In this document: positions 1-64,000 of the stretch, piece by piece
How the letters are laid out: the number at the start of each line of letters is the position of its first letter
How positions within the stretch are numbered: position 1 is the stretch's first letter
From: Gemmatimonas sp.
GTDB taxonomy: Bacteria > Gemmatimonadota > Gemmatimonadetes > Gemmatimonadales > Gemmatimonadaceae
Assembly: GCA_965279375.1 (NCBI GenBank)
Contig: OZ257156.1
Span: 1,792,001-1,856,000, forward strand
Direction: 5' to 3'
DNA: 64,000 nucleotides
The notes under the pieces: generated by a model
Seen by the model: the letters and a program-made list of their open reading frames with translations, nothing else
What the model was told of the DNA's origin: nothing
Databases searched by the model: none
Made by a program: the position numbers and the translations under genes

Positions 1-888
1 GAACTCCATCACGTTCTGCCGGCGGTTGGTGCGATTGAACGTGAGTGCCGATCCATCCGGCGACCACTTCACGTTGTACACGTAGTGACCGACGACGTCG
101 TTGTCGAACGTCTTGCCGTTGCGCACGTCCACCTTGGTGACCGCCTTCGTCGCCACGTCGTACACGAACAGATCGACGATCGGGTTGGGCGCGCCGGCCT
201 TGGGATACGCCTCCACGTCGACCGCCGCCTGCACCTTCGTCTGATCCATGCCGAGGTAGTAGTCCTTGACCGGATTCTCGTCGAAGCGGTAGAAGGCGAT
301 CTTGGTGCCCGCGGGATTCCACCACATCGCCGTCGTCTGGCGCAGCTCTTCGCCGTAGACCCACGAAGCCGTGCCGTACTTGATGCGCTTGGCTTCGCTG
401 CCGTCGGAGGTGATGGCGAATTCGTTGCGTCCCGACGTATCGCTCACGAACAGGTTGCGATCGCGATAGAACGCCTTGCGCGTGCTGTCGGGCGAAAGCG
501 CAAACGCGACCTGACGACCACGCTCCACTCCGCCGCGTCCACCGCGACCGCCGGCCGCTGGTGCAGCGCTCGTGGATGGCGAGACCTTGCGCGTGGTGAC
601 GTCAAAGCGCTGGCGTGTGCCATCGAGGACGTACTCGAAGCTCTTTCCGTCTGGCGCCCAGGTGACGTTGAGCGCGCCCAGCTTCATGGAGCTGGCGATC
701 TGCGGCGCAATCTTCTGGAACTGCTCATAGCCGGGCATCGACTTGAGCCGGTCCTGCGCCTCCAGCAGCGCGGGCGCGCCGAGGAGTGCGAGGGACAGCA
801 CGGACGCGCGGTGTGCGAACGACGCGCGAGGGACAAACGGAAGCGGCGACATCGGCGGGGGCGTAGGAGTGGTGTGGAACTGCACCAT
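1..888 (-). CDS. S9B dipeptidyl peptidase IV family protein, N-terminal part (runs off window start)
   Basis: Manual translation from ATG at 888 (GGAGG RBS just upstream): signal-like N-terminus, then WVYGEEL, AMWWNPAG, YPKAGAPNP, KWSPDG typical of the DPP IV beta-propeller. Not in the ORF track because it is truncated. Confidence 0.85.
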   Translation of the reverse strand, partial: MVQFHTTPTPPPMSPLPFVPRASFAHRASVLSLALLGAPALLEAQDRLKSMPGYEQFQKIAPQIASSMKLGALNVTWAPDGKSFEYVLDGTRQRFDVTTRKVSPSTSAAPAAGGRGGRGGVERGRQVAFALSPDSTRKAFYRDRNLFVSDTSGRNEFAITSDGSEAKRIKYGTASWVYGEELRQTTAMWWNPAGTKIAFYRFDENPVKDYYLGMDQTKVQAAVDVEAYPKAGAPNPIVDLFVYDVATKAVTKVDVRNGKTFDNDVVGHYVYNVKWSPDGSALTFNRTNRRQNVMEF

Positions 889-949
889 ACCCTCCAAACA
901 TCACCCCGGCGTCGCCGCTGTCAAACCACGCGCCGCTTGAGCCATCCAA

Positions 950-3700
950 TCACCGGTCGCGACGCAACTCCGGCTTCTTTCGCTCAGCCTTCTCGCGACT
1001 CGCTTCCTTGCGTTCTTCCTTCTCCTCGCGGTCGTCGTCGTCCACATCAACCGCCAGCGGGAAGAAGAGCGAGCGCTTGACCTCGGGGTACTTCACGCGC
1101 CAGCCCTTGGCCTCGCCCCACAGAATGCGATTGAGGCGCTCGGTCGGCGCGGCATCGGGATCGTGGAAGTTCATGCGCGCGCTGGCCAGCGCCGCGGCCT
1201 TCCGTGCCGCAGCATCGGGGCCGTTGATGGCGCCCACCTTCACGTTGGTCTCGTACAACGACTGCGCAGGCATCAGCGCGGTGTAGGGCGTGAAGTCGGG
1301 CTTCTCGTTCGGACCGATGAAGCTCTTGCGCATGTCCGTGGCCACGAGATCGAACATGCTGAGTGCAGGCAAACCGAGCATGAGCTCGATCGTCTTCACC
1401 ATGCTGGGCTGACTGTAGAAGGTGCTGTCGATGACGCCGCGCCGCGCATACGGGCTGGCCACCATCGCCACCGTGCGATGTCCGTCGATGTGGTCGACGC
1501 CGTTCTGCGCGTCGTCTTCCACCACGAGAATGGCCATCGACTTCCAGAACGACGAGTGACTGAGCTTGTCCACCAGTCGCCCTAACGCCAGATCGTTGTC
1601 GGCCACGCACGCCGCGGGCGTGCACCAGCCGGACGACGTCCCCTGCGTGTGATCGTTGGGGAGAATGATCAGTGTGAGATGCGGCATCTGCTTGGCCGTC
1701 TCCCACTCCTTGAGGTGCTCGACGATGATGTCCGCCTTGATGACATCGGGCACTTCCTGGGTCCACCCCGGATACTCACGCACAAGAATCTTGTCGAGAC
1801 TCGGGATCTCGCTGCGCGTGTTGTACATGCCCTTGAGAGTCTTTCGCGCCAGCGCCGAGGTGTACGTGGCCGAGTCGCGGTACATGGCCATGAGCTTGGC
1901 GCGTGCGCTCGGCATCGAGTCGCTCGGCGCCGGCGCGTATTCACCAAAGCTCACCGCACGCTTTCCCTTGAGCGCGGCGGCCTCCCACAAGAATCCACCC
2001 GACGAATATGTGAGCGGGTCATTCCCCTCGCTGGGATAGCTGCGGCCGTAATACAGTGGCCACATCGGATACGCTGTTTCGTTGGCCTGCGTGAGCCAGT
2101 TGTGTCCGTCAGCGGAGTTGCCGCCCGACGCAAAGAAGTGGTCGAGCAGCACGAACTGCTCGCTCAAGGCATGCGTGTTGGGGGTGACGCTGCGCCCGTA
2201 CATCGTGAGGCTCGGGTCGCTCGCTCCTTTGCCAATGTCACCCAACACCTGATCGTAGGTGCGATTCTCCTTGATGATGTAGACCACGTGCTGAATGAGA
2301 CTGGCTTCGCCGGGGCGCTCGGGCACGGCGCGCGCGGCCACCGCAGCGCGCGGTGCGATCGATGGCGCGGCCGGTCCACTCGCGAGATGCAGCCGATTGT
2401 TCTCGGCCACGCTCGTCGTGAAGGCGGCGAGTTCCGACTCGCTCGGCATCGGAAACACATTCACCGAGCCACGCTCGGCGAATACGTAGCGTCCATCCTT
2501 GCCAGCGGTGCGTCCCGTACCGGCGCCCACGCCAAAGAGCGTCCCCACGGCGATCGTCGTCCCATCTGCGCTGACGTCTACACTGCTCGGGTACCAGCCG
2601 GTTGGCACGAGTCCGCGAAGCGTTGCTGTCGCAGGCGACGCTGCGCGCACATCGTAGAGCGCCACGGCGTTGATGCCGCCGAGCGTGACGAGGAGCGTAT
2701 TGCCGTCGGCGGTGAGGGCGAGCGCGGTAGGCGTGAGGCCGATCTTGCGTTCACGAAAGGGCGCGACGGCGATGGTGCCGGCGAGCGTATTGCTCTTGGT
2801 ATCGATGATGCTTACGGCGTCGCTGTTGCCGTTGGCCACATAGAGCAGTTGGCGCGCGCGATTCCACACAACGCCCGTGGGATGCGCGCCAACGGTGATG
2901 CGATGCGTCACCGCGCCCGTGGCCACATCGATGCGTTCAACCGTGCCTGGTAGAGCGATGCCACGTGCGTTGATGCGAACCGGCTCCGCGGCCGGGTCAC
3001 AGCACTGCGAGGCGCGACGCTGCCCTGTCCTCGGCTTGGGTCCACCAAACACCGTCACCCACGCAACTGCGCCATCGTCGGAGAGCGCGGCAGCAATCGG
3101 CAGCACGCCAAGCGGTACGGTACGCAGCGTCTTGCCGTTGTCGGCGTCGAGTACGACAAGCTTGTCGTCGGCCGGAAGCGGCAGCACCGCGACTCGATGT
3201 CCATCGGCACCGGCGCGTGCGGCCACCGCAGGAGCGCCGGCCATGAAGTCACCCAACGTGCCGGACTCGCTCACGATGCTCGCGGAAGAATCCGCGCTGT
3301 ACGAGATCAGCTGCGCGACGGACTTCGCGCGGGCGAGCGGTGGTCCGCCGGGTGTGCGGCTTTTCGCGACATCGGCGGGGAGCTTGCTGACCGAGGCCAC
3401 CACTGGACGCTTGGTGACCGGATCGATGACCAGGCCATGCACGCCCGGTCGCCCCACGAACTCGGCGCGCGCCAGCACGCGGTTGTCGCGCCACGCCATG
3501 CGCCACGCGCTGCCCGGAACGACCGCCCAAAGGTCGCCCGACTGCGCCCCGAAGCGAACACCAGCTACGCGACCGTTGAACACGCTCTGCACGCCGGCCG
3601 GAGTCACGCGCTGTCCGACGGCAAAAACGCCGGGGTCGTTGACGACGCGTTGCGGTGCGGGTGCAGCGGCCTGAAGCAGGGCGAGAGCGATCGAGAGCAC
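950..3700 (-). CDS. Secreted YVTN/YncE beta-propeller plus phosphoesterase (alkaline phosphatase superfamily) protein
   Basis: 916 aa; signal peptide; propeller repeats (LYVANGNSDAVSIID); IIKENRTYDQVLGD, SADGH and EDDAQNGVDHIDGHR motifs. Confidence 0.85.
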   Translation of the reverse strand: MLSIALALLQAAAPAPQRVVNDPGVFAVGQRVTPAGVQSVFNGRVAGVRFGAQSGDLWAVVPGSAWRMAWRDNRVLARAEFVGRPGVHGLVIDPVTKRPVVASVSKLPADVAKSRTPGGPPLARAKSVAQLISYSADSSASIVSESGTLGDFMAGAPAVAARAGADGHRVAVLPLPADDKLVVLDADNGKTLRTVPLGVLPIAAALSDDGAVAWVTVFGGPKPRTGQRRASQCCDPAAEPVRINARGIALPGTVERIDVATGAVTHRITVGAHPTGVVWNRARQLLYVANGNSDAVSIIDTKSNTLAGTIAVAPFRERKIGLTPTALALTADGNTLLVTLGGINAVALYDVRAASPATATLRGLVPTGWYPSSVDVSADGTTIAVGTLFGVGAGTGRTAGKDGRYVFAERGSVNVFPMPSESELAAFTTSVAENNRLHLASGPAAPSIAPRAAVAARAVPERPGEASLIQHVVYIIKENRTYDQVLGDIGKGASDPSLTMYGRSVTPNTHALSEQFVLLDHFFASGGNSADGHNWLTQANETAYPMWPLYYGRSYPSEGNDPLTYSSGGFLWEAAALKGKRAVSFGEYAPAPSDSMPSARAKLMAMYRDSATYTSALARKTLKGMYNTRSEIPSLDKILVREYPGWTQEVPDVIKADIIVEHLKEWETAKQMPHLTLIILPNDHTQGTSSGWCTPAACVADNDLALGRLVDKLSHSSFWKSMAILVVEDDAQNGVDHIDGHRTVAMVASPYARRGVIDSTFYSQPSMVKTIELMLGLPALSMFDLVATDMRKSFIGPNEKPDFTPYTALMPAQSLYETNVKVGAINGPDAAARKAAALASARMNFHDPDAAPTERLNRILWGEAKGWRVKYPEVKRSLFFPLAVDVDDDDREEKEERKEASREKAERKKPELRRDR

Positions 3701-3822
3701 GGGCAGTCCGGTGAGAGTGTAACGAGCACCTTACGCCCGGATCGGTCGCTCCCGCAAGCAACGGTCTTGTGACGACGTCCTTTGCACGGTCTCGCGCCAG
3801 TGCGCGACGCCACTGTGCTACG

Positions 3823-4902
3823 CTATTGCGCCACGCCACTCACCCACGCGCGTCGAATGAGATTGCCACAGATCGCGGATTCTTCGCCTGCGTTGAGTCC
3901 ACTCACTCGCGCGATGATGCCGTAGAGTGTCTTGTCCTTGTTGATCCAGGGATAGAAGCCGAAGGCGCCCGCGCTGCTGAACGAACCGTCGCCGCTGACG
4001 GGATCGCTCTCCACCCAATGCCCGATGGAGTAGCCCCAGCTGACGTTGCCGCCAATTGGGGAGTTGATCGCGGTTGGGCAGGTCGCCGAGTTGGTGCAGG
4101 TCGCGTTGGTGCCCAACAGCGCCGCAATCTTGAGCTGGTTGTTGAGGATCTTGCGCAGGAACGTCGCGTAGTCTGCAGCGGTGCTGCGCGCTCCGCCTGC
4201 CAACTGTGGCTGCGTATACGTCAGGTTGATCTCGGTTCCGAGCACGCGTCGCATCTCGGCGGCAAGCGCCTGATTGGCCATGGCGCCCAGATTCATGCCT
4301 GGCGCGGCAAGGCTCGCGTGCTTCTGCATGTGCCCGCCGTCGTAGGCAAAGCGCCCGACGTTGGCCGCGGTGAACTGACCATTCGTCGAACGCGCGACGC
4401 ACTCCGCCACGGTGTCGAAGTTGTCGCAGCCGGCGATGGTGAAATTGGTATAGCCGCTGCGAAAGGTCAGAAACTGAATGTCTTCCGCCGTGAGCTCACC
4501 GGCGCGACGCTCGGCGACGTAGGCACCATAGAGCCACTTCGATGCGGACGCGATCGACATTGTCGTTTGTGCGGTGTACGAGGTGGCGCTTCCAGGCTTG
4601 AGCACGGATCCACTGCCAAGTAGTCCCGTCTTGTCGCCGATTTCCCAATAGAACGGCTGAATGTCGGCACAGGGGCCCGTCGCCTTCTCCGCGGTCGTCT
4701 TCGCCGCCGCGATGCGTGTGGCGTTCGTGGTCGATGGGGTCGGCTCAGGAATCGGCGATGGTGTGGTTGGAGTTTCACCGCGGCAGGCGATGACGCTTGA
4801 TGTGAGCGCGATCTGCAGCACGCGCTGCACGCCGCGTGAGCCCCAGCGCGCGCACCAGCGCGCAGTCGACGATGCGGGCGATTCGATTGGTGTTGCTGAC
4901 AT
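3823..4902 (-). CDS. Putative lipoprotein with serine beta-lactamase/hydrolase-like fold
   Basis: Lipobox-like VIAC, Pro/Thr linker, SIASASKW (SxxK) and C-terminal SSAGAFGFYPWI; several Cys. Start uncertain. Confidence 0.55.
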   Translation of the reverse strand: MSATPIESPASSTARWCARWGSRGVQRVLQIALTSSVIACRGETPTTPSPIPEPTPSTTNATRIAAAKTTAEKATGPCADIQPFYWEIGDKTGLLGSGSVLKPGSATSYTAQTTMSIASASKWLYGAYVAERRAGELTAEDIQFLTFRSGYTNFTIAGCDNFDTVAECVARSTNGQFTAANVGRFAYDGGHMQKHASLAAPGMNLGAMANQALAAEMRRVLGTEINLTYTQPQLAGGARSTAADYATFLRKILNNQLKIAALLGTNATCTNSATCPTAINSPIGGNVSWGYSIGHWVESDPVSGDGSFSSAGAFGFYPWINKDKTLYGIIARVSGLNAGEESAICGNLIRRAWVSGVAQ

Positions 4903-4984
4903 TGGTCGGCGTCCTCATGGAGTGAGGCGCGATCGCATCTCGATCACGCCAGTCACCCCATCTGACGGACATCACGCCGACGCG

Positions 4985-5758
4985 TTAACGCCACGGTGTG
5001 GTCGCCGGTACGAACTGTGTTGTTCGTTGCCGAGCCGGTGATACGGTGCGCCCCCGGATGAGGGCGACACCGAACACGATAAGGAAGAGCGGCAGCAGCA
5101 GGTTCGTGACGTCGGCTGCGGGCTGCACCAAGGAGGTCACGTTGCGAAACATGCCGATCCAGCCGGCGAGCACCGTGATTGCGGCGAACGCCGCGAGCGA
5201 TCGAACCTCGAGTCGATAGAGCGCGACGCTGTACGCGGCGAACGAACCATACAGCGCAAGCTCACCAACGAACTCGCCGATGCCGTTGCCGAGATAGGCG
5301 TTGAGCGCGTCGAAGGTGATGGAGATGGCGGCACGCTGCGCCTCGTTCGCCTCGGGCCACGCGCCGGCCAGCGCCCACTGCGCCGTGCTCCAGCGAGCGA
5401 GTCCCAGCGTCATGCACAGAGCGGCGACCCCCTGTAGCAGCAGCCCCAACCGAACGACGGCTTCGTTGCGCAGATCGTCGGTGCGCAGGGCATCCGCCGC
5501 GCCGGCCGCTGCGGGAAGCAGCGTAAGTGGAAGAATGGCGTAGATGGCCCACACCGCGCGACCGTCGTTGCCCAACGCACGGAGCGCCGGCAGAACATCC
5601 GAGGCCGATCCGTCGAGCACCTCGGGATAACCGAAGTGGGCTGCCAACCACGAGAAGACGAGCATGAAGCCAACGCTTGCGCCGATGTACATGCCGCCGG
5701 CGAGTCGCGCGGCAGGAGCGGTCACGCTGGTCGACGGAATACGCATGAAGTTCGACAT
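4985..5758 (-). CDS. DUF4386-like multi-pass membrane protein
   Basis: About 6 hydrophobic segments; FGYPEVL and GNGIGEFVG motifs. Confidence 0.65.
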   Translation of the reverse strand: MSNFMRIPSTSVTAPAARLAGGMYIGASVGFMLVFSWLAAHFGYPEVLDGSASDVLPALRALGNDGRAVWAIYAILPLTLLPAAAGAADALRTDDLRNEAVVRLGLLLQGVAALCMTLGLARWSTAQWALAGAWPEANEAQRAAISITFDALNAYLGNGIGEFVGELALYGSFAAYSVALYRLEVRSLAAFAAITVLAGWIGMFRNVTSLVQPAADVTNLLLPLFLIVFGVALIRGRTVSPARQRTTQFVPATTPWR

Positions 5759-6234
5759 TAGAACTGCACTCCCAAGCCGACGGTTGGGTTGAGGCGCGTC
5801 TGCTTCGTGTGCGGCGCGTAGAGCACGGCGGCGCCGAGCTGGCCGCTGTACCGCGATCCGAAACGCTGACGAACGCCCACATCCGCCAGCACGCTGTTCG
5901 ACCAGCCCTTCGTCAGGCTCGGTGCGAACGACAGCGAGGTGTACGGCGAGGTGCGATCGTTCGGCTTGGCGTACGCCGCGATGCCGACGCGCAGAAAGTT
6001 GGTGTTGCGCTGTTCCCCATCACGCTTGATCACCGTGGGGTAGTAGCCGGCGAACGCGGCCAGGTGACCCTTGGAGATCTGGACGCCCGTGCCCGGCGAT
6101 CGGAAGATCGTGAGCGTGACACGCCAGTCGTTGCGGGCTACTGTAGGCGAGACGGACGGCGACCCGGTGACGGACTGGGCCTGTGTGAGTGCCGGGACGA
6201 GGGAAACCAGGGCAAGGGCGAGCATGCGACGCAT
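5758..6234 (-). CDS. Small secreted protein, probable outer-membrane beta-barrel
   Basis: Sec signal (..AQA), alternating amphipathic strands, C-terminal VGLGVQF; stop overlaps the start of the next gene. Confidence 0.55.
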   Translation of the reverse strand: MRRMLALALVSLVPALTQAQSVTGSPSVSPTVARNDWRVTLTIFRSPGTGVQISKGHLAAFAGYYPTVIKRDGEQRNTNFLRVGIAAYAKPNDRTSPYTSLSFAPSLTKGWSNSVLADVGVRQRFGSRYSGQLGAAVLYAPHTKQTRLNPTVGLGVQF

Positions 6235-6325
6235 GGCGATGTGGAGTTGGTGTGGGCGTGCCTGTGAAGCTCAGGGGTCGCTCCGGGCGACAGACGGATG
6301 ATGCCCGGGCCAAGCGCGCCACACG

Positions 6326-7417
6326 GTGACCGCACGCGCCAAGTGTGTGGCCGATCGCGACAAGCGTTCTTCAGCCGCGCCACGGGCGAGACGCGTGCGT
6401 AAAGTCACCGTCGCCGCGTCGCTGCTGGCCGACTTTCTCGGCTATCTGCGCTTGCAGGGAGTGGACGCGCGCGCGGTCGCTGCGCGTGCCGGTCTCTCCG
6501 AGCAGACCGATCCGTCTGGTCGCGTTGACAGCGCGCTGATGTACGCGCTCTGGACCGAAGCGATTGTCGCGACGGGCGACCAAGACATCGGCCTGCACAG
6601 CGGCATGAGCTTTCAGCCGGGCGCACTCGACATCGTGGGCTACGTGATGCTCAGCTCGCACACCGCAGCGGAAGCAGTACGCCGGGGCGCACGATTGATG
6701 CAGCTGCTCAACGATGGGCTGGCGCTCGATGTGGAGCGGAGTGCGACAACGACGACGCTGCGCATTCGCATGCTCCACGCTGACGGTGGAGCACTCTTCG
6801 TCGACGCACGGCAGGTGGTGGAAACGCTGTTGAGCGGTGCGCTCTACCAGATTCGTTTGCTGACCGAACGCGCCGTGGTGCCGCACGACGTGCGCTTTCG
6901 ACATCCACGTCCAGCAACCGGCGACAGCGAACACGTGCGGCTCTTCGGCTTTGCTCCGCGATTCGCTGCGGACAATGATGCACTCGTGCTGGCCAACGCC
7001 GATCTCGACGTGCCGTTGCGTTCAGCGAATCCGCAGCTGCTGGCGGCGTTCGAGTCGCACGCGGAGGCGGCACTCTCAGCGCTCGATCGACACGACGCCC
7101 TCTCCGAACGCGTGCTGCGCGAGATTGTCGCGCAATTGAAGGGGGAAGTCCCAACGATCGGTCATGTCGCCAAGGCGCTCGCGATGAGCCCGCGTCACTT
7201 GCAGCGCGGTCTCGCGCATGAAGGCACCACCTTCCAGACACTGCTCGACGACGCACGCCGTGAACTCGCCGTGCGGCATCTCTCCGCACCTGACGCAACT
7301 GTCGCAAAGGTGGCGTGGCTCGTTGGCTTTTCGGAGCCGAGCGCGTTCCATCGCGCCTTTCGCCGCTGGACAGGGCGTTCGCCGCGCGCAGATTCCTCGC
7401 GCATAGTCGCCGTCTAG
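6326..7417 (+). CDS. AraC family transcriptional regulator (OruR/arabinose-binding-2 type N-domain)
   Basis: C-terminal double HTH: VAKALAMSPRHLQRGL ... VAWLVGFSEPSAFHRAFRRWTGRSP. Start uncertain. Confidence 0.9.
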   Translation: MTARAKCVADRDKRSSAAPRARRVRKVTVAASLLADFLGYLRLQGVDARAVAARAGLSEQTDPSGRVDSALMYALWTEAIVATGDQDIGLHSGMSFQPGALDIVGYVMLSSHTAAEAVRRGARLMQLLNDGLALDVERSATTTTLRIRMLHADGGALFVDARQVVETLLSGALYQIRLLTERAVVPHDVRFRHPRPATGDSEHVRLFGFAPRFAADNDALVLANADLDVPLRSANPQLLAAFESHAEAALSALDRHDALSERVLREIVAQLKGEVPTIGHVAKALAMSPRHLQRGLAHEGTTFQTLLDDARRELAVRHLSAPDATVAKVAWLVGFSEPSAFHRAFRRWTGRSPRADSSRIVAV

Positions 7418-7455
7418 CAACCGCTCACGGAACGCCACTTCACTTTCGAGACATC

Positions 7456-7962
7456 ATGCAGAACTACGATGCCACCGACATGGCCAACAGCTGGCGCACG
7501 GTGCGCAAGAACACGATTCAGATCGCGGAAGACATTCCCGCGGATCAGTACGGCTACAAGGTCACCCCAGATACGATGAGCGTGGGCCAGATTCTCGCCC
7601 ATCTCGCGACGTACCCGCATTGGGCCGAGCAGGCGCACTTCGTGGAGAAGAAGCACACCATCGAGGGCGCGGATTTTGGCCGCTATCTCGGCGCCGCCGC
7701 GGGCATGGCTGCCACGCTCACCACGAAGGCGAGCATCGTGGACGCACTCATTGCGCACGGCGAGTCGTTCGCCATGCAGCTCGAGACGCTGACGGATGAG
7801 CAGCTCGACGAGCGCGTCACGCTCCCCAACGCCACCAAGACGCGCTTCGAGATGCTGCTCGGCGTCAAGGAACACGAGATGCATCACCGGGCGCAGTTGA
7901 TGGTCGTCGAGCGGTTGCTCGGCATCGTTCCTCACCTCGCGCGCGCGCGGATGCAGCGGTAG
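7456..7962 (+). CDS. DinB/YfiT family protein
   Basis: SVGQILAHL and HEMHHRAQL His motifs; start placed at ATG 7456 to avoid overlap with the AraC gene. Confidence 0.85.
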   Translation: MQNYDATDMANSWRTVRKNTIQIAEDIPADQYGYKVTPDTMSVGQILAHLATYPHWAEQAHFVEKKHTIEGADFGRYLGAAAGMAATLTTKASIVDALIAHGESFAMQLETLTDEQLDERVTLPNATKTRFEMLLGVKEHEMHHRAQLMVVERLLGIVPHLARARMQR

Positions 7963-7968
7963 ACGCCG

Positions 7969-8727
7969 ATGGATCTCCCACAGGCCCCGTCGGGCAGCGG
8001 AAAGCATCCCGTTACCCTCGTCGTCATCTCCGCGAACGACCTTGCGGCGTCGAGTCGCTTTTACTCGAGCGTCTTCGGCTGGCAGGTGATGCCGATGTCG
8101 GCAGAAATGTCTGCTGCGGTGGCTCCGGGAGGTCCCGCGATCGCGCTACGCGGTGGAGTGCCCGCCGGCTTTCAAGGCGTCGTCCCGTTCCTTTCAGTGT
8201 CCGATGTGAAGGGGACGCTGCAACGCGTCGTTAGCGCGGGCGCGACGATCGAGCGTGCCCCGTGGACCATCCCGATGATGGGCACATTGGCACGCTTCGC
8301 GGATGTCAGCGGCACGATCTACGGACTCACCAGCGCGATGGCGCCTGTCGCGCCGGCGCGCGTTCCAATGCCATTCGGGGATAATCCCAAGCCGCCGGCG
8401 AACACGCTCTGCAGCCTCGAGATGTACGCCAAGGATGAGGCGAGTCCGCTGTTTTTCGCGCAGCAATTCGGGTTCGGGACCATGCCAACCACGCCCGCGT
8501 TCGTCGCGTTCGATGTGGGTGCAGGAATCGGCGGCGTGTTCCAGTCGCACACGCCGGCTCTGCCAGCGGTTGCGTACATCTACGCGACCGAGGTTGCCGC
8601 AACGCTTTCCCAGATCGACGCCGCCGGCGGCAAGCGGCAGGGCGATGCAATGCACATGCCGGGGATGGGTACGTTCGGTTATTTCAGCGATCCATCGGGC
8701 ACGACGATGGGGCTGATCGGGCCCTGA
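7969..8727 (+). CDS. Two-domain VOC/glyoxalase family protein
   Basis: FYSSVFGW ... FADVSGTIYGL and FFAQQFGF ... FSDPSGTTMGL. Confidence 0.85.
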   Translation: MDLPQAPSGSGKHPVTLVVISANDLAASSRFYSSVFGWQVMPMSAEMSAAVAPGGPAIALRGGVPAGFQGVVPFLSVSDVKGTLQRVVSAGATIERAPWTIPMMGTLARFADVSGTIYGLTSAMAPVAPARVPMPFGDNPKPPANTLCSLEMYAKDEASPLFFAQQFGFGTMPTTPAFVAFDVGAGIGGVFQSHTPALPAVAYIYATEVAATLSQIDAAGGKRQGDAMHMPGMGTFGYFSDPSGTTMGLIGP

Positions 8728-8949
8728 CGCCCGTCATCAGGCGACGGACTATCGAGACGTGACATCCGATGCTCCCGCCGTCGGTCAATCCGTTGCGCCG
8801 ACGCATCGTGATGTTGTGACAGCTCCGCAGAAGAGCGACCGAACGAAATGGCCGAGCTTGTAACGAAGCATGACGGAGCAACGCAGCGAAGTCGAGAAAT
8901 CGTTGGTGCGACACGAGTTGACGATATGGTCATGCAGTTGTTCGAGTAC

Positions 8950-8964
8950 TGGCACGATTGATGA
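8950..8964 (+). promoter_or_regulatory. Candidate sigma54 promoter for the PEP-CTERM gene
   Basis: TGGCACG-ATTG-ATGA: perfect -24 element, imperfect -12, about 50 nt before ATG 9014. Confidence 0.4.
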
Positions 8965-9013
8965 ACGGTGCTGCACGGCCCCTGCGCTCCCACCCACATT
9001 TTCCAACTCTTCC

Positions 9014-9742
9014 ATGCTTTCGGCTACTCGTCGTACTGCGTTCAGCAGGCGCCTTTCCGCGTTCGCGCTCGTCGCTGCGGTCTCGACGAGTGCCTCTGCG
9101 CAGACCAATTCCTTTTCGACCGGGACGCAATTAGACGTCGCGTCACTCCTGTCCGCCCCGGCCACCGGCAGCACAATGGGCGGCATGCTGGTCACCTGGA
9201 CGTTCGTGGGCGTCGGGTCGGTATCGGCTACCTGGGCCGATCTCGGTGGGGGCAACTGGGGCGTCTCGTCGGGAGGGTTCAGCGTGGCGGTGGCAGCGGG
9301 CGGCAACACGTTCAGCTCTGTATGGAGACTGACCAATGCCACGAACAACCGCGTGTCATCGGTGCGCTTCAATGGTGCGCCCGGGCTCACGCTGTTCGAC
9401 TGCGCGCTTGGCGTCGGCTCCGCCGGCTGCACGGAGGACACACCTGGCTCCAACGCGGGTCGGTCGCTGTTCACGACGGGTGGTACGTATCCCGGAGCGA
9501 TTTCCGGTGTGTATGCCAACCGCGTCAGCGTCGGAGGCAATGCCGCAGTTGGCGACCTGTTTGAAGAGCTGACGGTCAACTTCGACAACGTCCTGGGGGC
9601 GCAGTCCCTGTACCAGTTCATTGCGGACACCGACAACTACGTGGCCAACACGACGGTGACACCGGAACCTGCAACGTGGGCGTTGCTGTTGTCCGGTCTC
9701 GCCGCAGTTGGCGTCGCGGCGCGACGTCGCAAGAAGGTCTGA
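9014..9742 (+). CDS. PEP-CTERM sorting-domain surface protein
   Basis: Signal peptide (..SASA-Q), Gly/Ser/Thr-rich body, C-terminal TPEPATWALLLSGLAAVGVAARRRKKV. Confidence 0.9.
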   Translation: MLSATRRTAFSRRLSAFALVAAVSTSASAQTNSFSTGTQLDVASLLSAPATGSTMGGMLVTWTFVGVGSVSATWADLGGGNWGVSSGGFSVAVAAGGNTFSSVWRLTNATNNRVSSVRFNGAPGLTLFDCALGVGSAGCTEDTPGSNAGRSLFTTGGTYPGAISGVYANRVSVGGNAAVGDLFEELTVNFDNVLGAQSLYQFIADTDNYVANTTVTPEPATWALLLSGLAAVGVAARRRKKV

Positions 9743-9799
9743 CTCCTCCCGCGATTCGGCGCGAATGTAGGCGCAATCGCACACGCCACCGCGGGCATG

Positions 9800-9836
9800 A
9801 AAAACGGGCCGGCGCTCTAAGAGCACCGGCCCGTTT
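9800..9836 (-). terminator. Rho-independent terminator after the GSIII gene (probably bidirectional)
   Basis: On the minus strand AAACGGGCCGGTGCTC-TTA-GAGCGCCGGCCCGTTTTT, between convergent genes. Confidence 0.8.
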
Positions 9837-9859
9837 GCTACTCGAGTACTACCACCGCA

Positions 9860-12082
9860 TCACACCGGGAACAGCATCTCGCGGTAACGCGGCAGCGGCC
9901 AGAACTCATCTCCGATGGTGACTTCAAGCGCGTCGCACTCTGCGCGCACTTCGCCCATCGTATCGCAGCCGACGCTCGTCAGGTACGTGGCCTGCGCGTC
10001 CGCGTCGTCGTGCATGTGCTCGGCCTTGGCGATCACCTTCGCCAGCTCTGCACGCTTCTTCTGCAACGACGCCAGCATCTTGCTCGTGCCGTTCGCTGCA
10101 TCGACCAGCGGCTGCACGTTGATGCCCGCGACCGAGCCCTGACCCGCGGCCGACGCGATCTGGCCGACGTACGCGTACGCGGCCGGCAGCACCTGCGTGT
10201 CCACGATCTCCTGCAGCGTGTGCAGTTCGATCAGGATGTCCTTGATGTAGCGCTCCAGGCGCACATGGTAGCGGCTCTCGAGCTCCGTCGCCGTCAGGAT
10301 CCCGGTGGACTTGAACAACGCCTTCGCGCTGTCGGTCTTGAGCTGTGCCAGCGCTTCCGGCGTCCGACGCAGGTTGAGCAGACCACGCTTCTTGGCCTCG
10401 ACCACCCATTCGTCCGAGTAGTTGTTGCCTTCGAAGCGCACGGCCGCCGTCTCCTTGAACGACGCACGCACGACCTTGAGCACCGCATCGTCCGTGCTCT
10501 TGGTGCCCTTGAGCTCCTTACGGAGGCTGTCGGTGAGCTCGGAAATCGCTTCGGCGACCGCAGCCTGCAGCAGCATGACGGGGAACGCGATGCTCTGCGA
10601 ACCGCCCACAGCGCGGAACTCGAACTTGGCACCCGTGAACGCGAACGGCGACGTGCGGTTACGGTCGGTGTTGTCCTGCTCGACTTCCGGCAGCTTGGCC
10701 ACGCCCAGCTTGAGCATCGCCTGCTCCGCATTGGTCGGCGACGTCTTGCCCGCCGCGATGTCTTCCACCACCTGCGTCAGCATGCTGCCCACGAACGCCG
10801 AGATGATCGCCGGCGGTGCTTCGTTGGCGCCCAAGCGGTGTTCGTTGCCGCTCGTGGCGATACCGGCGCGCAGGAGACCGGCGTGCTTGTGCACACCCTT
10901 GAGCACCGCCGCCAGGAAAATGAGGAAGCGAAGGTTCTGGTGTGGCGTCTTGCCCGGCTTGAGCAGGTTCGTGCCATCCAGCTCGTTGTCCGCCGTGATG
11001 GCCATCGACCAGTTGCAATGCTTGCCCGATCCATTCACGCCGGCAAACGGCTTCTCATGCACGATCGCCTGCAGGCCGTGACGCATCGCGATCTTCCGCA
11101 GGATGGCCATCACCAGCTGGTTGTGATCGGTGGCGATATCGGTGTCTTCAAAGATCGGCGCCATTTCGAACTGGCAGGGCGCCACTTCGTTATGGCGCGT
11201 GACGATCGGCACGCCGAGCTTGTAGAGCTCGAGCTCGACTTCCGTGATGCACGCCTGTACGCGCTCGGGAATGCCACCGAAGTAGTGGTCTTCGAGCTGC
11301 TGGCCGCGTGGAGGCGGCGCGCCAACGAGCGCGCGATTGGCCATCACCAGGTCGGGGCGCAGCGCAAAGTGCGCGCGGTCGATCAGGAAGAACTCCTGCT
11401 CGGCGCCGAGTGTCGTCGTCACGCGCAGTACGCCCTTGTCGCCGATCAGCTCGAGGAGCTCCTGCGCGCGATGCGACAGCACGTCGGAGCTGCGCAGCAA
11501 CGGCGTCACTTCGTCGAGCGCTTCACCGTTGTAGCCGATGAACACCGACGGAATGCAGAGATACTTGGTGCCGCCCGTCTCGCTGATGAACACGGGAGAC
11601 GCCGGGTTCCACGCCGTGTAGCCGCGCGCTTCCCACGTCGCGCGCAGGCCGCCCGACGGAAAGCTGGAGGCGTCCGGCTCGGACTGGATGAGCTGCTCGC
11701 CCGTGAACGACTCGATCGCCTGCTTGCCCTCGTCGAAATTCAGGAAGGCATCATGCTTCTCGGCCGTCAGTCCGGTCTGGGGCTGGAACCAGTGCGTGAA
11801 GTGCGACACGCCACGCGACATCGCCCACTCCTTGATCACCTGCGCGACGGTCGGCGCGATGTCGGAGTCGAGCTTTTTGCCGAGACGAATGGTGGCGGCG
11901 AGCTTTTGGTACACCGACTTCGGCAGCTTCGCGCGCATCTGGCGCAGGCTCAGCGTGTTGCAGCCGTACCAGGCGCTCGTGGGCTGCTGCACGCCATTCT
12001 CTTCCGGGCGATGCGTGGTGCGCACGGGGCGCTTGGTGACTTCGCGCAAAGCGACAGAGCGCGGATTGATCGGTGTGGCCAT
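9860..12082 (-). CDS. glnN: Glutamine synthetase type III
   Basis: HFTHWFQPQTGLTAEKHDAF, EPDASSFPSGGLRAT, HEKPFAGVNGSGKH, RLGANEAPPAI, DRNRTSPFAFTG; start at MATPINP with GGAG upstream. Confidence 0.95.
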   Translation of the reverse strand: MATPINPRSVALREVTKRPVRTTHRPEENGVQQPTSAWYGCNTLSLRQMRAKLPKSVYQKLAATIRLGKKLDSDIAPTVAQVIKEWAMSRGVSHFTHWFQPQTGLTAEKHDAFLNFDEGKQAIESFTGEQLIQSEPDASSFPSGGLRATWEARGYTAWNPASPVFISETGGTKYLCIPSVFIGYNGEALDEVTPLLRSSDVLSHRAQELLELIGDKGVLRVTTTLGAEQEFFLIDRAHFALRPDLVMANRALVGAPPPRGQQLEDHYFGGIPERVQACITEVELELYKLGVPIVTRHNEVAPCQFEMAPIFEDTDIATDHNQLVMAILRKIAMRHGLQAIVHEKPFAGVNGSGKHCNWSMAITADNELDGTNLLKPGKTPHQNLRFLIFLAAVLKGVHKHAGLLRAGIATSGNEHRLGANEAPPAIISAFVGSMLTQVVEDIAAGKTSPTNAEQAMLKLGVAKLPEVEQDNTDRNRTSPFAFTGAKFEFRAVGGSQSIAFPVMLLQAAVAEAISELTDSLRKELKGTKSTDDAVLKVVRASFKETAAVRFEGNNYSDEWVVEAKKRGLLNLRRTPEALAQLKTDSAKALFKSTGILTATELESRYHVRLERYIKDILIELHTLQEIVDTQVLPAAYAYVGQIASAAGQGSVAGINVQPLVDAANGTSKMLASLQKKRAELAKVIAKAEHMHDDADAQATYLTSVGCDTMGEVRAECDALEVTIGDEFWPLPRYREMLFPV

Positions 12083-12187
12083 GAGCCGGGAGGTCTCCGA
12101 AAGTTGTATACGTCGAACGAATAGGCAGGGCGATACGTCGTGCGGACGATTGGGTTGCGCTGGTGTTGTATGCGGCGTGCGCAAGTC

Positions 12188-12202
12188 GCAGAAAAATGGC
12201 CA
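12188..12202 (-). promoter_or_regulatory. Possible sigma54 promoter of glnN
   Basis: TGGCCATTTTTCTGC (GG-N10-GC) in an AT-richer intergenic region about 105 nt upstream of the start. Confidence 0.3.
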
Positions 12203-12349
12203 CTTTTTACCCAAATTCCAAGCGATCCGTGCGAACTGTTCAGCGAAACGTGCAGTTCGGGCACGCTCTGTCACATGGGCGGTCGCTGGATGCCAAACTA
12301 CCGATCAAACACCAAACACAATTGGGACGGACAGTCAGCAACGGCCTTC

Positions 12350-12958
12350 TCAGCGAATCTTCTGCACCGGCATCGGCTGCGGACTGGTGAAAATCGCGGG
12401 ATTGCTCGCCGGGTCGCTCGGCGGCTGAGGCGCGCCAGCCGTGATCGCGCGACGGACCCGTTCACGCTGCAGCTCGTCCGTGCTGAACAGCGCGATTACG
12501 AGATTCGCCGACCGAAACACCTCTGGGGGCGTTGGCCATGGCGTGACCGTGTCGCCGGGCGGCGCCAGTCGGATCGTGTCCAGCGACTTCCACTGCGTCG
12601 CGAGCGCGAGCGTGTCGTAATAGTAGAAAGCCAACAACGACGCGTACCGCCCCACCTGATAGCGCACGCCCTTGGGCGTCAGGTACTTCACCGTCACCGT
12701 GTCCTTGGCCGGCTTGAAGAAGAGCCCGGCGTGCACGATGCGGTCGACGAGGGCGCACTCCTTCCAGAGCCCATCCCGCGGGCAGAGCGAATCACCCGGC
12801 GCCGGAGCGCGCCTGACCACTGCCGGCGGTGGGGTGGCGGGCGGCGGGGCCGGCTTGTCGCCGCAGGCGGCCAGCGCCGAACAGAGCAGCGTCGGGATGA
12901 GGCCGGCGGTTCGAGCGGCGCGACGCAGAGCGAATGGAGACATGGAGGCGGTCACCAC
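12350..12958 (-). CDS. Hypothetical lipoprotein
   Basis: Lipobox LAAC followed by a Pro-rich linker; start may be slightly downstream. Confidence 0.6.
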   Translation of the reverse strand: MVTASMSPFALRRAARTAGLIPTLLCSALAACGDKPAPPPATPPPAVVRRAPAPGDSLCPRDGLWKECALVDRIVHAGLFFKPAKDTVTVKYLTPKGVRYQVGRYASLLAFYYYDTLALATQWKSLDTIRLAPPGDTVTPWPTPPEVFRSANLVIALFSTDELQRERVRRAITAGAPQPPSDPASNPAIFTSPQPMPVQKIR

Positions 12959-12998
12959 GAGACTCTACGTCACTGCCCGGGAATCCGCGATGGTCGGC

Positions 12999-14246
12999 CT
13001 ACCGACGTCCCGCCAACGCCGGACGGGAAGCCGGAGCCGGCGTCGCCTCGGCCACCGCACCCAGCGTCTCGCCGGTCCAGGTGATCGCGTCGGTATAGAA
13101 CTCGCCCAGCCGGGTCGGGTCCACGCCCATGTCCCGCGCCAGCTCCGCCGCATACTCGAACATCCCCATCTCATACGACTCGGCGAACGTCAGCGCGTCG
13201 GCGTACGCCCCCGAACGGTCGAGCAGCGCTTCGGTGGCGTCGTCGCTGAGCGCCACCCGCGCGACGATGTCGGGGAGCGGCATGCGGAACACGGCGTCAA
13301 GCAGCGAGAACAGGCCGATCAGGAACAACGTCCCGGATTCGCGACCACCGCCCGAGAGCCGCTCCATCAGGCGACCACGCTCCACCGCTTGCCGCACCAG
13401 CTCCGCGTCTACGCCGCTCTTGGACTTGCGCGACGCAGCCACCGCGACGGCCAGCCAGCGCATGAACGCGTTGCGGCCAATCACCCGCAGCGCCTGTCCG
13501 ATCGAGCTCACCCCGCGCAATCCCACCGACGCCGAATTGACCAGGCGCAGCAGCTGGAACATGAGCACCGGATCGGCGGAGATGACGTCCTCGAGCTGGC
13601 GATCGTTCACGTTCGCATCCCGGGCGAGTCCCATGAGACGCATCGCCGAGACGGTGGACTGCGGAAATTCGGTGGTGGGCAGCGGCTCCGGGCGGCTGAA
13701 GAACTCACCCTGAAACGCCTCCACCGCCAAGTCGAGCGCGAGATCGTACAGCGCCTTGTCGGCGATGTGGTCGGCCATGAGTTTGGGCATCGCACCCCCG
13801 GCCGTCGCCGCTTCGATGCGCGCACGCGCGACTTCCATCGTGTCCAGTTCGGCGCCGCGCATGTCGAAGCGCACCCAAGTGGCCAATGGCACCAGCGCTT
13901 CGGTGGGCGACGGCTCCGCGGTGATGCCACCCAACGCGATCGCGCCCTTCTTTTCGCGGAAACGGAGCACCGCCGCCACGACGTCGGCGTCGATCGTGAG
14001 GTCCCGCGGCAGCAGCAGGATCGTCGAGGTCGGATCGGCGACCTGAAAGGCGTCATCGATCAGCTGCTGGCGCGTGCAGCTGACGAACGCCGGGAACTTG
14101 CCGCGCACCACATCGAACGTGCCGCTCAGGTAGCTCTCGGCGAACGCATCCTGGCCGTCCTCCGCATCGCGGAAGCGGATATCGTAGCCAAGCAGGGTGC
14201 CGGAGGTACCAAACAGCGGTTGACGAACGACGCAGTAGTCGGACAT
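12999..14246 (-). CDS. EAL-HDOD (YuxH/PdeH-like) protein with degenerate EAL domain
   Basis: VVRQPLF, FQGEFFSRP and HDOD motifs (ADPVLMFQLLRLVNSA, FLIGLFSLLDA); catalytic EAL residues replaced. Confidence 0.8.
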   Translation of the reverse strand: MSDYCVVRQPLFGTSGTLLGYDIRFRDAEDGQDAFAESYLSGTFDVVRGKFPAFVSCTRQQLIDDAFQVADPTSTILLLPRDLTIDADVVAAVLRFREKKGAIALGGITAEPSPTEALVPLATWVRFDMRGAELDTMEVARARIEAATAGGAMPKLMADHIADKALYDLALDLAVEAFQGEFFSRPEPLPTTEFPQSTVSAMRLMGLARDANVNDRQLEDVISADPVLMFQLLRLVNSASVGLRGVSSIGQALRVIGRNAFMRWLAVAVAASRKSKSGVDAELVRQAVERGRLMERLSGGGRESGTLFLIGLFSLLDAVFRMPLPDIVARVALSDDATEALLDRSGAYADALTFAESYEMGMFEYAAELARDMGVDPTRLGEFYTDAITWTGETLGAVAEATPAPASRPALAGRR

Positions 14247-14379
14247 GGCCAGGATGAAGGCGACGAAACGATGATCGCTGAGCGATTGGGGGTGGCGCAG
14301 ACGCGGCCTTGGTGGCGAGTGTTCGACGACTGAGCGCCCATTCCGGGCACGCATCGATTTTCTCCCCTCACGCCCCGAC

Positions 14380-14856
14380 ATGAGTCTCGCCACGCTCGAT
14401 GGTACGCTCCATCGCGGCTGCGGTGGCCGCTACGCCCTGCAGAACGAAACGGTCACCCTGCGCATCAGCGGCATGGCCGCCGAAGTCTCGCGCGAGTTCT
14501 TCCGCTGCGAGAAGTGCGGACATGACAACCGGACCATCGATCAGCGGGACGTCTCCGAAAAGGCGGCCATCGACCAGATTCGCGCCCAACACGACCTGCT
14601 CGCGCCACGCGCCATCCGCCAGCTGCGCGAGTCGTTGGGGCTGACAGTCGCGCAGTTCGCGGAGCTTTGCTACGGCACCCCCAAGGGGATCGTGGAAGGG
14701 TGGGAGAAGGGGAAGTATCTGCAGAACCGCGAAGCCGACGCACTCGTGCGCAGTCTGGCCGATCGTGAAACTCTCGAGCGTCGCGCTGCGAAAGCTGGAG
14801 TGACTCTGCCAGTGCTGGAGTCCGCCCCCGCCACCGCATCCGTCACCCCGGAGTAG
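14380..14856 (+). CDS. MqsA-like zinc-ribbon plus XRE-HTH protein (orphan antitoxin-like regulator)
   Basis: HxxC...CxxC N-domain; LLAPRAIRQLRESLGLTVAQFAEL...WEKG HTH as in MqsA/YgiT. Confidence 0.75.
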   Translation: MSLATLDGTLHRGCGGRYALQNETVTLRISGMAAEVSREFFRCEKCGHDNRTIDQRDVSEKAAIDQIRAQHDLLAPRAIRQLRESLGLTVAQFAELCYGTPKGIVEGWEKGKYLQNREADALVRSLADRETLERRAAKAGVTLPVLESAPATASVTPE

Positions 14857-14858
14857 TC

Positions 14859-15782
14859 ATCGCCATCATCGAGACCGCATCGCTCACCCGCCGCTACGGC
14901 TCCGTCGTCGCGCTCGATGCGATGACGGTCTCGATCGAGCCGGGGATCACCGGCCTCGTGGGAGCCAACGGCGCAGGCAAGAGCACGCTGGTCAAGATCC
15001 TCCTCGGCTTGGTCGAGCCGACCAGTGGCTCGGCCACGCTGCTCACGCATGACGTGGTGCGCGACCGCAGCGTCATTCGCGCGCTGGTGGGCTACATGCC
15101 CGAGCACGACTGCCTGCCGCCGGACATGAGCGCAACCGAGTTCGTCACGTGGCTCGCGCGCTGTTCGGGATTGCCGCAGGGAGCCTCGCGGGAACGCGCC
15201 GCGGAAGTGCTGCGACATGTGGGGCTGTTTGAAGAGCGCTATCGCCCGATGGGCGGCTACTCCACCGGCATGGCGCAACGCGTCAAGCTCGCGCAAGCGC
15301 TCGTGCACGACCCGCGGCTGCTCATTCTCGACGAACCGACCAACGGCCTCGATCCCGCCGGTCGCGACGAAATGCTCGCGCTCATTCAGCGCACCGGCAC
15401 TGAATTCGGCATGTCCGTACTCGTCTCCTCGCACCTGCTCGGCGAACTCGAACGCATTTGCGATGGCGTCGTGCTGGTGGATAACGGACGACTCGTGCGC
15501 GCCGATCGACTCGGCGCGATCACCGGCGAGACAGGAACGCTCGTCGTCGAGATCGACGGCGATGCAGACACCTTTGCCGCGCGCCTGCGTGAGCGCGGGT
15601 TGGTCGCGAGGCCCGAGCGCCAGCGTGTGCTGGTGCAACTCGTCGCCGTCGAAGCTGGTGCTGATTCCGACTCGGCGATGCATGCCGTGTACGACGCCGT
15701 CCGTGATGCGGCGGTGGCAGAGTCGGCCGGTCTCCTGCGACTCGAACGTCGGCGCGGGCATCTCGAGGATTTGTTCAAGTGA
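14859..15782 (+). CDS. ABC transporter ATP-binding protein (probable ATC start; first in-frame ATG is 14922)
   Basis: Walker A GANGAGKST, YSTGMAQR, LDEPT; the conserved N-terminus IETASLTRRYG lies upstream of ATG 14922. Confidence 0.9.
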   Translation: MAIIETASLTRRYGSVVALDAMTVSIEPGITGLVGANGAGKSTLVKILLGLVEPTSGSATLLTHDVVRDRSVIRALVGYMPEHDCLPPDMSATEFVTWLARCSGLPQGASRERAAEVLRHVGLFEERYRPMGGYSTGMAQRVKLAQALVHDPRLLILDEPTNGLDPAGRDEMLALIQRTGTEFGMSVLVSSHLLGELERICDGVVLVDNGRLVRADRLGAITGETGTLVVEIDGDADTFAARLRERGLVARPERQRVLVQLVAVEAGADSDSAMHAVYDAVRDAAVAESAGLLRLERRRGHLEDLFK

Positions 15783-16654
15783 GCGTCCCGGGCGAAGTCA
15801 CGCAGCTCCACGACCTCGGCTACCGGCGCTACGACGGCACGCGTATTGGCGCGGCAGGTGCGTGGCGCGCGCTGTACGTGCAGGGGCTGCGCGCGATGTT
15901 CGGGCTCGGACGTACGGCCAAGGCGAAGATCCTTCCCGTGTTCGTGCTCGCCGCAACGATGCTTCCCGCGCTCGGCTCCCTCGTTGCATCGTCGGCGTCG
16001 TCGGGACAGATCCCCGTGCGCTACGGCATCCTGATTCAGGCACAACTCATTCTCTTCGTGCTGTTCATCGCCGCGCAGGCGCCGGAACTCGTCAGTCGCG
16101 ATCAACAGCATCGCGTGCTACCGCTGATTCTCACGCGGGAGGTCACGCGCACCTCCTACGCGACGGCGCGACTGGCCGCGATGGCGACGGCATTGTTTGC
16201 TGTGGCGATGGCGCCGTTGCTGTTGCTCTACATCGGCGAGATCGGTGTCGCGAAAGATCCCGGTGAGGCGTTCGGGCGCATGGGTACGCGCATCTTCACG
16301 TTGCTGCTGCAGGCGGGTGTCACCTCGGTCGTGCTGAGCGGCATCGGTGCGGGGTTGGCGTCGTGGACATCGCGTCGCGCGTACGCCACCGCGGCCATCA
16401 TCGGCTCGTTCCTCGTGGCAGCCGGTATTGCGACAGGTCTCGATGATCTTGCCGGCGTGTCGCCGCGGGTGGCGGAACTGCTCGACCCCGTGCGCGGTCT
16501 CCGCACCATGGCCTTCCTGCTGCTCGACGAAAAGACGCGCGGCATGGAGCTCGATCCACCGTCGCCGTGGTGGGTGTATGCGTCAACGTTGCTCGCCTTG
16601 GGAGCCGCCGGCGCAGCGCTGTTGCAGTGGCGATTGAAGAGGCTGGTGCCATGA
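15779..16654 (+). CDS. ABC-2 type transporter permease
   Basis: About 6 TM segments, IHDLGYRRY-like N-terminus; GTGA overlap with the ATPase gene. Confidence 0.8.
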   Translation: MSVPGEVTQLHDLGYRRYDGTRIGAAGAWRALYVQGLRAMFGLGRTAKAKILPVFVLAATMLPALGSLVASSASSGQIPVRYGILIQAQLILFVLFIAAQAPELVSRDQQHRVLPLILTREVTRTSYATARLAAMATALFAVAMAPLLLLYIGEIGVAKDPGEAFGRMGTRIFTLLLQAGVTSVVLSGIGAGLASWTSRRAYATAAIIGSFLVAAGIATGLDDLAGVSPRVAELLDPVRGLRTMAFLLLDEKTRGMELDPPSPWWVYASTLLALGAAGAALLQWRLKRLVP

Positions 16655-17586
16655 GCCTCGACAGAGAGAGCGAAGCGGTCGCGCTCGAGTTCGATCACGT
16701 GTCGCACTGGTACGGGGACGTCGTGGCGGTCAACGACATCTCGTGCCCCGTGGGCGCGGGGATCACCGGATTGCTCGGCCCCAACGGAGCAGGGAAAAGC
16801 ACGCTCTTGCAGTTGGCTGCGGGGTTGCTGGTGCCATCCAATGGCAGCGTGAATGTGTATGGGCAGTCGCCGACGCGCGGTCCGGAGGTCTATCGGCGAG
16901 TGGCGTTGGTGCCCGAACGCGAGGCGTTGCCGGGCATGATGACTGCGCGTGCGTTCGTGGAAGCGCGCGCCACGCTGCTCGGCGTGCGCGACATCAAGAG
17001 CGCCGTCGATCGTGCGTTGACGCTCGTGGAGCTGGACACCGTTGCCGATCGCCGTGTGGGCGGATTCAGCAAAGGCATGCGCCAACGCGCGAAGTTGGCG
17101 GCGGCGCTGGTGCACGAGCCTACGCTGGTGCTCCTCGATGAACCGTTCAACGGACTCGATCCGCGCCAGCGCGTGCACATGATGCGCCTGCTCGAAGCGC
17201 GCGCCGATGCCGGCACCGCCGTGCTGCTCAGCTCTCACATCCTCGAGGAGATCGAGGGCGTGGCGTCGCGCATTCTCGTGATGCTCGCTGGGCGGCTCGC
17301 AGCGAGTGGCGACTATCGCACGCTCCGTCGCCTCATGACCGATCAGCCACATACTGTGCGCGTGCGTTCGAGCGACGACCGCGCGCTGGCCGCGCTGCTG
17401 ATGGCCGCCCCGAGCGTGATCGGCATTGAGCTCACAAGCAGCGGACTGCTCGTGCGCGCCACCGACTATGCGGCGTTCGCGCGCGTGGTTGCGCCGGCCG
17501 CGCAGCGCGGCGGCATGACGCTGTTTGAAGTGGAAGCCACCGACGAATCGCTCGAGCATGTCTTTGCATACCTGGTGGCCCGATGA
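16651..17586 (+). CDS. ABC transporter ATP-binding protein
   Basis: GPNGAGKST, FSKGMRQR, LDEPFNGLDP; ATGA overlap. Confidence 0.9.
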   Translation: MSLDRESEAVALEFDHVSHWYGDVVAVNDISCPVGAGITGLLGPNGAGKSTLLQLAAGLLVPSNGSVNVYGQSPTRGPEVYRRVALVPEREALPGMMTARAFVEARATLLGVRDIKSAVDRALTLVELDTVADRRVGGFSKGMRQRAKLAAALVHEPTLVLLDEPFNGLDPRQRVHMMRLLEARADAGTAVLLSSHILEEIEGVASRILVMLAGRLAASGDYRTLRRLMTDQPHTVRVRSSDDRALAALLMAAPSVIGIELTSSGLLVRATDYAAFARVVAPAAQRGGMTLFEVEATDESLEHVFAYLVAR

Positions 17587-18401
17587 CCGGCACACCGCTG
17601 ATTGCGACAACCGGCTCCGCGAGTGACGCCGTACGACTTGGTCGCGTGTCGTGGTGGCGTTCGGCACTCGTGCTGATGCGGCTGTCATGGGTGCGCACGA
17701 TCACGCCGGTGCTGTTGCTCTCGATGGCAGGCCTGGTTCTGCTGCCAATGCTGTTCTCGCTGGTGTTTGCCTCGCGCGGCGCGTTGTCGGGAGATGTCGT
17801 CCCGTTCCTCGTGCAGCGCTACGATCAGTTGGTGTGTGCGCTGGCTACGCCAATCATTGCGCTGTTGCTGGGAACGAGCGCGTTCGGCGCGGAGGCCGAA
17901 GACGGTACGCTGCTCTATCTCGTGACCACGACGACGCCGCGATGGTGGATCGTGTGCGTGCGCATTCTCTTCGCGGCGCTGGGTACTGCGCTGCTCTCCG
18001 CGTTCGCCGTCTTCGGCACCGGTGTGATTGCCACCGGATTGCACGATCCAGAAGGGATTACGCGCGGATTTCTCACGGCGGCAGCGTTCGGCGGTGCCAC
18101 GTACGCGGCGCTGTTCACGCTGCTGTCGTTGGTAACGCGACGGGCACTCGTCGGTGGGCTGGTCTACGTGCTGTTCTGGGAGGGGATTCTCAGCAGCACC
18201 TTCCCGGCGATTCACTATCTCAGCGTGCGCCAGTGGATGCTGGCCGTCGCGAGCAACTACACCACGTCCACTGAGGCGGTGCTGCAGCACGGACCGTCGC
18301 TCGCAGCGTCCGTGATCAGCGCTGCGCTGCTGCTGCTGGCCGCGATCATCTTCGGCGCGCGCTCACTGCGTCGGCCGCGACTCTCGCGCATCGGAACCTG
18401 A
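17583..18401 (+). CDS. ABC-2 type transporter permease
   Basis: Multi-TM with EAEDGTLLYL motif; ATGA overlap. Confidence 0.8.
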   Translation: MTGTPLIATTGSASDAVRLGRVSWWRSALVLMRLSWVRTITPVLLLSMAGLVLLPMLFSLVFASRGALSGDVVPFLVQRYDQLVCALATPIIALLLGTSAFGAEAEDGTLLYLVTTTTPRWWIVCVRILFAALGTALLSAFAVFGTGVIATGLHDPEGITRGFLTAAAFGGATYAALFTLLSLVTRRALVGGLVYVLFWEGILSSTFPAIHYLSVRQWMLAVASNYTTSTEAVLQHGPSLAASVISAALLLLAAIIFGARSLRRPRLSRIGT

Positions 18402-18414
18402 TGCGTCGAGAAGC

Positions 18415-18459
18415 CGACTCGCGCTGAATCGTGTCGCGCTGAATCGAGTCTCGCTGAAG
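18415..18459. repeat. 3 x 15-bp imperfect tandem repeat
   Basis: cgactcgcgctgaat / cgtgtcgcgctgaat / cgagtctcgctgaag between convergent genes. Confidence 0.7.
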
Positions 18460-18466
18460 CCCGACG

Positions 18467-19114
18467 TTATGCGCGCGCGTCGCGACCGTGCATGGCGGCG
18501 CGCAGCTCGAGGTCGGGCAATGCGTTGCGCAGGACGGCGTTGATCTGTTCGAGTCGTTTGGATGGCGCGCGTTCCGCGAGCAGCCGCTGGCGCGCCTCGA
18601 GGTCCACGTCGATCATCGATGCGATGGTCCACGCCAACTGCGCGGGATCGTCGGGCAGCGTGGGGAGCGCCGCGCCGGCGTCGTCATTGAGCGTCTGCAC
18701 GGCGCGCACCACGCGACGGAAGTGCGTGGTGACATCGTCGGCGAGAACGGCCACCATCACCGGCGACGTATCGGAGGTGTCGGGCAGCAGCGAGACCTCC
18801 GACATGAGATACGGCGCGTCGTCGTCGACGATACGCTCGAGCGCAAATCGTTCACGCCCCACCACGACGATGTTGGAGCGACCATCCGGCATCATCTCGA
18901 TGTCGGTGATCTCGGCGACGCAGCCCACGCGCCCGGCGGGAAGCTGCGTCTCTGGCACGCCGGCCATCGCGCAGATGATGCCGAACCGCTTGTCCGTGCC
19001 CCGCACATCCTCGAGCAGCTGCCGATAGCGCGGCTCGAAGAGGTGCAGCGGCACGGGTACACCCGGAAACAGAACCAATCCGAGTGGGAAGAGCGGGAGG
19101 CGCGCGGAGGTCAT
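18467..19114 (-). CDS. Stand-alone Lon protease substrate-binding (N-terminal) domain protein
   Basis: LPLFPLGLVLFPGVPVPLHLFEPRYRQL, DGRSNIVVVGRERF, RQRLL. Confidence 0.9.
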   Translation of the reverse strand: MTSARLPLFPLGLVLFPGVPVPLHLFEPRYRQLLEDVRGTDKRFGIICAMAGVPETQLPAGRVGCVAEITDIEMMPDGRSNIVVVGRERFALERIVDDDAPYLMSEVSLLPDTSDTSPVMVAVLADDVTTHFRRVVRAVQTLNDDAGAALPTLPDDPAQLAWTIASMIDVDLEARQRLLAERAPSKRLEQINAVLRNALPDLELRAAMHGRDARA

Positions 19115-19144
19115 CGAGACCGCAACCGGTAAGCGCCTCGGAGG

Positions 19145-19801
19145 TCAGCGGAACGTCGTGATCCGCGACAGCGCGTGGCGATGAGAGACGAAACCTTCCT
19201 CGGCGCCGTAGCCGAGCGCAACCAATGCGGTGATCGTGGCCGAGCTCGGAAGGCCGAGGATGTCCTTTACCTTGGCGGCGTCGAAGCCGAGCATCGGCGA
19301 CGTGTCCAGCTGCAGCGTTTTCGACAACAGCAACAGATACCCAAGCGCGATGTTCGTCTGCGCGTTCCCCCACGTGGCGCGCACCTCCGGCGTCATGCCA
19401 CCGAAAGTACGCTTGAGCATGGCAACCGTGCTTTCGAACTTGTCCGCCGGCATGGCCGGGTTGACGACCTCTTCGATGTTCTCGAGCACGTTCTCCATGT
19501 CGGAGTAGAGCGCGATGACCACCGGTGCACTGACCACCTGCTGCTGTCCGTAGGCGGCATCGGAGAGCTGCTGCTTGAGCGCCGGGTTGCGTACGACGAC
19601 GAAGCGCCACGGCTGGACGTTGAAGGCTGACGGCGCCCGGGAGGTGAGCTCGAGCAGCTCTTCGATCTGGTCGGTGGTGACGTTCTCGTCGGAGTAAACG
19701 CGAACCGAGCGACGATCGAGCGCGGCATGCTCGGCGGTGATGGCGAGAGTGCCGCGATTGGTGGCGGTCACGAAGAGCGAGTTGTTGTCAGACGTACGCA
19801 T
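19145..19801 (-). CDS. Nitroreductase family protein
   Basis: RRSVRVY, APSAFNVQPWRFVVV, TSPMLGFD; GGAG RBS. Confidence 0.92.
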   Translation of the reverse strand: MRTSDNNSLFVTATNRGTLAITAEHAALDRRSVRVYSDENVTTDQIEELLELTSRAPSAFNVQPWRFVVVRNPALKQQLSDAAYGQQQVVSAPVVIALYSDMENVLENIEEVVNPAMPADKFESTVAMLKRTFGGMTPEVRATWGNAQTNIALGYLLLLSKTLQLDTSPMLGFDAAKVKDILGLPSSATITALVALGYGAEEGFVSHRHALSRITTFR

Positions 19802-19813
19802 GTTGCATCTCCT

Positions 19814-19841
19814 TTCGTTGTCACGATTTACGTTATAACAG
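19814..19841. promoter_or_regulatory. Candidate tandem MarR operators upstream of the nitroreductase
   Basis: TCGTTGTCACGA and CGTTATAACAG; similar boxes recur at the marR start. Confidence 0.45.
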
Positions 19842-19867
19842 GTATTACTTCAAAAAAACGCCAGCTT

Positions 19868-20338
19868 TCAACTGTTTGGACAGCGCCGTTTGACGTCGCC
19901 GAGGAGGGCGACGAGCTGTTGGCGCGATTCGGTGCCGAGGTCCGCGAGCGCTTCGGCTTCAGCCGTTTGCACGTCCGGGCGGGCGCGCTCGAGCGCGTCC
20001 ACGCCGAGTTGCGTAAGGCGGCCGTGGACAGCGCGGCGGTCCTTCTGGTCCCGTTCACGCGACACAAAGCCGACACTTTCAAGCCTGTCTAGCAACCGCG
20101 TGACATCAGGCGCCGGGCCGGCCAGCTTTTGACCGAGTTCGCTGCAGCGGAGGCCGTCGTCGCCCACCTCATGCATCGCCTGAAGCACGAAGTACTGGGT
20201 TGGCGTGAGCTGATGCGGTTCCAGGGCGCGCGCCAACAGCAACTCGACGTGGGCCGCAGCGGTGCGAATACCTCGCACCGCCTGTGAGACCTCCGCCGCG
20301 TCCTGCAGATCGAGCGCTGCCACGTCCTCGCTAGCCAT
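19868..20338 (-). CDS. MarR family transcriptional regulator
   Basis: LTPTQYFVL, PDVTRLLDRLE, DRRAVHGRLTQLG; start at MASED. Confidence 0.9.
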   Translation of the reverse strand: MASEDVAALDLQDAAEVSQAVRGIRTAAAHVELLLARALEPHQLTPTQYFVLQAMHEVGDDGLRCSELGQKLAGPAPDVTRLLDRLESVGFVSRERDQKDRRAVHGRLTQLGVDALERARPDVQTAEAEALADLGTESRQQLVALLGDVKRRCPNS

Positions 20339-20444
20339 GCGACAACGATAGTCGTTGCAACAAGTGTTGTCCATGGGCGATCTTCGCCTTCGCTACCGCG
20401 GCGAGCAGCGCTCGGATACATTGCGGCTCCTGAAGTTGACTTCC

Positions 20445-20515
20445 GGCGCCGTCGCCAAGTGGTAAGGCAGGAGACTGCAAATCTCCCACCGTCGGTTCGA
20501 TTCCGACCGGCGCCT
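20445..20515 (+). tRNA. tRNA-Cys (GCA), CCA not encoded
   Basis: Acceptor stem GGCGCCG/CGGCGCC, D-loop AAGTGGTAA, anticodon arm GGAGA-CTGCAAA-TCTCC, T-arm GTCGG-TTCGATT-CCGAC, U discriminator; TACATT -10-like box upstream. Confidence 0.97.
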
Positions 20516-20591
20516 CTCGTATTCGCTCCCCCACCGCAAAAGTTGGAACCGCCGAGCTCGAGTGACTTGGGCGCGAGCGAGACAAAGCACG

Positions 20592-20621
20592 AGAGCCCCA
20601 CCGGCGACGGTGGGGCTCTTT
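20592..20621 (+). terminator. Rho-independent terminator downstream of tRNA-Cys
   Basis: AGAGCCCCACCG-GCGA-CGGTGGGGCTCT-TT: 12-bp stem with GNRA loop. Confidence 0.8.
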
Positions 20622-20683
20622 GCGTTCCTGCGGGGCCCTGGCGGCGGCCGCCAGGGCGAGTATGCGTCTCTCGAAGCCAGCCG

Positions 20684-21670
20684 CTACCACCGCGCCGCGA
20701 AATCGTAGAAGCCCGCGCCGCCGCGGGTGTCGTTGATCCGGATCACGGCGGTGTAGTCGTTCCGCGCGTTCGGCTGCTGCACCACGTCGATGTCACCGCG
20801 CCCCTCGCGCCGGTCGATGATCACGTCGACTGCACGGCGCGGCAGCGCGGCACCGCGCAGGTCGCTGCGCACGTCTTCGATGCGCGCACCGCTTCGGGTG
20901 ATGTAGTCCACACGCGAGCCGCGGATGCGGATTTCGGCGACGGCGTCCACTCGGCCGCTCCACTGGAGTGCGCCGCGGTCCGCGTTGCCGTAGCCACCAC
21001 CGTATCCACCATTCCCGCCACGGTCGTTGCGACCATCACGATCGCGATCGTTGCGATTGCGGTCGTCACGGTCGCGGTTCCAGTCGCCGTTCCGACGGTC
21101 GTCATCGCGACGGTCCTCATCCTGCCAGTACGCCGTCAGCTGGTAGCGGTCGGCGCCGCCACGTGGATCCTGGATGCGAATGACCGCCTGATAGCCGTTG
21201 CGCGGTGACGGTTGCTCGATGACGCCGATGTTGCCGCGTCCCTCATTCACGTCGAGCACGAGCACACCATATGATCGCGGCATGCTGCTGTTTACTCGCA
21301 CGCGATTCGGCAGGTCGCGATCGCGCCCCTGCGTCGTCACATCGCGACCACGCACCACGATGAATACATCGCTGTCCACCGTACCCGACCACGAGAACAG
21401 TCGCGAGGCCCCGCGCCGGTCGCCGCGGATATCACCTGCCCGCACGTCATACCGCACGTACCGATCCTCCACACGGCCATCAACACGGTTCTTGGCGTCG
21501 GCACGCTCGAGTGGGACATCGACTGATGGCGACACGCTTGGCGTTGCGCCGATGCGCTCGATGGCGGCGCCCTGTGGCGCAGCCTGCGGTGCAGCGAGCG
21601 CTGGCTGGGACACACTCAGCAACGCGGTGGACGCGGATACGACGGCAGCGCTCCAACGAAACAGCGACAT
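20684..21670 (-). CDS. Secreted hypothetical protein with a duplicated ~95-aa domain and D/R/N-rich linker
   Basis: AGGAGG RBS, signal peptide, two copies of WSGxVD...EGRGxIxVxxQP..RNxYxAVIRIxDxRGGA..Y...xW. Confidence 0.8.
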   Translation of the reverse strand: MSLFRWSAAVVSASTALLSVSQPALAAPQAAPQGAAIERIGATPSVSPSVDVPLERADAKNRVDGRVEDRYVRYDVRAGDIRGDRRGASRLFSWSGTVDSDVFIVVRGRDVTTQGRDRDLPNRVRVNSSMPRSYGVLVLDVNEGRGNIGVIEQPSPRNGYQAVIRIQDPRGGADRYQLTAYWQDEDRRDDDRRNGDWNRDRDDRNRNDRDRDGRNDRGGNGGYGGGYGNADRGALQWSGRVDAVAEIRIRGSRVDYITRSGARIEDVRSDLRGAALPRRAVDVIIDRREGRGDIDVVQQPNARNDYTAVIRINDTRGGAGFYDFAARW

Positions 21671-21733
21671 GAGACCTCCTGATCCAAACGTCGGCGGGGC
21701 CCGCTAGCAGCACGGGGTTCGGTGACGAGTGTG

Positions 21734-21748
21734 GCATCAGTGGTGCCG
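21734..21748 (-). promoter_or_regulatory. Candidate sigma54 promoter
   Basis: CGGCAC-CACTG-ATGC, about 64 nt upstream of ATG 21670. Confidence 0.4.
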
Positions 21749-21985
21749 CTGCGGTCGCCGCCCCCTGTCGCCCACGCCGCCCGAGCCAACGCCATGTCCC
21801 GTCGACAGATAGCGGATATCGGGCTGCTCGCTCGGCGCACACCGCGAGAGCGTGGTGTCCAACTGCGGTGACACACCGGCGTATCCGGAATGGAAACGCC
21901 AACCGGAAGGCCGTCAGCGTGAGCGGGCGCAGGGCATTTCGTGCGGCCCCGCGAGGTCCTGCGAGAAAGCGACGCTGACCGCCTG

Positions 21986-22750
21986 CTAAAACCGCCAGCG
22001 CACCGACGTCGCGCTCACTTCCACATCGTGCCGCGTCACCAGCCATCCGCTGAGCGTGCCCACGGTCGCACCGGCCACCACATCGCTGGGCCAATGACGA
22101 GCACCGTACACGCGGGCACCCGCGACCAACGTGGCCGCGGTGAAGAGCGCGGGGCCAGCGACACGCGCAACTCGTGGCGAGCGCTGACGAAGCACCACCG
22201 TGGCGGCTGTCGCGAAGGCAAAGCTGCTGGAGGTGTGCCCCGAGGGAAACGAGGTGCGGCCGGGGGTGTTGAAGCCTTTCCCCACACCGAACACGTTGGG
22301 CGTCTGCTCGTTCACGAATGGGCGACGGCGCCCGAACGCGCCCTTGAAAAAGCCGTTGATCAACGCGTTGGCCACAATCGCCTCACTCGTGCGCACGCCA
22401 ACCTGTGTGAGACTCGGCGACCGCGTCGCGTAGCCGGCGCCGAGCATCGTAACGCTGGCGCCTACGAACCCGACGCCGCCTAAGAGGTTGAAGAGGTCCG
22501 CCGAGCTTTGCAGGAATGCAGACTCCTGCGGGGCAGGCGAGCGCATTTCGTGCAGCAACGTACGATCGAACGGCCACAGTATCAGCGCCGCGGTGCCGCC
22601 TGACGCGCCAATCACCAGCGCCGGATGTCTGGCAACGAATCCGCGCGATGAATCGGCGACGGGCGCGGCCTGCGCGGCGATCGGACCAGCGATCGCCGCG
22701 TGAGCGAACGTGAGCGCCGCCAATCGCCGCGCGGCGCGACGCGTCATCAC
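21986..22750 (-). CDS. PAP2 family phosphatase
   Basis: KGAFGRRRP, SFPSGH, ARVYGARHWPSDV; signal-like N-terminus; start overlaps the ROK stop. Confidence 0.9.
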   Translation of the reverse strand: MMTRRAARRLAALTFAHAAIAGPIAAQAAPVADSSRGFVARHPALVIGASGGTAALILWPFDRTLLHEMRSPAPQESAFLQSSADLFNLLGGVGFVGASVTMLGAGYATRSPSLTQVGVRTSEAIVANALINGFFKGAFGRRRPFVNEQTPNVFGVGKGFNTPGRTSFPSGHTSSSFAFATAATVVLRQRSPRVARVAGPALFTAATLVAGARVYGARHWPSDVVAGATVGTLSGWLVTRHDVEVSATSVRWRF

Positions 22751-23967
22751 GCCACCTGCGGTGCTGCGTACGATGGGGCCGCGACGAGCGCCGTGGCGCC
22801 GCGTAACCTCGGCGATACCCCCGGCGGCTCCACGAGAATCGGTGTGGCCGCTGCGCTCGAGGTGAGCGCTCGCTCTTGAATGACACGACGGATGATCGGC
22901 TCGATGCGATCCCAGGCGTCGGTGATTTCACCGCCGACAATGACGTGCTCCGGATTCAGCGCGCTGATGATCATTGCGATTCCGAGTCCGAGGAATCGCG
23001 CCGTTTCGTCGAGCGCAAACGCCGCGCGTTCATCGCCCGAACGTGCGCGAGCGATCACGTCTGCCACGGAAAGGCCGCTGTCGCGCAGGTACTGCCGCGT
23101 TTCCTCGCTGGCGAGTTCGCGTCCGAGATAGCGCGACAGCGTTGCGAGGTTAGAGGTGTGCGCTTCGAGGCAGCCGCGGTTGCCGCAGAGGCAGAGAGGG
23201 CCACCGAGGTCGAGCGGGATGTGGCCGAACTCGCCCGCCGTGTGCGAATGCCCGCGAATCACCTGTCCATTGACGACGATGCCGACACCCACGCCGTCGG
23301 AGACAGTGACATAAGCGAAGTCGCTGCCGCCTTCCTTGCTGCGCTGGCCGAGCCACGTGTGCGCGAGGGCGCAGGCGATGGGTGCGTTCTCGATGTGCAC
23401 GGCGAGCCCGGTGGCTTTCGCGATCGCATCCCGCACGTCCACGTCGCGCCAGCCCAGCTGCGGTGAGTTGAGGATGCGTCCCGTGCGTTGATCCACCATG
23501 CCCGGTACCACGAGGCCGATGCCTTCGCAGCGCCCGCTGACCTTGTGTGCGTCGAGCAGCTGCTGGGTGCGTGCGACGATCGTGTCGATGAACTGGGACG
23601 GGTCGACGACGGTATCGAAGGCGTCGGTGGCGACCGCGTTGCCGGCGAAATCGCCGAGCATCATGTACGTGCGGCTGAAGCGCACGTCGATGGCGACGAC
23701 CAGCCGATCGCGCGTGCGGACAAAGAGCATCTTGGGCTTCCGGCCGCGTGGTGCGTCGACCGTTTCGCCTTCATAGATGGCCTCTTCGGCCAGCAGCTCG
23801 TCCACCAGCGAGGTGACCATGCCGCGGCCGATGTGCATCTGGCGCGCGAGGTCGGCCCGGGAGATGGGCTGATGGTCCCGCACGAGGTTGAGCAGGATCT
23901 GGCGATTGATTTCACGGGGCGTCGAGCGCGTGGCTCGGACGAACCGTCGGGTGTCGATCTTCCGCAA
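22747..23967 (-). CDS. ROK family transcriptional repressor (XylR/NagC-like)
   Basis: N-terminal HTH (ISRADLAR, GRKP), GEFGH and CLCGNRGCLE zinc motif; TTG start. Confidence 0.93.
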   Translation of the reverse strand: MRKIDTRRFVRATRSTPREINRQILLNLVRDHQPISRADLARQMHIGRGMVTSLVDELLAEEAIYEGETVDAPRGRKPKMLFVRTRDRLVVAIDVRFSRTYMMLGDFAGNAVATDAFDTVVDPSQFIDTIVARTQQLLDAHKVSGRCEGIGLVVPGMVDQRTGRILNSPQLGWRDVDVRDAIAKATGLAVHIENAPIACALAHTWLGQRSKEGGSDFAYVTVSDGVGVGIVVNGQVIRGHSHTAGEFGHIPLDLGGPLCLCGNRGCLEAHTSNLATLSRYLGRELASEETRQYLRDSGLSVADVIARARSGDERAAFALDETARFLGLGIAMIISALNPEHVIVGGEITDAWDRIEPIIRRVIQERALTSSAAATPILVEPPGVSPRLRGATALVAAPSYAAPQVA

Positions 23968-24032
23968 AGTGGGAGGGAGGAGGGAAAGCGGATATTGCGG
24001 CCCGGAGGGATGGAAGGTACACTCCCGAAGGA

Positions 24033-24053
24033 TTTGTTTCTAGCAAGAACAAA
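24033..24053. promoter_or_regulatory. Putative ROK operator 1 (between rok and uxaC)
   Basis: TTTGTT-TCTAGCAAG-AACAAA, 2 nt before the uxaC ATG. Confidence 0.75.
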
Positions 24054-24055
24054 AT

Positions 24056-25519
24056 ATGACTCCCCGCCTCCCTCCCGACCGCTTCTTCGACGCCGACCCC
24101 TCGCAACGCCGGGTCGCGCGCGCCCTCTACGAAGAGACCGCAGCCCTTCCACTGATCTGCCCCCATGGGCACGTGGACCCGGCGCTCCTCTCGGACAATC
24201 GGCCGTTCCCCGAGCCGACGGCGCTCCTGATCACCCCGGACCACTACATCTTCCGCATGCTGTACTCGCGGGGAGTGCCGATGGAGTCGCTGGGGATCCC
24301 GTCGCGCGACGGCACCCCGGTCGAGACGGATCCGCGTCGAATCTGGCAGCTCTTCGCCGATCACTACTACCTCTTCCTCGGCACCCCCACGGGCGCCTGG
24401 CTCTCGCATGAGCTCGTCGAGGTGTTTGGCATCGAGACGCCGCTGACCGGCGAGACGGCGCAGCGGGTCTACGACGAGATCGCCGAACGGCTTCAGTCCC
24501 CCGAATACCTGCCGCGGGCGCTGTTCGAGCGTTTTCGGATCGAGGTGCTGGCTACGACGGACGCGGCCACGGACACGCTGAGCCACCACCAGTCGATGCG
24601 CGACGCCGGCTGGCGGGGAACGGTGATTCCCACGTTCCGCCCGGACGCCCTGTTCCGCATCAGCCTCTCCGGCTGGAGCGGAGAACTGGCAGCGCTGGAG
24701 CGAGCGGTCGGACGCAGCCTCGGCTCGTACGACGATTTCCGCGCGGCCTTGGCGGACCGGCGTGCGTTTTTCAAGCAGCTGGGGGCGACGGCGACGGACC
24801 ATGCAGTGGTCGAGCCCTACACCGAGTGGCTGTCTCCCGAGGCGATCGACGCGCTGTATCAGAAGGCGCGTAGCGGTGTGGCCACGGCGGCTGACCAGCG
24901 CGCGTTCGAAGCGCATTTGCTCATCGAGATGGCGCGGCAGTCCGTGGAAGACGGGCTGGTCATGCAGCTCCATCCCGGATCGCTACGTGACCACAACGCG
25001 CGCATTCATGCGCGCTACGGACCGGACAAGGGCGCGGATATTCCCGTCGCCACGGAATACACGCGCAATCTGCGCGGCCTCCTCGAACGCCACGGCAACG
25101 ATTCGCGCCTGACGCTGGTCCTCTTCACGCTGGACGAGTCTACGTACGCACGCGAGTTGGCGCCGCTGGCCGGGCACTACCCCGCGCTGCGTCTTGGGCC
25201 ACCGTGGTGGTTCCACGACTCCATTCAAGGGATGGTGCGTTTCCGCGAGCAGGTGACGGAAACAGCCGGTCTCTGGAACACCGCTGGCTTCAACGATGAC
25301 ACGCGCGCCTTCTGCTCGATTCCGGCGCGGCATGATCTCAACCGTCGTGTGGACGCGAACTGGTTGGCCGGACTCGTTTCGAAGCACATCATCTCCATGG
25401 ATGAAGCGCGTGTGATGGCGCATGCCGCCGCGTACGGCCTCGTGCGCGAGACGTATCGACTCGATCGCGGCGCGGCGCGCGCTGCGGCGTCCGAACCGCT
25501 CACCGGCGGCGTGGCGTGA
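24056..25519 (+). CDS. uxaC: Uronate isomerase
   Basis: CPHGHVDP, PDHYIFRML, LGPPWWFHDS, GFNDDTRAFCSIPARHD. Confidence 0.95.
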   Translation: MTPRLPPDRFFDADPSQRRVARALYEETAALPLICPHGHVDPALLSDNRPFPEPTALLITPDHYIFRMLYSRGVPMESLGIPSRDGTPVETDPRRIWQLFADHYYLFLGTPTGAWLSHELVEVFGIETPLTGETAQRVYDEIAERLQSPEYLPRALFERFRIEVLATTDAATDTLSHHQSMRDAGWRGTVIPTFRPDALFRISLSGWSGELAALERAVGRSLGSYDDFRAALADRRAFFKQLGATATDHAVVEPYTEWLSPEAIDALYQKARSGVATAADQRAFEAHLLIEMARQSVEDGLVMQLHPGSLRDHNARIHARYGPDKGADIPVATEYTRNLRGLLERHGNDSRLTLVLFTLDESTYARELAPLAGHYPALRLGPPWWFHDSIQGMVRFREQVTETAGLWNTAGFNDDTRAFCSIPARHDLNRRVDANWLAGLVSKHIISMDEARVMAHAAAYGLVRETYRLDRGAARAAASEPLTGGVA

Positions 25520-27087
25520 GCGAGACGGCACAGCCGCTGACCACGCTCGCGCGGTCCGCGGCATCTAAATCGCCGTCTGACGTCTCAGGCGCGCTGCTGG
25601 CGGTGCGCGTGGATGCGGCGGACGATGTGGCAGTAGCGCTGCGCGCGCTCGATGCAGGCACGTCGGTCACCGTTGATGGCACGACAGTCGTGACCACCGA
25701 AGCGATCGACGCGGGGCACAAGATCGCGCTCCACGACATGGCCGTCGATGCGATCGTGCACAAGTACGGCGTGCCGATCGGTAGCGCGACGGAAGCGATC
25801 GCCGCAGGCGCTTGGGTGCATACGCACAACCTCGCTACGCGATTGAACGATGGTGCGGGGTACGTGCGTCGCGCGAGCTACGGATCGGTGGCGCCGTCGT
25901 ACAACGCTGCCATGCCCACGTGGGAAGGCTATCGTCGAGCCGACGGCCGCGTGGCCACGCGCAACGAGATCTGGGTGATCAACACGGTCGGCTGCGTGAA
26001 CACCGCAGCCGAACGCATCGCGCGCGCCGCAAGCGAACGATTTGCCGGAAAAGTCGATGGCATTCACGCCTTCGCGCATCCGTACGGTTGCAGTCAGCTC
26101 GGCGATGACCTGACGCACACGCAGGCAGTACTGGGCGGTCTGCTCCGCAATCCCAATGCGGGCGGCGCGCTGGTGCTCGGACTCGGCTGCGAAAACAATC
26201 AGCTACCGTCTTTCCTGCAAGCATCGGCGCCGAGCGACATGTCGCGGCTGCGTTCGTTCAACACGCAGGAAGTGGACGACGAAATCGAAGCGGGAGTGCA
26301 GGCGATCGGCGAGTTGATCGAACGCCTTGCCGCAGACCGTCGAGAGACGGTGCCCGCGTCATCGCTCGTGCTGGGGCACAAGTGCGGTGGCTCCGATGGC
26401 TTCAGTGGCCTCTCGGCGAATCCGTTGCTCGGGCGACTGGCCGACCGCGTCACATCGCTTGGCGGCACCGTCGTGTTGACGGAAGTGCCGGAGATGTTCG
26501 GCGCCGAGCAGGTGCTGCTCGATCGTGTGGTGAGTGACGCGGTGTTTGACGACGTGACGCGCATGGTGGATGAGTTCAAGGCGTACTTCGTGCGACACGG
26601 TCAGCCGGTGTACGAGAATCCCTCGCCGGGCAACAAGGCGGGCGGATTGACCACGCTCGAGGAGAAGTCGCTCGGTGCGATTCAAAAGGGTGGTCGCGCA
26701 CCAGTGACGGGCGTGCTGCGCTACGGAGAAGCGGTGCGTGCCGGCGGGCTGCAATTGCTGGAAGCGCCCGGTAACGACGGCGTCTCATCCACGGCCATGA
26801 CCGCGAGCGGCGCGACGATGCTGCTCTTTACCACGGGTCGCGGCACGCCGCTCGGCTTTCCCGTACCGACGCTCAAGGTGTCGAGCAACTCGGGTATCGC
26901 GCAGCGCAAGCCGCACTGGATCGACTTCGACGCGGGTCGCTTGCTGACCGGTGCGCGCACGATGGACGCGCTCACCGACGAACTGTTCGCGCTCGTGCTC
27001 GATGTGGCGAGTGGCCGCAAACAGGCACGCAACGAAGTGCACGGCTATCGCGAGATCGCGATCTGGAAGCATGGAGTGACGCTGTGA
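25516..27087 (+). CDS. uxaA: Altronate dehydratase
   Basis: SAF domain (GHKIAL, HTHNL), HPYGCSQLGDD, KCGGSDGFSG, ENPSPGNKAGGLTTLEEKSLG, EIAIWKHGVTL. Confidence 0.95.
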   Translation: MSETAQPLTTLARSAASKSPSDVSGALLAVRVDAADDVAVALRALDAGTSVTVDGTTVVTTEAIDAGHKIALHDMAVDAIVHKYGVPIGSATEAIAAGAWVHTHNLATRLNDGAGYVRRASYGSVAPSYNAAMPTWEGYRRADGRVATRNEIWVINTVGCVNTAAERIARAASERFAGKVDGIHAFAHPYGCSQLGDDLTHTQAVLGGLLRNPNAGGALVLGLGCENNQLPSFLQASAPSDMSRLRSFNTQEVDDEIEAGVQAIGELIERLAADRRETVPASSLVLGHKCGGSDGFSGLSANPLLGRLADRVTSLGGTVVLTEVPEMFGAEQVLLDRVVSDAVFDDVTRMVDEFKAYFVRHGQPVYENPSPGNKAGGLTTLEEKSLGAIQKGGRAPVTGVLRYGEAVRAGGLQLLEAPGNDGVSSTAMTASGATMLLFTTGRGTPLGFPVPTLKVSSNSGIAQRKPHWIDFDAGRLLTGARTMDALTDELFALVLDVASGRKQARNEVHGYREIAIWKHGVTL

Positions 27088-28610
27088 CCACCGCGCGTCC
27101 GACGTTGTCGCGTGCGCTCACGTCAGCACTGTCCGGCGACCTGCGCGTGAACGAGGCACTGTTCAACCTTCCAGAAAGGGCCGTGCAGTTCGGCACCGGT
27201 GCGTTCCTGCGTGGATTTGTCGATGCCTTCATCGATGAGGCGAATCGCCGCGGCCAGTTCCTGGGGCGCATCGTCGCGGTCGGTTCCACGGGTAGCGGTC
27301 GTGATCGCGCGCTCGCCGAGCAGGACGGGCTGTATACGTTGGCCGTGGCCGGTGTGGCTGGCGGGCGTGCCGTGGAGTCGCAGCGCGTGATCAGTGCGGT
27401 CAGTCGCGCCGTGTCGGCGAGTACGCAGTGGGCAGATGTGCTCGCGTGTGCACGTGCCCCGGAGATTCGCGTGATCTTCTCCAATACCACCGAAGCCGGT
27501 ATCGCGCGTGATCTCCGCGACGATGCACCGGAAGCGTTGGCGTTCAGTGGTAGTAGCGCACCGTTCTCGTTTCCCGCCAAACTCACGCGCTTTCTCTATG
27601 AGCGCGCGGTCGCGTTCAACTATGCGAACAGCGCGGGCGTAGTGGTGGTGCCGTGCGAGCTGATCGAAGCCAATGGAGACTTGCTGCAGCAGCTCGTGCG
27701 CGAGCAAGCTGCGCAGTGGGTGCTGGGTGATCGATTCAGTGGGTGGCTGACGGAAGCGGTGCCGTTCTGCAACACGCTTGTGGACCGGATCGTGCCGGGC
27801 GCGCCGTTAGCGACGGAGCGCGAACGGCTTGAGCAATCGCTGGGCTACAGCGATGCGCTGTTGACGACTGCCGAGCCGTACGCGCTGTTTGTGATCGAAG
27901 GGGATGCGGCGCTGGCCGCACGGCTCGGGTTCGTGGACGCCGCGGGTGTGATTCGCGTGGTTCCGGACGTGCGACCATATCGCGAGCGGAAAGTGCGTCT
28001 GCTCAACGGCACACACACCGCGATGGCCGCGATCGGTGTGCTGCATGACATCCCGACCGTGCACGCGGCGATGCAGTCGCCGGCAGTCGCGTCATTGCTG
28101 ACGCAGCTGGTGCGACAGGACCTCGTGCCGTGGCTCGACGTTCCCGATGCGGCGCCCTTTGCCGACGAAGTGCTGGACCGCTTTGCGAATCCGCAGGTGC
28201 AGCATCGGCTGACCGACATCGCGACACAGAGCACGCTCAAGTGGAAGGTGCGTCTGCTGCCGATGCTGTTGCGTCATCTCGAGGCACACAGTGGCAGTCC
28301 TCCCTCGACGCTGATCGCGGCACTGGCGGCGCAGTTGTATCTGTCGCATCCGACCGAGCGCGCGCGACGAGCGGCAGCGGGCGTTGCCGGCTTTCGCGAC
28401 GACAACGGCGATCTGGTGACGGCCCATTGGGAAGCGGCTGGCGTCGATGCGATCGATGGCTTCGTGGAGCGAGCGCTGAGGGACGAGCGCCTCTGGGACG
28501 CCGATCTGCACCACTACGACAGACTCGCTGCAGCGCTTTCCGAGTCGCTGCACCGGTTGCATCATGACGGTCCCTCCTCCCTCCTCTCTCCCGCCTTGGT
28601 CTCGTCATGA
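27084..28610 (+). CDS. uxaB: Tagaturonate reductase (altronate oxidoreductase)
   Basis: QFGTGAFLRGFVD, SNTTEAGI, SFPAKLT, PCELI, NTLVDRIVPG, KVRLLNGTHT, DRFANP. Confidence 0.92.
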   Translation: MTTARPTLSRALTSALSGDLRVNEALFNLPERAVQFGTGAFLRGFVDAFIDEANRRGQFLGRIVAVGSTGSGRDRALAEQDGLYTLAVAGVAGGRAVESQRVISAVSRAVSASTQWADVLACARAPEIRVIFSNTTEAGIARDLRDDAPEALAFSGSSAPFSFPAKLTRFLYERAVAFNYANSAGVVVVPCELIEANGDLLQQLVREQAAQWVLGDRFSGWLTEAVPFCNTLVDRIVPGAPLATERERLEQSLGYSDALLTTAEPYALFVIEGDAALAARLGFVDAAGVIRVVPDVRPYRERKVRLLNGTHTAMAAIGVLHDIPTVHAAMQSPAVASLLTQLVRQDLVPWLDVPDAAPFADEVLDRFANPQVQHRLTDIATQSTLKWKVRLLPMLLRHLEAHSGSPPSTLIAALAAQLYLSHPTERARRAAAGVAGFRDDNGDLVTAHWEAAGVDAIDGFVERALRDERLWDADLHHYDRLAAALSESLHRLHHDGPSSLLSPALVSS

Positions 28611-29902
28611 GCGCAGCGATTCCGTCGGCCTCCGCGACGGCAGCTCCCAAGATTGGAAACTACCGCTGGACCATCTGCGCGCTGCTCTTCTTCGCGACCA
28701 CGATCAACTACATCGATCGGCAGGTGCTGGGGATTCTCGCGCCGACGTTGCAGAAAGAGATCGGATGGACTGAGGTGGACTACGGCAACATCATCTCGTG
28801 GTTCACGGCGGCATACGCGTTAGGGTTTCTCGGCGTCGGCCGCATGATGGACAAGCTGGGAGTACGCGCCGGCTTTGCGATCGCGATCGTGACGTGGAGC
28901 CTCGCGGCGATGGCGCATGCGCTGGCGCGCGGCGTGTCCAGCTTCAGCGCGGCGCGCTTTGCGCTCGGGCTTGGCGAGTCGGGCAACTTTCCGGGCGCCA
29001 TCAAGACCGTGGCCGAGTGGTTCCCGGCAAAGGAGCGTGCGTTCGCGGCCGGTGTGTTTAACGCGGGATCGAACATCGGGGCGATTGCCGCGCCAATTCT
29101 CGTCCCGTGGATTGCACTGCACTGGGGTTGGCGCGAGGCGTTCGTCGTGACGGGCGCGCTGGGGTTCATTTGGCTGGCGTTCTGGCTCGCGATTTATCGC
29201 AATCCGCATCAGCATCCCAAGCTCGGCGCCGCGGAGCTCGCGTACATCAACGAAGGGCAAACACCGGTCAGCCGCTCGGTGCCGTGGAGTGAGTTGCTCA
29301 AGCACCGGCAGACATGGGCGTTCGTGACGGGTAAGGTGATGACCGACGGCATCTGGTGGTTCTATCTCTACTGGCTGCCCAAGTTTCTCGACGCGCGATT
29401 TGGCATTCAGCTTGGCAAGGTCGCGTTGCCGCTGATCGCGATCTATCTCGTGGCCGATGTCGGCTCGGTGGGCGGTGGCTGGCTTTCGGGCGCGTTTCTC
29501 AAGCTGGGGTGGTCGCTCAACAAGGCGCGCAAGATCACGATGCTGATCGCGGCGCTGTTGATCGTGCCCACGATGATTGCGCCCACGATGGGCAATCTCT
29601 GGTCGGCCGTGGCCGTCGTGAGCGTGGCCGCCGCGGCGCATCAGTGGTGGTCGGCCAATCTGTTCACGCTCACCAGCGACATGTTTCCGCGACACGCGGT
29701 CGCGTCGGTGGTCGGTGTGGGTGGCTTCTTCGGCGCACTCGCCGGCGTGGGCTTTCAGCGTCTGACGGGCGTCATGCTGCAGAGCAATGGCAACGATTAT
29801 CGCCCGATCTTCGTCATCTGTGGCCTGGCGTACGTGAGCGCGCTGCTCGTCATCCATCTGCTCGTGCCGCGCCTCGAGCCGGCGAAACTGACGGAGCGGT
29901 AG
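28607..29902 (+). CDS. exuT: MFS hexuronate transporter
   Basis: YRWTICALLFFATTINYIDRQ, GESGNFPGAIKTVAEWFP, WWFYLYWLP. Confidence 0.9.
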   Translation: MSAAIPSASATAAPKIGNYRWTICALLFFATTINYIDRQVLGILAPTLQKEIGWTEVDYGNIISWFTAAYALGFLGVGRMMDKLGVRAGFAIAIVTWSLAAMAHALARGVSSFSAARFALGLGESGNFPGAIKTVAEWFPAKERAFAAGVFNAGSNIGAIAAPILVPWIALHWGWREAFVVTGALGFIWLAFWLAIYRNPHQHPKLGAAELAYINEGQTPVSRSVPWSELLKHRQTWAFVTGKVMTDGIWWFYLYWLPKFLDARFGIQLGKVALPLIAIYLVADVGSVGGGWLSGAFLKLGWSLNKARKITMLIAALLIVPTMIAPTMGNLWSAVAVVSVAAAAHQWWSANLFTLTSDMFPRHAVASVVGVGGFFGALAGVGFQRLTGVMLQSNGNDYRPIFVICGLAYVSALLVIHLLVPRLEPAKLTER

Positions 29903-29904
29903 TC

Positions 29905-31233
29905 ATGTCGGTATCGCCGCGGACGCGGGGCGCGCTCGGTGCGGGAGTCGTCGCACTCCTCGCGGCGCTTTCATCCGCGCTGGCGATGCCGGTGAGTGTT
30001 GCGGCAGCACAAACAGGCTCCACGGCCGCGCTGCCCGGCGCCAGTAAGGAGACGGACACCAAGTCGTTGCTGGCTTCGGCGCGACTGCGCGCGCTCCCCG
30101 CACCGAAACGCGACGCGTGGCTGGCGTACGTGGAGCGCTCGAAGGCCGCGCAGGCTGCGGATCAGGCGCTGCTGCACGGCGAGCTCCAGTCCATCGGCGC
30201 CACGCGCATGACGCGCGCAGCCTTCCGCGCGGCGTCGTTCTCGTTCGATGCGCGGAGCAAGGCCACGTGGCTCGACAGCGATTCCGCACGAGCGATGATC
30301 ACGGCGATGCTGACCTATCAGACGCCGTCGGGCGGCTGGTCCAAGCACATCGACTTCATGCAAGGGCCGCGCGCTCCGGGGCAGAGCTTCTTCTCGGAGA
30401 ACGAGCAGTGGCAGTACATCGCTACGATCGACAACGACGCGACCACGTCGGAGCTGCGGTTTCTCATGCGCGCGATCGCGGCGCGCGGCAATGCCGCCCA
30501 GTCCGAACGCATGCAGGCGTCGGTCGTGCGTGGTGTGCAGTATCTGCTGAACGCGCAGTTCCCGAATGGCTGCTGGCCGCAGGTGTGGCCGCTGCAGGGC
30601 GGCTATCACGACAACGCCACCTTCAACGACGACGCCATCGCGGAAGTGTTGGGTATCCTCGACGAGATCGCGCGCGGTGAGGCGGCGTTCGTGCCCGACT
30701 CGTTGCGCCAGCGCGCGGGAGCCGCGGTGGCCGCAGGTGCGCGTTGTATTCTCGAGGCGCAGGTCCGCGTGGATGGCACATTGACCGTGTGGGGGCAGCA
30801 GCACGATCCGCTGACGCTCGCGCCCACGAGTGCGCGCAGCTACGAACTCACCTCGCTCACGAGCAAGGAGAGCGCGGGCGTGATGGACTTCCTCATGGCG
30901 CACGACACGCTCGACGCACGCATTCCCACCGCACTGGCGGGGGCTGTGGCGTGGCTCGATGGCACCGCTATCGCCGGCATGCGTAGCGCGGGGAAGAACG
31001 GACTCGTTCCTGATGCATCGGCAGGGCAGCTCTGGGCGCGCATGTACGAGATCGGCACCAATCGCCCGATCTTCTCCAATCGCGATGGCATCAAGCTCTA
31101 CGGATTCAACGCACTGACCGATCGTCGCGAAGGGTACGGTTGGTACTCCGATCTGCCGGCGGCCGCGATCAAGCGCTACAGGCAATGGCTTGCCGCCCGC
31201 GGCAAGGCACCTTCCACTTCGAAGCAACGCTGA
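29905..31233 (+). CDS. Pectate lyase, PL10 (PelA/Pel-15E) family, Sec signal
   Basis: QTPSGGWSK, TIDNDAT, QFPNGCWPQVWP, TFNDDA, WGQQHD, ARSYEL, WARMYE, RREGYGWY. Confidence 0.9.
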   Translation: MSVSPRTRGALGAGVVALLAALSSALAMPVSVAAAQTGSTAALPGASKETDTKSLLASARLRALPAPKRDAWLAYVERSKAAQAADQALLHGELQSIGATRMTRAAFRAASFSFDARSKATWLDSDSARAMITAMLTYQTPSGGWSKHIDFMQGPRAPGQSFFSENEQWQYIATIDNDATTSELRFLMRAIAARGNAAQSERMQASVVRGVQYLLNAQFPNGCWPQVWPLQGGYHDNATFNDDAIAEVLGILDEIARGEAAFVPDSLRQRAGAAVAAGARCILEAQVRVDGTLTVWGQQHDPLTLAPTSARSYELTSLTSKESAGVMDFLMAHDTLDARIPTALAGAVAWLDGTAIAGMRSAGKNGLVPDASAGQLWARMYEIGTNRPIFSNRDGIKLYGFNALTDRREGYGWYSDLPAAAIKRYRQWLAARGKAPSTSKQR

Positions 31234-32711
31234 TGTCCGACAAGTCGCTGCAATCGCGTCGGGAGTTTCTCTCGCGCATGGCCGTTGGTGCCATCACGAC
31301 GGCGTCCGGGAGCGCCTGGCTTTCGGCGTGTGCCACATCTACCGCGTCAGCACGAGCAGCGTCCGGCGGCGTGGCGAGTGCTGGGACCGCGACTGGGTCG
31401 GCGGCGGGTTGGTCGGTGGTGCCTGGAATTCTGGCTCGCATCAAGGCACCAGTGATTCCGTCGCGCACCTTCGACGTGACGACCTATGGCGCGGTGGGTG
31501 ACGGGCAAGCCGACTGCAGCGCGGCGATTCGTGCAGCGATTGCAGCCTGTCAGCAGGCAGGTGGCGGTCGCGTGCTCGTACCGGCGGGACGCTATCTCAC
31601 CGGACCGATTCATCTGTCGAGCCGCATGGAGCTGCACGTCGCTCGCAACGCAACACTGCTCTTTCACACCGACCCAGCGCGCTATCTGCCGGCGGTGCTC
31701 ACGCGCTTTGAAGGCGTGGAGCTGTACAACTACTCGCCGCTGATCTACGCGCTCGATGCCGTGGATGTAGCGGTGACGGGTGAAGGAACGCTCGACGGGC
31801 AGGCCGATGCCGACCACTGGTGGCCGTGGAAGGGTGGCAAGGAGTGGGGACGCGGCGACAAGAATCAGCTTGCGGCGCGCGATCGATTGCTGGCGATGAG
31901 CGAGCGGCAGGTACCTGTCGCGCAACGCCAGTTTGGTGAGGGCGACTACCTGCGCTCGTCGTTCGTGCAGATGTATCGATGCCGCAATGTCCTGATCAGT
32001 GGTGTGACCATCGTGCGCTCACCGATGTGGGAGATTCATCCGGTACTGTCGCAGAACGTCATCGTGCGCAACGTGACGATCTCCACGCACGGCCCCAACA
32101 ACGATGGCTGCGACCCGGAGTCGTGCCGCGATGTGCTCATCGAGGGGTGCACCTTCGACACAGGTGACGACTGCATCGCGATCAAGAGTGGACGCAACGC
32201 CGATGGTCGCCGAGTGAATGTGCCGACGGAGAACGTGATCATCCGCAATTGCCGCATGAAGGACGGACATGGTGGCGTGACGATCGGCAGTGAAATCTCG
32301 GGGAGCGTGCGCCACGTGTACGTGGAGCGGTGTGAGATGGACAGTCCATCGCTCGATCGCGCGTTGCGGCTCAAGACCAACGCGATGCGCGGCGGCACCC
32401 TCGAGCACATCTACATGCGCGACGTCACCGTGGGGCAGGTGGCTGATGCCATTCTCTCGATCGACTTCACCTACGAGGAAGGCGCCGCCGGATCGTTCAT
32501 GCCCGTCGTGCGGGACATCGAGATGCAGAACGTCACGAGCACGAAGAGCAAGTACGGCCTCTACCTACGTGGTTTCCCGCAGGCGCCGATCAGCAACGTG
32601 CGCCTCATCGACTGCAAGTGGGTTGGCGTGGCCAAGCCTGATGTACTGGAACATGTGAACGGCCTGAGGCGCACCAACGTGATGGTCAACGGACAGCAGG
32701 TGAAGTCATGA
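31233..32711 (+). CDS. GH28 (exo-)polygalacturonase with Tat-lipoprotein signal
   Basis: SRREFL plus LSAC; NNDGCDPES, TGDDCIAIKSG, GHGGVTIGSE, RLKTN. Confidence 0.92.
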   Translation: MSDKSLQSRREFLSRMAVGAITTASGSAWLSACATSTASARAASGGVASAGTATGSAAGWSVVPGILARIKAPVIPSRTFDVTTYGAVGDGQADCSAAIRAAIAACQQAGGGRVLVPAGRYLTGPIHLSSRMELHVARNATLLFHTDPARYLPAVLTRFEGVELYNYSPLIYALDAVDVAVTGEGTLDGQADADHWWPWKGGKEWGRGDKNQLAARDRLLAMSERQVPVAQRQFGEGDYLRSSFVQMYRCRNVLISGVTIVRSPMWEIHPVLSQNVIVRNVTISTHGPNNDGCDPESCRDVLIEGCTFDTGDDCIAIKSGRNADGRRVNVPTENVIIRNCRMKDGHGGVTIGSEISGSVRHVYVERCEMDSPSLDRALRLKTNAMRGGTLEHIYMRDVTVGQVADAILSIDFTYEEGAAGSFMPVVRDIEMQNVTSTKSKYGLYLRGFPQAPISNVRLIDCKWVGVAKPDVLEHVNGLRRTNVMVNGQQVKS

Positions 32712-33874
32712 AGCGAATCCCCGCCGCACTGCTCTGTCTCGCGATGTCGGCGCTTGGCAGCACCGCCGTCGCGCAACGCGCCAAGCCCGCCGCCACCTCG
32801 TGGACAGTGCGCATGACCGATGCGGTGATGTCGCGCAGTCCGCAAACGAGCACGCGCTGGGACTATACGGCGGGGCTCGTGCTGTTGGCCGTGCATCGCG
32901 TGGGTCTGGCAACGGGCGATCCGAAGTACGCGGCTTATGTACAGCGCAACATGGATCAGTTCGTGGACGCGCAGGGGACCATCGTTGGCTACAAGCAGGG
33001 CGACTTCAACCTTGACCAGATCAATCAGGGGCGGCTGCTCTTTCCGCTGTTGTCCCGTACGCGTGATGCGCGCTACCGCACCGCGATCGAAACGTTGCGC
33101 GCGCAGCTTCGCGCGCAGCCGCGCACGAGCGACGGCGGCTTCTGGCACAAGCAGATCTATCCGCAGCAGATGTGGCTGGATGGGCTCTACATGGCGGAGC
33201 CGTTTTACGTCACCTACGCCAAGACGTACGGCGATACCGCCGCGTTCTCCGACGCGCTGCACCAGTTCCTGCTGCTCGCTGCGCGCGCACGTGATCCCAA
33301 GACTGGTCTCATGTATCACGCATGGGACGCGGCGCACACGCAGCCCTGGGCAGACTCGCTGACAGGCAATTCGCCCAACTTTTGGGGACGCGCGGTGGGC
33401 TGGTATCTCATGGCCGCCATGGATGTGCTCGACGAAGTGCCCGCGTCGCATCCGGATCGCGGTGCACTGCTCGAGGTCGTGCGCGAACTCGCTGCTTCGG
33501 TTGCACGCGTGCAGGATCCCGTCAGCGGACTCTGGTATCAGGTACTCGATCAGCCGGCGCGACGCGGTAACTATCGCGAGGCATCGGCGTCGAGCATGTT
33601 CGTGTACGCCTTTGCCAAAGGGGCGCGCAACGGCTGGTTGGACACGCGCTATCGTGCACTCGCAGCGCGCGGCTTTGACGGATTGGTGCGCGAGTTGGTG
33701 AAGACCGACAGCGCCGGACGTCCTTCGCTCACCGGCGTTTGCTCCGTCGCGGGGCTTGGCGGCGCCACTCGACGCGATGGCTCCTTCGCCTACTACATCA
33801 GTGAGCCAGTCGTCGCGGATGACTACAAGGGACTCGGTCCGTTCATCATGGCAGCGCTGGAGCTTGGTAAGTGA
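32708..33874 (+). CDS. GH105 unsaturated (rhamno)galacturonyl hydrolase (YteR-like)
   Basis: WDYTAG, GGFWHKQIYPQQMWLDGLYMA, FWGRAVGW, EASASSM, DDYKGLGPFIMA. Confidence 0.92.
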   Translation: MKRIPAALLCLAMSALGSTAVAQRAKPAATSWTVRMTDAVMSRSPQTSTRWDYTAGLVLLAVHRVGLATGDPKYAAYVQRNMDQFVDAQGTIVGYKQGDFNLDQINQGRLLFPLLSRTRDARYRTAIETLRAQLRAQPRTSDGGFWHKQIYPQQMWLDGLYMAEPFYVTYAKTYGDTAAFSDALHQFLLLAARARDPKTGLMYHAWDAAHTQPWADSLTGNSPNFWGRAVGWYLMAAMDVLDEVPASHPDRGALLEVVRELAASVARVQDPVSGLWYQVLDQPARRGNYREASASSMFVYAFAKGARNGWLDTRYRALAARGFDGLVRELVKTDSAGRPSLTGVCSVAGLGGATRRDGSFAYYISEPVVADDYKGLGPFIMAALELGK

Positions 33875-34632
33875 CGTCTCGTTTTTCGCTCGTCGGCAAG
33901 CGCGCGTTGGTAACCGGCGCCAGTCGTGGACTTGGTCGCGCCGCTGCAATCGCGCTCGCTGAGGCCGGTGCCGATGTGATCTGTGCCGCCTCCGAAGCGA
34001 GCCGAGCTGATGAAACTGCGCTTGCGGTGCGCGCGCTTGGTGTGCAGGCGTGGACGTTGGGCGCGGACTTGAGCGATCCGGCCGCGGCGCGCACGTTGGC
34101 GCATGACGCGGACGCGCTGGGCGCGCCGATCGACGTGCTGGTCAACAACGCCGGGACGATTCGACGACATCCCGCCGTCTCCTATCCCATGGAGGACTGG
34201 CAGTATGTGCTGCGCACGAATCTCGATTCCACGTGGGCGTTGTGTCAGGAGATCGGGCGTGGCATGGTGACACGTCGTAGCGGCAAGATCATCAACATCG
34301 CGTCGCTGCTTTCGTTCAGCGGAGGTGTGACCGTGCCCGCGTACACCGCAAGCAAGCATGCCGTGGCCGGTCTGACCAAGGCGCTGGCCAACGAGTGGGC
34401 CGCGCATGGCGTGCAGGTGAACGCCATCGCGCCCGGCTACTTTCGCACGGACAACACGCAGGCGTTGCAGGACAACCCGCAGCGCTCGCATGATATCAGC
34501 GCGCGCATTCCCGCCGGTCGTTGGGGAGAGCCTGACGACATCTCCGGTTCGATCCTCTTTCTCGCGTCATCGGCCAGTGACTACGTGAACGGTCACGTAC
34601 TCACCGTCGATGGTGGATGGATGGCCCGATGA
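33871..34632 (+). CDS. kduD: 2-dehydro-3-deoxy-D-gluconate 5-dehydrogenase (SDR)
   Basis: TGASRGLG, NNAGTIRR, YTASK, ANEWA, VDGGWMAR C-terminus. Confidence 0.88.
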   Translation: MTSRFSLVGKRALVTGASRGLGRAAAIALAEAGADVICAASEASRADETALAVRALGVQAWTLGADLSDPAAARTLAHDADALGAPIDVLVNNAGTIRRHPAVSYPMEDWQYVLRTNLDSTWALCQEIGRGMVTRRSGKIINIASLLSFSGGVTVPAYTASKHAVAGLTKALANEWAAHGVQVNAIAPGYFRTDNTQALQDNPQRSHDISARIPAGRWGEPDDISGSILFLASSASDYVNGHVLTVDGGWMAR

Positions 34633-36122
34633 TCATCGCGATCGTTGCTGCCGTTGCGGTACTCGGCGCGAACAATCCCGTCGTCCAGACAGCGCGCGCC
34701 GATACGCTGCCGTGGGCTGGTATCGTCGATGCCGCGTACGCGGGCGCGTCGGGTGCGCCATCGCCGGCGGGCATTCCGATGTTCCGGAGCGTGGGGGATG
34801 CGCTCACGCAGCTCTCGGTGAATGGCGGCACACGCACTGTCGTATTCATCAAGAACGGACGCTATCGCGAGAAGCTCACGATCGATCGGCCGCGCGTGAC
34901 GCTGCGCGGAGAAAGCCGCGACGGTGTTGTGCTGACCTTCGACGCGACGGCCGATACGCCGGCGCCCGGTGGCAGCACCTACGGCACGCGTGGCAGCTAC
35001 ACGTTGCGCATCGTGGCACCGGATTTCCGCGCCGAACATCTGACGATCGAGAACTCGTTCGACTATCCGACGAATGCCGCCAAGGCAGCGGACGACCCCA
35101 CCAAGGCAAAGAACGCGCAGGCCGTGGCGCTCATGACCGACCTGGGAAGCGATCGGGCGGTCTTCGAGGATGTCAGAATCCTCGGGCATCAGGACACGCT
35201 CTTTGCCAACAGCGGGCGCGCGTGGTTTCATGGCTGCGAGATCGCCGGCAGCGTGGACTTCATCTTTGGCGCCGGTCGCGCGGTGTTCGAGCAGTGCGAC
35301 ATCATCTCGCGCGATCGCGGCAGTGCGACGAACAACGGCTACGTGACGGCGCCGAGTACCGACAGCACGCAGGAGTACGGCTTCCTCTTTCTGCGCAGTC
35401 ATTTGAAGAAGGAGCGCGCGTCGATGGCTGCGGCGTCGGTGACGCTGGGGCGGCCGTGGCATCCCTTCGCGGATCCCAAGGTGCAGGGGAGCAGCGTGTT
35501 CATCGAGTGCGAGATGGACGACCACATCGGTGCGAAGGGGTGGGATCGCATGTCGAGCGTGGACTCCACCGGCACGCGCATCTGGTATGAGCCCGAATCG
35601 GCGCGGTTCTTCGAGTACGGCACACGTGGCGCCGGCGCCGTTCGGAGCCCGACGCGCCGCCTGTTGAAGAAGAAGGAGGCGGAGCGGTACACGCTGGCCG
35701 CCGTCTTCGGCGACTGGAATCCGGACCCGACGCGGCGGGTGGCGAAGGAGCGCGACGAGAAGCGCCCGCCGAGCCCGAGCGGGATGCAAGGATGGGTGGC
35801 CGACCAGAAGGCGCTCGATCAGCGTCCGCCGGCCGGGCGGGTGGAGGATCTGTTCGAAGGCCGATTCCCCGGGGTGCAGGTTCGCAGTATCGACGGCGGC
35901 ATCGTGGTGCAGATCCGGGGCATCCGAACGTTTAGCGGCAACACATACCCGCTCTACGTGATCGACGGGCTGCCGATCGAAGTCGGGCCGGACGGACTGA
36001 TCGGGCTCAACCCGTCGGACGTGGCGCGGATCGAGGTGCTCAAGGATCCGGCGGCGCTGGCGATGTACGGGTCGCGCGCGGCGAACGGCGTGGTGGTGAT
36101 CAAGACGAAGGGCGGGCGCTAG
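34629..36122 (+). CDS. CE8 pectin methylesterase fused to a C-terminal SusC-type TonB plug domain
   Basis: GRYREK, QAVAL, QDTL, DFIFG, LGRPW; after GDWNP the frame continues into PGVQV..IRG..PLYVIDG..LNPSDVARIEVLKD..YGSRAANGVVVIKTK. Confidence 0.9.
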   Translation: MIIAIVAAVAVLGANNPVVQTARADTLPWAGIVDAAYAGASGAPSPAGIPMFRSVGDALTQLSVNGGTRTVVFIKNGRYREKLTIDRPRVTLRGESRDGVVLTFDATADTPAPGGSTYGTRGSYTLRIVAPDFRAEHLTIENSFDYPTNAAKAADDPTKAKNAQAVALMTDLGSDRAVFEDVRILGHQDTLFANSGRAWFHGCEIAGSVDFIFGAGRAVFEQCDIISRDRGSATNNGYVTAPSTDSTQEYGFLFLRSHLKKERASMAAASVTLGRPWHPFADPKVQGSSVFIECEMDDHIGAKGWDRMSSVDSTGTRIWYEPESARFFEYGTRGAGAVRSPTRRLLKKKEAERYTLAAVFGDWNPDPTRRVAKERDEKRPPSPSGMQGWVADQKALDQRPPAGRVEDLFEGRFPGVQVRSIDGGIVVQIRGIRTFSGNTYPLYVIDGLPIEVGPDGLIGLNPSDVARIEVLKDPAALAMYGSRAANGVVVIKTKGGR

Positions 36123-36178
36123 CGCTCGCCCTGGGGCGTGACTGTGAGGTATGGACAAAACCTCTGGTCGCGCCCATG

Positions 36179-36199
36179 TTTGTTCCGTAGAAAGACAAA
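36179..36199. promoter_or_regulatory. Putative ROK operator 2 (upstream of susC)
   Basis: TTTGTT-CCGTAGAAA-GACAAA. Confidence 0.65.
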
Positions 36200-36245
36200 A
36201 GCCACGTTTGTGAGTAGTCGCAAAGGCCGCGAGCCAAACGTCGCA

Positions 36246-36266
36246 ATTGTTCGCTCACGGAACAAA
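36246..36266. promoter_or_regulatory. Putative ROK operator 3 (upstream of susC)
   Basis: ATTGTT-CGCTCACGG-AACAAA. Confidence 0.65.
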
Positions 36267-36387
36267 CAATGATCGGTTGCCCTCCTCCCCGGCTGCCGAT
36301 CGCGCGCCTCCGGCCGCTGCCTCCGGGTTTCCCGGTCTCCCCGCAGCAGACGAGCGCATTCGACTTTTCCCTCGAGGATTGACCGTC

Positions 36388-39300
36388 ATGCGTTGGAACT
36401 GGAGGCTCGGCTCGGCTTTCATCGCCGCGTTTGCGCTCGCCGCTCAGCCTGCCGCGGCGCAGCAGGCGACCGGGCGCATCACCGGCATCATCGTCAGTGA
36501 AGGCGCCGGAACGCCACTGACCAGCGTCGGTGTCGGGGTGGTCGGCACGTCGCTTGGTGCACGCACCGGCACGGATGGCCGCTACACCATCGTGAACCTG
36601 GCCCCCGGACGCTACATCCTGCGCGCGCAGCTCATCGGCTACGCGGCGCGGATCGACACGGTCACCGTCGGCATCGGGCAGACGGTCACCGCGGACTTCA
36701 AGCTCAAGCCGGTGAACGTCACGCTCGATCAGGTGGTCGTGGTCGGCTACGGCACGCAGAAGCGCTCCGACCTGACGGGTTCAGTCACCTCGGTGCAGCC
36801 CAACGTCGATCGCACCCCGATCACCTCTGTCGAACAGACGCTGCAGGGTACCGCACCCGGCGTGCAGGTGACGCAGGCGTCGTCGGCGCCGGGCGGCGGC
36901 ATGTCGATTCGCATCCGCGGCGGCTCGTCGGTCAACGGCAACAACGAACCGCTCTACGTCATCGACGGCTTCCCGGTGGAGAACGATTTCTCCACGTCGA
37001 GCTCGCTGGACGGTGGTCGCGCTGGCACGACGCCGTCGAATCCGCTCGCCGCGCTCAACCCGAACGACATCGCGTCCATCGAAATTCTCAAGGACGCATC
37101 GGCGACGGCCATCTATGGATCGCGCGGCGCCAACGGCGTCGTACTCATCACCACCAAGCGTGGCGATGGATCGAAGCCCAAGCTCGCGATCGATGTCTAC
37201 CAGGGCCAGCAGGTGGTGGCGCATCGCTATGAACTGCTCAACGGCACCGAATTCGCGCAGTTTGCCAACGCGTGGGCCGCGACGCAGAACCTGACGCAGC
37301 CGTTTGCCGACCCGACGGTCTTTGGTGCGGGCACGGACTGGCAGGATCGCATCTTCCGTCAGGCATCCATCCAGAACGCGCAGCTCAGCATCTCCGGCGG
37401 CTCGTCGTCCAAGAACGCGACGCGCTATTCGCTCTCGGGGGGCGTTTTCCAGCAGCAGGGCGTGGTCGACAACTCCGACTTCAAGCGCCTCTCGATGCGT
37501 GCGACGCTCGACCAGATGGTGGGTGAGAAGCTCAAGCTCGGCTCCAACGTGCTCGTGTCGCGCGTGAACAGCTCGCAGATCCCGACGGACGGCGCGCTCA
37601 ACGCGAACGCCGGCGCCGTGGGTGCCGCGCTGCAGTATCCGTCGATCATGAACCCGTATCGCGCCGACGGCACCTACACGCTGCTCGGCACGGACTTCCC
37701 CAAGGCACTGCTCGACCTCGGCATCTCGGCGGGCAACGTCCCCAACCCGATGGCGTCCGCGCTCGAAGTGAATGACAAGCTGTTCGACACGCGCGTGCTG
37801 GCCAACGTCGCTGGCGACTACAAGCTGCCCTTCGGATTCAGCTGGCGTTCGACGGTCGGCAGCGATCTCTCGTTCCGCGGTCGCGATACGTACTATCCGC
37901 GCACCACGCTGCAGGGCTTTGGTCAGAACGGTCGCGCCATTCGCGGCACGACCAACAACACCAGCTTCCTCAACGAAAACACGCTCAACTGGAACAAGAG
38001 CTTCGGTTCGGCGCATGTGATCTCGGCGGTGGCCGGCTACTCGCGTCAGAAGCTCAACTCCACGCGCACCGACATGCGCAACAGCAACTTCGTCAGTGAT
38101 ATCACCGGCTTCGAGAACATCGGTGCTGGTGCGCAGGCGGGCGGCGCCAACGTGTCGTCGGGACGTACGCAATGGACCTTGGCCTCGTATCTGGGCCGAG
38201 TGAACTACACGCTGCTCGACCGCTACCTGTTCTCGGTCAGCGGTCGCCGCGATGGATCGTCGCGGTTTGGTGCGGACAACCGATGGGGTGTCTTTCCCGC
38301 AGGCGCGCTCGGCTGGCGTCTGTCGGAAGAGCCGTTCATGCGTCGCTTCAGCTGGATCAACAACCTCAAGCTGCGCGCGACGTACGGTGAAGTCGGCAAC
38401 CCGTCGATCTCTCCTTATCAGTCGCTCACGCGATTGACCGCCCAGCAGTACACGTTCAACGGCGCGCTGGCCCCGGGCTACTATCCCGCAGCGATCGGTA
38501 ACCCGACGCTGAGCTGGGAGTCCACCAAGCAGACGGACCTCGGTCTCGACCTGAGCGCCTTCAGCGGTCGCATCGACATCACCGTGGACCAGTACCGCAA
38601 GAAGACAGATAACCTGCTGCTGCAGATCGACCTGCCGTCGGAAGTCGGCTATCCGAGCGCGTTCGTCAACGCCGGCTCGATCGAGAACAAGGGTTTCGAA
38701 GCGGGCGTGACCGTCAAGCTGTTCGACGCCGAAGCGAAGACCGGCTTCCGCTGGTCCACCACGTTCAACTACACGCGCAACCGTAACCGTGTGCTCGATC
38801 TCGGTGGCGTGAGCCGCATCTTCCCCACGCAGCAGACCGCGTCGGATATCAACGCCACGTCAAGCGTGGTGCAGGTGGGTCAGCCAATCGGCGCCTTCTT
38901 CGGATTCAAGACGGGCGACCTGTTCCGCGACTCCACGACGCTCAACGCGTGGCGCGCCAAGACCCGCTTTGCCAGTGGCACGGCGCCGGGACTCGGCAAC
39001 CGCATGTACATCGACATCAATGGTGACAGCATCATCGACGCCAACGATCGCACGATCATCGGCGACCCGACGCCCAAGTACGTCGTCGGCTGGAGCAACA
39101 ACATCTCGTGGAAGGGTTTCGACCTCAGCGCCCTCATCGATGGTGTGCAGGGCAACAAGATCCTCAACCTGAACAACCTGCGCCTCAACGGCGCGTCGCC
39201 AGCGCTCAACGTGACGGCGGAGCGCTTCTACGACGCGTGGAGCCCGACCAACCCGGACGGCAAGTATCAGCGCGTGGGCGCGGGTGCCGGCTTCCTGAAC

Positions 39301-39573
39301 GCCGACATCACGTCGGAGCTGCTGGAGGACGGGTCGTTCTTCCGCCTGCGCACCATCTCGCTGGCGCGTCAGATTCCGCCCAAGTGGCTGCGTCAGTCGA
39401 ACGTGACGGCGCGTGCGTATGTCACCGGCCAGAACGTGGTGACGTGGACCAAGTACACCGGCTTCAATCCCGACGTGAGCTCGATCAGCGTCGGCAATCT
39501 CAATCGTGGCGTCGACGTCGGTGCGTATCCGCTTGCGCGCACCTGGACGGTCGGCCTGAACATCAACTACTGA
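36388..39573 (+). CDS. susC: SusC/RagA family TonB-dependent outer-membrane transporter
   Basis: Signal peptide, N-terminal extension domain, [79 protein letters not shown]; GAGGA RBS. Confidence 0.95.
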   Translation: [1061 protein letters not shown]

Positions 39574-39582
39574 CCGGCGGAC

Positions 39583-41178
39583 ATGGCCATGCTCAAGCGC
39601 TTCCTGTTCGGCGTCGGCACCGCACTGACGCTCGCCGGCACCACCGGCTGCAACGACCAGAAATTCCTCACCGAAGTGCCGTACGACTTCGTGGGGCCCG
39701 AGAATTTCTACAAGACCTCCGGTGACGCCCTCGCGGCCATCGCCGGCGTGTACGCCACGTCGCTCCACACGACGGGCGACAACTACTACGGTCGCAACTT
39801 CGTCATGCTCAGCGAGTTCATGACGGAAATGCAGACGGTCTACCTCAGCGCGACCAACGAACGCTCGCTCGTCGACAACTACACGTTCACCGCGTCGCAT
39901 GCCTACATCTACAGCACGTGGCAGGGCGCGTATCAGGGGATCAATCGCGCCAACTCGGTCATCGGGCGCGTGCCAGACATCAACATGGACCAGCCGCTGC
40001 GCGATCGGATCGTCGCGGAGGCGAAGTTCCTGCGCGCGCTGCACTACTTCAACCTCGTCCGACTCTTTGGCGGCGTGCCGATGCCGCTCGTTGAGACGCA
40101 GTCCATCGACAATCTGCAGAATCCGCGGGCGACGGACGCCGACGTGTGGACGCAGATCATCAAGGACCTGACCGAGGCGTCAGGCGTGCTGCCGTCGCGC
40201 TACACTGGCACTGACATCGGTCGCGCGACGCGCGGGGCAGCCAAGACGATGCTGGCCAAGGCGTACCTGCATCGCGCGAGCATCGCGGCCGCCGGCGCAG
40301 CCACGAAGACGAGCGACTATCAGAACGCGTTGCGCCTGTTGGGCGAAGTGAAGGCCAACGATGGCTACTCGCTGGTGTCGGACTTCTCGACGCTCTTCGA
40401 CGGCGTGAACGAGAACAACAACGAAGTCATCTTCGACATTCAGTGCTCACGGTCCAACGGCATCGGCTGCCGTCTGTCCAATCAGGTTGCGCCGCGCCTC
40501 TCCAACTACGGCGCGTCGCAGAATGGCTCGTTCAGCGCCGAGCAGCCGTTTCTGGATGCGTTCGTGACCGCGGACAAGCGTCGGGCACCAACGTGGCAGC
40601 TCAACTACCCGACCAAGTCCAACACGACGGCACTCTGGACGTTCACCACGGCCGATCCGCGTGGTGCGTTCTACGTGGGCACCGCACGTACCGACTCGAC
40701 GGTCTGTCCGAACATGGGCAAGTTCCTCGACAAACAGTCGGTGACGGCCGGCAACGACGAGCCGAACTACATCATCCTGCGCTACGCCGACAACCTTCTG
40801 ATGGAGTCGGAGATCAACAACGAACTCACGGGCCCCACGGCGGCGGCGTACACGCCGATCAATCAAGTGCGCAATCGCGCTGGTATCGGTGATCTCGTGG
40901 CGGGACTCTCGCAGGCCGCCTTCCGTGACTCGGTGTTCGCGCAGCGTCGTCTCGAGCTGGCGATGGAAGGCCCCAACGGCTACTTCGACTCGCAGCGCAA
41001 CTGGACGTGGTCCAAGGCACGCATCGAAGCGAACATGGCCGTCGGCAACGCACTCCGCTTCCGTTCCAGCCGCTATCCCAAGTTCCAGACGGCGGTAGCG
41101 GACAAGTTCAAGCTGATGCCGATCCCGCAGCGCGCGCGTGATCTCAACCCCAAGCTCACGCAGAACACGGGCTGGTAG
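39583..41178 (+). CDS. susD: SusD/RagB family glycan-binding lipoprotein
   Basis: Lipobox TTGC, AEAKFLRALHYFNLVRLFGGVP, LRYADNLLM, RRLELAMEG, NPKLTQNTGW. Confidence 0.95.
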   Translation: MAMLKRFLFGVGTALTLAGTTGCNDQKFLTEVPYDFVGPENFYKTSGDALAAIAGVYATSLHTTGDNYYGRNFVMLSEFMTEMQTVYLSATNERSLVDNYTFTASHAYIYSTWQGAYQGINRANSVIGRVPDINMDQPLRDRIVAEAKFLRALHYFNLVRLFGGVPMPLVETQSIDNLQNPRATDADVWTQIIKDLTEASGVLPSRYTGTDIGRATRGAAKTMLAKAYLHRASIAAAGAATKTSDYQNALRLLGEVKANDGYSLVSDFSTLFDGVNENNNEVIFDIQCSRSNGIGCRLSNQVAPRLSNYGASQNGSFSAEQPFLDAFVTADKRRAPTWQLNYPTKSNTTALWTFTTADPRGAFYVGTARTDSTVCPNMGKFLDKQSVTAGNDEPNYIILRYADNLLMESEINNELTGPTAAAYTPINQVRNRAGIGDLVAGLSQAAFRDSVFAQRRLELAMEGPNGYFDSQRNWTWSKARIEANMAVGNALRFRSSRYPKFQTAVADKFKLMPIPQRARDLNPKLTQNTGW

Positions 41179-41185
41179 TCCGTCG

Positions 41186-44100
41186 CTAGCGGCGAACGGG
41201 AGTGGTTAACCGCACGTAGTTCACCTGCAACGCGCTCGCCGATTTCGGCGGGCGCGTTGTGCTTTGTCCCGACGCAAAGAGGCCGAACTTGGCGCCCACC
41301 CACTTGCCTTCACGGGCGGTGAACGGCGTGGATACCTCAACGAAGGGCGCGCCACCTATGCTGTAGGCAAAGCGGCAGACGCCGCCGGCACGTACCTGCA
41401 CGCGCGCGACGACATCGGCCGATGCGAGCGTCTGCAGCACCTCCACGGTCTCAGGGGTGCCCTTGTCTGCATCGCGCACACGTGCCGATACGAGCTGCCA
41501 CGTGGATGGTGTGTCGGGCGCAGGTCGCAGGCCAATCCAGGCATAGTCCAGCCCGAAGACGATCAGCCCAAACGACTCCCCGGCGTTCGCCTTGTTCACG
41601 GACAAGCGCGCGGACACATCGAACGAGTCGGCGAGGAACTTCTGCAGCAGCAGGTTAGGTGCGTCCCACAGGTTGCGCGCCGGCGCCGCCAGCGGCTGTG
41701 CGTTCAAGCGCAGCACACCGCGTGCCGAGTCCATCGCAAACCACTCGGCGCGCGGATTGGCCTGCCATTGCCACTGCAGTCCGATCGTGGACGTGGAGAA
41801 CTCATCGCCGGCCTGCATTGCGAGCGGAGAGGCCGCGGCGCTGTCGCCGATGCGCGGTGTCGTGCCGCGCGAGACAGGTGTGCCCGTTGTGTCGTTCTCG
41901 CTGGCATTGCCGATGACTGGCCAACCGTCAGCGCGCCAACGCATCGGCTGCAGGTGCACAATGCGACCGTACGCGCCCTTGTCCTGAAAGTGCAGAAACC
42001 AGTCGTCGCCGTTGGCCAGCGATACCCACGCACCTTGATGCGGGCCGTTCACGGCAGAGGTCCCCTGGCTCATCACGGTGCGGACGTCATACGGGCCGAG
42101 CGGTGACTTCGCGCGCAGCGCCAACTGCCAGCCCGTAGCCACGCCACCTGCGGGTGCGAAGATCCAGTACCAACCATCCTTCTTGTAGAACTTGGGTCCT
42201 TCGGCGGTGGGGTGATGCACCGAGTCCTGAAAGACGAGCGTGCCGGTGTCGAGCAGCGCGCGTCCGTCCGGTGTCATGCGATGCACCACGAGCCGATGCT
42301 TGATCCCCGAGCGACTGCGGGCGTACGCGTGTACGAGATACGCTTTGCCGTCGTCATCCCACAGCGGCGTGGGATCGATGAGCCCCTTACCCGCCTGCAC
42401 GAGCACGGGCGCACTCCACGCGTCGCGCGGCGTGCGGGCACGTGTCATATAGATGCCGCGATCGGGATCGCCGTAGAAGATCCAGAACCAGCCATCGTGC
42501 TTTCTGATGGACGGTGCCCAGACGCCGTTGCCGTGCTGCGGCGTGTCGAAGGCGGTGTCGGCGAATCTCGGGATCGCGTAGTTGGCGATGGTCCAATGCA
42601 CGAGATCGCGCGAGTGCAGAATGGGGAGCCCGGGCACATGTCCAAAGCTCGACGCGGTCATCCAGAAGTCCTCGCCATCGCGAATGACGTCGGGATCTGA
42701 GTAGTCGGCGGGGAGTACGGGATTGATGAACTCCTCGGTGCGCGCAGCGGCGGATGGTACGACGACCGGCCTTGCCGCGCCGCCGGGGAACGGCACGAGA
42801 CGCGCCTCGCAGCGTCCCAGCTCACCGCTTGCGGATGGGGTGCGTGCGGTTCCGTCGACGGTCACCGTGTTGGGAATCGTCACGTTGCTTCCCGCGCCGA
42901 TGAGATGCAGCGTCGCGTTGCTGCCTTTCACCTTCACCTTGGAGGCGCTGTCGGCGATGACACCGTCGAAGCTGATGTCGAGGCGACGCGTGGCATCGTA
43001 GCCGTCGAGCGTGATCGTGCCGCCGCTGAGCAGGCGCACATGGCGCGCGAGGATGTTGCGGAACTCGGGGATCAGCGTGCCATCGCGTTCGAGTGACGCC
43101 GAGTAGTGCGAGTCCATGTAGATCGGCGCTTTGACGGCGCGGATGCAGACGTTGTCGTATTGCACGTCCTGCACGAGACCTCCGCGACTGCCGTTGGACT
43201 TGATGCGGAGCGCGTTGTCGGTGCCGTCGAACGTGACATCGGTAACGCGGATGGCGCTGGCGCCACCATTGGTCTCGCTGCCAACGGAGACGCCGTGTCC
43301 CGAATAGAAGTGGTTGTGCGCGACCGTGATGTTGCGCGTGGGACCGCTGTTGCCTGCCTTGATGGCGATGTTGTCGTCGCCCGTGTTGATGAACGAATGC
43401 ACAATCGAGACATTCGTCGCGCTCACCGGATCGATGCCGTCGGTGTTGCGCGCACCCTTGGGTGTATTGATCGTCACGCCCCACGCGGTGAAGCCATCGC
43501 CGCGATCGTAGACGACGTGAAAGTTGGGGCCGTTGCGCAGCGTGAGCTTGTAGAGCGTGAAGTCGTTCGTGCGCATCGTCTGCACGAGGCGCGGGCTCTG
43601 CTGACTGAGCGTGGTGTTGCGCGCCTGTTCGGCGAGCTCCCACCACGATGTGTTCGTGCTGCCAATCGCTGCCCAACCGCGACCGTCGATGACCCCGGGA
43701 CCCATGATGCCGCTGTGGTGGGCTCTGTCGGCGGAGATGAGTGGGCGGCAGCCACGTGCGCCAGCGCTCAGGATGCCACAGGCTCCGGGGGTTACGTCAT
43801 ATTGCCGCGGATCACGCGTGGCAAAGAGAATCGCACCGCTGTCGATGACCAGAGTCACGCCTTCGCGCAGCAGTAGTGGCCCACTCACGAAGGCGCGCTG
43901 CGTGCCTGAGGGCGCGAGATGTACCGCGGAGCCCGCCGCGCAGGCATCGATAGCTGCTTGAATGCGTGGTGCATCGCGCGTGACTTCGTCAGCCGGCTGC
44001 ACAGTGGTGTCACCGACCGGCACGACCGTCGCGCGCAGCGTGGCGCAGGCGCGCGGGACGACGGGTTCCTGGACCGTGCGCGTATCCTGTGCGGCGAGTG

Positions 44101-44248
44101 TGCGGGGCAGGCAGAGCAGCACGCTCGACACCAGCGCCGTCGCGAATCGTACTGACGTATCCGCGTGGGTTGTCAGGCGTGACACGCAACGAGCCAGACG
44201 GGCAGACAGATAGTGAGACCGACAGTTAGGCACGGCGAAGCGGGGCAT
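41186..44248 (-). CDS. GH28 polygalacturonase - GH43 glycosidase fusion
   Basis: GH28 motifs NTDGID, GDDNIAIK, GHG, RIKS; linker; GH43 motifs DYSDPD, WAPS, IDP, EGPK, PHQG plus C-terminal beta-sandwich (WVGAKFGLFA). Start uncertain. Confidence 0.9.
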   Translation of the reverse strand: MPRFAVPNCRSHYLSARLARCVSRLTTHADTSVRFATALVSSVLLCLPRTLAAQDTRTVQEPVVPRACATLRATVVPVGDTTVQPADEVTRDAPRIQAAIDACAAGSAVHLAPSGTQRAFVSGPLLLREGVTLVIDSGAILFATRDPRQYDVTPGACGILSAGARGCRPLISADRAHHSGIMGPGVIDGRGWAAIGSTNTSWWELAEQARNTTLSQQSPRLVQTMRTNDFTLYKLTLRNGPNFHVVYDRGDGFTAWGVTINTPKGARNTDGIDPVSATNVSIVHSFINTGDDNIAIKAGNSGPTRNITVAHNHFYSGHGVSVGSETNGGASAIRVTDVTFDGTDNALRIKSNGSRGGLVQDVQYDNVCIRAVKAPIYMDSHYSASLERDGTLIPEFRNILARHVRLLSGGTITLDGYDATRRLDISFDGVIADSASKVKVKGSNATLHLIGAGSNVTIPNTVTVDGTARTPSASGELGRCEARLVPFPGGAARPVVVPSAAARTEEFINPVLPADYSDPDVIRDGEDFWMTASSFGHVPGLPILHSRDLVHWTIANYAIPRFADTAFDTPQHGNGVWAPSIRKHDGWFWIFYGDPDRGIYMTRARTPRDAWSAPVLVQAGKGLIDPTPLWDDDGKAYLVHAYARSRSGIKHRLVVHRMTPDGRALLDTGTLVFQDSVHHPTAEGPKFYKKDGWYWIFAPAGGVATGWQLALRAKSPLGPYDVRTVMSQGTSAVNGPHQGAWVSLANGDDWFLHFQDKGAYGRIVHLQPMRWRADGWPVIGNASENDTTGTPVSRGTTPRIGDSAAASPLAMQAGDEFSTSTIGLQWQWQANPRAEWFAMDSARGVLRLNAQPLAAPARNLWDAPNLLLQKFLADSFDVSARLSVNKANAGESFGLIVFGLDYAWIGLRPAPDTPSTWQLVSARVRDADKGTPETVEVLQTLASADVVARVQVRAGGVCRFAYSIGGAPFVEVSTPFTAREGKWVGAKFGLFASGQSTTRPPKSASALQVNYVRLTTPVRR
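41228..41266 (+). terminator. Putative terminator of susCD inside the 3' end of the convergent GH28-GH43 gene
   Basis: CAACGCGCTCGCCG-ATTT-CGGCGGGCGCGTTG followed by TGCTTTG; 14-bp stem with one G-U pair valid on the + strand. Confidence 0.55.
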
Positions 44249-44274
44249 CAGCGGATGGCAAAGGTCAGAACGGG

Positions 44275-45708
44275 TCACGGCGTGACGCGCGGATGCGTGC
44301 GCGCCCACGTGTCGTACAAGCGAAGGCTCGTTCCGACTTCGGTGCCGTACCACGAGTATCCCGTGCGTCGGTCGGTGAGCAGATCGAAGTCGTAGAGCTT
44401 GATGCCATCACGATTGGAGAAGATCGGGCGGAACGTGTCGATCTCGAGCATGCGTGCCCACACTGGTCCGGCACCGGCAGAGGCCACCAGCCCCACGCCA
44501 CTGACGTATCGCACGTTGGGAATCGCCGTTGCCCGGTAGAACGTCGCGGCGGCGTGCACTGCCTCCACCAGAGCGGCGCTCGGCGCGGGATCTTCCATCA
44601 GAACCTCCATCACGCGTCCGCCTTCCTGGCCGGCGAGCGACGGCAGTTCGTAGGAGCGTCCGGTAGTTGGCACGAGTGTGATCGGATCGTGCTGCTGCCC
44701 CCACGTGGTGCGACTGCCGCGCGCGATCACCTGGCTGGCGAGCAGACAGGAGGTGGCGAGTGCCACTGATGCTGTTGCGCGACTGCGCAGATCCGTGCTC
44801 GCAAACGTGTAGCTGCCCTTGGCGACGTCACGTAGCAGACGCATCACGTTGACGATGGCGTTGTCGTTGTTGGTGGCGGCGTCGTGGTAGGCGCCCATGA
44901 GCGGATACACCTGCGGCCAGCAGCCGGACGGGAACTGCGCTTCCAGCAGATAGTTCACACCGCGGGTGAAGGCCGCACGCGCGATGGTATCGGCGGCGGC
45001 GGCGATGCCGACGAGCCGCAGCTCATTCACCGTCGCGCCGTTGTCGATGGTGCCCACATACGCCCACTCGTCGCTTTCCGAATTGAAGCCGCTGCCCGCG
45101 GTGCGCGGCCCCTTGGCGTAGTCGATGTGCTTTCCCCAACCTCCGGCGGGCGTCTGGTAGGACAGCACCGCACGTAGCAGCGATTGGCCGGGCGCGCTCG
45201 CCACCCACGCCGGTGTCCACGTGGACTGCACGGCGAAGTCGTCCGCGGTGTTGGGCGGTCGGATGACGGCGGTCTGTCCAATCTTCTGGAGCTCGGCCTG
45301 CACGAGGGCTTGGTCAGCTCCCATCCGCTGGCGCGACCGTAGCACGTACGCCGTCCACGCGCCTTGCTGCGCGGTCGGCAGCAGCGTGATCCTATCCGGA
45401 GCGAGCAGGGTGCCCGGGTACGCCGGGATGAGCGGTACCGGCGGCTCGGGGGCAACCGGCGCCGCGGGTGACGCAGGGTCGGCGCTGCAGCCTGCGAGCA
45501 CGACGCCGAGCGCAGCGCCGAGCACCCCGGCGAGAATGCCGGTCCAGCGACGGCTTCGTTCAGCCCCCGTGCCCTGGAAACAGGCTTTCCCGACGCCGCT
45601 CAACCAGTGCGCGCGGTCCTGTCGGCGCCGCGGAGCATAGGACGGCTCGACAACGTCCTGGGCGCGCCTACGATAGGAGCGAGTCAGTGGAGCGGCGGAG
45701 AGGCGCAT
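44275..45708 (-). CDS. Pectate lyase, PL10 family, lipoprotein
   Basis: Lipobox LAGC; QTPAGGWGK, TIDNGAT, QFPSGCWPQVYP, WGQQHD, RSYEL, DRRTGYSWY. Start uncertain. Confidence 0.88.
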   Translation of the reverse strand: MRLSAAPLTRSYRRRAQDVVEPSYAPRRRQDRAHWLSGVGKACFQGTGAERSRRWTGILAGVLGAALGVVLAGCSADPASPAAPVAPEPPVPLIPAYPGTLLAPDRITLLPTAQQGAWTAYVLRSRQRMGADQALVQAELQKIGQTAVIRPPNTADDFAVQSTWTPAWVASAPGQSLLRAVLSYQTPAGGWGKHIDYAKGPRTAGSGFNSESDEWAYVGTIDNGATVNELRLVGIAAAADTIARAAFTRGVNYLLEAQFPSGCWPQVYPLMGAYHDAATNNDNAIVNVMRLLRDVAKGSYTFASTDLRSRATASVALATSCLLASQVIARGSRTTWGQQHDPITLVPTTGRSYELPSLAGQEGGRVMEVLMEDPAPSAALVEAVHAAATFYRATAIPNVRYVSGVGLVASAGAGPVWARMLEIDTFRPIFSNRDGIKLYDFDLLTDRRTGYSWYGTEVGTSLRLYDTWARTHPRVTP

Positions 45709-45769
45709 CGGCGGGGAGGGCGCGACGACTACGAGGTGGTAACGGGGCGCGGGGCATCGGCCCGCGACA

Positions 45770-45790
45770 TTTGTTCTGTGGGCGAACAAT
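45770..45790. promoter_or_regulatory. Putative ROK operator 4 (upstream of the PL10 / GH28-GH43 unit)
   Basis: TTTGTT-CTGTGGGCG-AACAAT. Confidence 0.65.
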
Positions 45791-46100
45791 ACAGTCAACG
45801 CTACGATCCGCCCACGCGAAAAGCAATGCTGTGAATCGGAGGGGGACTGCGGTCGCGCGCCGGGTGACGCGAGGGTCTTGGCGTGTGACGTGCGCCTCGC
45901 TCGGACGGTCGAATGACAGCGAGTCCGGTCGGATCTGCGTTCCATCACGGACGCGGCACGATTTCCGCAGTACCCGACGTCTGTCGCACTGGTGGTCGGC
46001 GGTGGCACCGTGCACCATGAAGCAGCGGGCTCGGCGCGACGCGGCGCACCCCGTAGAGGCACGAACACGGATCTCTCGCCGCGGGATGCGGAGGAGTGCA

Positions 46101-47657
46101 GTGAACGTTCGAGGTAACGCACGACGCATCGGCATCGCCGCAGGGGCCGTCGGGGTTCTGGGTGCGACCTTCGCACTCGGCTCATGGTATGGCGCCGCGC
46201 GCGTACGCGAGCGCGACGAATGGACCGATGGGCGACTGCTCTCCACGGCGATCGATTCGGTTCGGGCCAACGCCCTCGACTCGCTGCCCAGCGAAGAGCT
46301 GGTGCGCCGCGCCGTGACGGGCATGCTGCGCGAGCTGCACGACCCGTACGCCGCGATGCTGCGTACCGAGGGCTATCAGCGCTATCGCGGGTCGCTGCAT
46401 GGTGAAGGCAACGGACTGGGCATGGTGCTGCGTCGACAGGCCGGGGCTGTGAGTGTAGCGCGCGTGGCCACTGGCTCGCCCGCCGCGTCGGCCGACGTGC
46501 GCGCGGGCGATCGGGTGCTGTCCGTCAACGGCGTACTCATTTCCGAAGGCTGGGGACGCGCCAAGGGTGACACGAGCTCGACACCAGCGGACACCGCGCG
46601 CGTGACGCTGTGGCGCGTCTCCACGGGCGACACCGTCTCGGTACGACTGAAGCGTGGCGCTTGGCATGTGCCCGCAGTCAGCGACGCGGCGATTCTGGCC
46701 GACTCGGTGGGGTATGTGCGGCTCAACTCCATCACGTCGCGTTCGGGGGAGGAGTTGGAGACGGCGGTCGAGGCGCTGCAGCGTCGTGGGGCGCGCTCCT
46801 TGCTTCTTGACCTGCGCGGCAACGGCGGCGGTCTCTTCGATGAAGGGGTGCGCATCGCCGGCCTGTTCTTGCCCCGCAACGCCGTGGTCGCATCGCTGGC
46901 CGGACGCGTGGGGAAGCGGGCCGAAGTGCATCGCTCTCCGTCGTCGCGTTGGCCCACGTTGCCGCTGACACTGTTGGTGGATGGTGGTACAGCGAGCGCC
47001 GCCGAAGTGATCGCCGCCGCGTTGCGCGAACACGACCGCGCGCTGTTGGTTGGCACGCCGACCTACGGCAAGGGCGTCGTGCAACGCGTGGTCAGGCTCA
47101 CGCCGGACATCTCGTTGCGCCTGACGACCGCGCGGTGGCTCACGCCGCTGGGCCATGCACTCGAGCGGCGTCAGGGGACGGGCGAGAAAGCACACGGCGG
47201 ACTGTTGCCCGACGTGCTGCTCGACGACGCGGCGCGCATCGATCCGTTCGCGTTGCCCACTGGCTGGTCAGCGCCGGCGTTGCAGGCGGTATCGCGGCTG
47301 GCCGATTCGTTGTCGTTGTTCGCGATACGCGACAAGTGGGAGACGAGTCCCGTTTCGATGCTCGAGGCGCGGCTGCGCATGCGTGCGGCAACGCTCAGCG
47401 CACCGCGGGCTCTCGCGGGTCGTGTGCGCAGCGACTGGGTCAGCGTGGCCACGCGCGTGGCCACGGCGCGCGTGCTGGAGTTGCAGCGCGGCAGCGAGGA
47501 GCTCACGCGCTACAGTGTGCGGACGGATGCAGCGTTGCGCGCAGGAATGGACGTGCTCGCGCCCGGGGCGGACATCGCACACGTGTTGCCGTCGGTACTT
47601 CCCAGCGCAACGATTGCCCGTGGACGACTCGACCTGGCGCGTGCCGGCACTCCGTAG
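46101..47657 (+). CDS. S41 family carboxyl-terminal processing protease (PDZ plus peptidase)
   Basis: AGGAG then GTG; N-terminal TM; LHDPY, DLRGNGGG, TASAAEVIA, TYGKGVVQ, LTTARWLTP. Confidence 0.9.
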   Translation: MNVRGNARRIGIAAGAVGVLGATFALGSWYGAARVRERDEWTDGRLLSTAIDSVRANALDSLPSEELVRRAVTGMLRELHDPYAAMLRTEGYQRYRGSLHGEGNGLGMVLRRQAGAVSVARVATGSPAASADVRAGDRVLSVNGVLISEGWGRAKGDTSSTPADTARVTLWRVSTGDTVSVRLKRGAWHVPAVSDAAILADSVGYVRLNSITSRSGEELETAVEALQRRGARSLLLDLRGNGGGLFDEGVRIAGLFLPRNAVVASLAGRVGKRAEVHRSPSSRWPTLPLTLLVDGGTASAAEVIAAALREHDRALLVGTPTYGKGVVQRVVRLTPDISLRLTTARWLTPLGHALERRQGTGEKAHGGLLPDVLLDDAARIDPFALPTGWSAPALQAVSRLADSLSLFAIRDKWETSPVSMLEARLRMRAATLSAPRALAGRVRSDWVSVATRVATARVLELQRGSEELTRYSVRTDAALRAGMDVLAPGADIAHVLPSVLPSATIARGRLDLARAGTP

Positions 47658-48300
47658 AATCGGCGCCGAGCGGCGCGCCGCCATCTTTGCGCTCGCCTTG
47701 CTCGGCGCTTCAGCACCGTTTGGTGGGCGGCTTTCGTCGCAAAGCAGCGCGCGCGGTAGCTCGAAGGCAGCGGCGGCGCAGGAACGAAGCGCCGAGTTGG
47801 CGCGAACGACGCTCGACGGCTGGATTGTCACACGATTTCGTGGCGCGCAGCTGCTGGACGACAGCACCGCAATGCGGCCGCGCGGCACCGATTCCAGCGC
47901 CAAGCCAGCGACCACGATCTATCCGCGCGTGGAGTCGGTGCGCGAGTCGGCAACGGGCGACACCCTCCTCGCGCTGCACTTTGGCACCCAGGCGGGATTG
48001 GTCCCGCTGCGCGATCTCGCCACAGTGCGTCTGAGTGCGTCGAGTGGCGCCATCACCGCGCAGGAGGCGCGAATCGTGACGCGTCGCGCCTTTCGTGCGC
48101 CACGACTGCCAAAAGCCCGGTACGACGACGCGGCCGCGTGGCGATATGGTTGGGCATACGTGTTGGTCACGCGCGCCCGCCGACCATCGCAGGGGTTTCG
48201 CGGATGGCTCCTGCTGACGCTCCCCGATTCCGTTCCGGTGCGAACTCCTTCGCGAACCCCCGTTCGCCGGCCCAGCACGGCGAAACTGCGCACGCGATAG
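47620..48300 (+). CDS. Hypothetical exported protein
   Basis: Fills the gap between same-strand genes; hydrophobic AAIFALALLGASA segment; start uncertain. Confidence 0.5.
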   Translation: MDDSTWRVPALRRIGAERRAAIFALALLGASAPFGGRLSSQSSARGSSKAAAAQERSAELARTTLDGWIVTRFRGAQLLDDSTAMRPRGTDSSAKPATTIYPRVESVRESATGDTLLALHFGTQAGLVPLRDLATVRLSASSGAITAQEARIVTRRAFRAPRLPKARYDDAAAWRYGWAYVLVTRARRPSQGFRGWLLLTLPDSVPVRTPSRTPVRRPSTAKLRTR

Positions 48301-48427
48301 CGCGGTAGGCAGTGTCACGTCTCGAGTGGGCGCGGGAACGCATCGACGTTGCACTGGGATGAACGTGAGCGGCGTCGGCCGGGTATGCACCGCGATGATT
48401 CCGCTGATGATTACATTCCCGCGCCAT

Positions 48428-50623
48428 ATGCACCGGACTTCCGCAGGTCAGACGCGCTCCGCCGAGTCGGCGCGCCTTCGATGGGTGCGCGCCCGCGCGG
48501 GATGGATTGCCGGCCTTGGCCTCATGCTGTGGAGCGCTTCGGTGCAGGCGCAGGCTAAACAGGTATCTGGCGCGCGCTGGGTGGCGGATCCTGTCGCCGA
48601 TTCGCTGATCGATCGGGCAACGGCGCGTCGCGGGCTGCAGCTCGCCGATTCGACGCTGCTGAGCTATCGCGCCGACGCGCATGGCTTTCTCGCATTTCTC
48701 GCGCAGTTGGGCGAAGGGGTGCTGATTCCGCCGCGCGTTGTGCAGAGCGAAGAGCTGGCGCTGACGATTTCGTGGTGGCAGCCGGGGCAGAGCGCGCAGA
48801 GGCTTGTCGGTCGACGGGACACGACGCTGTTGCCGTCGGAGGTCGGCTACTATCGCGATCGCTACGGCGTGATTCTCGACAATCTGCCTGACCGCATTCG
48901 ATTGGGCGACGGACAGGATGTGCGCGATGTACCGCATCCGTTGGCGGCGAGCGCTAGGTCGCTCTACGAGTTTCAGCGCGGTGGTCAGCTCACGATTCGG
49001 ATTCCCGGGCGCGAGATCGTAGTGGACGAAGTGCGCTTTCGCCCGCGCGACGGGTCAAAGCCCGCCGCTATCGGGTCCGTCTTTCTCGATCACAACTCAG
49101 CGGCGGTCGTGCGTCTCTCGATGACGTTCACCCGCGCCGCGATCATCGACAAGCGCATCGAGACGCTGGTGGTGACGCTCGAAAATGGCTTGGTGCGTGA
49201 GCGCTATTGGTTGCCGCGGAGACAGGAGGTGGAGGTGTCGCGCGGCGCAACGTGGTTGGACATCCCGGCGCGTGGCATCGTTCGCGGCAAGTGGGAAGTG
49301 GCCAACTACGACGTCAACGAGCGCATTCCCGACTCCACCAAGCTGCTGCCGCGCTGGAGCTCGGCGCCGCGAGAAGCACTCAAGGCGCACAAGTTCGAAG
49401 GACGCGTGGTTGATATACTGCCGCCCGACATTCAGGTGGCGAGCAGTGAGGATGTGGTGCATGCGCGCGAGCTGGCCGCGGAAGCGGTGCGCGCGTCGAT
49501 GCTCACGCGGCCTGCGCGCGCGACGGTCTCTGGTCGCGGTATCAGTGACCTCGCGCGGTTCACGCGCGCGGAAGGGTTCGCGCTGGGCGGCGGGCTCGCA
49601 CAGCGCTGGGGCGATGGACTCGTGTTGAGTGGTCGCGCGCGCTACGGTTTCAGCGATCACGAGGTGAAGGGACTCGTCGCCTTCGGACGCGAGCCCGCCT
49701 TCGGACGCACGCCGCTCAAACAGCTGTTCGTGGAGCGCGACTACCGCGATCTCGCGCCCGCCGAACGTGGTGGCGTGACCAACTCGCTTGCGGCGCAGCT
49801 GTTTGGCAGCGACTACACCATGCAGGTGGACACGCGCGCGGTTGGGTTGATGCTGCGTCGGAGCCAGAGCGATCCGTTCACATTGCGTCTGGCGTATGAA
49901 TGGGACCGATCGGTGCGGCTGGCCGCCAAGCCGATCAGCGGCGACTTCGAGCCCGTGCTCGACGCGTGGAAAATGAAAGGTGTGCGCGCGGAATTGCGTG
50001 GTAAGGGTGGATGGGTGGCGAGCAGTCCCACTTCGTGGCGCGGCAACTGGACGCTCGATGCATCGGCGGGATCGTACGGGCCGTACACGGTCAAAGTCCT
50101 CGGGCCCGCGCCCGGAGGCGGAAGGCTTACGCCGGTGCAGGAGCATCCGCTGGTCGTGCGTCTCACCGGCAGTCTGGCGATGGAGCGCGCACTCGGCGGC
50201 GATCGTACGCTCGCCCTGCGATCCGTGGCCAGCTTCTCCGGAGGACGTACGTTGCCGCCACAGTGGATGTCGTTCGCTGGTGGCCCATGGTCGGCGCCGG
50301 GTTATGACTTTGCGTCGTTCGCGACGCGTGCGTACGCCTCGCAGCGTGTGGAGTTCAGGCAGCCGATTCCTGCGCCGTCGATCCCGCTCCCCAAGGGGCT
50401 GCGCGCGCCCGGTCACATCACACTTGCGCCCTTCGTGCAGGCGCTCGCTGTGGCGCCGGGCATTCCGTCGGTCTCGACCCCGGTCGCCGGTGTGTACCCG
50501 TCGGCGGGCGTCGGCGTTCTTTTCTTCTACGATCTGTTGCGCGCGGATGTGGCGCGCGGACTGCGACACGGGCAGTGGCGCTTCTCGATCGACATCGATC
50601 GCAGCTTCTGGGGGATTCTCTGA
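48428..50623 (+). CDS. Hypothetical secreted/outer-membrane protein with probable C-terminal beta-barrel
   Basis: Signal (..VQA-Q), YWLPRRQEVE N-domain, amphipathic strands, C-terminal LLRADVARGL..WRFSIDIDRSFWGIL. Start uncertain. Confidence 0.6.
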   Translation: MHRTSAGQTRSAESARLRWVRARAGWIAGLGLMLWSASVQAQAKQVSGARWVADPVADSLIDRATARRGLQLADSTLLSYRADAHGFLAFLAQLGEGVLIPPRVVQSEELALTISWWQPGQSAQRLVGRRDTTLLPSEVGYYRDRYGVILDNLPDRIRLGDGQDVRDVPHPLAASARSLYEFQRGGQLTIRIPGREIVVDEVRFRPRDGSKPAAIGSVFLDHNSAAVVRLSMTFTRAAIIDKRIETLVVTLENGLVRERYWLPRRQEVEVSRGATWLDIPARGIVRGKWEVANYDVNERIPDSTKLLPRWSSAPREALKAHKFEGRVVDILPPDIQVASSEDVVHARELAAEAVRASMLTRPARATVSGRGISDLARFTRAEGFALGGGLAQRWGDGLVLSGRARYGFSDHEVKGLVAFGREPAFGRTPLKQLFVERDYRDLAPAERGGVTNSLAAQLFGSDYTMQVDTRAVGLMLRRSQSDPFTLRLAYEWDRSVRLAAKPISGDFEPVLDAWKMKGVRAELRGKGGWVASSPTSWRGNWTLDASAGSYGPYTVKVLGPAPGGGRLTPVQEHPLVVRLTGSLAMERALGGDRTLALRSVASFSGGRTLPPQWMSFAGGPWSAPGYDFASFATRAYASQRVEFRQPIPAPSIPLPKGLRAPGHITLAPFVQALAVAPGIPSVSTPVAGVYPSAGVGVLFFYDLLRADVARGLRHGQWRFSIDIDRSFWGIL

Positions 50624-50634
50624 GCGCGCCCATA

Positions 50635-51261
50635 GTGAAGCGTGACGAGGCGCCTTCGGGTGATGGTCGTCGCTACGATCAGGCGTACTTCGACAAGTGG
50701 TATCGTCACCCAACGCATCGCGTGAAGACGGCGACGGAACTGCGCCGTCAGTTGGAGTTCGTGTTGCACACCGCCGAATGGATGCTGGGACGGCCAGTGC
50801 GCACCGTGCTTGACGTGGGATGCGGCGAGGGGAACTGGCAGCCGGTCCTCACCAAGCTCCGTCCGTCGCTGTCGTATCATGGCGTGGACCCGAGTGCGTA
50901 CGCCGTTGCGCGCTACGGCAAGCGGCGCGGGTTGCAGCAGGGCGGCGTCGAAGATCTCGACACGCTCGCGTTGCGTCCCAGTTACGATCTCGTGGTCTGT
51001 TGCGGCATGCTCAACTACTTGTCGGCGGCACAGTTCACGCGCGGCATGGCGCAGGTGGCACGGCGGACCGGCGGCGTGGCATACCTGGAGATCTTCGCCA
51101 AGGGCGATGCGTTCGAAGGCGACACGGATTGGCCGCCCCTCAAGCCGGCCTCGTGGTATCGCGGTGTGTTGGCGAAGGCCGGGCTGCACTCGATCGGCAT
51201 GCAGTGCTACGTGCCCGAGGCGCGACGGCCGCTCGTCGCGCGCATGGAACGTGGGTGGTAG
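50635..51261 (+). CDS. Class I SAM-dependent methyltransferase
   Basis: VLDVGCGEG, GVDPS, YDLVVC. Confidence 0.85.
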   Translation: MKRDEAPSGDGRRYDQAYFDKWYRHPTHRVKTATELRRQLEFVLHTAEWMLGRPVRTVLDVGCGEGNWQPVLTKLRPSLSYHGVDPSAYAVARYGKRRGLQQGGVEDLDTLALRPSYDLVVCCGMLNYLSAAQFTRGMAQVARRTGGVAYLEIFAKGDAFEGDTDWPPLKPASWYRGVLAKAGLHSIGMQCYVPEARRPLVARMERGW

Positions 51262-51307
51262 CCCGGGTGGTAGCGCCTCGCTCGTTTCCCTGCCATGATC
51301 CTCGTTC

Positions 51308-52153
51308 ATGACTGAGCCCAGCAAAGCGCCCGACACCACCTGGTCCGCGTTCGTCGCTACCCTCGCCGCCGAGCGTGGACGTGCGCAGCAGCCGCGTCCG
51401 TTGCGGGCGATGTCCGAAGAGTTCGCGCTCTGCATTCTCTCGTTGCTGTTTCCCGCGTTCGCACGCAGTGGACGCACATGGACCACGGTTGAGACCGACG
51501 CCGAGCATGCGGAGCAGCTGTTGCTGGAGGTGGCGACCGGTCTCGTGAGCGACGCGCCAGTGCTGGTGCAGCGTTTTCTCGAGGCGCTCCCGTCGGTGCG
51601 TGAAGCGCTGCTCGCAGACGCCGACGCGATCCTCGCGGGTGACCCCGCGGCCACGACGTTTGAAGAAGTGGTGTTGGCGTATCCGGGCTTTCTTGCGATT
51701 GCGGTACATCGGTTGTCGCACGAGCTCTACCGACTCGGGTTGCCGCTCTTTCCGCGCGTGCTCTCGGAGTGGTCGCATCGACAGACGGGCATCGACATTC
51801 ACCCCGGCGCGCAGATTGGCTACGGATTTGCAATCGATCACGGAACGGGTGTGGTGATTGGCGAGACGAGCACCATCGGCGACCGCGTGCGTGTGTATCA
51901 GGGCGTGACGTTGGGTGCGTTGGCTGTCAGCAAGCGGATGGCCAATCGCAAGCGGCATCCAACCATCGGCAACGACGTCGTCATCTACGCGAACGCCACG
52001 ATCCTTGGCGGAAACACGCTCATCGGCGACGGGTCGATCATCGGCGGCAACGTGTGGCTGACGTCGTCGGTGCCACCGCAGTCGGTCGTGCAATTCAGCA
52101 GTCGTGTGGAGCAGCGCGCGCCTGTCGATGACGGATTGGAGTTCCATATCTGA
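51308..52153 (+). CDS. cysE: Serine O-acetyltransferase
   Basis: GDPAA, YPG, TGIDIHPGAQIG, IDHGTGVVIGET, YQGVTLG, KRHPTIG. Confidence 0.92.
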   Translation: MTEPSKAPDTTWSAFVATLAAERGRAQQPRPLRAMSEEFALCILSLLFPAFARSGRTWTTVETDAEHAEQLLLEVATGLVSDAPVLVQRFLEALPSVREALLADADAILAGDPAATTFEEVVLAYPGFLAIAVHRLSHELYRLGLPLFPRVLSEWSHRQTGIDIHPGAQIGYGFAIDHGTGVVIGETSTIGDRVRVYQGVTLGALAVSKRMANRKRHPTIGNDVVIYANATILGGNTLIGDGSIIGGNVWLTSSVPPQSVVQFSSRVEQRAPVDDGLEFHI

Positions 52154-52228
52154 CGCGTGCGCGTCGCCGTCGATGGCGATGCGCGCGAGTCGCAGTCACT
52201 TGTGTTCATAGCCTCAGGGAGCCGAATC

Positions 52229-53146
52229 ATGCGCGCCAAGAATATCCTGCAGACGATCGGTCACACGCCGCATGTGCAGCTGCAGCGTCTCTTTGATCCG
52301 CGCGTGCATGTGTGGATGAAGCTCGAGCGGGCCAATCCGGGCGGCAGCATCAAGGATCGCATTGCGTTGGCGATGATCGAGGATGCGGAGCAACGCGGTG
52401 TGCTCACCAAGGACAGCGTGATCATCGAGCCGACGTCGGGGAACACCGGCATCGGGCTGGCGATGGTGGCCGCGGTCAAGGGATATCGCCTCGTGCTCGT
52501 GATGCCCGAGTCGATGTCTATCGAGCGACGTCGTATCATGGCCGCGTACGGGGCCACCTTCGATTTGACACCGCGCGAGAAGGGGATGAAGGGCGCGATC
52601 GAGCGGGCGAGCGAACTCGTTGCCTCGACGCCCAACGCATGGATGCCGCAGCAGTTCGACAATCCTGCCAACGTGCGCGTGCACGCTGAAACCACGGCGC
52701 AGGAGATCCTCGCGGATTTTCCGAACGGCATCGACTATCTGATCACGGGCGTCGGCACGGGTGGACACATCACGGGGGTGAGCGAAGTGCTCAAGAAGCA
52801 CTTTCCTTCCATGCAGACCTTTGCCGTGGAGCCGGCCAAGTCGCCGGTCATCAGCGGCGGCAGCCCGAGCCCGCACCGCATTCAGGGCGTGGGGCCAGGC
52901 TTCATTCCCACGAACCTTCACCGCGACACCCTCGATGGCGCGATTCAGGTGACCGAAGAGGATGCCTTCTCGTACACGCAGCGTGCGGCACGTGAGGAAG
53001 GCATCTTCATCGGCATCTCGAGCGGCGGTTCACTGGCGGCAGTGGCACAGAAGATTCCCGACATGGCCGACGGAGCGACGGTGCTGACCTTCTGCTATGA
53101 CACCGGCGAGCGCTATCTCTCCATCGACGGGCTCTTCCCCGTTTGA
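52229..53146 (+). CDS. cysK: Cysteine synthase A
   Basis: [45 protein letters not shown]. Confidence 0.95.
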
Positions 53147-53230
53147 TGCGAGGAGATGCAGCGTTAGGCTACGAAGCACCGCTGCTGCCTCCGGAACGCG
53201 AGCGTCGGCTGACATACTGCGCATGAATAC

Positions 53231-54367
53231 ATGACCGACGAGTCGCTGATGGTCGGTGGCGCACTGGCCGTGGGCATACTGCTGGGCGCCCTGCTCACGT
53301 GGGTGTTGCATCGCCGACTGCTGGCGTCGGAGATCGCGCGCGTGTCGGCGGTGGAGTCGGCACGCGCGCAGCGTGAAGCGGCCGCGTTGCGCGAGCAGTT
53401 GGCGCGCCACGAAACGGAAGCAACGCTCACGCAGCGGCACGGCAATGTGGCGGAGTTGCTCTCGCCCATTCGCGACACGCTCTCGCGCTACGATGAGGTG
53501 CTCGACCGGATGGGAAAGGCGCAGGCGCAGGTCGCCGGTGCCATCGGCGAACGCCTCGATGCGGTCTCGCTGGCGGGGGAGTCACTGCGACGTGAGACGC
53601 AGCAGCTCTCGCAGGCGTTGCGCGCACCGACCGTGCGCGGGCAGTGGGGTGAGTTGCAGCTGCGACGCGTGTGCGAACTGGCCGGTATGCTCGCGTACTG
53701 CGATTTCGAACCGCAAGTGACGGTGCGCAACGAGGACGGCATGCAGCGCCCCGATCTCGTGGTGCGCATGCCCGGTGGGCGGCAACTTGTTGTAGATGCC
53801 AAGGCGCCGCTTTCCGCGTATCTGGAAGCGATGGGTGCGCCCGACGATCGCGCACGCACCGCACGCCTGGCGGAGCATGCCGCCGCGTTGCGCGGCCACG
53901 TCCAGCGGCTGTCGGCAAAGAAGTACTGGACGCAGTTCACCGAAGCGCCGGAGTTCGTGGTGCTCTTCCTGCCGGGTGAAGCGTTCTTTGCGGCAGCGTT
54001 GGAGTCCGACCCGTCGCTGCTGGAAGCAGCGCTGAGTGAGCGCGTGCTGCTGGCCACGCCCACCACGCTCATCGCGTTGCTCAAGGCCACCGCCTACGGC
54101 TGGCGTCAGGAGCGAGTGGCAGAAGATGCGGCGCGCATTGTCGCGTTGGGGCGCGAGCTGCAGGAGCGACTCGTCGTGTTCGACGAGCAGCTGGGTGAAG
54201 TGGGGAAGGGGCTACAGCGCGCCGTGACGGGCTACAATCGTGCGGTGGGGAGCCTGGAAAGTCGCGTGCTTGTGAGCGCGCGACGACTCGGCGAGCTGGG
54301 AGTGGGCGGCGGTGCGTTGGAGCCGCCACCGATCATCGAGACGGCGGTACGCGACGTCAGCGAGTGA
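53231..54367 (+). CDS. rmuC: DNA recombination protein RmuC
   Basis: N-terminal TM plus coiled coil; RGQWGELQL, RPD, VDAK, FVVLFLPGE, TPTTLIALLK. Confidence 0.92.
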   Translation: MTDESLMVGGALAVGILLGALLTWVLHRRLLASEIARVSAVESARAQREAAALREQLARHETEATLTQRHGNVAELLSPIRDTLSRYDEVLDRMGKAQAQVAGAIGERLDAVSLAGESLRRETQQLSQALRAPTVRGQWGELQLRRVCELAGMLAYCDFEPQVTVRNEDGMQRPDLVVRMPGGRQLVVDAKAPLSAYLEAMGAPDDRARTARLAEHAAALRGHVQRLSAKKYWTQFTEAPEFVVLFLPGEAFFAAALESDPSLLEAALSERVLLATPTTLIALLKATAYGWRQERVAEDAARIVALGRELQERLVVFDEQLGEVGKGLQRAVTGYNRAVGSLESRVLVSARRLGELGVGGGALEPPPIIETAVRDVSE

Positions 54368-55298
54368 GCGTTGGAGTGCGCGTTGGAGTGAGTGTTGGCG
54401 TGAGCGTCGCGTCCAGCAGTTCGATGAGTGTGTCGCGGAGCGCGCTTGCGCGTGCACTCAACGCGCGCTGTCGCCGCTGATATTCGTCGCGCCCTTCCGC
54501 CGTCTCGACGCACACCGGTTCCACACCGAAGGCACGCAGGTCGTACGGGCCCGCTTGCATGTCGAGGTCGCGTAGATCCATGGCCAGCTCGAAGCAGTCC
54601 GCAAGCACGTCACTGCCAATCCACGGCATGCACGTGTACGACCAGCGATAGAGGTCCATGTTGGCATGCACGCACCCCGGCTGCTCCGCGTCGTAGCGGT
54701 TCGCCCACTCCAGCGCGATCCGATTCATCGGCTTGGCGTCCGGCGCGAAGAACCGAAACGCGTCGAAGTGGCTGCACGCCACAGGGCGCGTCTCCACCAG
54801 CGCATCCACCTGCGCCTGCGGCAAACGAAGCGGCGCGATCTCTGCGTGGCGAAGGTCGTGGCCACGATACACCATCGCCCACTCGTGCATCCCGTAGCAA
54901 CCAAAATGTGCGGGGCGATCGCGCGTTGTGCGAAGAATGTGCAGCGCGTTGGCGAGGCGCTCGCGTCTGGCGTCGGTAAGCGCACTCGTCTGCCGACGAA
55001 TCACGCCGTCCACCGCACCGTACACGGGAGCGCTGAAACGCTCGCGTGATTCCGCGCTGTCAGTCAGCGCCTCGTGCGGCGCGGGGTGCCACGTTTCGAG
55101 CTTGCCCGGCGAGTAGCTGTAGTACTGGAAGAGAAAGTCGTGAACCGGATGCGATTCACCACGCGCGCGCCGATCGCGACGCGGCTGCGTAAACCGCTGT
55201 ACGCGTTCGAGGTGCGCCTGCGCGCGGACCTGCCACTGCGTTGTGGTCAACGCAGGGGCAGCATCAGTCAGTGAGATAGCCCCACGAGCATCGCGCAT
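54357..55298 (-). CDS. Conserved hypothetical protein (family often auto-annotated as 3-methyladenine DNA glycosylase)
   Basis: HPVHDFLFQYYS, CYGMHEWAMVYR, CSHFDAFRFF, EQPGCVHANMDLYRW, DMQAGPYDL; start uncertain. Confidence 0.75.
   Translation of the reverse strand: MRDARGAISLTDAAPALTTTQWQVRAQAHLERVQRFTQPRRDRRARGESHPVHDFLFQYYSYSPGKLETWHPAPHEALTDSAESRERFSAPVYGAVDGVIRRQTSALTDARRERLANALHILRTTRDRPAHFGCYGMHEWAMVYRGHDLRHAEIAPLRLPQAQVDALVETRPVACSHFDAFRFFAPDAKPMNRIALEWANRYDAEQPGCVHANMDLYRWSYTCMPWIGSDVLADCFELAMDLRDLDMQAGPYDLRAFGVEPVCVETAEGRDEYQRRQRALSARASALRDTLIELLDATLTPTLTPTRTPTLTR
54364..54411. repeat. 4 x 12-bp imperfect tandem repeat encoding a TLTP-repeat tail
   Basis: gtgagcgttgga gtgcgcgttgga gtgagtgttggc gtgagcgtcgcg. 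Confidence 0.7.
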
Positions 55299-55362
55299 GT
55301 CGAATTCTATTCTGATCTCGTCGGCGACGGCACGCCAACTGAACGGCTGAGAACGCACAGCA

Positions 55363-56808
55363 TCAGAAAGGTGCCGGCTGCTCCACCACTACCGGCGCTC
55401 CCGTCACCGGGTGCACGAAGGCCAGCCGCTCTGCGTGCAGCATCAAGCGCTCGTCGTCGTTGGGTGGTGTACGCCCGTACAACCGATCGCCCACGATCGG
55501 CGCGTCGAGGCCCTGTGGATGCGACGCATGCACGCGCAACTGATGCGACCTGCCGGTGTGCGGCGTTAGCTGCACGCGCGTGCGCCCAATGTCGCGTGCG
55601 AGCACGCGCCACTCGGTGTGCGCGGGTTTCCCGTGCACCGGATCGAAGATATTGCGCGGCCGATCGTCGATATCCACGCGCAGTGGCAAGTGGATGTGTC
55701 CGTGGTCGCCCACAACCTCGCCGTCGAGCCACGCGACGTAATGCTTGTCGATTTCGCGACGTGAGAAGAGCCGCTGCAACGCCGTGGCAACCGAGAGCTC
55801 CTTCGCCACGAGCAGTAGCCCGGAGGTATCGAGGTCGAGTCGATGCACCACCAGCGGACCGGTCGCGTCGGGGTAGCGGCTCCGTAGTCGCGACACCACG
55901 CAATCCTGCAACGATGCGCTGCGCCCGGGCACGGTCAGCAGTCCGCTCGGCTTGTTCACCACCAGCAAGTGCTCGTCTTCGTATACGGCAATTGGCTCGG
56001 CGGCGTCGATGGCGGCCGAACCGAAAAGAGGCGGTGGATCGGCCGGCAAGCCTTCGAGCATGTGCGTGAGAATCGGCAGACACTTGCCGCGACAGGCGGC
56101 GTAGAACACCCCCTCGCGCCGATCACCCGTCGCCGAAGGCGCACCCCACCAGAACTCCGCGAGTGCGAGTGGCGTCAGACCCAGGCGATACGCGTGCGCC
56201 AGCAGTTTGGGCGCTGCACAGTCGCCCGCACCGGCGGGCGGCTCGGCCGGCGTGAAGAGCGTACGCAGCGCTCGCACCTCTCCACGCGCGTTGGCGAACT
56301 GATAGCTGTCCTGGATCTGCGCCATGAGAATGCGGGATCGCGCCGTGCGTGTCTCATCGAGCATGCGCACGGCCGCAGCGATGCGACGCGTGTCTGTGCC
56401 TTGCGTATCCGACGGCATGGAGGCGAGCAGATTCGCACGCTGTGCTGCAAAGTCGAGCATCTCGGCCTCGCCTGGAATCCAGACGCGATCACGAGCGACA
56501 CTGTCAAACGTCGGTGGGGCCCAACCGACGATGTCCCACTGTCCGTCGATCATCCCGGAGAAACCGCGCAGGTAGCCGATGGTGCCGTTTGACGCTTCCG
56601 CGACCAGTACCCCGAACATCTTGCCGTTCCCGGGCTCGTGCAGCCGCCACGCACTCGCGTACTGAGACTGCAACGCGGACGTCAGCTCCATCGCGGCACG
56701 CTGCGCGAGTGCGTGCACGGCCCCGCGATCGAACGGGGATGGAAAACGCGCGGGCCGCTCAGCGGGGCTCGGTGCGGGGGAGAAAATGATCACGACGGAG
56801 AATAGCAC
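55363..56808 (-). CDS. RluA family pseudouridine synthase with long N-terminal domain
   Basis: GKMFGVL, GDCAAPKLL, FYAACRGKC; NKPSGLL, HRLDLDTSGLL, TGRSHQLRVH, IVGDRLYG, LMLHA. Confidence 0.92.
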   Translation of the reverse strand: MLFSVVIIFSPAPSPAERPARFPSPFDRGAVHALAQRAAMELTSALQSQYASAWRLHEPGNGKMFGVLVAEASNGTIGYLRGFSGMIDGQWDIVGWAPPTFDSVARDRVWIPGEAEMLDFAAQRANLLASMPSDTQGTDTRRIAAAVRMLDETRTARSRILMAQIQDSYQFANARGEVRALRTLFTPAEPPAGAGDCAAPKLLAHAYRLGLTPLALAEFWWGAPSATGDRREGVFYAACRGKCLPILTHMLEGLPADPPPLFGSAAIDAAEPIAVYEDEHLLVVNKPSGLLTVPGRSASLQDCVVSRLRSRYPDATGPLVVHRLDLDTSGLLLVAKELSVATALQRLFSRREIDKHYVAWLDGEVVGDHGHIHLPLRVDIDDRPRNIFDPVHGKPAHTEWRVLARDIGRTRVQLTPHTGRSHQLRVHASHPQGLDAPIVGDRLYGRTPPNDDERLMLHAERLAFVHPVTGAPVVVEQPAPF

Positions 56809-56879
56809 GCGCGCGATGCACGACGGCTATCGAGTCGGGCCGTCGAGTGCTTTCGGAAACGCTGATATCGAGCGATGCG

Positions 56880-57158
56880 CTAGCGGCTGCGGTCTGCCGT
56901 TGTCGCGCGAAGGTAGCCACACCGCTGGTCGACTGGCCGACCCGCTGGATCTGGGAGAGAGAGGAAGTCGACCGATACGCTGTCCTGACGCGTTCGTGCC
57001 TCGGCGTAGGCCTGCGCACACTCCGCTGCGCTATGTACGCCGTGGAACGGCGCGAAGATCAGCCGATACGACAGCACGCCGATGGCGATCAGCACCGCCG
57101 CGGCGAATCCGGGTGATGTGACGTTACGCCAGTCCGGCGAGCCGGTCAGCATCCGCAT
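56880..57158 (-). CDS. Small hypothetical single-TM protein
   Basis: GAGGGG RBS, hydrophobic segment and two Cys. Confidence 0.45.
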   Translation of the reverse strand: MRMLTGSPDWRNVTSPGFAAAVLIAIGVLSYRLIFAPFHGVHSAAECAQAYAEARTRQDSVSVDFLSLPDPAGRPVDQRCGYLRATTADRSR

Positions 57159-57268
57159 AGGCCCCTCGTGAGTTCGCATTCGGTGTTCCTCCCGACGACA
57201 CGCCGTTGCTGCACACTCAGGTAACTCGCGCCAGTCGCCATCGGTCACCTGCGGATCAGATCAGATCT

Positions 57269-57637
57269 TCAGCGTCCGGTGAACAAGACTGCCGTGTCCG
57301 CCACGGCGCCCGCCACCGTCGGCGCGATGCCCAGCGCATAGAGCGCGATCGCCAATCGCCACGGTCGTTGTGGCGACAAGAGCTTGGCGAACATGGGAAT
57401 GAGCAGTGGCCAGAAGATCAGAAACAAGTAGCCGAAATCGAACGGCAAGGCCACCCGTGTTTGCCGCGCAAACTGTCGGATCCACATGCCGATCGCAACG
57501 AGCGGTCCAAATGTGAGAAAGATCTGGACGGGCGTCGACAGCGAGCGGTGCGCGAGCGCGTACAGCACCACGACCGCCACGCCGGTGGCATCAATCAAAA
57601 GCACATTTCGAAGCGACGGTCGCGGACTTGGCAGCAT
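57269..57637 (-). CDS. Small hypothetical membrane protein (about 4 TM)
   Basis: 122 aa, strongly hydrophobic. Confidence 0.55.
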   Translation of the reverse strand: MLPSPRPSLRNVLLIDATGVAVVVLYALAHRSLSTPVQIFLTFGPLVAIGMWIRQFARQTRVALPFDFGYLFLIFWPLLIPMFAKLLSPQRPWRLAIALYALGIAPTVAGAVADTAVLFTGR

Positions 57638-57706
57638 GACATGGGAGTAAATGGCTGACGCAACATTCCAACCGCGCTGTCCTCTACGTGCCGCCCGTCG
57701 CTCCGA

Positions 57707-58342
57707 CTACAACGACCCCAGCAAGTCGTCGATCGCTTTGCGGTCTGCGTCTTCCAGCGATTCAGCACCATGGATGATGCGCTGCAACACGTCCACCGCT
57801 TCCGCGGCCAGATCTTCCGGGTGCCGCCGGTCTTTCGCAAAACGCACGATGTGTCCGAGGAGAATCGTCTCGAACGGCGCCGTCTCGTCGTCGTCCTCAT
57901 CGTCATCGTCGTCATCATCATCGTCGTCCTGCTGCTCCAGCGATGCCTCGAAGCTCGGCACGCTCTCCTTCCACGGCTCGGATGCGTGCGCGTTCGCTTC
58001 GAGCGAATTGCGCGGGACCAGCGCGAACAGCCGGCACTGCAGTCCCGGCGCTTCTTCGTAGGCGAAGAGGCCGAGTGACACGGGCGTGTCGAAGAGATGC
58101 AAGTCGAGCAGACGCGCAATCGCTTCGGCAGGCATGGCACTGCGCGCGACGAGACGACCATCGATGTACGCCGCCAGCGCCGATGACTCTGGCGCACGCG
58201 GGTCTTCGAGGTGGGTGACGAGCAGCGACACCGGCTCGCGCGTGGTCACGAACACCGCCGGCCGCGCCTCGGGGTCGTGCTCTTCCTCAGGCGAGTCGTC
58301 GTGCGAGTCGTCGAAGGGCAACTCAAAATCGTCAGCGGGCAT
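57707..58342 (-). CDS. Highly acidic hypothetical protein
   Basis: 211 aa with a poly-Asp tract; GC3-rich codon usage. Confidence 0.7.
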   Translation of the reverse strand: MPADDFELPFDDSHDDSPEEEHDPEARPAVFVTTREPVSLLVTHLEDPRAPESSALAAYIDGRLVARSAMPAEAIARLLDLHLFDTPVSLGLFAYEEAPGLQCRLFALVPRNSLEANAHASEPWKESVPSFEASLEQQDDDDDDDDDDEDDDETAPFETILLGHIVRFAKDRRHPEDLAAEAVDVLQRIIHGAESLEDADRKAIDDLLGSL

Positions 58343-58393
58343 GGCAGGATCGATGATATGATCGATGTGATGATCGATGAGCCGGACGGGCGC

Positions 58394-60208
58394 TCAACTC
58401 CCAGACGCGATGTCGTTCACGTCCGTCCGTTCAAACACGCTACCCAGCCACACGAGCAGAGGCCAGAGTTCGAGGGACAGTACGATACAGCCAAGCACGG
58501 TTCCGAGCACAATCGACCAGGAACCGAACGGGAGATCAAAGACCGAACTGAGCCAAATCGTGACAGCCCCGATCCCCACCGGGAAAACCAACGCGACCGC
58601 CGCCGCCAGCGTCGTCGCGCCGGTGGTGAGCAGATTCTGTCCCATCGTCTCGAAGCCGCGCGCTTCAGCGCCAAGCCGGACCCACGCCGGGAAGAGCAAC
58701 GCTGTGCCGTTCTGTATGGCGAACATGAGCGCATTGAAAATCGGCACGGCGATGGCGACGGACACGATCATGGGCACCGTCGCGCCGCTTTCCGTCAGCA
58801 GTGCTGGCTCCTGGACGATCATCACGATCGGCACGATCATGAGCGACCACACGGTCAGCGAATGGAGCAGACTGACGCCGGCAATCTCCGCCGCGACGAT
58901 GCGCTGACCCGACAACGGCCACGTTTTGAGAATGGCCAGTCGCTGCAGGTCGAGCCGCAAATCGAACCGCATCCAGAGCGGCCCCAGAAAGAGCAGCATC
59001 GCGCCCCAGCCGATCGTCACGCCCATGAACACGTCGCCCGCGCGCGCCGATGAGCTCCGCGTCACGATCGCCAGCGTGCCGAGTCCCAGCGTGAACGCGA
59101 TCAGCTGCGTGCGCCAAGCGCCACCGCGCATGGCGGCAGCAATGTTCTTCCAGGCGATGGCGACTTCAGGACGGCCCGTCAGCGACAGCTTCGGCACGCG
59201 CGTCAGCTTCCCTGTACGCGAACGGGTCTTCCCCATCTGCGAGGTGCGGAATCGCTGCAGTCGCTCGGCGCGGTGCTGCGTGGCCTCCAGCGCGGCCTCT
59301 TCGAACGAAGCATCCAGCCGCACCACCCACAGATAGTGCAGCAGCAGCACGAGCAGCGCGATCGGTACGGCGGCTAACCATGCGCTGCTGCTCTGCGAAA
59401 AGACGGGCGCCAGCAGCGAGCGTACGGGCCAGAGCGCGAAACCCGGCACCGGCGCGTTCAGCGCGTCCACGACGCCGATCCCCACCGCCTTCATGCTCAC
59501 ATCGGCGGCTGCCTTGAGCACGGCCCAGCGTGACAGCACGCCGGATACCACGGCGCCTACGAGCGAACCGAACACCAATAGCGGCGCCAGACTCCGACGA
59601 CGCCCCGCGTTCTCGTGCTCGATGGCGTTGGCCCGCACGATCGACGCGCCGAGACGATGCAGCGCCAGCGTGGAAAAGACGATCCAGAGCGAGATGCCGC
59701 GCTGCCAGCCGTCCATCGTGCCGGCACCACCGCGCATCAGCACGCTCCAGATCAGCGTGTTCAGCAGAATCGCGAGCTGCGTGCGCACCAGCTTGGCCTG
59801 CACGAGTGCACGGCGCGAGACCGGCGCGGGAAACAGGAACTGCACTTCGGCGGGCGCGAACGCGAGCGTACCACGATCGGCGCCGAAGAGCCACCAGCGT
59901 GCGGCCGAAAGCAGGAGGACGGCCGACATGACGGGCAGGAGCAGCGTGCTGCTCACCAGCGACGCCATTGGACCGCCGCCAAAGCGCGTGTTCCGGAAGA
60001 GCGCCCACCAGATGTAGAGCACACCGAGAATCACGGCGGCCACATAGCGCGGGCTTTTCACGCGCACCGCCTGCGACCGCAGGCGATTCACGAAGCTGCG
60101 CACGTACACGAACAACAGTGCCGCCGCAGGTGACGGCGTACGCCCCGCCGCGCGATCGACCGCCGCCGGTGACTCCGTGACCTGCGTTGGATTCAGAAGC
60201 GTGCTCAC
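58394..60208 (-). CDS. Putative ABC exporter permease
   Basis: More than 10 TM segments, FAPAEVQFLFPAPVSRR motif; GTG start overlaps the ATPase stop. Confidence 0.8.
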   Translation of the reverse strand: MSTLLNPTQVTESPAAVDRAAGRTPSPAAALLFVYVRSFVNRLRSQAVRVKSPRYVAAVILGVLYIWWALFRNTRFGGGPMASLVSSTLLLPVMSAVLLLSAARWWLFGADRGTLAFAPAEVQFLFPAPVSRRALVQAKLVRTQLAILLNTLIWSVLMRGGAGTMDGWQRGISLWIVFSTLALHRLGASIVRANAIEHENAGRRRSLAPLLVFGSLVGAVVSGVLSRWAVLKAAADVSMKAVGIGVVDALNAPVPGFALWPVRSLLAPVFSQSSSAWLAAVPIALLVLLLHYLWVVRLDASFEEAALEATQHRAERLQRFRTSQMGKTRSRTGKLTRVPKLSLTGRPEVAIAWKNIAAAMRGGAWRTQLIAFTLGLGTLAIVTRSSSARAGDVFMGVTIGWGAMLLFLGPLWMRFDLRLDLQRLAILKTWPLSGQRIVAAEIAGVSLLHSLTVWSLMIVPIVMIVQEPALLTESGATVPMIVSVAIAVPIFNALMFAIQNGTALLFPAWVRLGAEARGFETMGQNLLTTGATTLAAAVALVFPVGIGAVTIWLSSVFDLPFGSWSIVLGTVLGCIVLSLELWPLLVWLGSVFERTDVNDIASGS

Positions 60209-60948
60209 GCCGACGCGGGCTGCCCTACGTCCGTGCCGGTCAGCGCGATGAACATCTCCTCGAGCGATCGGCCTGCGAGCTCCGGTCGCGCTTCCACGAT
60301 CTCGGCGATGGTGCCCAGGGCGACCGCCTGCCCCTGTCGAATAACGAGCAGCCGCGTGCACAGCTCTTCCACGAGATGCAGCAAGTGCGAACTCAGAATC
60401 ACCGCCGTGCCTTCGCGCGCGCGCGCCGCGATCGTCTCCTTCATGCGGCGAATGCCCACCGGATCGAGTCCCGTCAGCGGCTCGTCGAGCAGCAACGCCG
60501 ACGGTTGATGCAGCAGGCCGCAGGCGATGGCGAGCTTCTGCTTCATGCCGCGCGACAATTCCGTCGGCAATGACTTCGCCTTGGCGGTCAGCTCCAGCTC
60601 CTCGAGCAGCACCGGAATGCGAGGGCCGGCGTCACGCACGCCATACAAGCGCGCGACGAACTGCAGATGCTCTTCGACCGTGAGATAGTCGAAGAGCGCC
60701 GGTTCGTCGGGTATGAACGCCAGTCGGGCCTTGGCGGCGACGGGCTCCTGGCCAAGGTCGATGCCGCCGATGCGGATCGTGCCGGAGGTCGGATGCAGAA
60801 TGCCGGCGAGCGCGCGCAGCGTTGTGGTCTTGCCGGCACCATTGGGGCCGACGAGTCCCAGTACATCGCCCGGGCGCACCGTGAAGGAGAGCGACTGCAC
60901 AGCGACCGTATCGCCGTACAGTTTGGTGTACCGATCGACTTCGATCAC
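60205..60948 (-). CDS. ABC transporter ATP-binding protein
   Basis: GPNGAGKTT, LSRGMKQK, LDEPLTGLDP. Confidence 0.93.
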   Translation of the reverse strand: MIEVDRYTKLYGDTVAVQSLSFTVRPGDVLGLVGPNGAGKTTTLRALAGILHPTSGTIRIGGIDLGQEPVAAKARLAFIPDEPALFDYLTVEEHLQFVARLYGVRDAGPRIPVLLEELELTAKAKSLPTELSRGMKQKLAIACGLLHQPSALLLDEPLTGLDPVGIRRMKETIAARAREGTAVILSSHLLHLVEELCTRLLVIRQGQAVALGTIAEIVEARPELAGRSLEEMFIALTGTDVGQPASA

Positions 60949-61871
60949 GGCGCGCCTTTGCCCAACGCGAGCGGTGCGCTCAGGATGACCGAGAGCGAGA
61001 CCCCGGCAGGCAGGCAGTGCTCCTTGATCGCGTTGCGTCGCGCGGCGATGGTGCCCGCCGCTACCCCGGTCGCCGCGCCAATGAGAGCGCCCTTGGAGCC
61101 GCCGCCCAGAATGCGGCCAAGCAGCGCCCCGCGCATGGCGTTGCCCAGAACGCCGCTCTTGGTCTCGTTGGTGGTCGTGCGCTCCTCGAGCGGCGGGGCG
61201 GCCGCCTGCGTGCGCACGGTGCCGTACAGCGGGTGCATCGCGGAATCCACCTCGACCGAGATGGTCCGGAAGGAGAACTCCGCGCCCGCCTCGGGGGCGG
61301 TCATCTCCACGACGATTTTGGATCCCGCGGGGACCAGGGCACCGCTGGGGCCGTACGCGGCGGCTGTCGTGGTGATCACGAGTCGGTCGCCGGGGCGGTT
61401 GGCTTTGGCGCAGATGGCCGCGGTGCTTTGCCCGACGATCACCGTTCCGAACGGCAGTTCGGGGTTGGCCAGCTCCCCGCTTCCCGCGCTCGGCACGCGT
61501 TCCATGCCACCTGGCTGCTGCATCATGCGCAGGGCTTCGGGCGAGACCGTCGCCGCCGGCTCCGGGGCGGGCGTCGGCGCGGCCGCAGGTGCGGCTGGGG
61601 CGCTCGGGGTGCGGCGTGCGACGGTCGGAGGGGCGCTGGCAGGACTAGGCGCGGCCGACTGGCGCGGTGCGACGGGCTCTGGCGCGTTTGTGGCGGTATC
61701 ACCTATCGATGGTGCCGCGGGAGTCGGCGTCGGCGCGGCGGCCAACGTGAGGTCCCGAGACAGCACGGAATCGGCGATCGACGCGCGGTTCGGCTCGCGA
61801 TCGCATGCAGCGAGCGCGAGCCCCAAGGCCAGCGGTAATTGCCGGTGCATCCGATTCATAAACTTCATCAT
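60945..61871 (-). CDS. Lipoprotein with Pro/Ala linker and glycine-zipper segment
   Basis: Lipobox LAAC; GALLGRILGGGSKGALIGAATGVAAG; stop overlaps the ATPase start. Confidence 0.75.
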   Translation of the reverse strand: MMKFMNRMHRQLPLALGLALAACDREPNRASIADSVLSRDLTLAAAPTPTPAAPSIGDTATNAPEPVAPRQSAAPSPASAPPTVARRTPSAPAAPAAAPTPAPEPAATVSPEALRMMQQPGGMERVPSAGSGELANPELPFGTVIVGQSTAAICAKANRPGDRLVITTTAAAYGPSGALVPAGSKIVVEMTAPEAGAEFSFRTISVEVDSAMHPLYGTVRTQAAAPPLEERTTTNETKSGVLGNAMRGALLGRILGGGSKGALIGAATGVAAGTIAARRNAIKEHCLPAGVSLSVILSAPLALGKGAP

Positions 61872-61995
61872 CCGGACGATACTCCATTGGGGCTGTGTGG
61901 CGCCATGTGTGCCGCGCGCCTGCTCGTTGTGACTACGCCGCCGGGGACGGCGTCGTTCCCCTGTCCCAGACGACTAGCTCCGCTTGCCGAACTTC

Positions 61996-63249
61996 ATGCC
62001 GACGATACCGGAAACTCACGCGCCATCGCTCGCACAACCGGTCTACGTCGCACGTCAGCCGATCTTCAATCGTGCCAACGCCCGCGTCGCGTATGAGCTG
62101 CTCTATCGCGGCAGTCAGCACGCGACGGGAGCCGGGTCGATCTCGAGCGACGCCATGTGCAGCGATACCGCCTTGCACTCCGTCGTCTCCATCGGCCTCG
62201 ATCGGCTGACGGGTGGTACCACGGCGTTCGTCAACATCACGCGTGAGCACTTGCTCGGCGAACTGCACAAGATCTTCGATCCGGCAGCCGTCGTCCTTGA
62301 ATTGCTCGAGTCGATCGATGGTGAACCGGCCGTGGTGGATGCGTGCGAACGCGCCGTGGCCGACGGCTATACGCTCGCCCTCGACGACTACGATGGACGC
62401 CCATCGCTGGACGTGCTGCTCCCGCTGGTGAAGATCGTCAAGCTGGACGTGCTGGACCGCGACTACGACAAACTCGCCGTTCAGGTGCAATCGCTGGTGG
62501 CGCGCGGGATCACGGTCTTGGCCGAGCGTGTGGAGACGGTGGCCGTTCGCGATCGCTGCCAGGCGATGGGTTGCTCGCTGTTTCAGGGCTACGTCTTCAG
62601 TCGCCCGGAGACGCTGAACGGTCGGTCGATCTCGATGCAGCAGGTGACGATGTTCAACATCATCAACCTGCTCCGTGATCCCGACGTTACGGATGACGCC
62701 CTCGAGGACGCGTTCCGCACACACCCCGCGCTGTCACTGGCGGTGCTGCGCATCGTCAACTCCGCGTCGTTCGGCGCACGCGCGGTGGATTCCATCCATC
62801 ACGCCATCCGGCTGATCGGGCGCGAAGCGCTGTCGCGCTGGTTGCTGGTGATGCTGGTGTCGTCGGTGGGGCGCAGCAGCCCGGTGGCCAGCGAAGCGGT
62901 CGTGCAGGCGCTCGTGCGCGGCCGTTTCTGCGAGGTGCTCACCGCGCAGGTCGGCAACGGCGAGCCGTCCACCCGCTTCCTCGTGGGCTTGCTCTCGCGC
63001 ATGGACGTGCTGCTTGGCCTGCCGATGCCGCAGGTTCTGGAGCGTCTGCCTGTCAGCAGTGATGTGCGCGACGCGCTGCTGCACAATCGCGGCCCACACG
63101 CGCCGACGCTGTCGTTGGCGGTGGCGTATGAGGCGGGCGACTGGACGGTTGTCGATGTGGTGGGGAGCGACGCGGTGTCGTCACCCCTTGGCGAGATTTA
63201 CGGCGATGCCGTGGCCTGGGCCAGCGAGCGGCTGCGCAGCGTGAGCTGA
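61996..63249 (+). CDS. EAL-HDOD (YuxH/PdeH-like) c-di-GMP phosphodiesterase
   Basis: ARQPIF, YELLYR, FVN, VLELLE, LALDDY, VKLD, LAERVE, FQGYVFSRP; HDOD with FLVGLLSRMD. Confidence 0.88.
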   Translation: MPTIPETHAPSLAQPVYVARQPIFNRANARVAYELLYRGSQHATGAGSISSDAMCSDTALHSVVSIGLDRLTGGTTAFVNITREHLLGELHKIFDPAAVVLELLESIDGEPAVVDACERAVADGYTLALDDYDGRPSLDVLLPLVKIVKLDVLDRDYDKLAVQVQSLVARGITVLAERVETVAVRDRCQAMGCSLFQGYVFSRPETLNGRSISMQQVTMFNIINLLRDPDVTDDALEDAFRTHPALSLAVLRIVNSASFGARAVDSIHHAIRLIGREALSRWLLVMLVSSVGRSSPVASEAVVQALVRGRFCEVLTAQVGNGEPSTRFLVGLLSRMDVLLGLPMPQVLERLPVSSDVRDALLHNRGPHAPTLSLAVAYEAGDWTVVDVVGSDAVSSPLGEIYGDAVAWASERLRSVS

Positions 63250-63271
63250 ACGCAGCGACGATACAAATACA

Positions 63272-63310
63272 AACGCGCGCCGATGCTGCATCGGCGCGCG
63301 TTCTTCGTTT
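63272..63310 (+). terminator. Rho-independent terminator after the EAL-HDOD gene
   Basis: AACGCGCGCCGATGC-T-GCATCGGCGCGCGTT then CTTCGTTT; a second hairpin follows at about 63319-63346. Confidence 0.7.
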
Positions 63311-63356
63311 CTGGTGCATGTCGCGCGGCGCTCTTCGGCGCGCGACGGAGCTTCGA

Positions 63357-64000
63357 CTACGGGCGCGGCGCGCCAGGCAAATCGCGCGGACGGCCAATGT
63401 TGTACACCAGCGAGTCCCGCTTCTCGGTCGCCATCGACTCCGCACTTCCGTCGCCGCCCGGCGGACTGCTGAACGGCAGCAGGATCGAGATGCGACGGTT
63501 GGACGGCGCGAGGGGATCCTCCGGCACCTTGGGCTTGGTGTCGGCATAGCCGCGCACCTCCACAATGCGTCCGTCGCTCACGCCCGCGGCCTCGAGCACG
63601 CGCCGCGCTGCGTTTGCGCGGTCCGAGGAAAGCTCCCAGTTGCCGTAATTGCCGCCTTCCGTGCTGAACTGCGCGCCGTCGGTGTGCCCTTCCAGCACCA
63701 CCGAGTGCTTGAGCTCTGCGAGTTCAGCGCCGATGAGCTGCAGCGTGAGCAGCGTGGCCGGCTTCATCTGCTTGGAGCCAAGCGGGAAGTAGACGTCACC
63801 GCGACCCGTTTCCACGAGCTCGATGCGCAGGCCGTCGTTGGTGACCTGCACGTCCACGAGGCCGTTGAGTCGCTTGAGCGAATCGCTCTGCGCCAGCTTG
63901 TCGAGGATCGCGGCCTTGAGTGCTTCGAACGAACGCTGCTCGGACGACCGCACCACCATGCGCAGCGTGGTCTTCTGAATATTCGCCGGCGTGGTGCCAA
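63357..64000 (-). CDS. motB: Flagellar motor protein MotB, C-terminal part (5' end outside window)
   Basis: DGLRIELVE, EGHTD, NWELSSDRANAARR, VRGYADTKP, NRRISI. Confidence 0.88.
   Translation of the reverse strand, partial: GTTPANIQKTTLRMVVRSSEQRSFEALKAAILDKLAQSDSLKRLNGLVDVQVTNDGLRIELVETGRGDVYFPLGSKQMKPATLLTLQLIGAELAELKHSVVLEGHTDGAQFSTEGGNYGNWELSSDRANAARRVLEAAGVSDGRIVEVRGYADTKPKVPEDPLAPSNRRISILLPFSSPPGGDGSAESMATEKRDSLVYNIGRPRDLPGAPRP

Follow-up and report, generated by a model that had tools for sequence, protein, structure and literature searches.

A barrel-less SusC-type plug domain fused to a PemA-like CE8 esterase in a Gemmatimonas galacturonan locus, and the repeated joining of such plugs to pectin esterases

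The window analyzed here is a 64,000-nucleotide stretch of contig OZ257156.1 from Gemmatimonas sp. It carries a galacturonan operon, a susCD pair and convergent pectin genes. Between the operon and susC lies the gene P0001, in which a CE8 esterase domain and a plug domain share one reading frame (Table 1). The ATG of P0001 overlaps the stop codon of the preceding kduD-like gene, and susC, in the same orientation, begins about 265 nt past the end of P0001. The original prediction had placed the fusion directly upstream of susC, which holds in the window but is not conserved. Of the seven fused loci in the genus, one has this order; the other six have an inverted susCD next to the fusion or none at all. 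In four of the seven loci no susCD adjoins the fusion, and a close pectin SusD was not found in two of those four genomes (76% and 85% complete). A scan of positions 35900–36500 for promoters and terminators found none and is uninformative.

Table 1. Features of the fusion gene and of the surrounding pectin locus, in window coordinates.
Feature	Positions	Strand	Basis or remark
UxaC, UxaA-type dehydratase, UxaB-type (mannitol-dehydrogenase-family) oxidoreductase, MFS transporter: genes of upstream galacturonan operon (positions of whole operon)	24056–34632	+	Names read from Pfam
PF09492 pectate lyase, GH28, GH88/GH105-type hydrolase, kduD-like short-chain dehydrogenase: same operon	24056–34632	+	Names read from Pfam
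CE8–plug fusion gene P0001	34629–36122	+	Single ORF, 497 aa, no internal stop
Putative Sec signal peptide, residues 1–24	34629–34700	+	Hydrophobic leader, judged by eye
PemA-like CE8 β-helix, residues ~25–364	34701–35720	+	Pfam, fold match, catalytic residues intact
Charged/Pro linker, residues 365–386	35721–35786	+	Poorly conserved; disordered in model
Barrel-less SusC-type plug, residues ~387–497	35787–36119	+	Pfam, fold; without TonB box
Complete susC: N-terminal extension, TonB box, own plug, barrel	36388–39573	+	TIGR04056, 787.8 bits against 368.25
susD	39583–41178	+	Pfam
GH28–GH43 fusion gene and second PF09492 pectate lyase, convergent, same locus	41186–46185	-	Pfam

Both Pfam matches of P0001 exceed their cut-offs. 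The Pectinesterase profile matches residues 50–357 (E 2e-39, 135.6 bits against a cut-off of 27), and the Plug profile PF07715 matches residues 390–488 (E 2.2e-15, 57.5 bits, profile positions 11–107 of 107). No barrel domain was found in P0001 by Pfam, and the stop codon falls 9 residues past the Plug match. The plug itself was correctly foreseen, with an extent that needs revision: it has about 110 residues, not about 95, and starts about 18 residues earlier than proposed, near residue 387 (about 35787). Contigs assembled from two runs of one sample span 34500–36500 unbroken, with 0 differences and no indel, but they may be the window's own source and thus are not independent support for the fusion; two other runs had no coverage of the junction. 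Independent support comes from the domain-architecture search across genomes, in which the fusion recurs beyond the window. Among the 120 best P0001 homologues, 20 contain both domains, 19 of them being other clusters at 90% identity, and the full fusion is carried by 7 of the 87 genomes of the genus. The predicted fusion is accordingly real and conserved, not a singleton. In the Atlas, whole P0001 has no usable match and its plug part matches plug-only clusters. The literature searched contains no description of a CE8–plug fusion, in line with the original prediction, which knew of no characterized CAZyme–plug fusion.

P0001 has no lipobox, its first cysteine being residue 203, and residues 1–25 of its model have low pLDDT. 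The product, of ~53 kDa, is probably exported, periplasmic and non-lipidated, and in it a flexible linker would join a presumably active PemA-type methylesterase to the folded plug. The finding corrects an annotation that sees "pectinesterase" alone.

The CE8 catalytic set of P0001 is intact (Q164, Q188, D189, D210, R275 and W277). Q164, D210, R275 and W277 are kept in all 20 fusions, and Q188 and D189 in 19. D189 aligns with D178 of PemA, identified from the alignment and a PDB title; the other CE8 residues are taken by us to have their usual catalytic roles. The esterase model is a right-handed β-helix that matches 2ntb_A (E 4.5e-27, rmsd 2.6). The protein scores below the cut-off of the NCBIfam PemA equivalog NF041896 (344.2 against 700). 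Methylesterase activity is predicted.

The plug of P0001 passes the SusC signature TIGR04057 (54.2 against a cut-off of 46.2), and the protein fails TIGR04056 (104.5 against 368.25). The model contains a full plug fold, superimposing on 8ypu with an rmsd of 2.0 over 109 residues (Z 6.6), and no fold outside TonB-dependent transporters matches it above Z 2.9. R430 and K472 of P0001 presumably correspond, by motif homology, to R93 and R133 of FhuA. The two conserved arginines are kept in 93% and 98% of 167 plug-only proteins. In 15 pairs of 6 genes, dN/dS is 0.12–0.42 for the plug and 0.10–0.20 for CE8, and purifying selection on the plug has continued since the fusion.

The plug of P0001 belongs to a Gemmatimonadota family of plug-only proteins of about 150 residues, mostly lipoproteins. 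A lipobox-like pattern is present in 146 of 174 short members. Within the bacterial family, at least 106 of the 401 genomes encode plug-only proteins. As the original prediction's link of the plug to SusC would suggest, gene neighborhoods tie this plug family to SusC/SusD loci. A susC or susD gene lies within about 5 kb of 20 of 39 plug-family loci, and 32 of 39 have either such a gene or a glycan-locus gene nearby; the corresponding figures for 515 tiles cut from the window's genome are 28 and 43. These counts come from related genomes and from reference proteins picked after the neighbors were seen. The other seven loci lack any glycan-locus gene in the vicinity, and four of the seven lie in a glyoxalase context. 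Loci that contain family members serve unrelated glycans (GH97, GH3, GH20, PF10091). In none of the 39 loci is the plug fused to a neighboring GH97, GH3, GH20 or ASPIC/UnbV gene. Outside pectin loci, the plug gene and the neighboring enzyme gene mostly point in opposite directions, divergent or convergent, which leaves less chance of fusion there.

The fusion arose more than once. A plug tree of 115 columns only places the P0001 plug in a 58-row clade of barrel-less plugs (98/89), separate from the SusC plugs, and within that clade in a 19-row subclade with plug-only P0231–P0235 and P0380. A single origin of all C-terminal fusions was rejected on both the CE8 tree (p 0.0097) and the plug tree (p 0.027), and a single origin for all enzyme–plug fusions, covering both orders and both esterase folds, was rejected with p 0.0006. 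At least two lineages have the plug C-terminal to CE8. It has been joined N-terminally to CE8 once (P0490, a one-member cluster on 2 contigs) and once to a GDSL esterase that may be CE12-like (P0540, one 11-member cluster). P0540 passes the Pfam cut-off for GDSL, with 1deo (E 2.4e-15) and YxiM as its best enzyme matches, and scores 59.6 bits on the PaeY model against a cut-off of 1000. No further reverse fusion was found among 3 metagenome-scan loci or 401 phylum genomes, and a search of 401 genomes of the bacterial family and the 86 remaining genomes of the genus gave no second GDSL–plug fusion. Among proteins of 273–870 residues, the only enzyme–plug fusions found were with CE8, plus one small-barrel fusion (P0137); this search missed the GDSL fusion and is thus not sensitive. 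P0150 and P0215, of mixed architecture, were set aside as chimeric-looking.

An unfused precursor state is represented by CE8 directly followed by a separate plug-only lipoprotein gene, as in 4 of 80 CE8 loci (L028, L029, L030 and L032). On the plug tree, L028 and L032 provide the sister plugs of the second fusion clade (100/99), and an N-terminal cysteine is present in that clade and in P0490. The fusion has also split both ways, as read from the gene content of related genomes. Four genomes (G475, G472, G012 and G476) keep the plug without the enzyme, with no CE8 or GH28 found there. A fifth, G473, has CE8 without a plug; its plug is instead fused to the GDSL esterase P0540, whose gene lies tail-to-tail with a pectin susD orthologue. 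The notion that the plug serves this particular esterase is weakened by these five genomes. CE8 in pectin loci fuses readily with other domains: GH28 is carried by 18 of the 120 best matches, and in others the partner is a lyase or an alpha/beta hydrolase. The repeated joining of plugs to pectin esterases is new here, and having happened several separate times, it suggests that the plug probably has its own job beside the importer.

We tentatively favor, at a little under even chances, an explanation in which Gemmatimonadota use the plug as an accessory module of SusC/SusD importers, autonomous and independent of TonB. The module would most likely bind a SusC-type barrel through its retained barrel-facing surface, and the absence of a TonB box implies that such binding would occur without TonB. 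Its gene would usually occupy a slot with the enzyme operon on one side and the susCD pair on the other, often tail-to-tail with susD, where a secreted-enzyme gene lying head-to-tail ahead could capture it. The enzyme partner would be CE8 in most pectin loci, with a GDSL esterase in its place in a single lineage. In the lineage of the window, the plug would have lost its own lipoprotein anchor and taken up the esterase's signal peptide, and an esterase held near the importer would be a by-product, perhaps a mildly useful one. Several observations count against this accessory role. Each of the 25 SusC-type barrel ORFs found in the window's genome carries its own plug, in a search with one custom profile that could miss more divergent barrels, and the lumen would thus normally be occupied. 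Fused loci without adjoining susCD and plug-family loci without glycan genes weigh in the same direction. The same search found no plug-less SusC-type barrel, and a split transporter with the plug acting in trans was rejected on this search. A related but rather unlikely possibility is a trans-acting adaptor that binds SusC from the periplasm and enters or caps the barrel once its resident plug has moved aside, repeated fusion having made it a tag that recruits pectin de-esterases to the importer exit. If true, this adaptor would give the Bacteroides utilisome a periplasmic counterpart, with the esterase serving as a built-in reporter for the plug-only family as a whole.

All three enzyme–plug arrangements involve pectin esterases, which fits equally well with selection for a tether that docks the de-esterase on SusC, where incoming oligogalacturonides would lose methyl or acetyl esters before GH28, GH105 and lyases act. 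The joining in both orders (P0001 and P0490) and to two unrelated esterase folds (P0540), the rejected single origin, the lack of GH97, GH3, GH20 or ASPIC/UnbV fusions and the continued purifying selection on the plug all speak for this tether. We nevertheless consider it doubtful. The plug is absent from 100 of the 120 best CE8 matches, 67 of 80 CE8 loci have none fused or nearby, and no plug-only gene was found in three of five pectin-locus genomes tested. Loss has gone in both directions, gene orientation offers fewer chances of fusion in non-pectin loci, and gene order alone predicts both the CE8 and the GDSL partners. A generic envelope module, binding not SusC but peptidoglycan, an outer-membrane protein or its own kind to anchor fusion partners, is improbable. 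Among 64 proteins scanned, barrel-less plugs, often in tandem, do accompany M56 peptidase, TonB_C, T9SS sorting, VWA and Amidase_3 domains, tandem plug-only pairs exist (L116, L126), and some family members lie outside glycan loci. However, the M56-type repeats are mostly half-plugs in which the two arginines are found in just 53 and 38 of 303 units, and they may be a different device; the plug-only family has a strong association with SusCD and glycan loci.

A repurposed module that binds pectic oligosaccharide for the esterase in the manner of a CBM is improbable as well. The enzyme–linker–module layout is that of enzyme–CBM proteins and was counted in its favor. Plug residues G167, H169 and E170 of Bt1763 contact bound oligosaccharide (bioRxiv 10.1101/2022.08.15.503959), and the isolated FepA plug, which does not fold on its own, binds substrate weakly (PMC11658791). 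The position of H169 is occupied in P0001 by I458, with I or L in 16 of 20 fusions, and that of E170 by G459, with five different residues across the 20 fusions, so these are not conserved polar contacts. The family also occurs in loci for unrelated glycans and where no GH28 or CE8 was found. Docking on the TonB machinery, raised in the original prediction, or a TonB decoy is very improbable, even though plugs are the part of transporters pulled by TonB. By a loose pattern based on the consensus in PMC10350073, none of the 20 fusions, 19 of 167 plug-only proteins and 27 of 31 SusC proteins have a TonB-box-like motif ahead of the plug; basal members with an N-terminal extension (P0394, P0444) keep such a motif. 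An assembly artefact, or a decaying susC-duplication relic read through from CE8, is hardly credible. The plug lies 265 nt before susC, and the two plugs are identical at 54 of 98 residues in a local alignment. The 19 other clusters, the purifying selection and the inverted or absent susCD beside most fused loci oppose this origin, and pairing of the P0001 plug with the window's SusC plug was rejected by the AU test (p 0.014), which rejects the relic at the level of sequence and agrees with the original view that the plug is no fresh duplication. BamP was dropped as a precedent; the passages of PMC12611786 on a "plug" deal with the T9SS plug only.

Plug domains are usually described as parts of TonB-dependent barrels, and plug-only proteins have no known function. 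An assayable esterase fused to a plug provides a handle, since the fraction in which its activity appears and its co-purification partners would show the plug's destination. If the plug does bind SusC, glycan importers would have a component not described before, and the finding would bear on what becomes of the barrel when its resident plug moves aside. Even if the plug does not bind SusC, a repeated domain capture in pectin loci is recorded.

Compared with known systems, the esterase part is closest to PemA of Erwinia chrysanthemi (1qjv, 2ntb, 2nsp), which belongs to family CE8 together with the Yersinia enterocolitica enzyme 3uw0. This group gives the best solved match to P0001 (sequence E 1.3e-86; fold TM 0.87 on target, 44% identity). 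PemA is a single domain, whereas P0001 adds a linker and a plug after the esterase. The plug shares its fold with SusC/RagA plugs (Bt1763, 5t3r/6zlt; dextran SusC, 8aa4; ButC, 8ypu; RagA, 6sli) and keeps their core motifs and arginines. Unlike these transporters, P0001 has no barrel, N-terminal extension or TonB box, and its plug has a short apical loop and sugar-contacting positions that are not conserved. It differs from the plug-only lipoproteins in being enzyme-fused and without a lipobox. By description only, it resembles the barrel-less plugs BT1139, BT4200 and BT4324 of Bacteroides thetaiotaomicron, which were noted and then set aside (bioRxiv 10.1101/2023.03.17.533168). The Bacteroides utilisomes, assemblies of SusCD with a glycosidase and binding lipoproteins, are a precedent for an enzyme held at a SusC importer (bioRxiv 10.1101/2022.08.15.503959).

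The fusion gene is a real two-domain gene with both of its halves under selection. Its ORF encodes 497 residues with no internal stop; Pfam places Pectinesterase at residues 50-357 and Plug at 390-488, both above cut-offs and in one open frame as originally predicted, and the same scan of the 497 residues detected no barrel domain. Positions 34500-36500, which include the junction, are spanned by assembled contigs from two runs of one sample, possibly the window's own source, with 0 differences. Among the best 120 of 917 matches to the fusion, 20 (the query counted) carry both domains, 18 combine CE8 with GH28 and 82 are CE8 alone. With the full fusion also present in 7 of the 87 genomes of the genus, it is genuine and not a singleton. 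Its closest fetched relatives are titled as Gemmatimonadaceae. Across 15 pairwise comparisons among six fused genes, the plug has a dN/dS of 0.12-0.42 and CE8 one of 0.10-0.20; values for the 22-codon linker are noisy, 0.21-1.86 in the 11 computable pairs.

Coordinates of the fusion gene, its surroundings and related loci (L### are DNA stretches fetched around loci)
Feature	Position	Strand	Remark
Galacturonan operon	24056-34632		fusion gene is its last member
Fusion gene	34629-36122	+
Complete susC, then susD	start ~265 nt past fusion gene	same strand (susC)
GH28-GH43 fusion gene	41186-44353	-	Pfam; convergent with susD, beyond susCD
Second lyase gene	beyond convergent GH28-GH43 gene
S41 peptidase with PDZ domain	45468-47657	+
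GDSL-plug fusion gene of genome G473	L184:1918-3024	+	369 aa
CE8 fusions with non-plug partners	L159:1489-3525, L161:523-2523, L051:1-1593	-, +, +	together with the 18 CE8-GH28 matches; partners are an alpha/beta hydrolase (BD-FAE-like), a PF09492 pectate lyase and GH28
Loci of susD, ASPIC/UnbV and plug-only genes	L118, L120, L122-L124, L127, L135, L137, L139, L143

The placement directly upstream of susC, as first described, is correct for the window; the other six of the seven fused loci of the genus differ. Only in the window (1/7) is the fusion followed directly by susC in the same orientation; susD lies tail-to-tail with the fusion in two of the seven, and susCD was absent from the downstream DNA fetched at four. 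In several relatives, the pectin locus ends downstream at an orthologue of the S41-PDZ peptidase, with or without intervening susCD. At unfused pectin loci, a GDSL gene is often tail-to-tail with susD, and plug-only genes also use that slot; from this gene order, CE8 and GDSL are predicted as genes able to capture a plug. The pectin locus does not need a plug, because a plug-only gene was lacking in three of the five genomes tested with unfused CE8.

The CE8 half is PemA-like (E 1.3e-86 to 1qjv). Its structure model has an rmsd of 2.6 to 2ntb, and D189 is aligned with PemA D178. Residues Q164, D210, R275 and W277 are conserved in 20/20 fusions, and Q188 and D189 in 19/20; Q164, Q188, D210, R275 and W277 presumably have catalytic roles. 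The protein P0014 still carries the plug but no longer has the catalytic Gln-Asp residues Q188/D189. Judged by eye, the fusion protein would be exported without a lipid anchor because its leader is hydrophobic and Cys-free. CE8 domains of this group also have fusion partners other than plugs (see table).

The plug of the fusion derives from the SusCD-associated plug-only family. Predicted alone from 112 sequences, it reaches a pLDDT of 82.3, and above Z 3 the model matches only plugs of TonB-dependent transporters, e.g. ButC (rmsd 2.0, 109 residues). In relatives, this plug is matched best by short ORFs that stand alone rather than by SusC, and 146 of 174 short family members have a lipobox-like pattern. 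In a tree of 74 rows and only 115 columns, barrel-less plugs are grouped apart from 16 SusC plugs (98/89). The original prediction that the plug is not a fresh copy from the neighbouring susC stands, a sister relationship of the window's two plugs being rejected (p 0.014). It is a common family, with matches in no fewer than 106 of the 401 Gemmatimonadaceae genomes (9 candidates scored per genome). In the 39 stretches fetched around best plug-family matches, susC or susD occurs in 20, versus 28 of the 515 equal tiles covering the window's genome, and susC/susD or a glycan-locus gene in 32, versus 43 tiles; these counts are a description and not a test, because the reference proteins were picked after seeing neighbours and the genomes are kin. 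Outside this count are three earlier-fetched stretches, two in glyoxalase context and one beside an ASPIC/UnbV gene. The fusion is the sole family member in the window's genome, in which each of the 25 SusC-type barrels comes with a plug of its own.

Other settings of plug-only genes were seen as well. Seven stretches from the genus (L102, L103, L104, L111, L112, L114, L115) have a plug-only lipoprotein gene divergent from a glyoxalase-family gene and no susCD near, with DUF305 downstream in L111. Order-wide, loci recur that combine susD, an ASPIC/UnbV FG-GAP protein and a plug-only gene, with or without a GH97 or PAP2-family gene, and plug-only genes form tandem pairs in L116, L126, L132 and L142.

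Plugs of this kind have been fused to pectin esterases several times, and fusions have been undone in both directions. Among 80 CE8 loci, 53 of them titled Gemmatimonadota, seven are fused to a plug (one cut by a contig end), four have a separate plug-only lipoprotein gene next on the same strand and two have one elsewhere in the cluster, all lower bounds because many contigs are short. C-terminal plug fusions fall in three places on the CE8 tree (88 rows). Holding them all together was rejected on that tree (p 0.0097; 61 of 88 rows, the constraint including two plug-less rows added after tree inspection) and on the plug tree (p 0.027; 65 rows, 10 dropped). The unfused neighbours L028 and L032 have plugs that form the sister group of the plugs in the second fusion clade (100/99). 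The lipoprotein P0490 has the reverse order, plug then CE8, in a one-member cluster with 2 contigs. In G473, CE8 stops without a plug, and a plug from another lineage is C-terminal to a GDSL (CE12-like) esterase, tail-to-tail with a pectin susD whose product is 75% identical to the window's SusD. This GDSL-plug protein has 11 full-length cluster members and rhamnogalacturonan acetylesterases as best enzyme matches, and is a second, independent enzyme-plug fusion. A single origin for all enzyme-fused plugs was rejected (p 0.0006). Four genomes that are 95-99% complete (G475, G472, G012, G476) carry the window's plug subtype alone, with a Cys-free leader; CE8 and GH28 were not found in them. Since P0231-P0234, plugs of this form, nest among fused plugs, enzyme loss after fusion is suggested, on a tree that cannot fix direction. 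P0012, with its CE8 in the window's clade and its plug outside the clade's plug group, is a possible separate re-fusion.

Our preferred reading, which we hold tentatively, is that the plug would act as an autonomous accessory of the importer, predicted to bind a SusC-type barrel independently of TonB. It would have captured a neighbouring enzyme gene, the signal peptide of which would serve the plug, and the placement of the esterase near the importer would be a by-product. The main rival, in which the plug is a tether selected for the esterase, appears rather unlikely: it accounts for every partner found being an esterase, but agrees less well with the large number of CE8 genes that lack a plug and with plugs that occur without an enzyme.

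Barrel-less plugs are not rare. At E 0.001, 42,362 representatives match the plug profile, SusC included, and most of the 64 longer matches scanned have plug repeats and are M56, TonB_C, T9SS-sorted, VWA or amidase proteins. The window's genome (G000:C1) has 14 more short frames that end in divergent plug-like domains, including two identical copies near 1,291,000 and 1,316,000 and one of M56-repeat type near 4,239,000. In the protein P0137, a small outer-membrane barrel (PF13505) is fused to a plug, and separate plug and PF13505 genes are adjacent in L107:8133-9271, beside uxaC. The literature searched, with most subscription papers outside it, contained no description of a stand-alone plug or CE8-plug fusion, except for a remark in one preprint setting aside BT1139, BT4200 and BT4324 as having a plug without a barrel (bioRxiv 10.1101/2023.03.17.533168).

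The fusion plug has no TonB box. The SusC consensus is DEVVV(V/T/I) (PMC10350073), and a loose pattern for such a motif ahead of the plug matches 27/31 SusC, 19/167 plug-only proteins and 0/20 fusions. In Bt1763, bound sugar is touched by plug residues G167, H169 and E170 (bioRxiv 10.1101/2022.08.15.503959); with a numbering offset fitted to five named residues, these align with G456, I458 and G459 of the fusion, of which I458 and G459 are not conserved as polar contacts. Of the 167 plug-only proteins, 93% retain the IRG arginine and 98% that of YGxR, compared with only 53 and 38 of 303 repeat units from 81 longer, mostly M56-type proteins. R430 and K472 of the fusion are the putative equivalents of conserved plug arginines of FhuA. 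These FhuA arginines form salt bridges to the barrel (PMC11658791).
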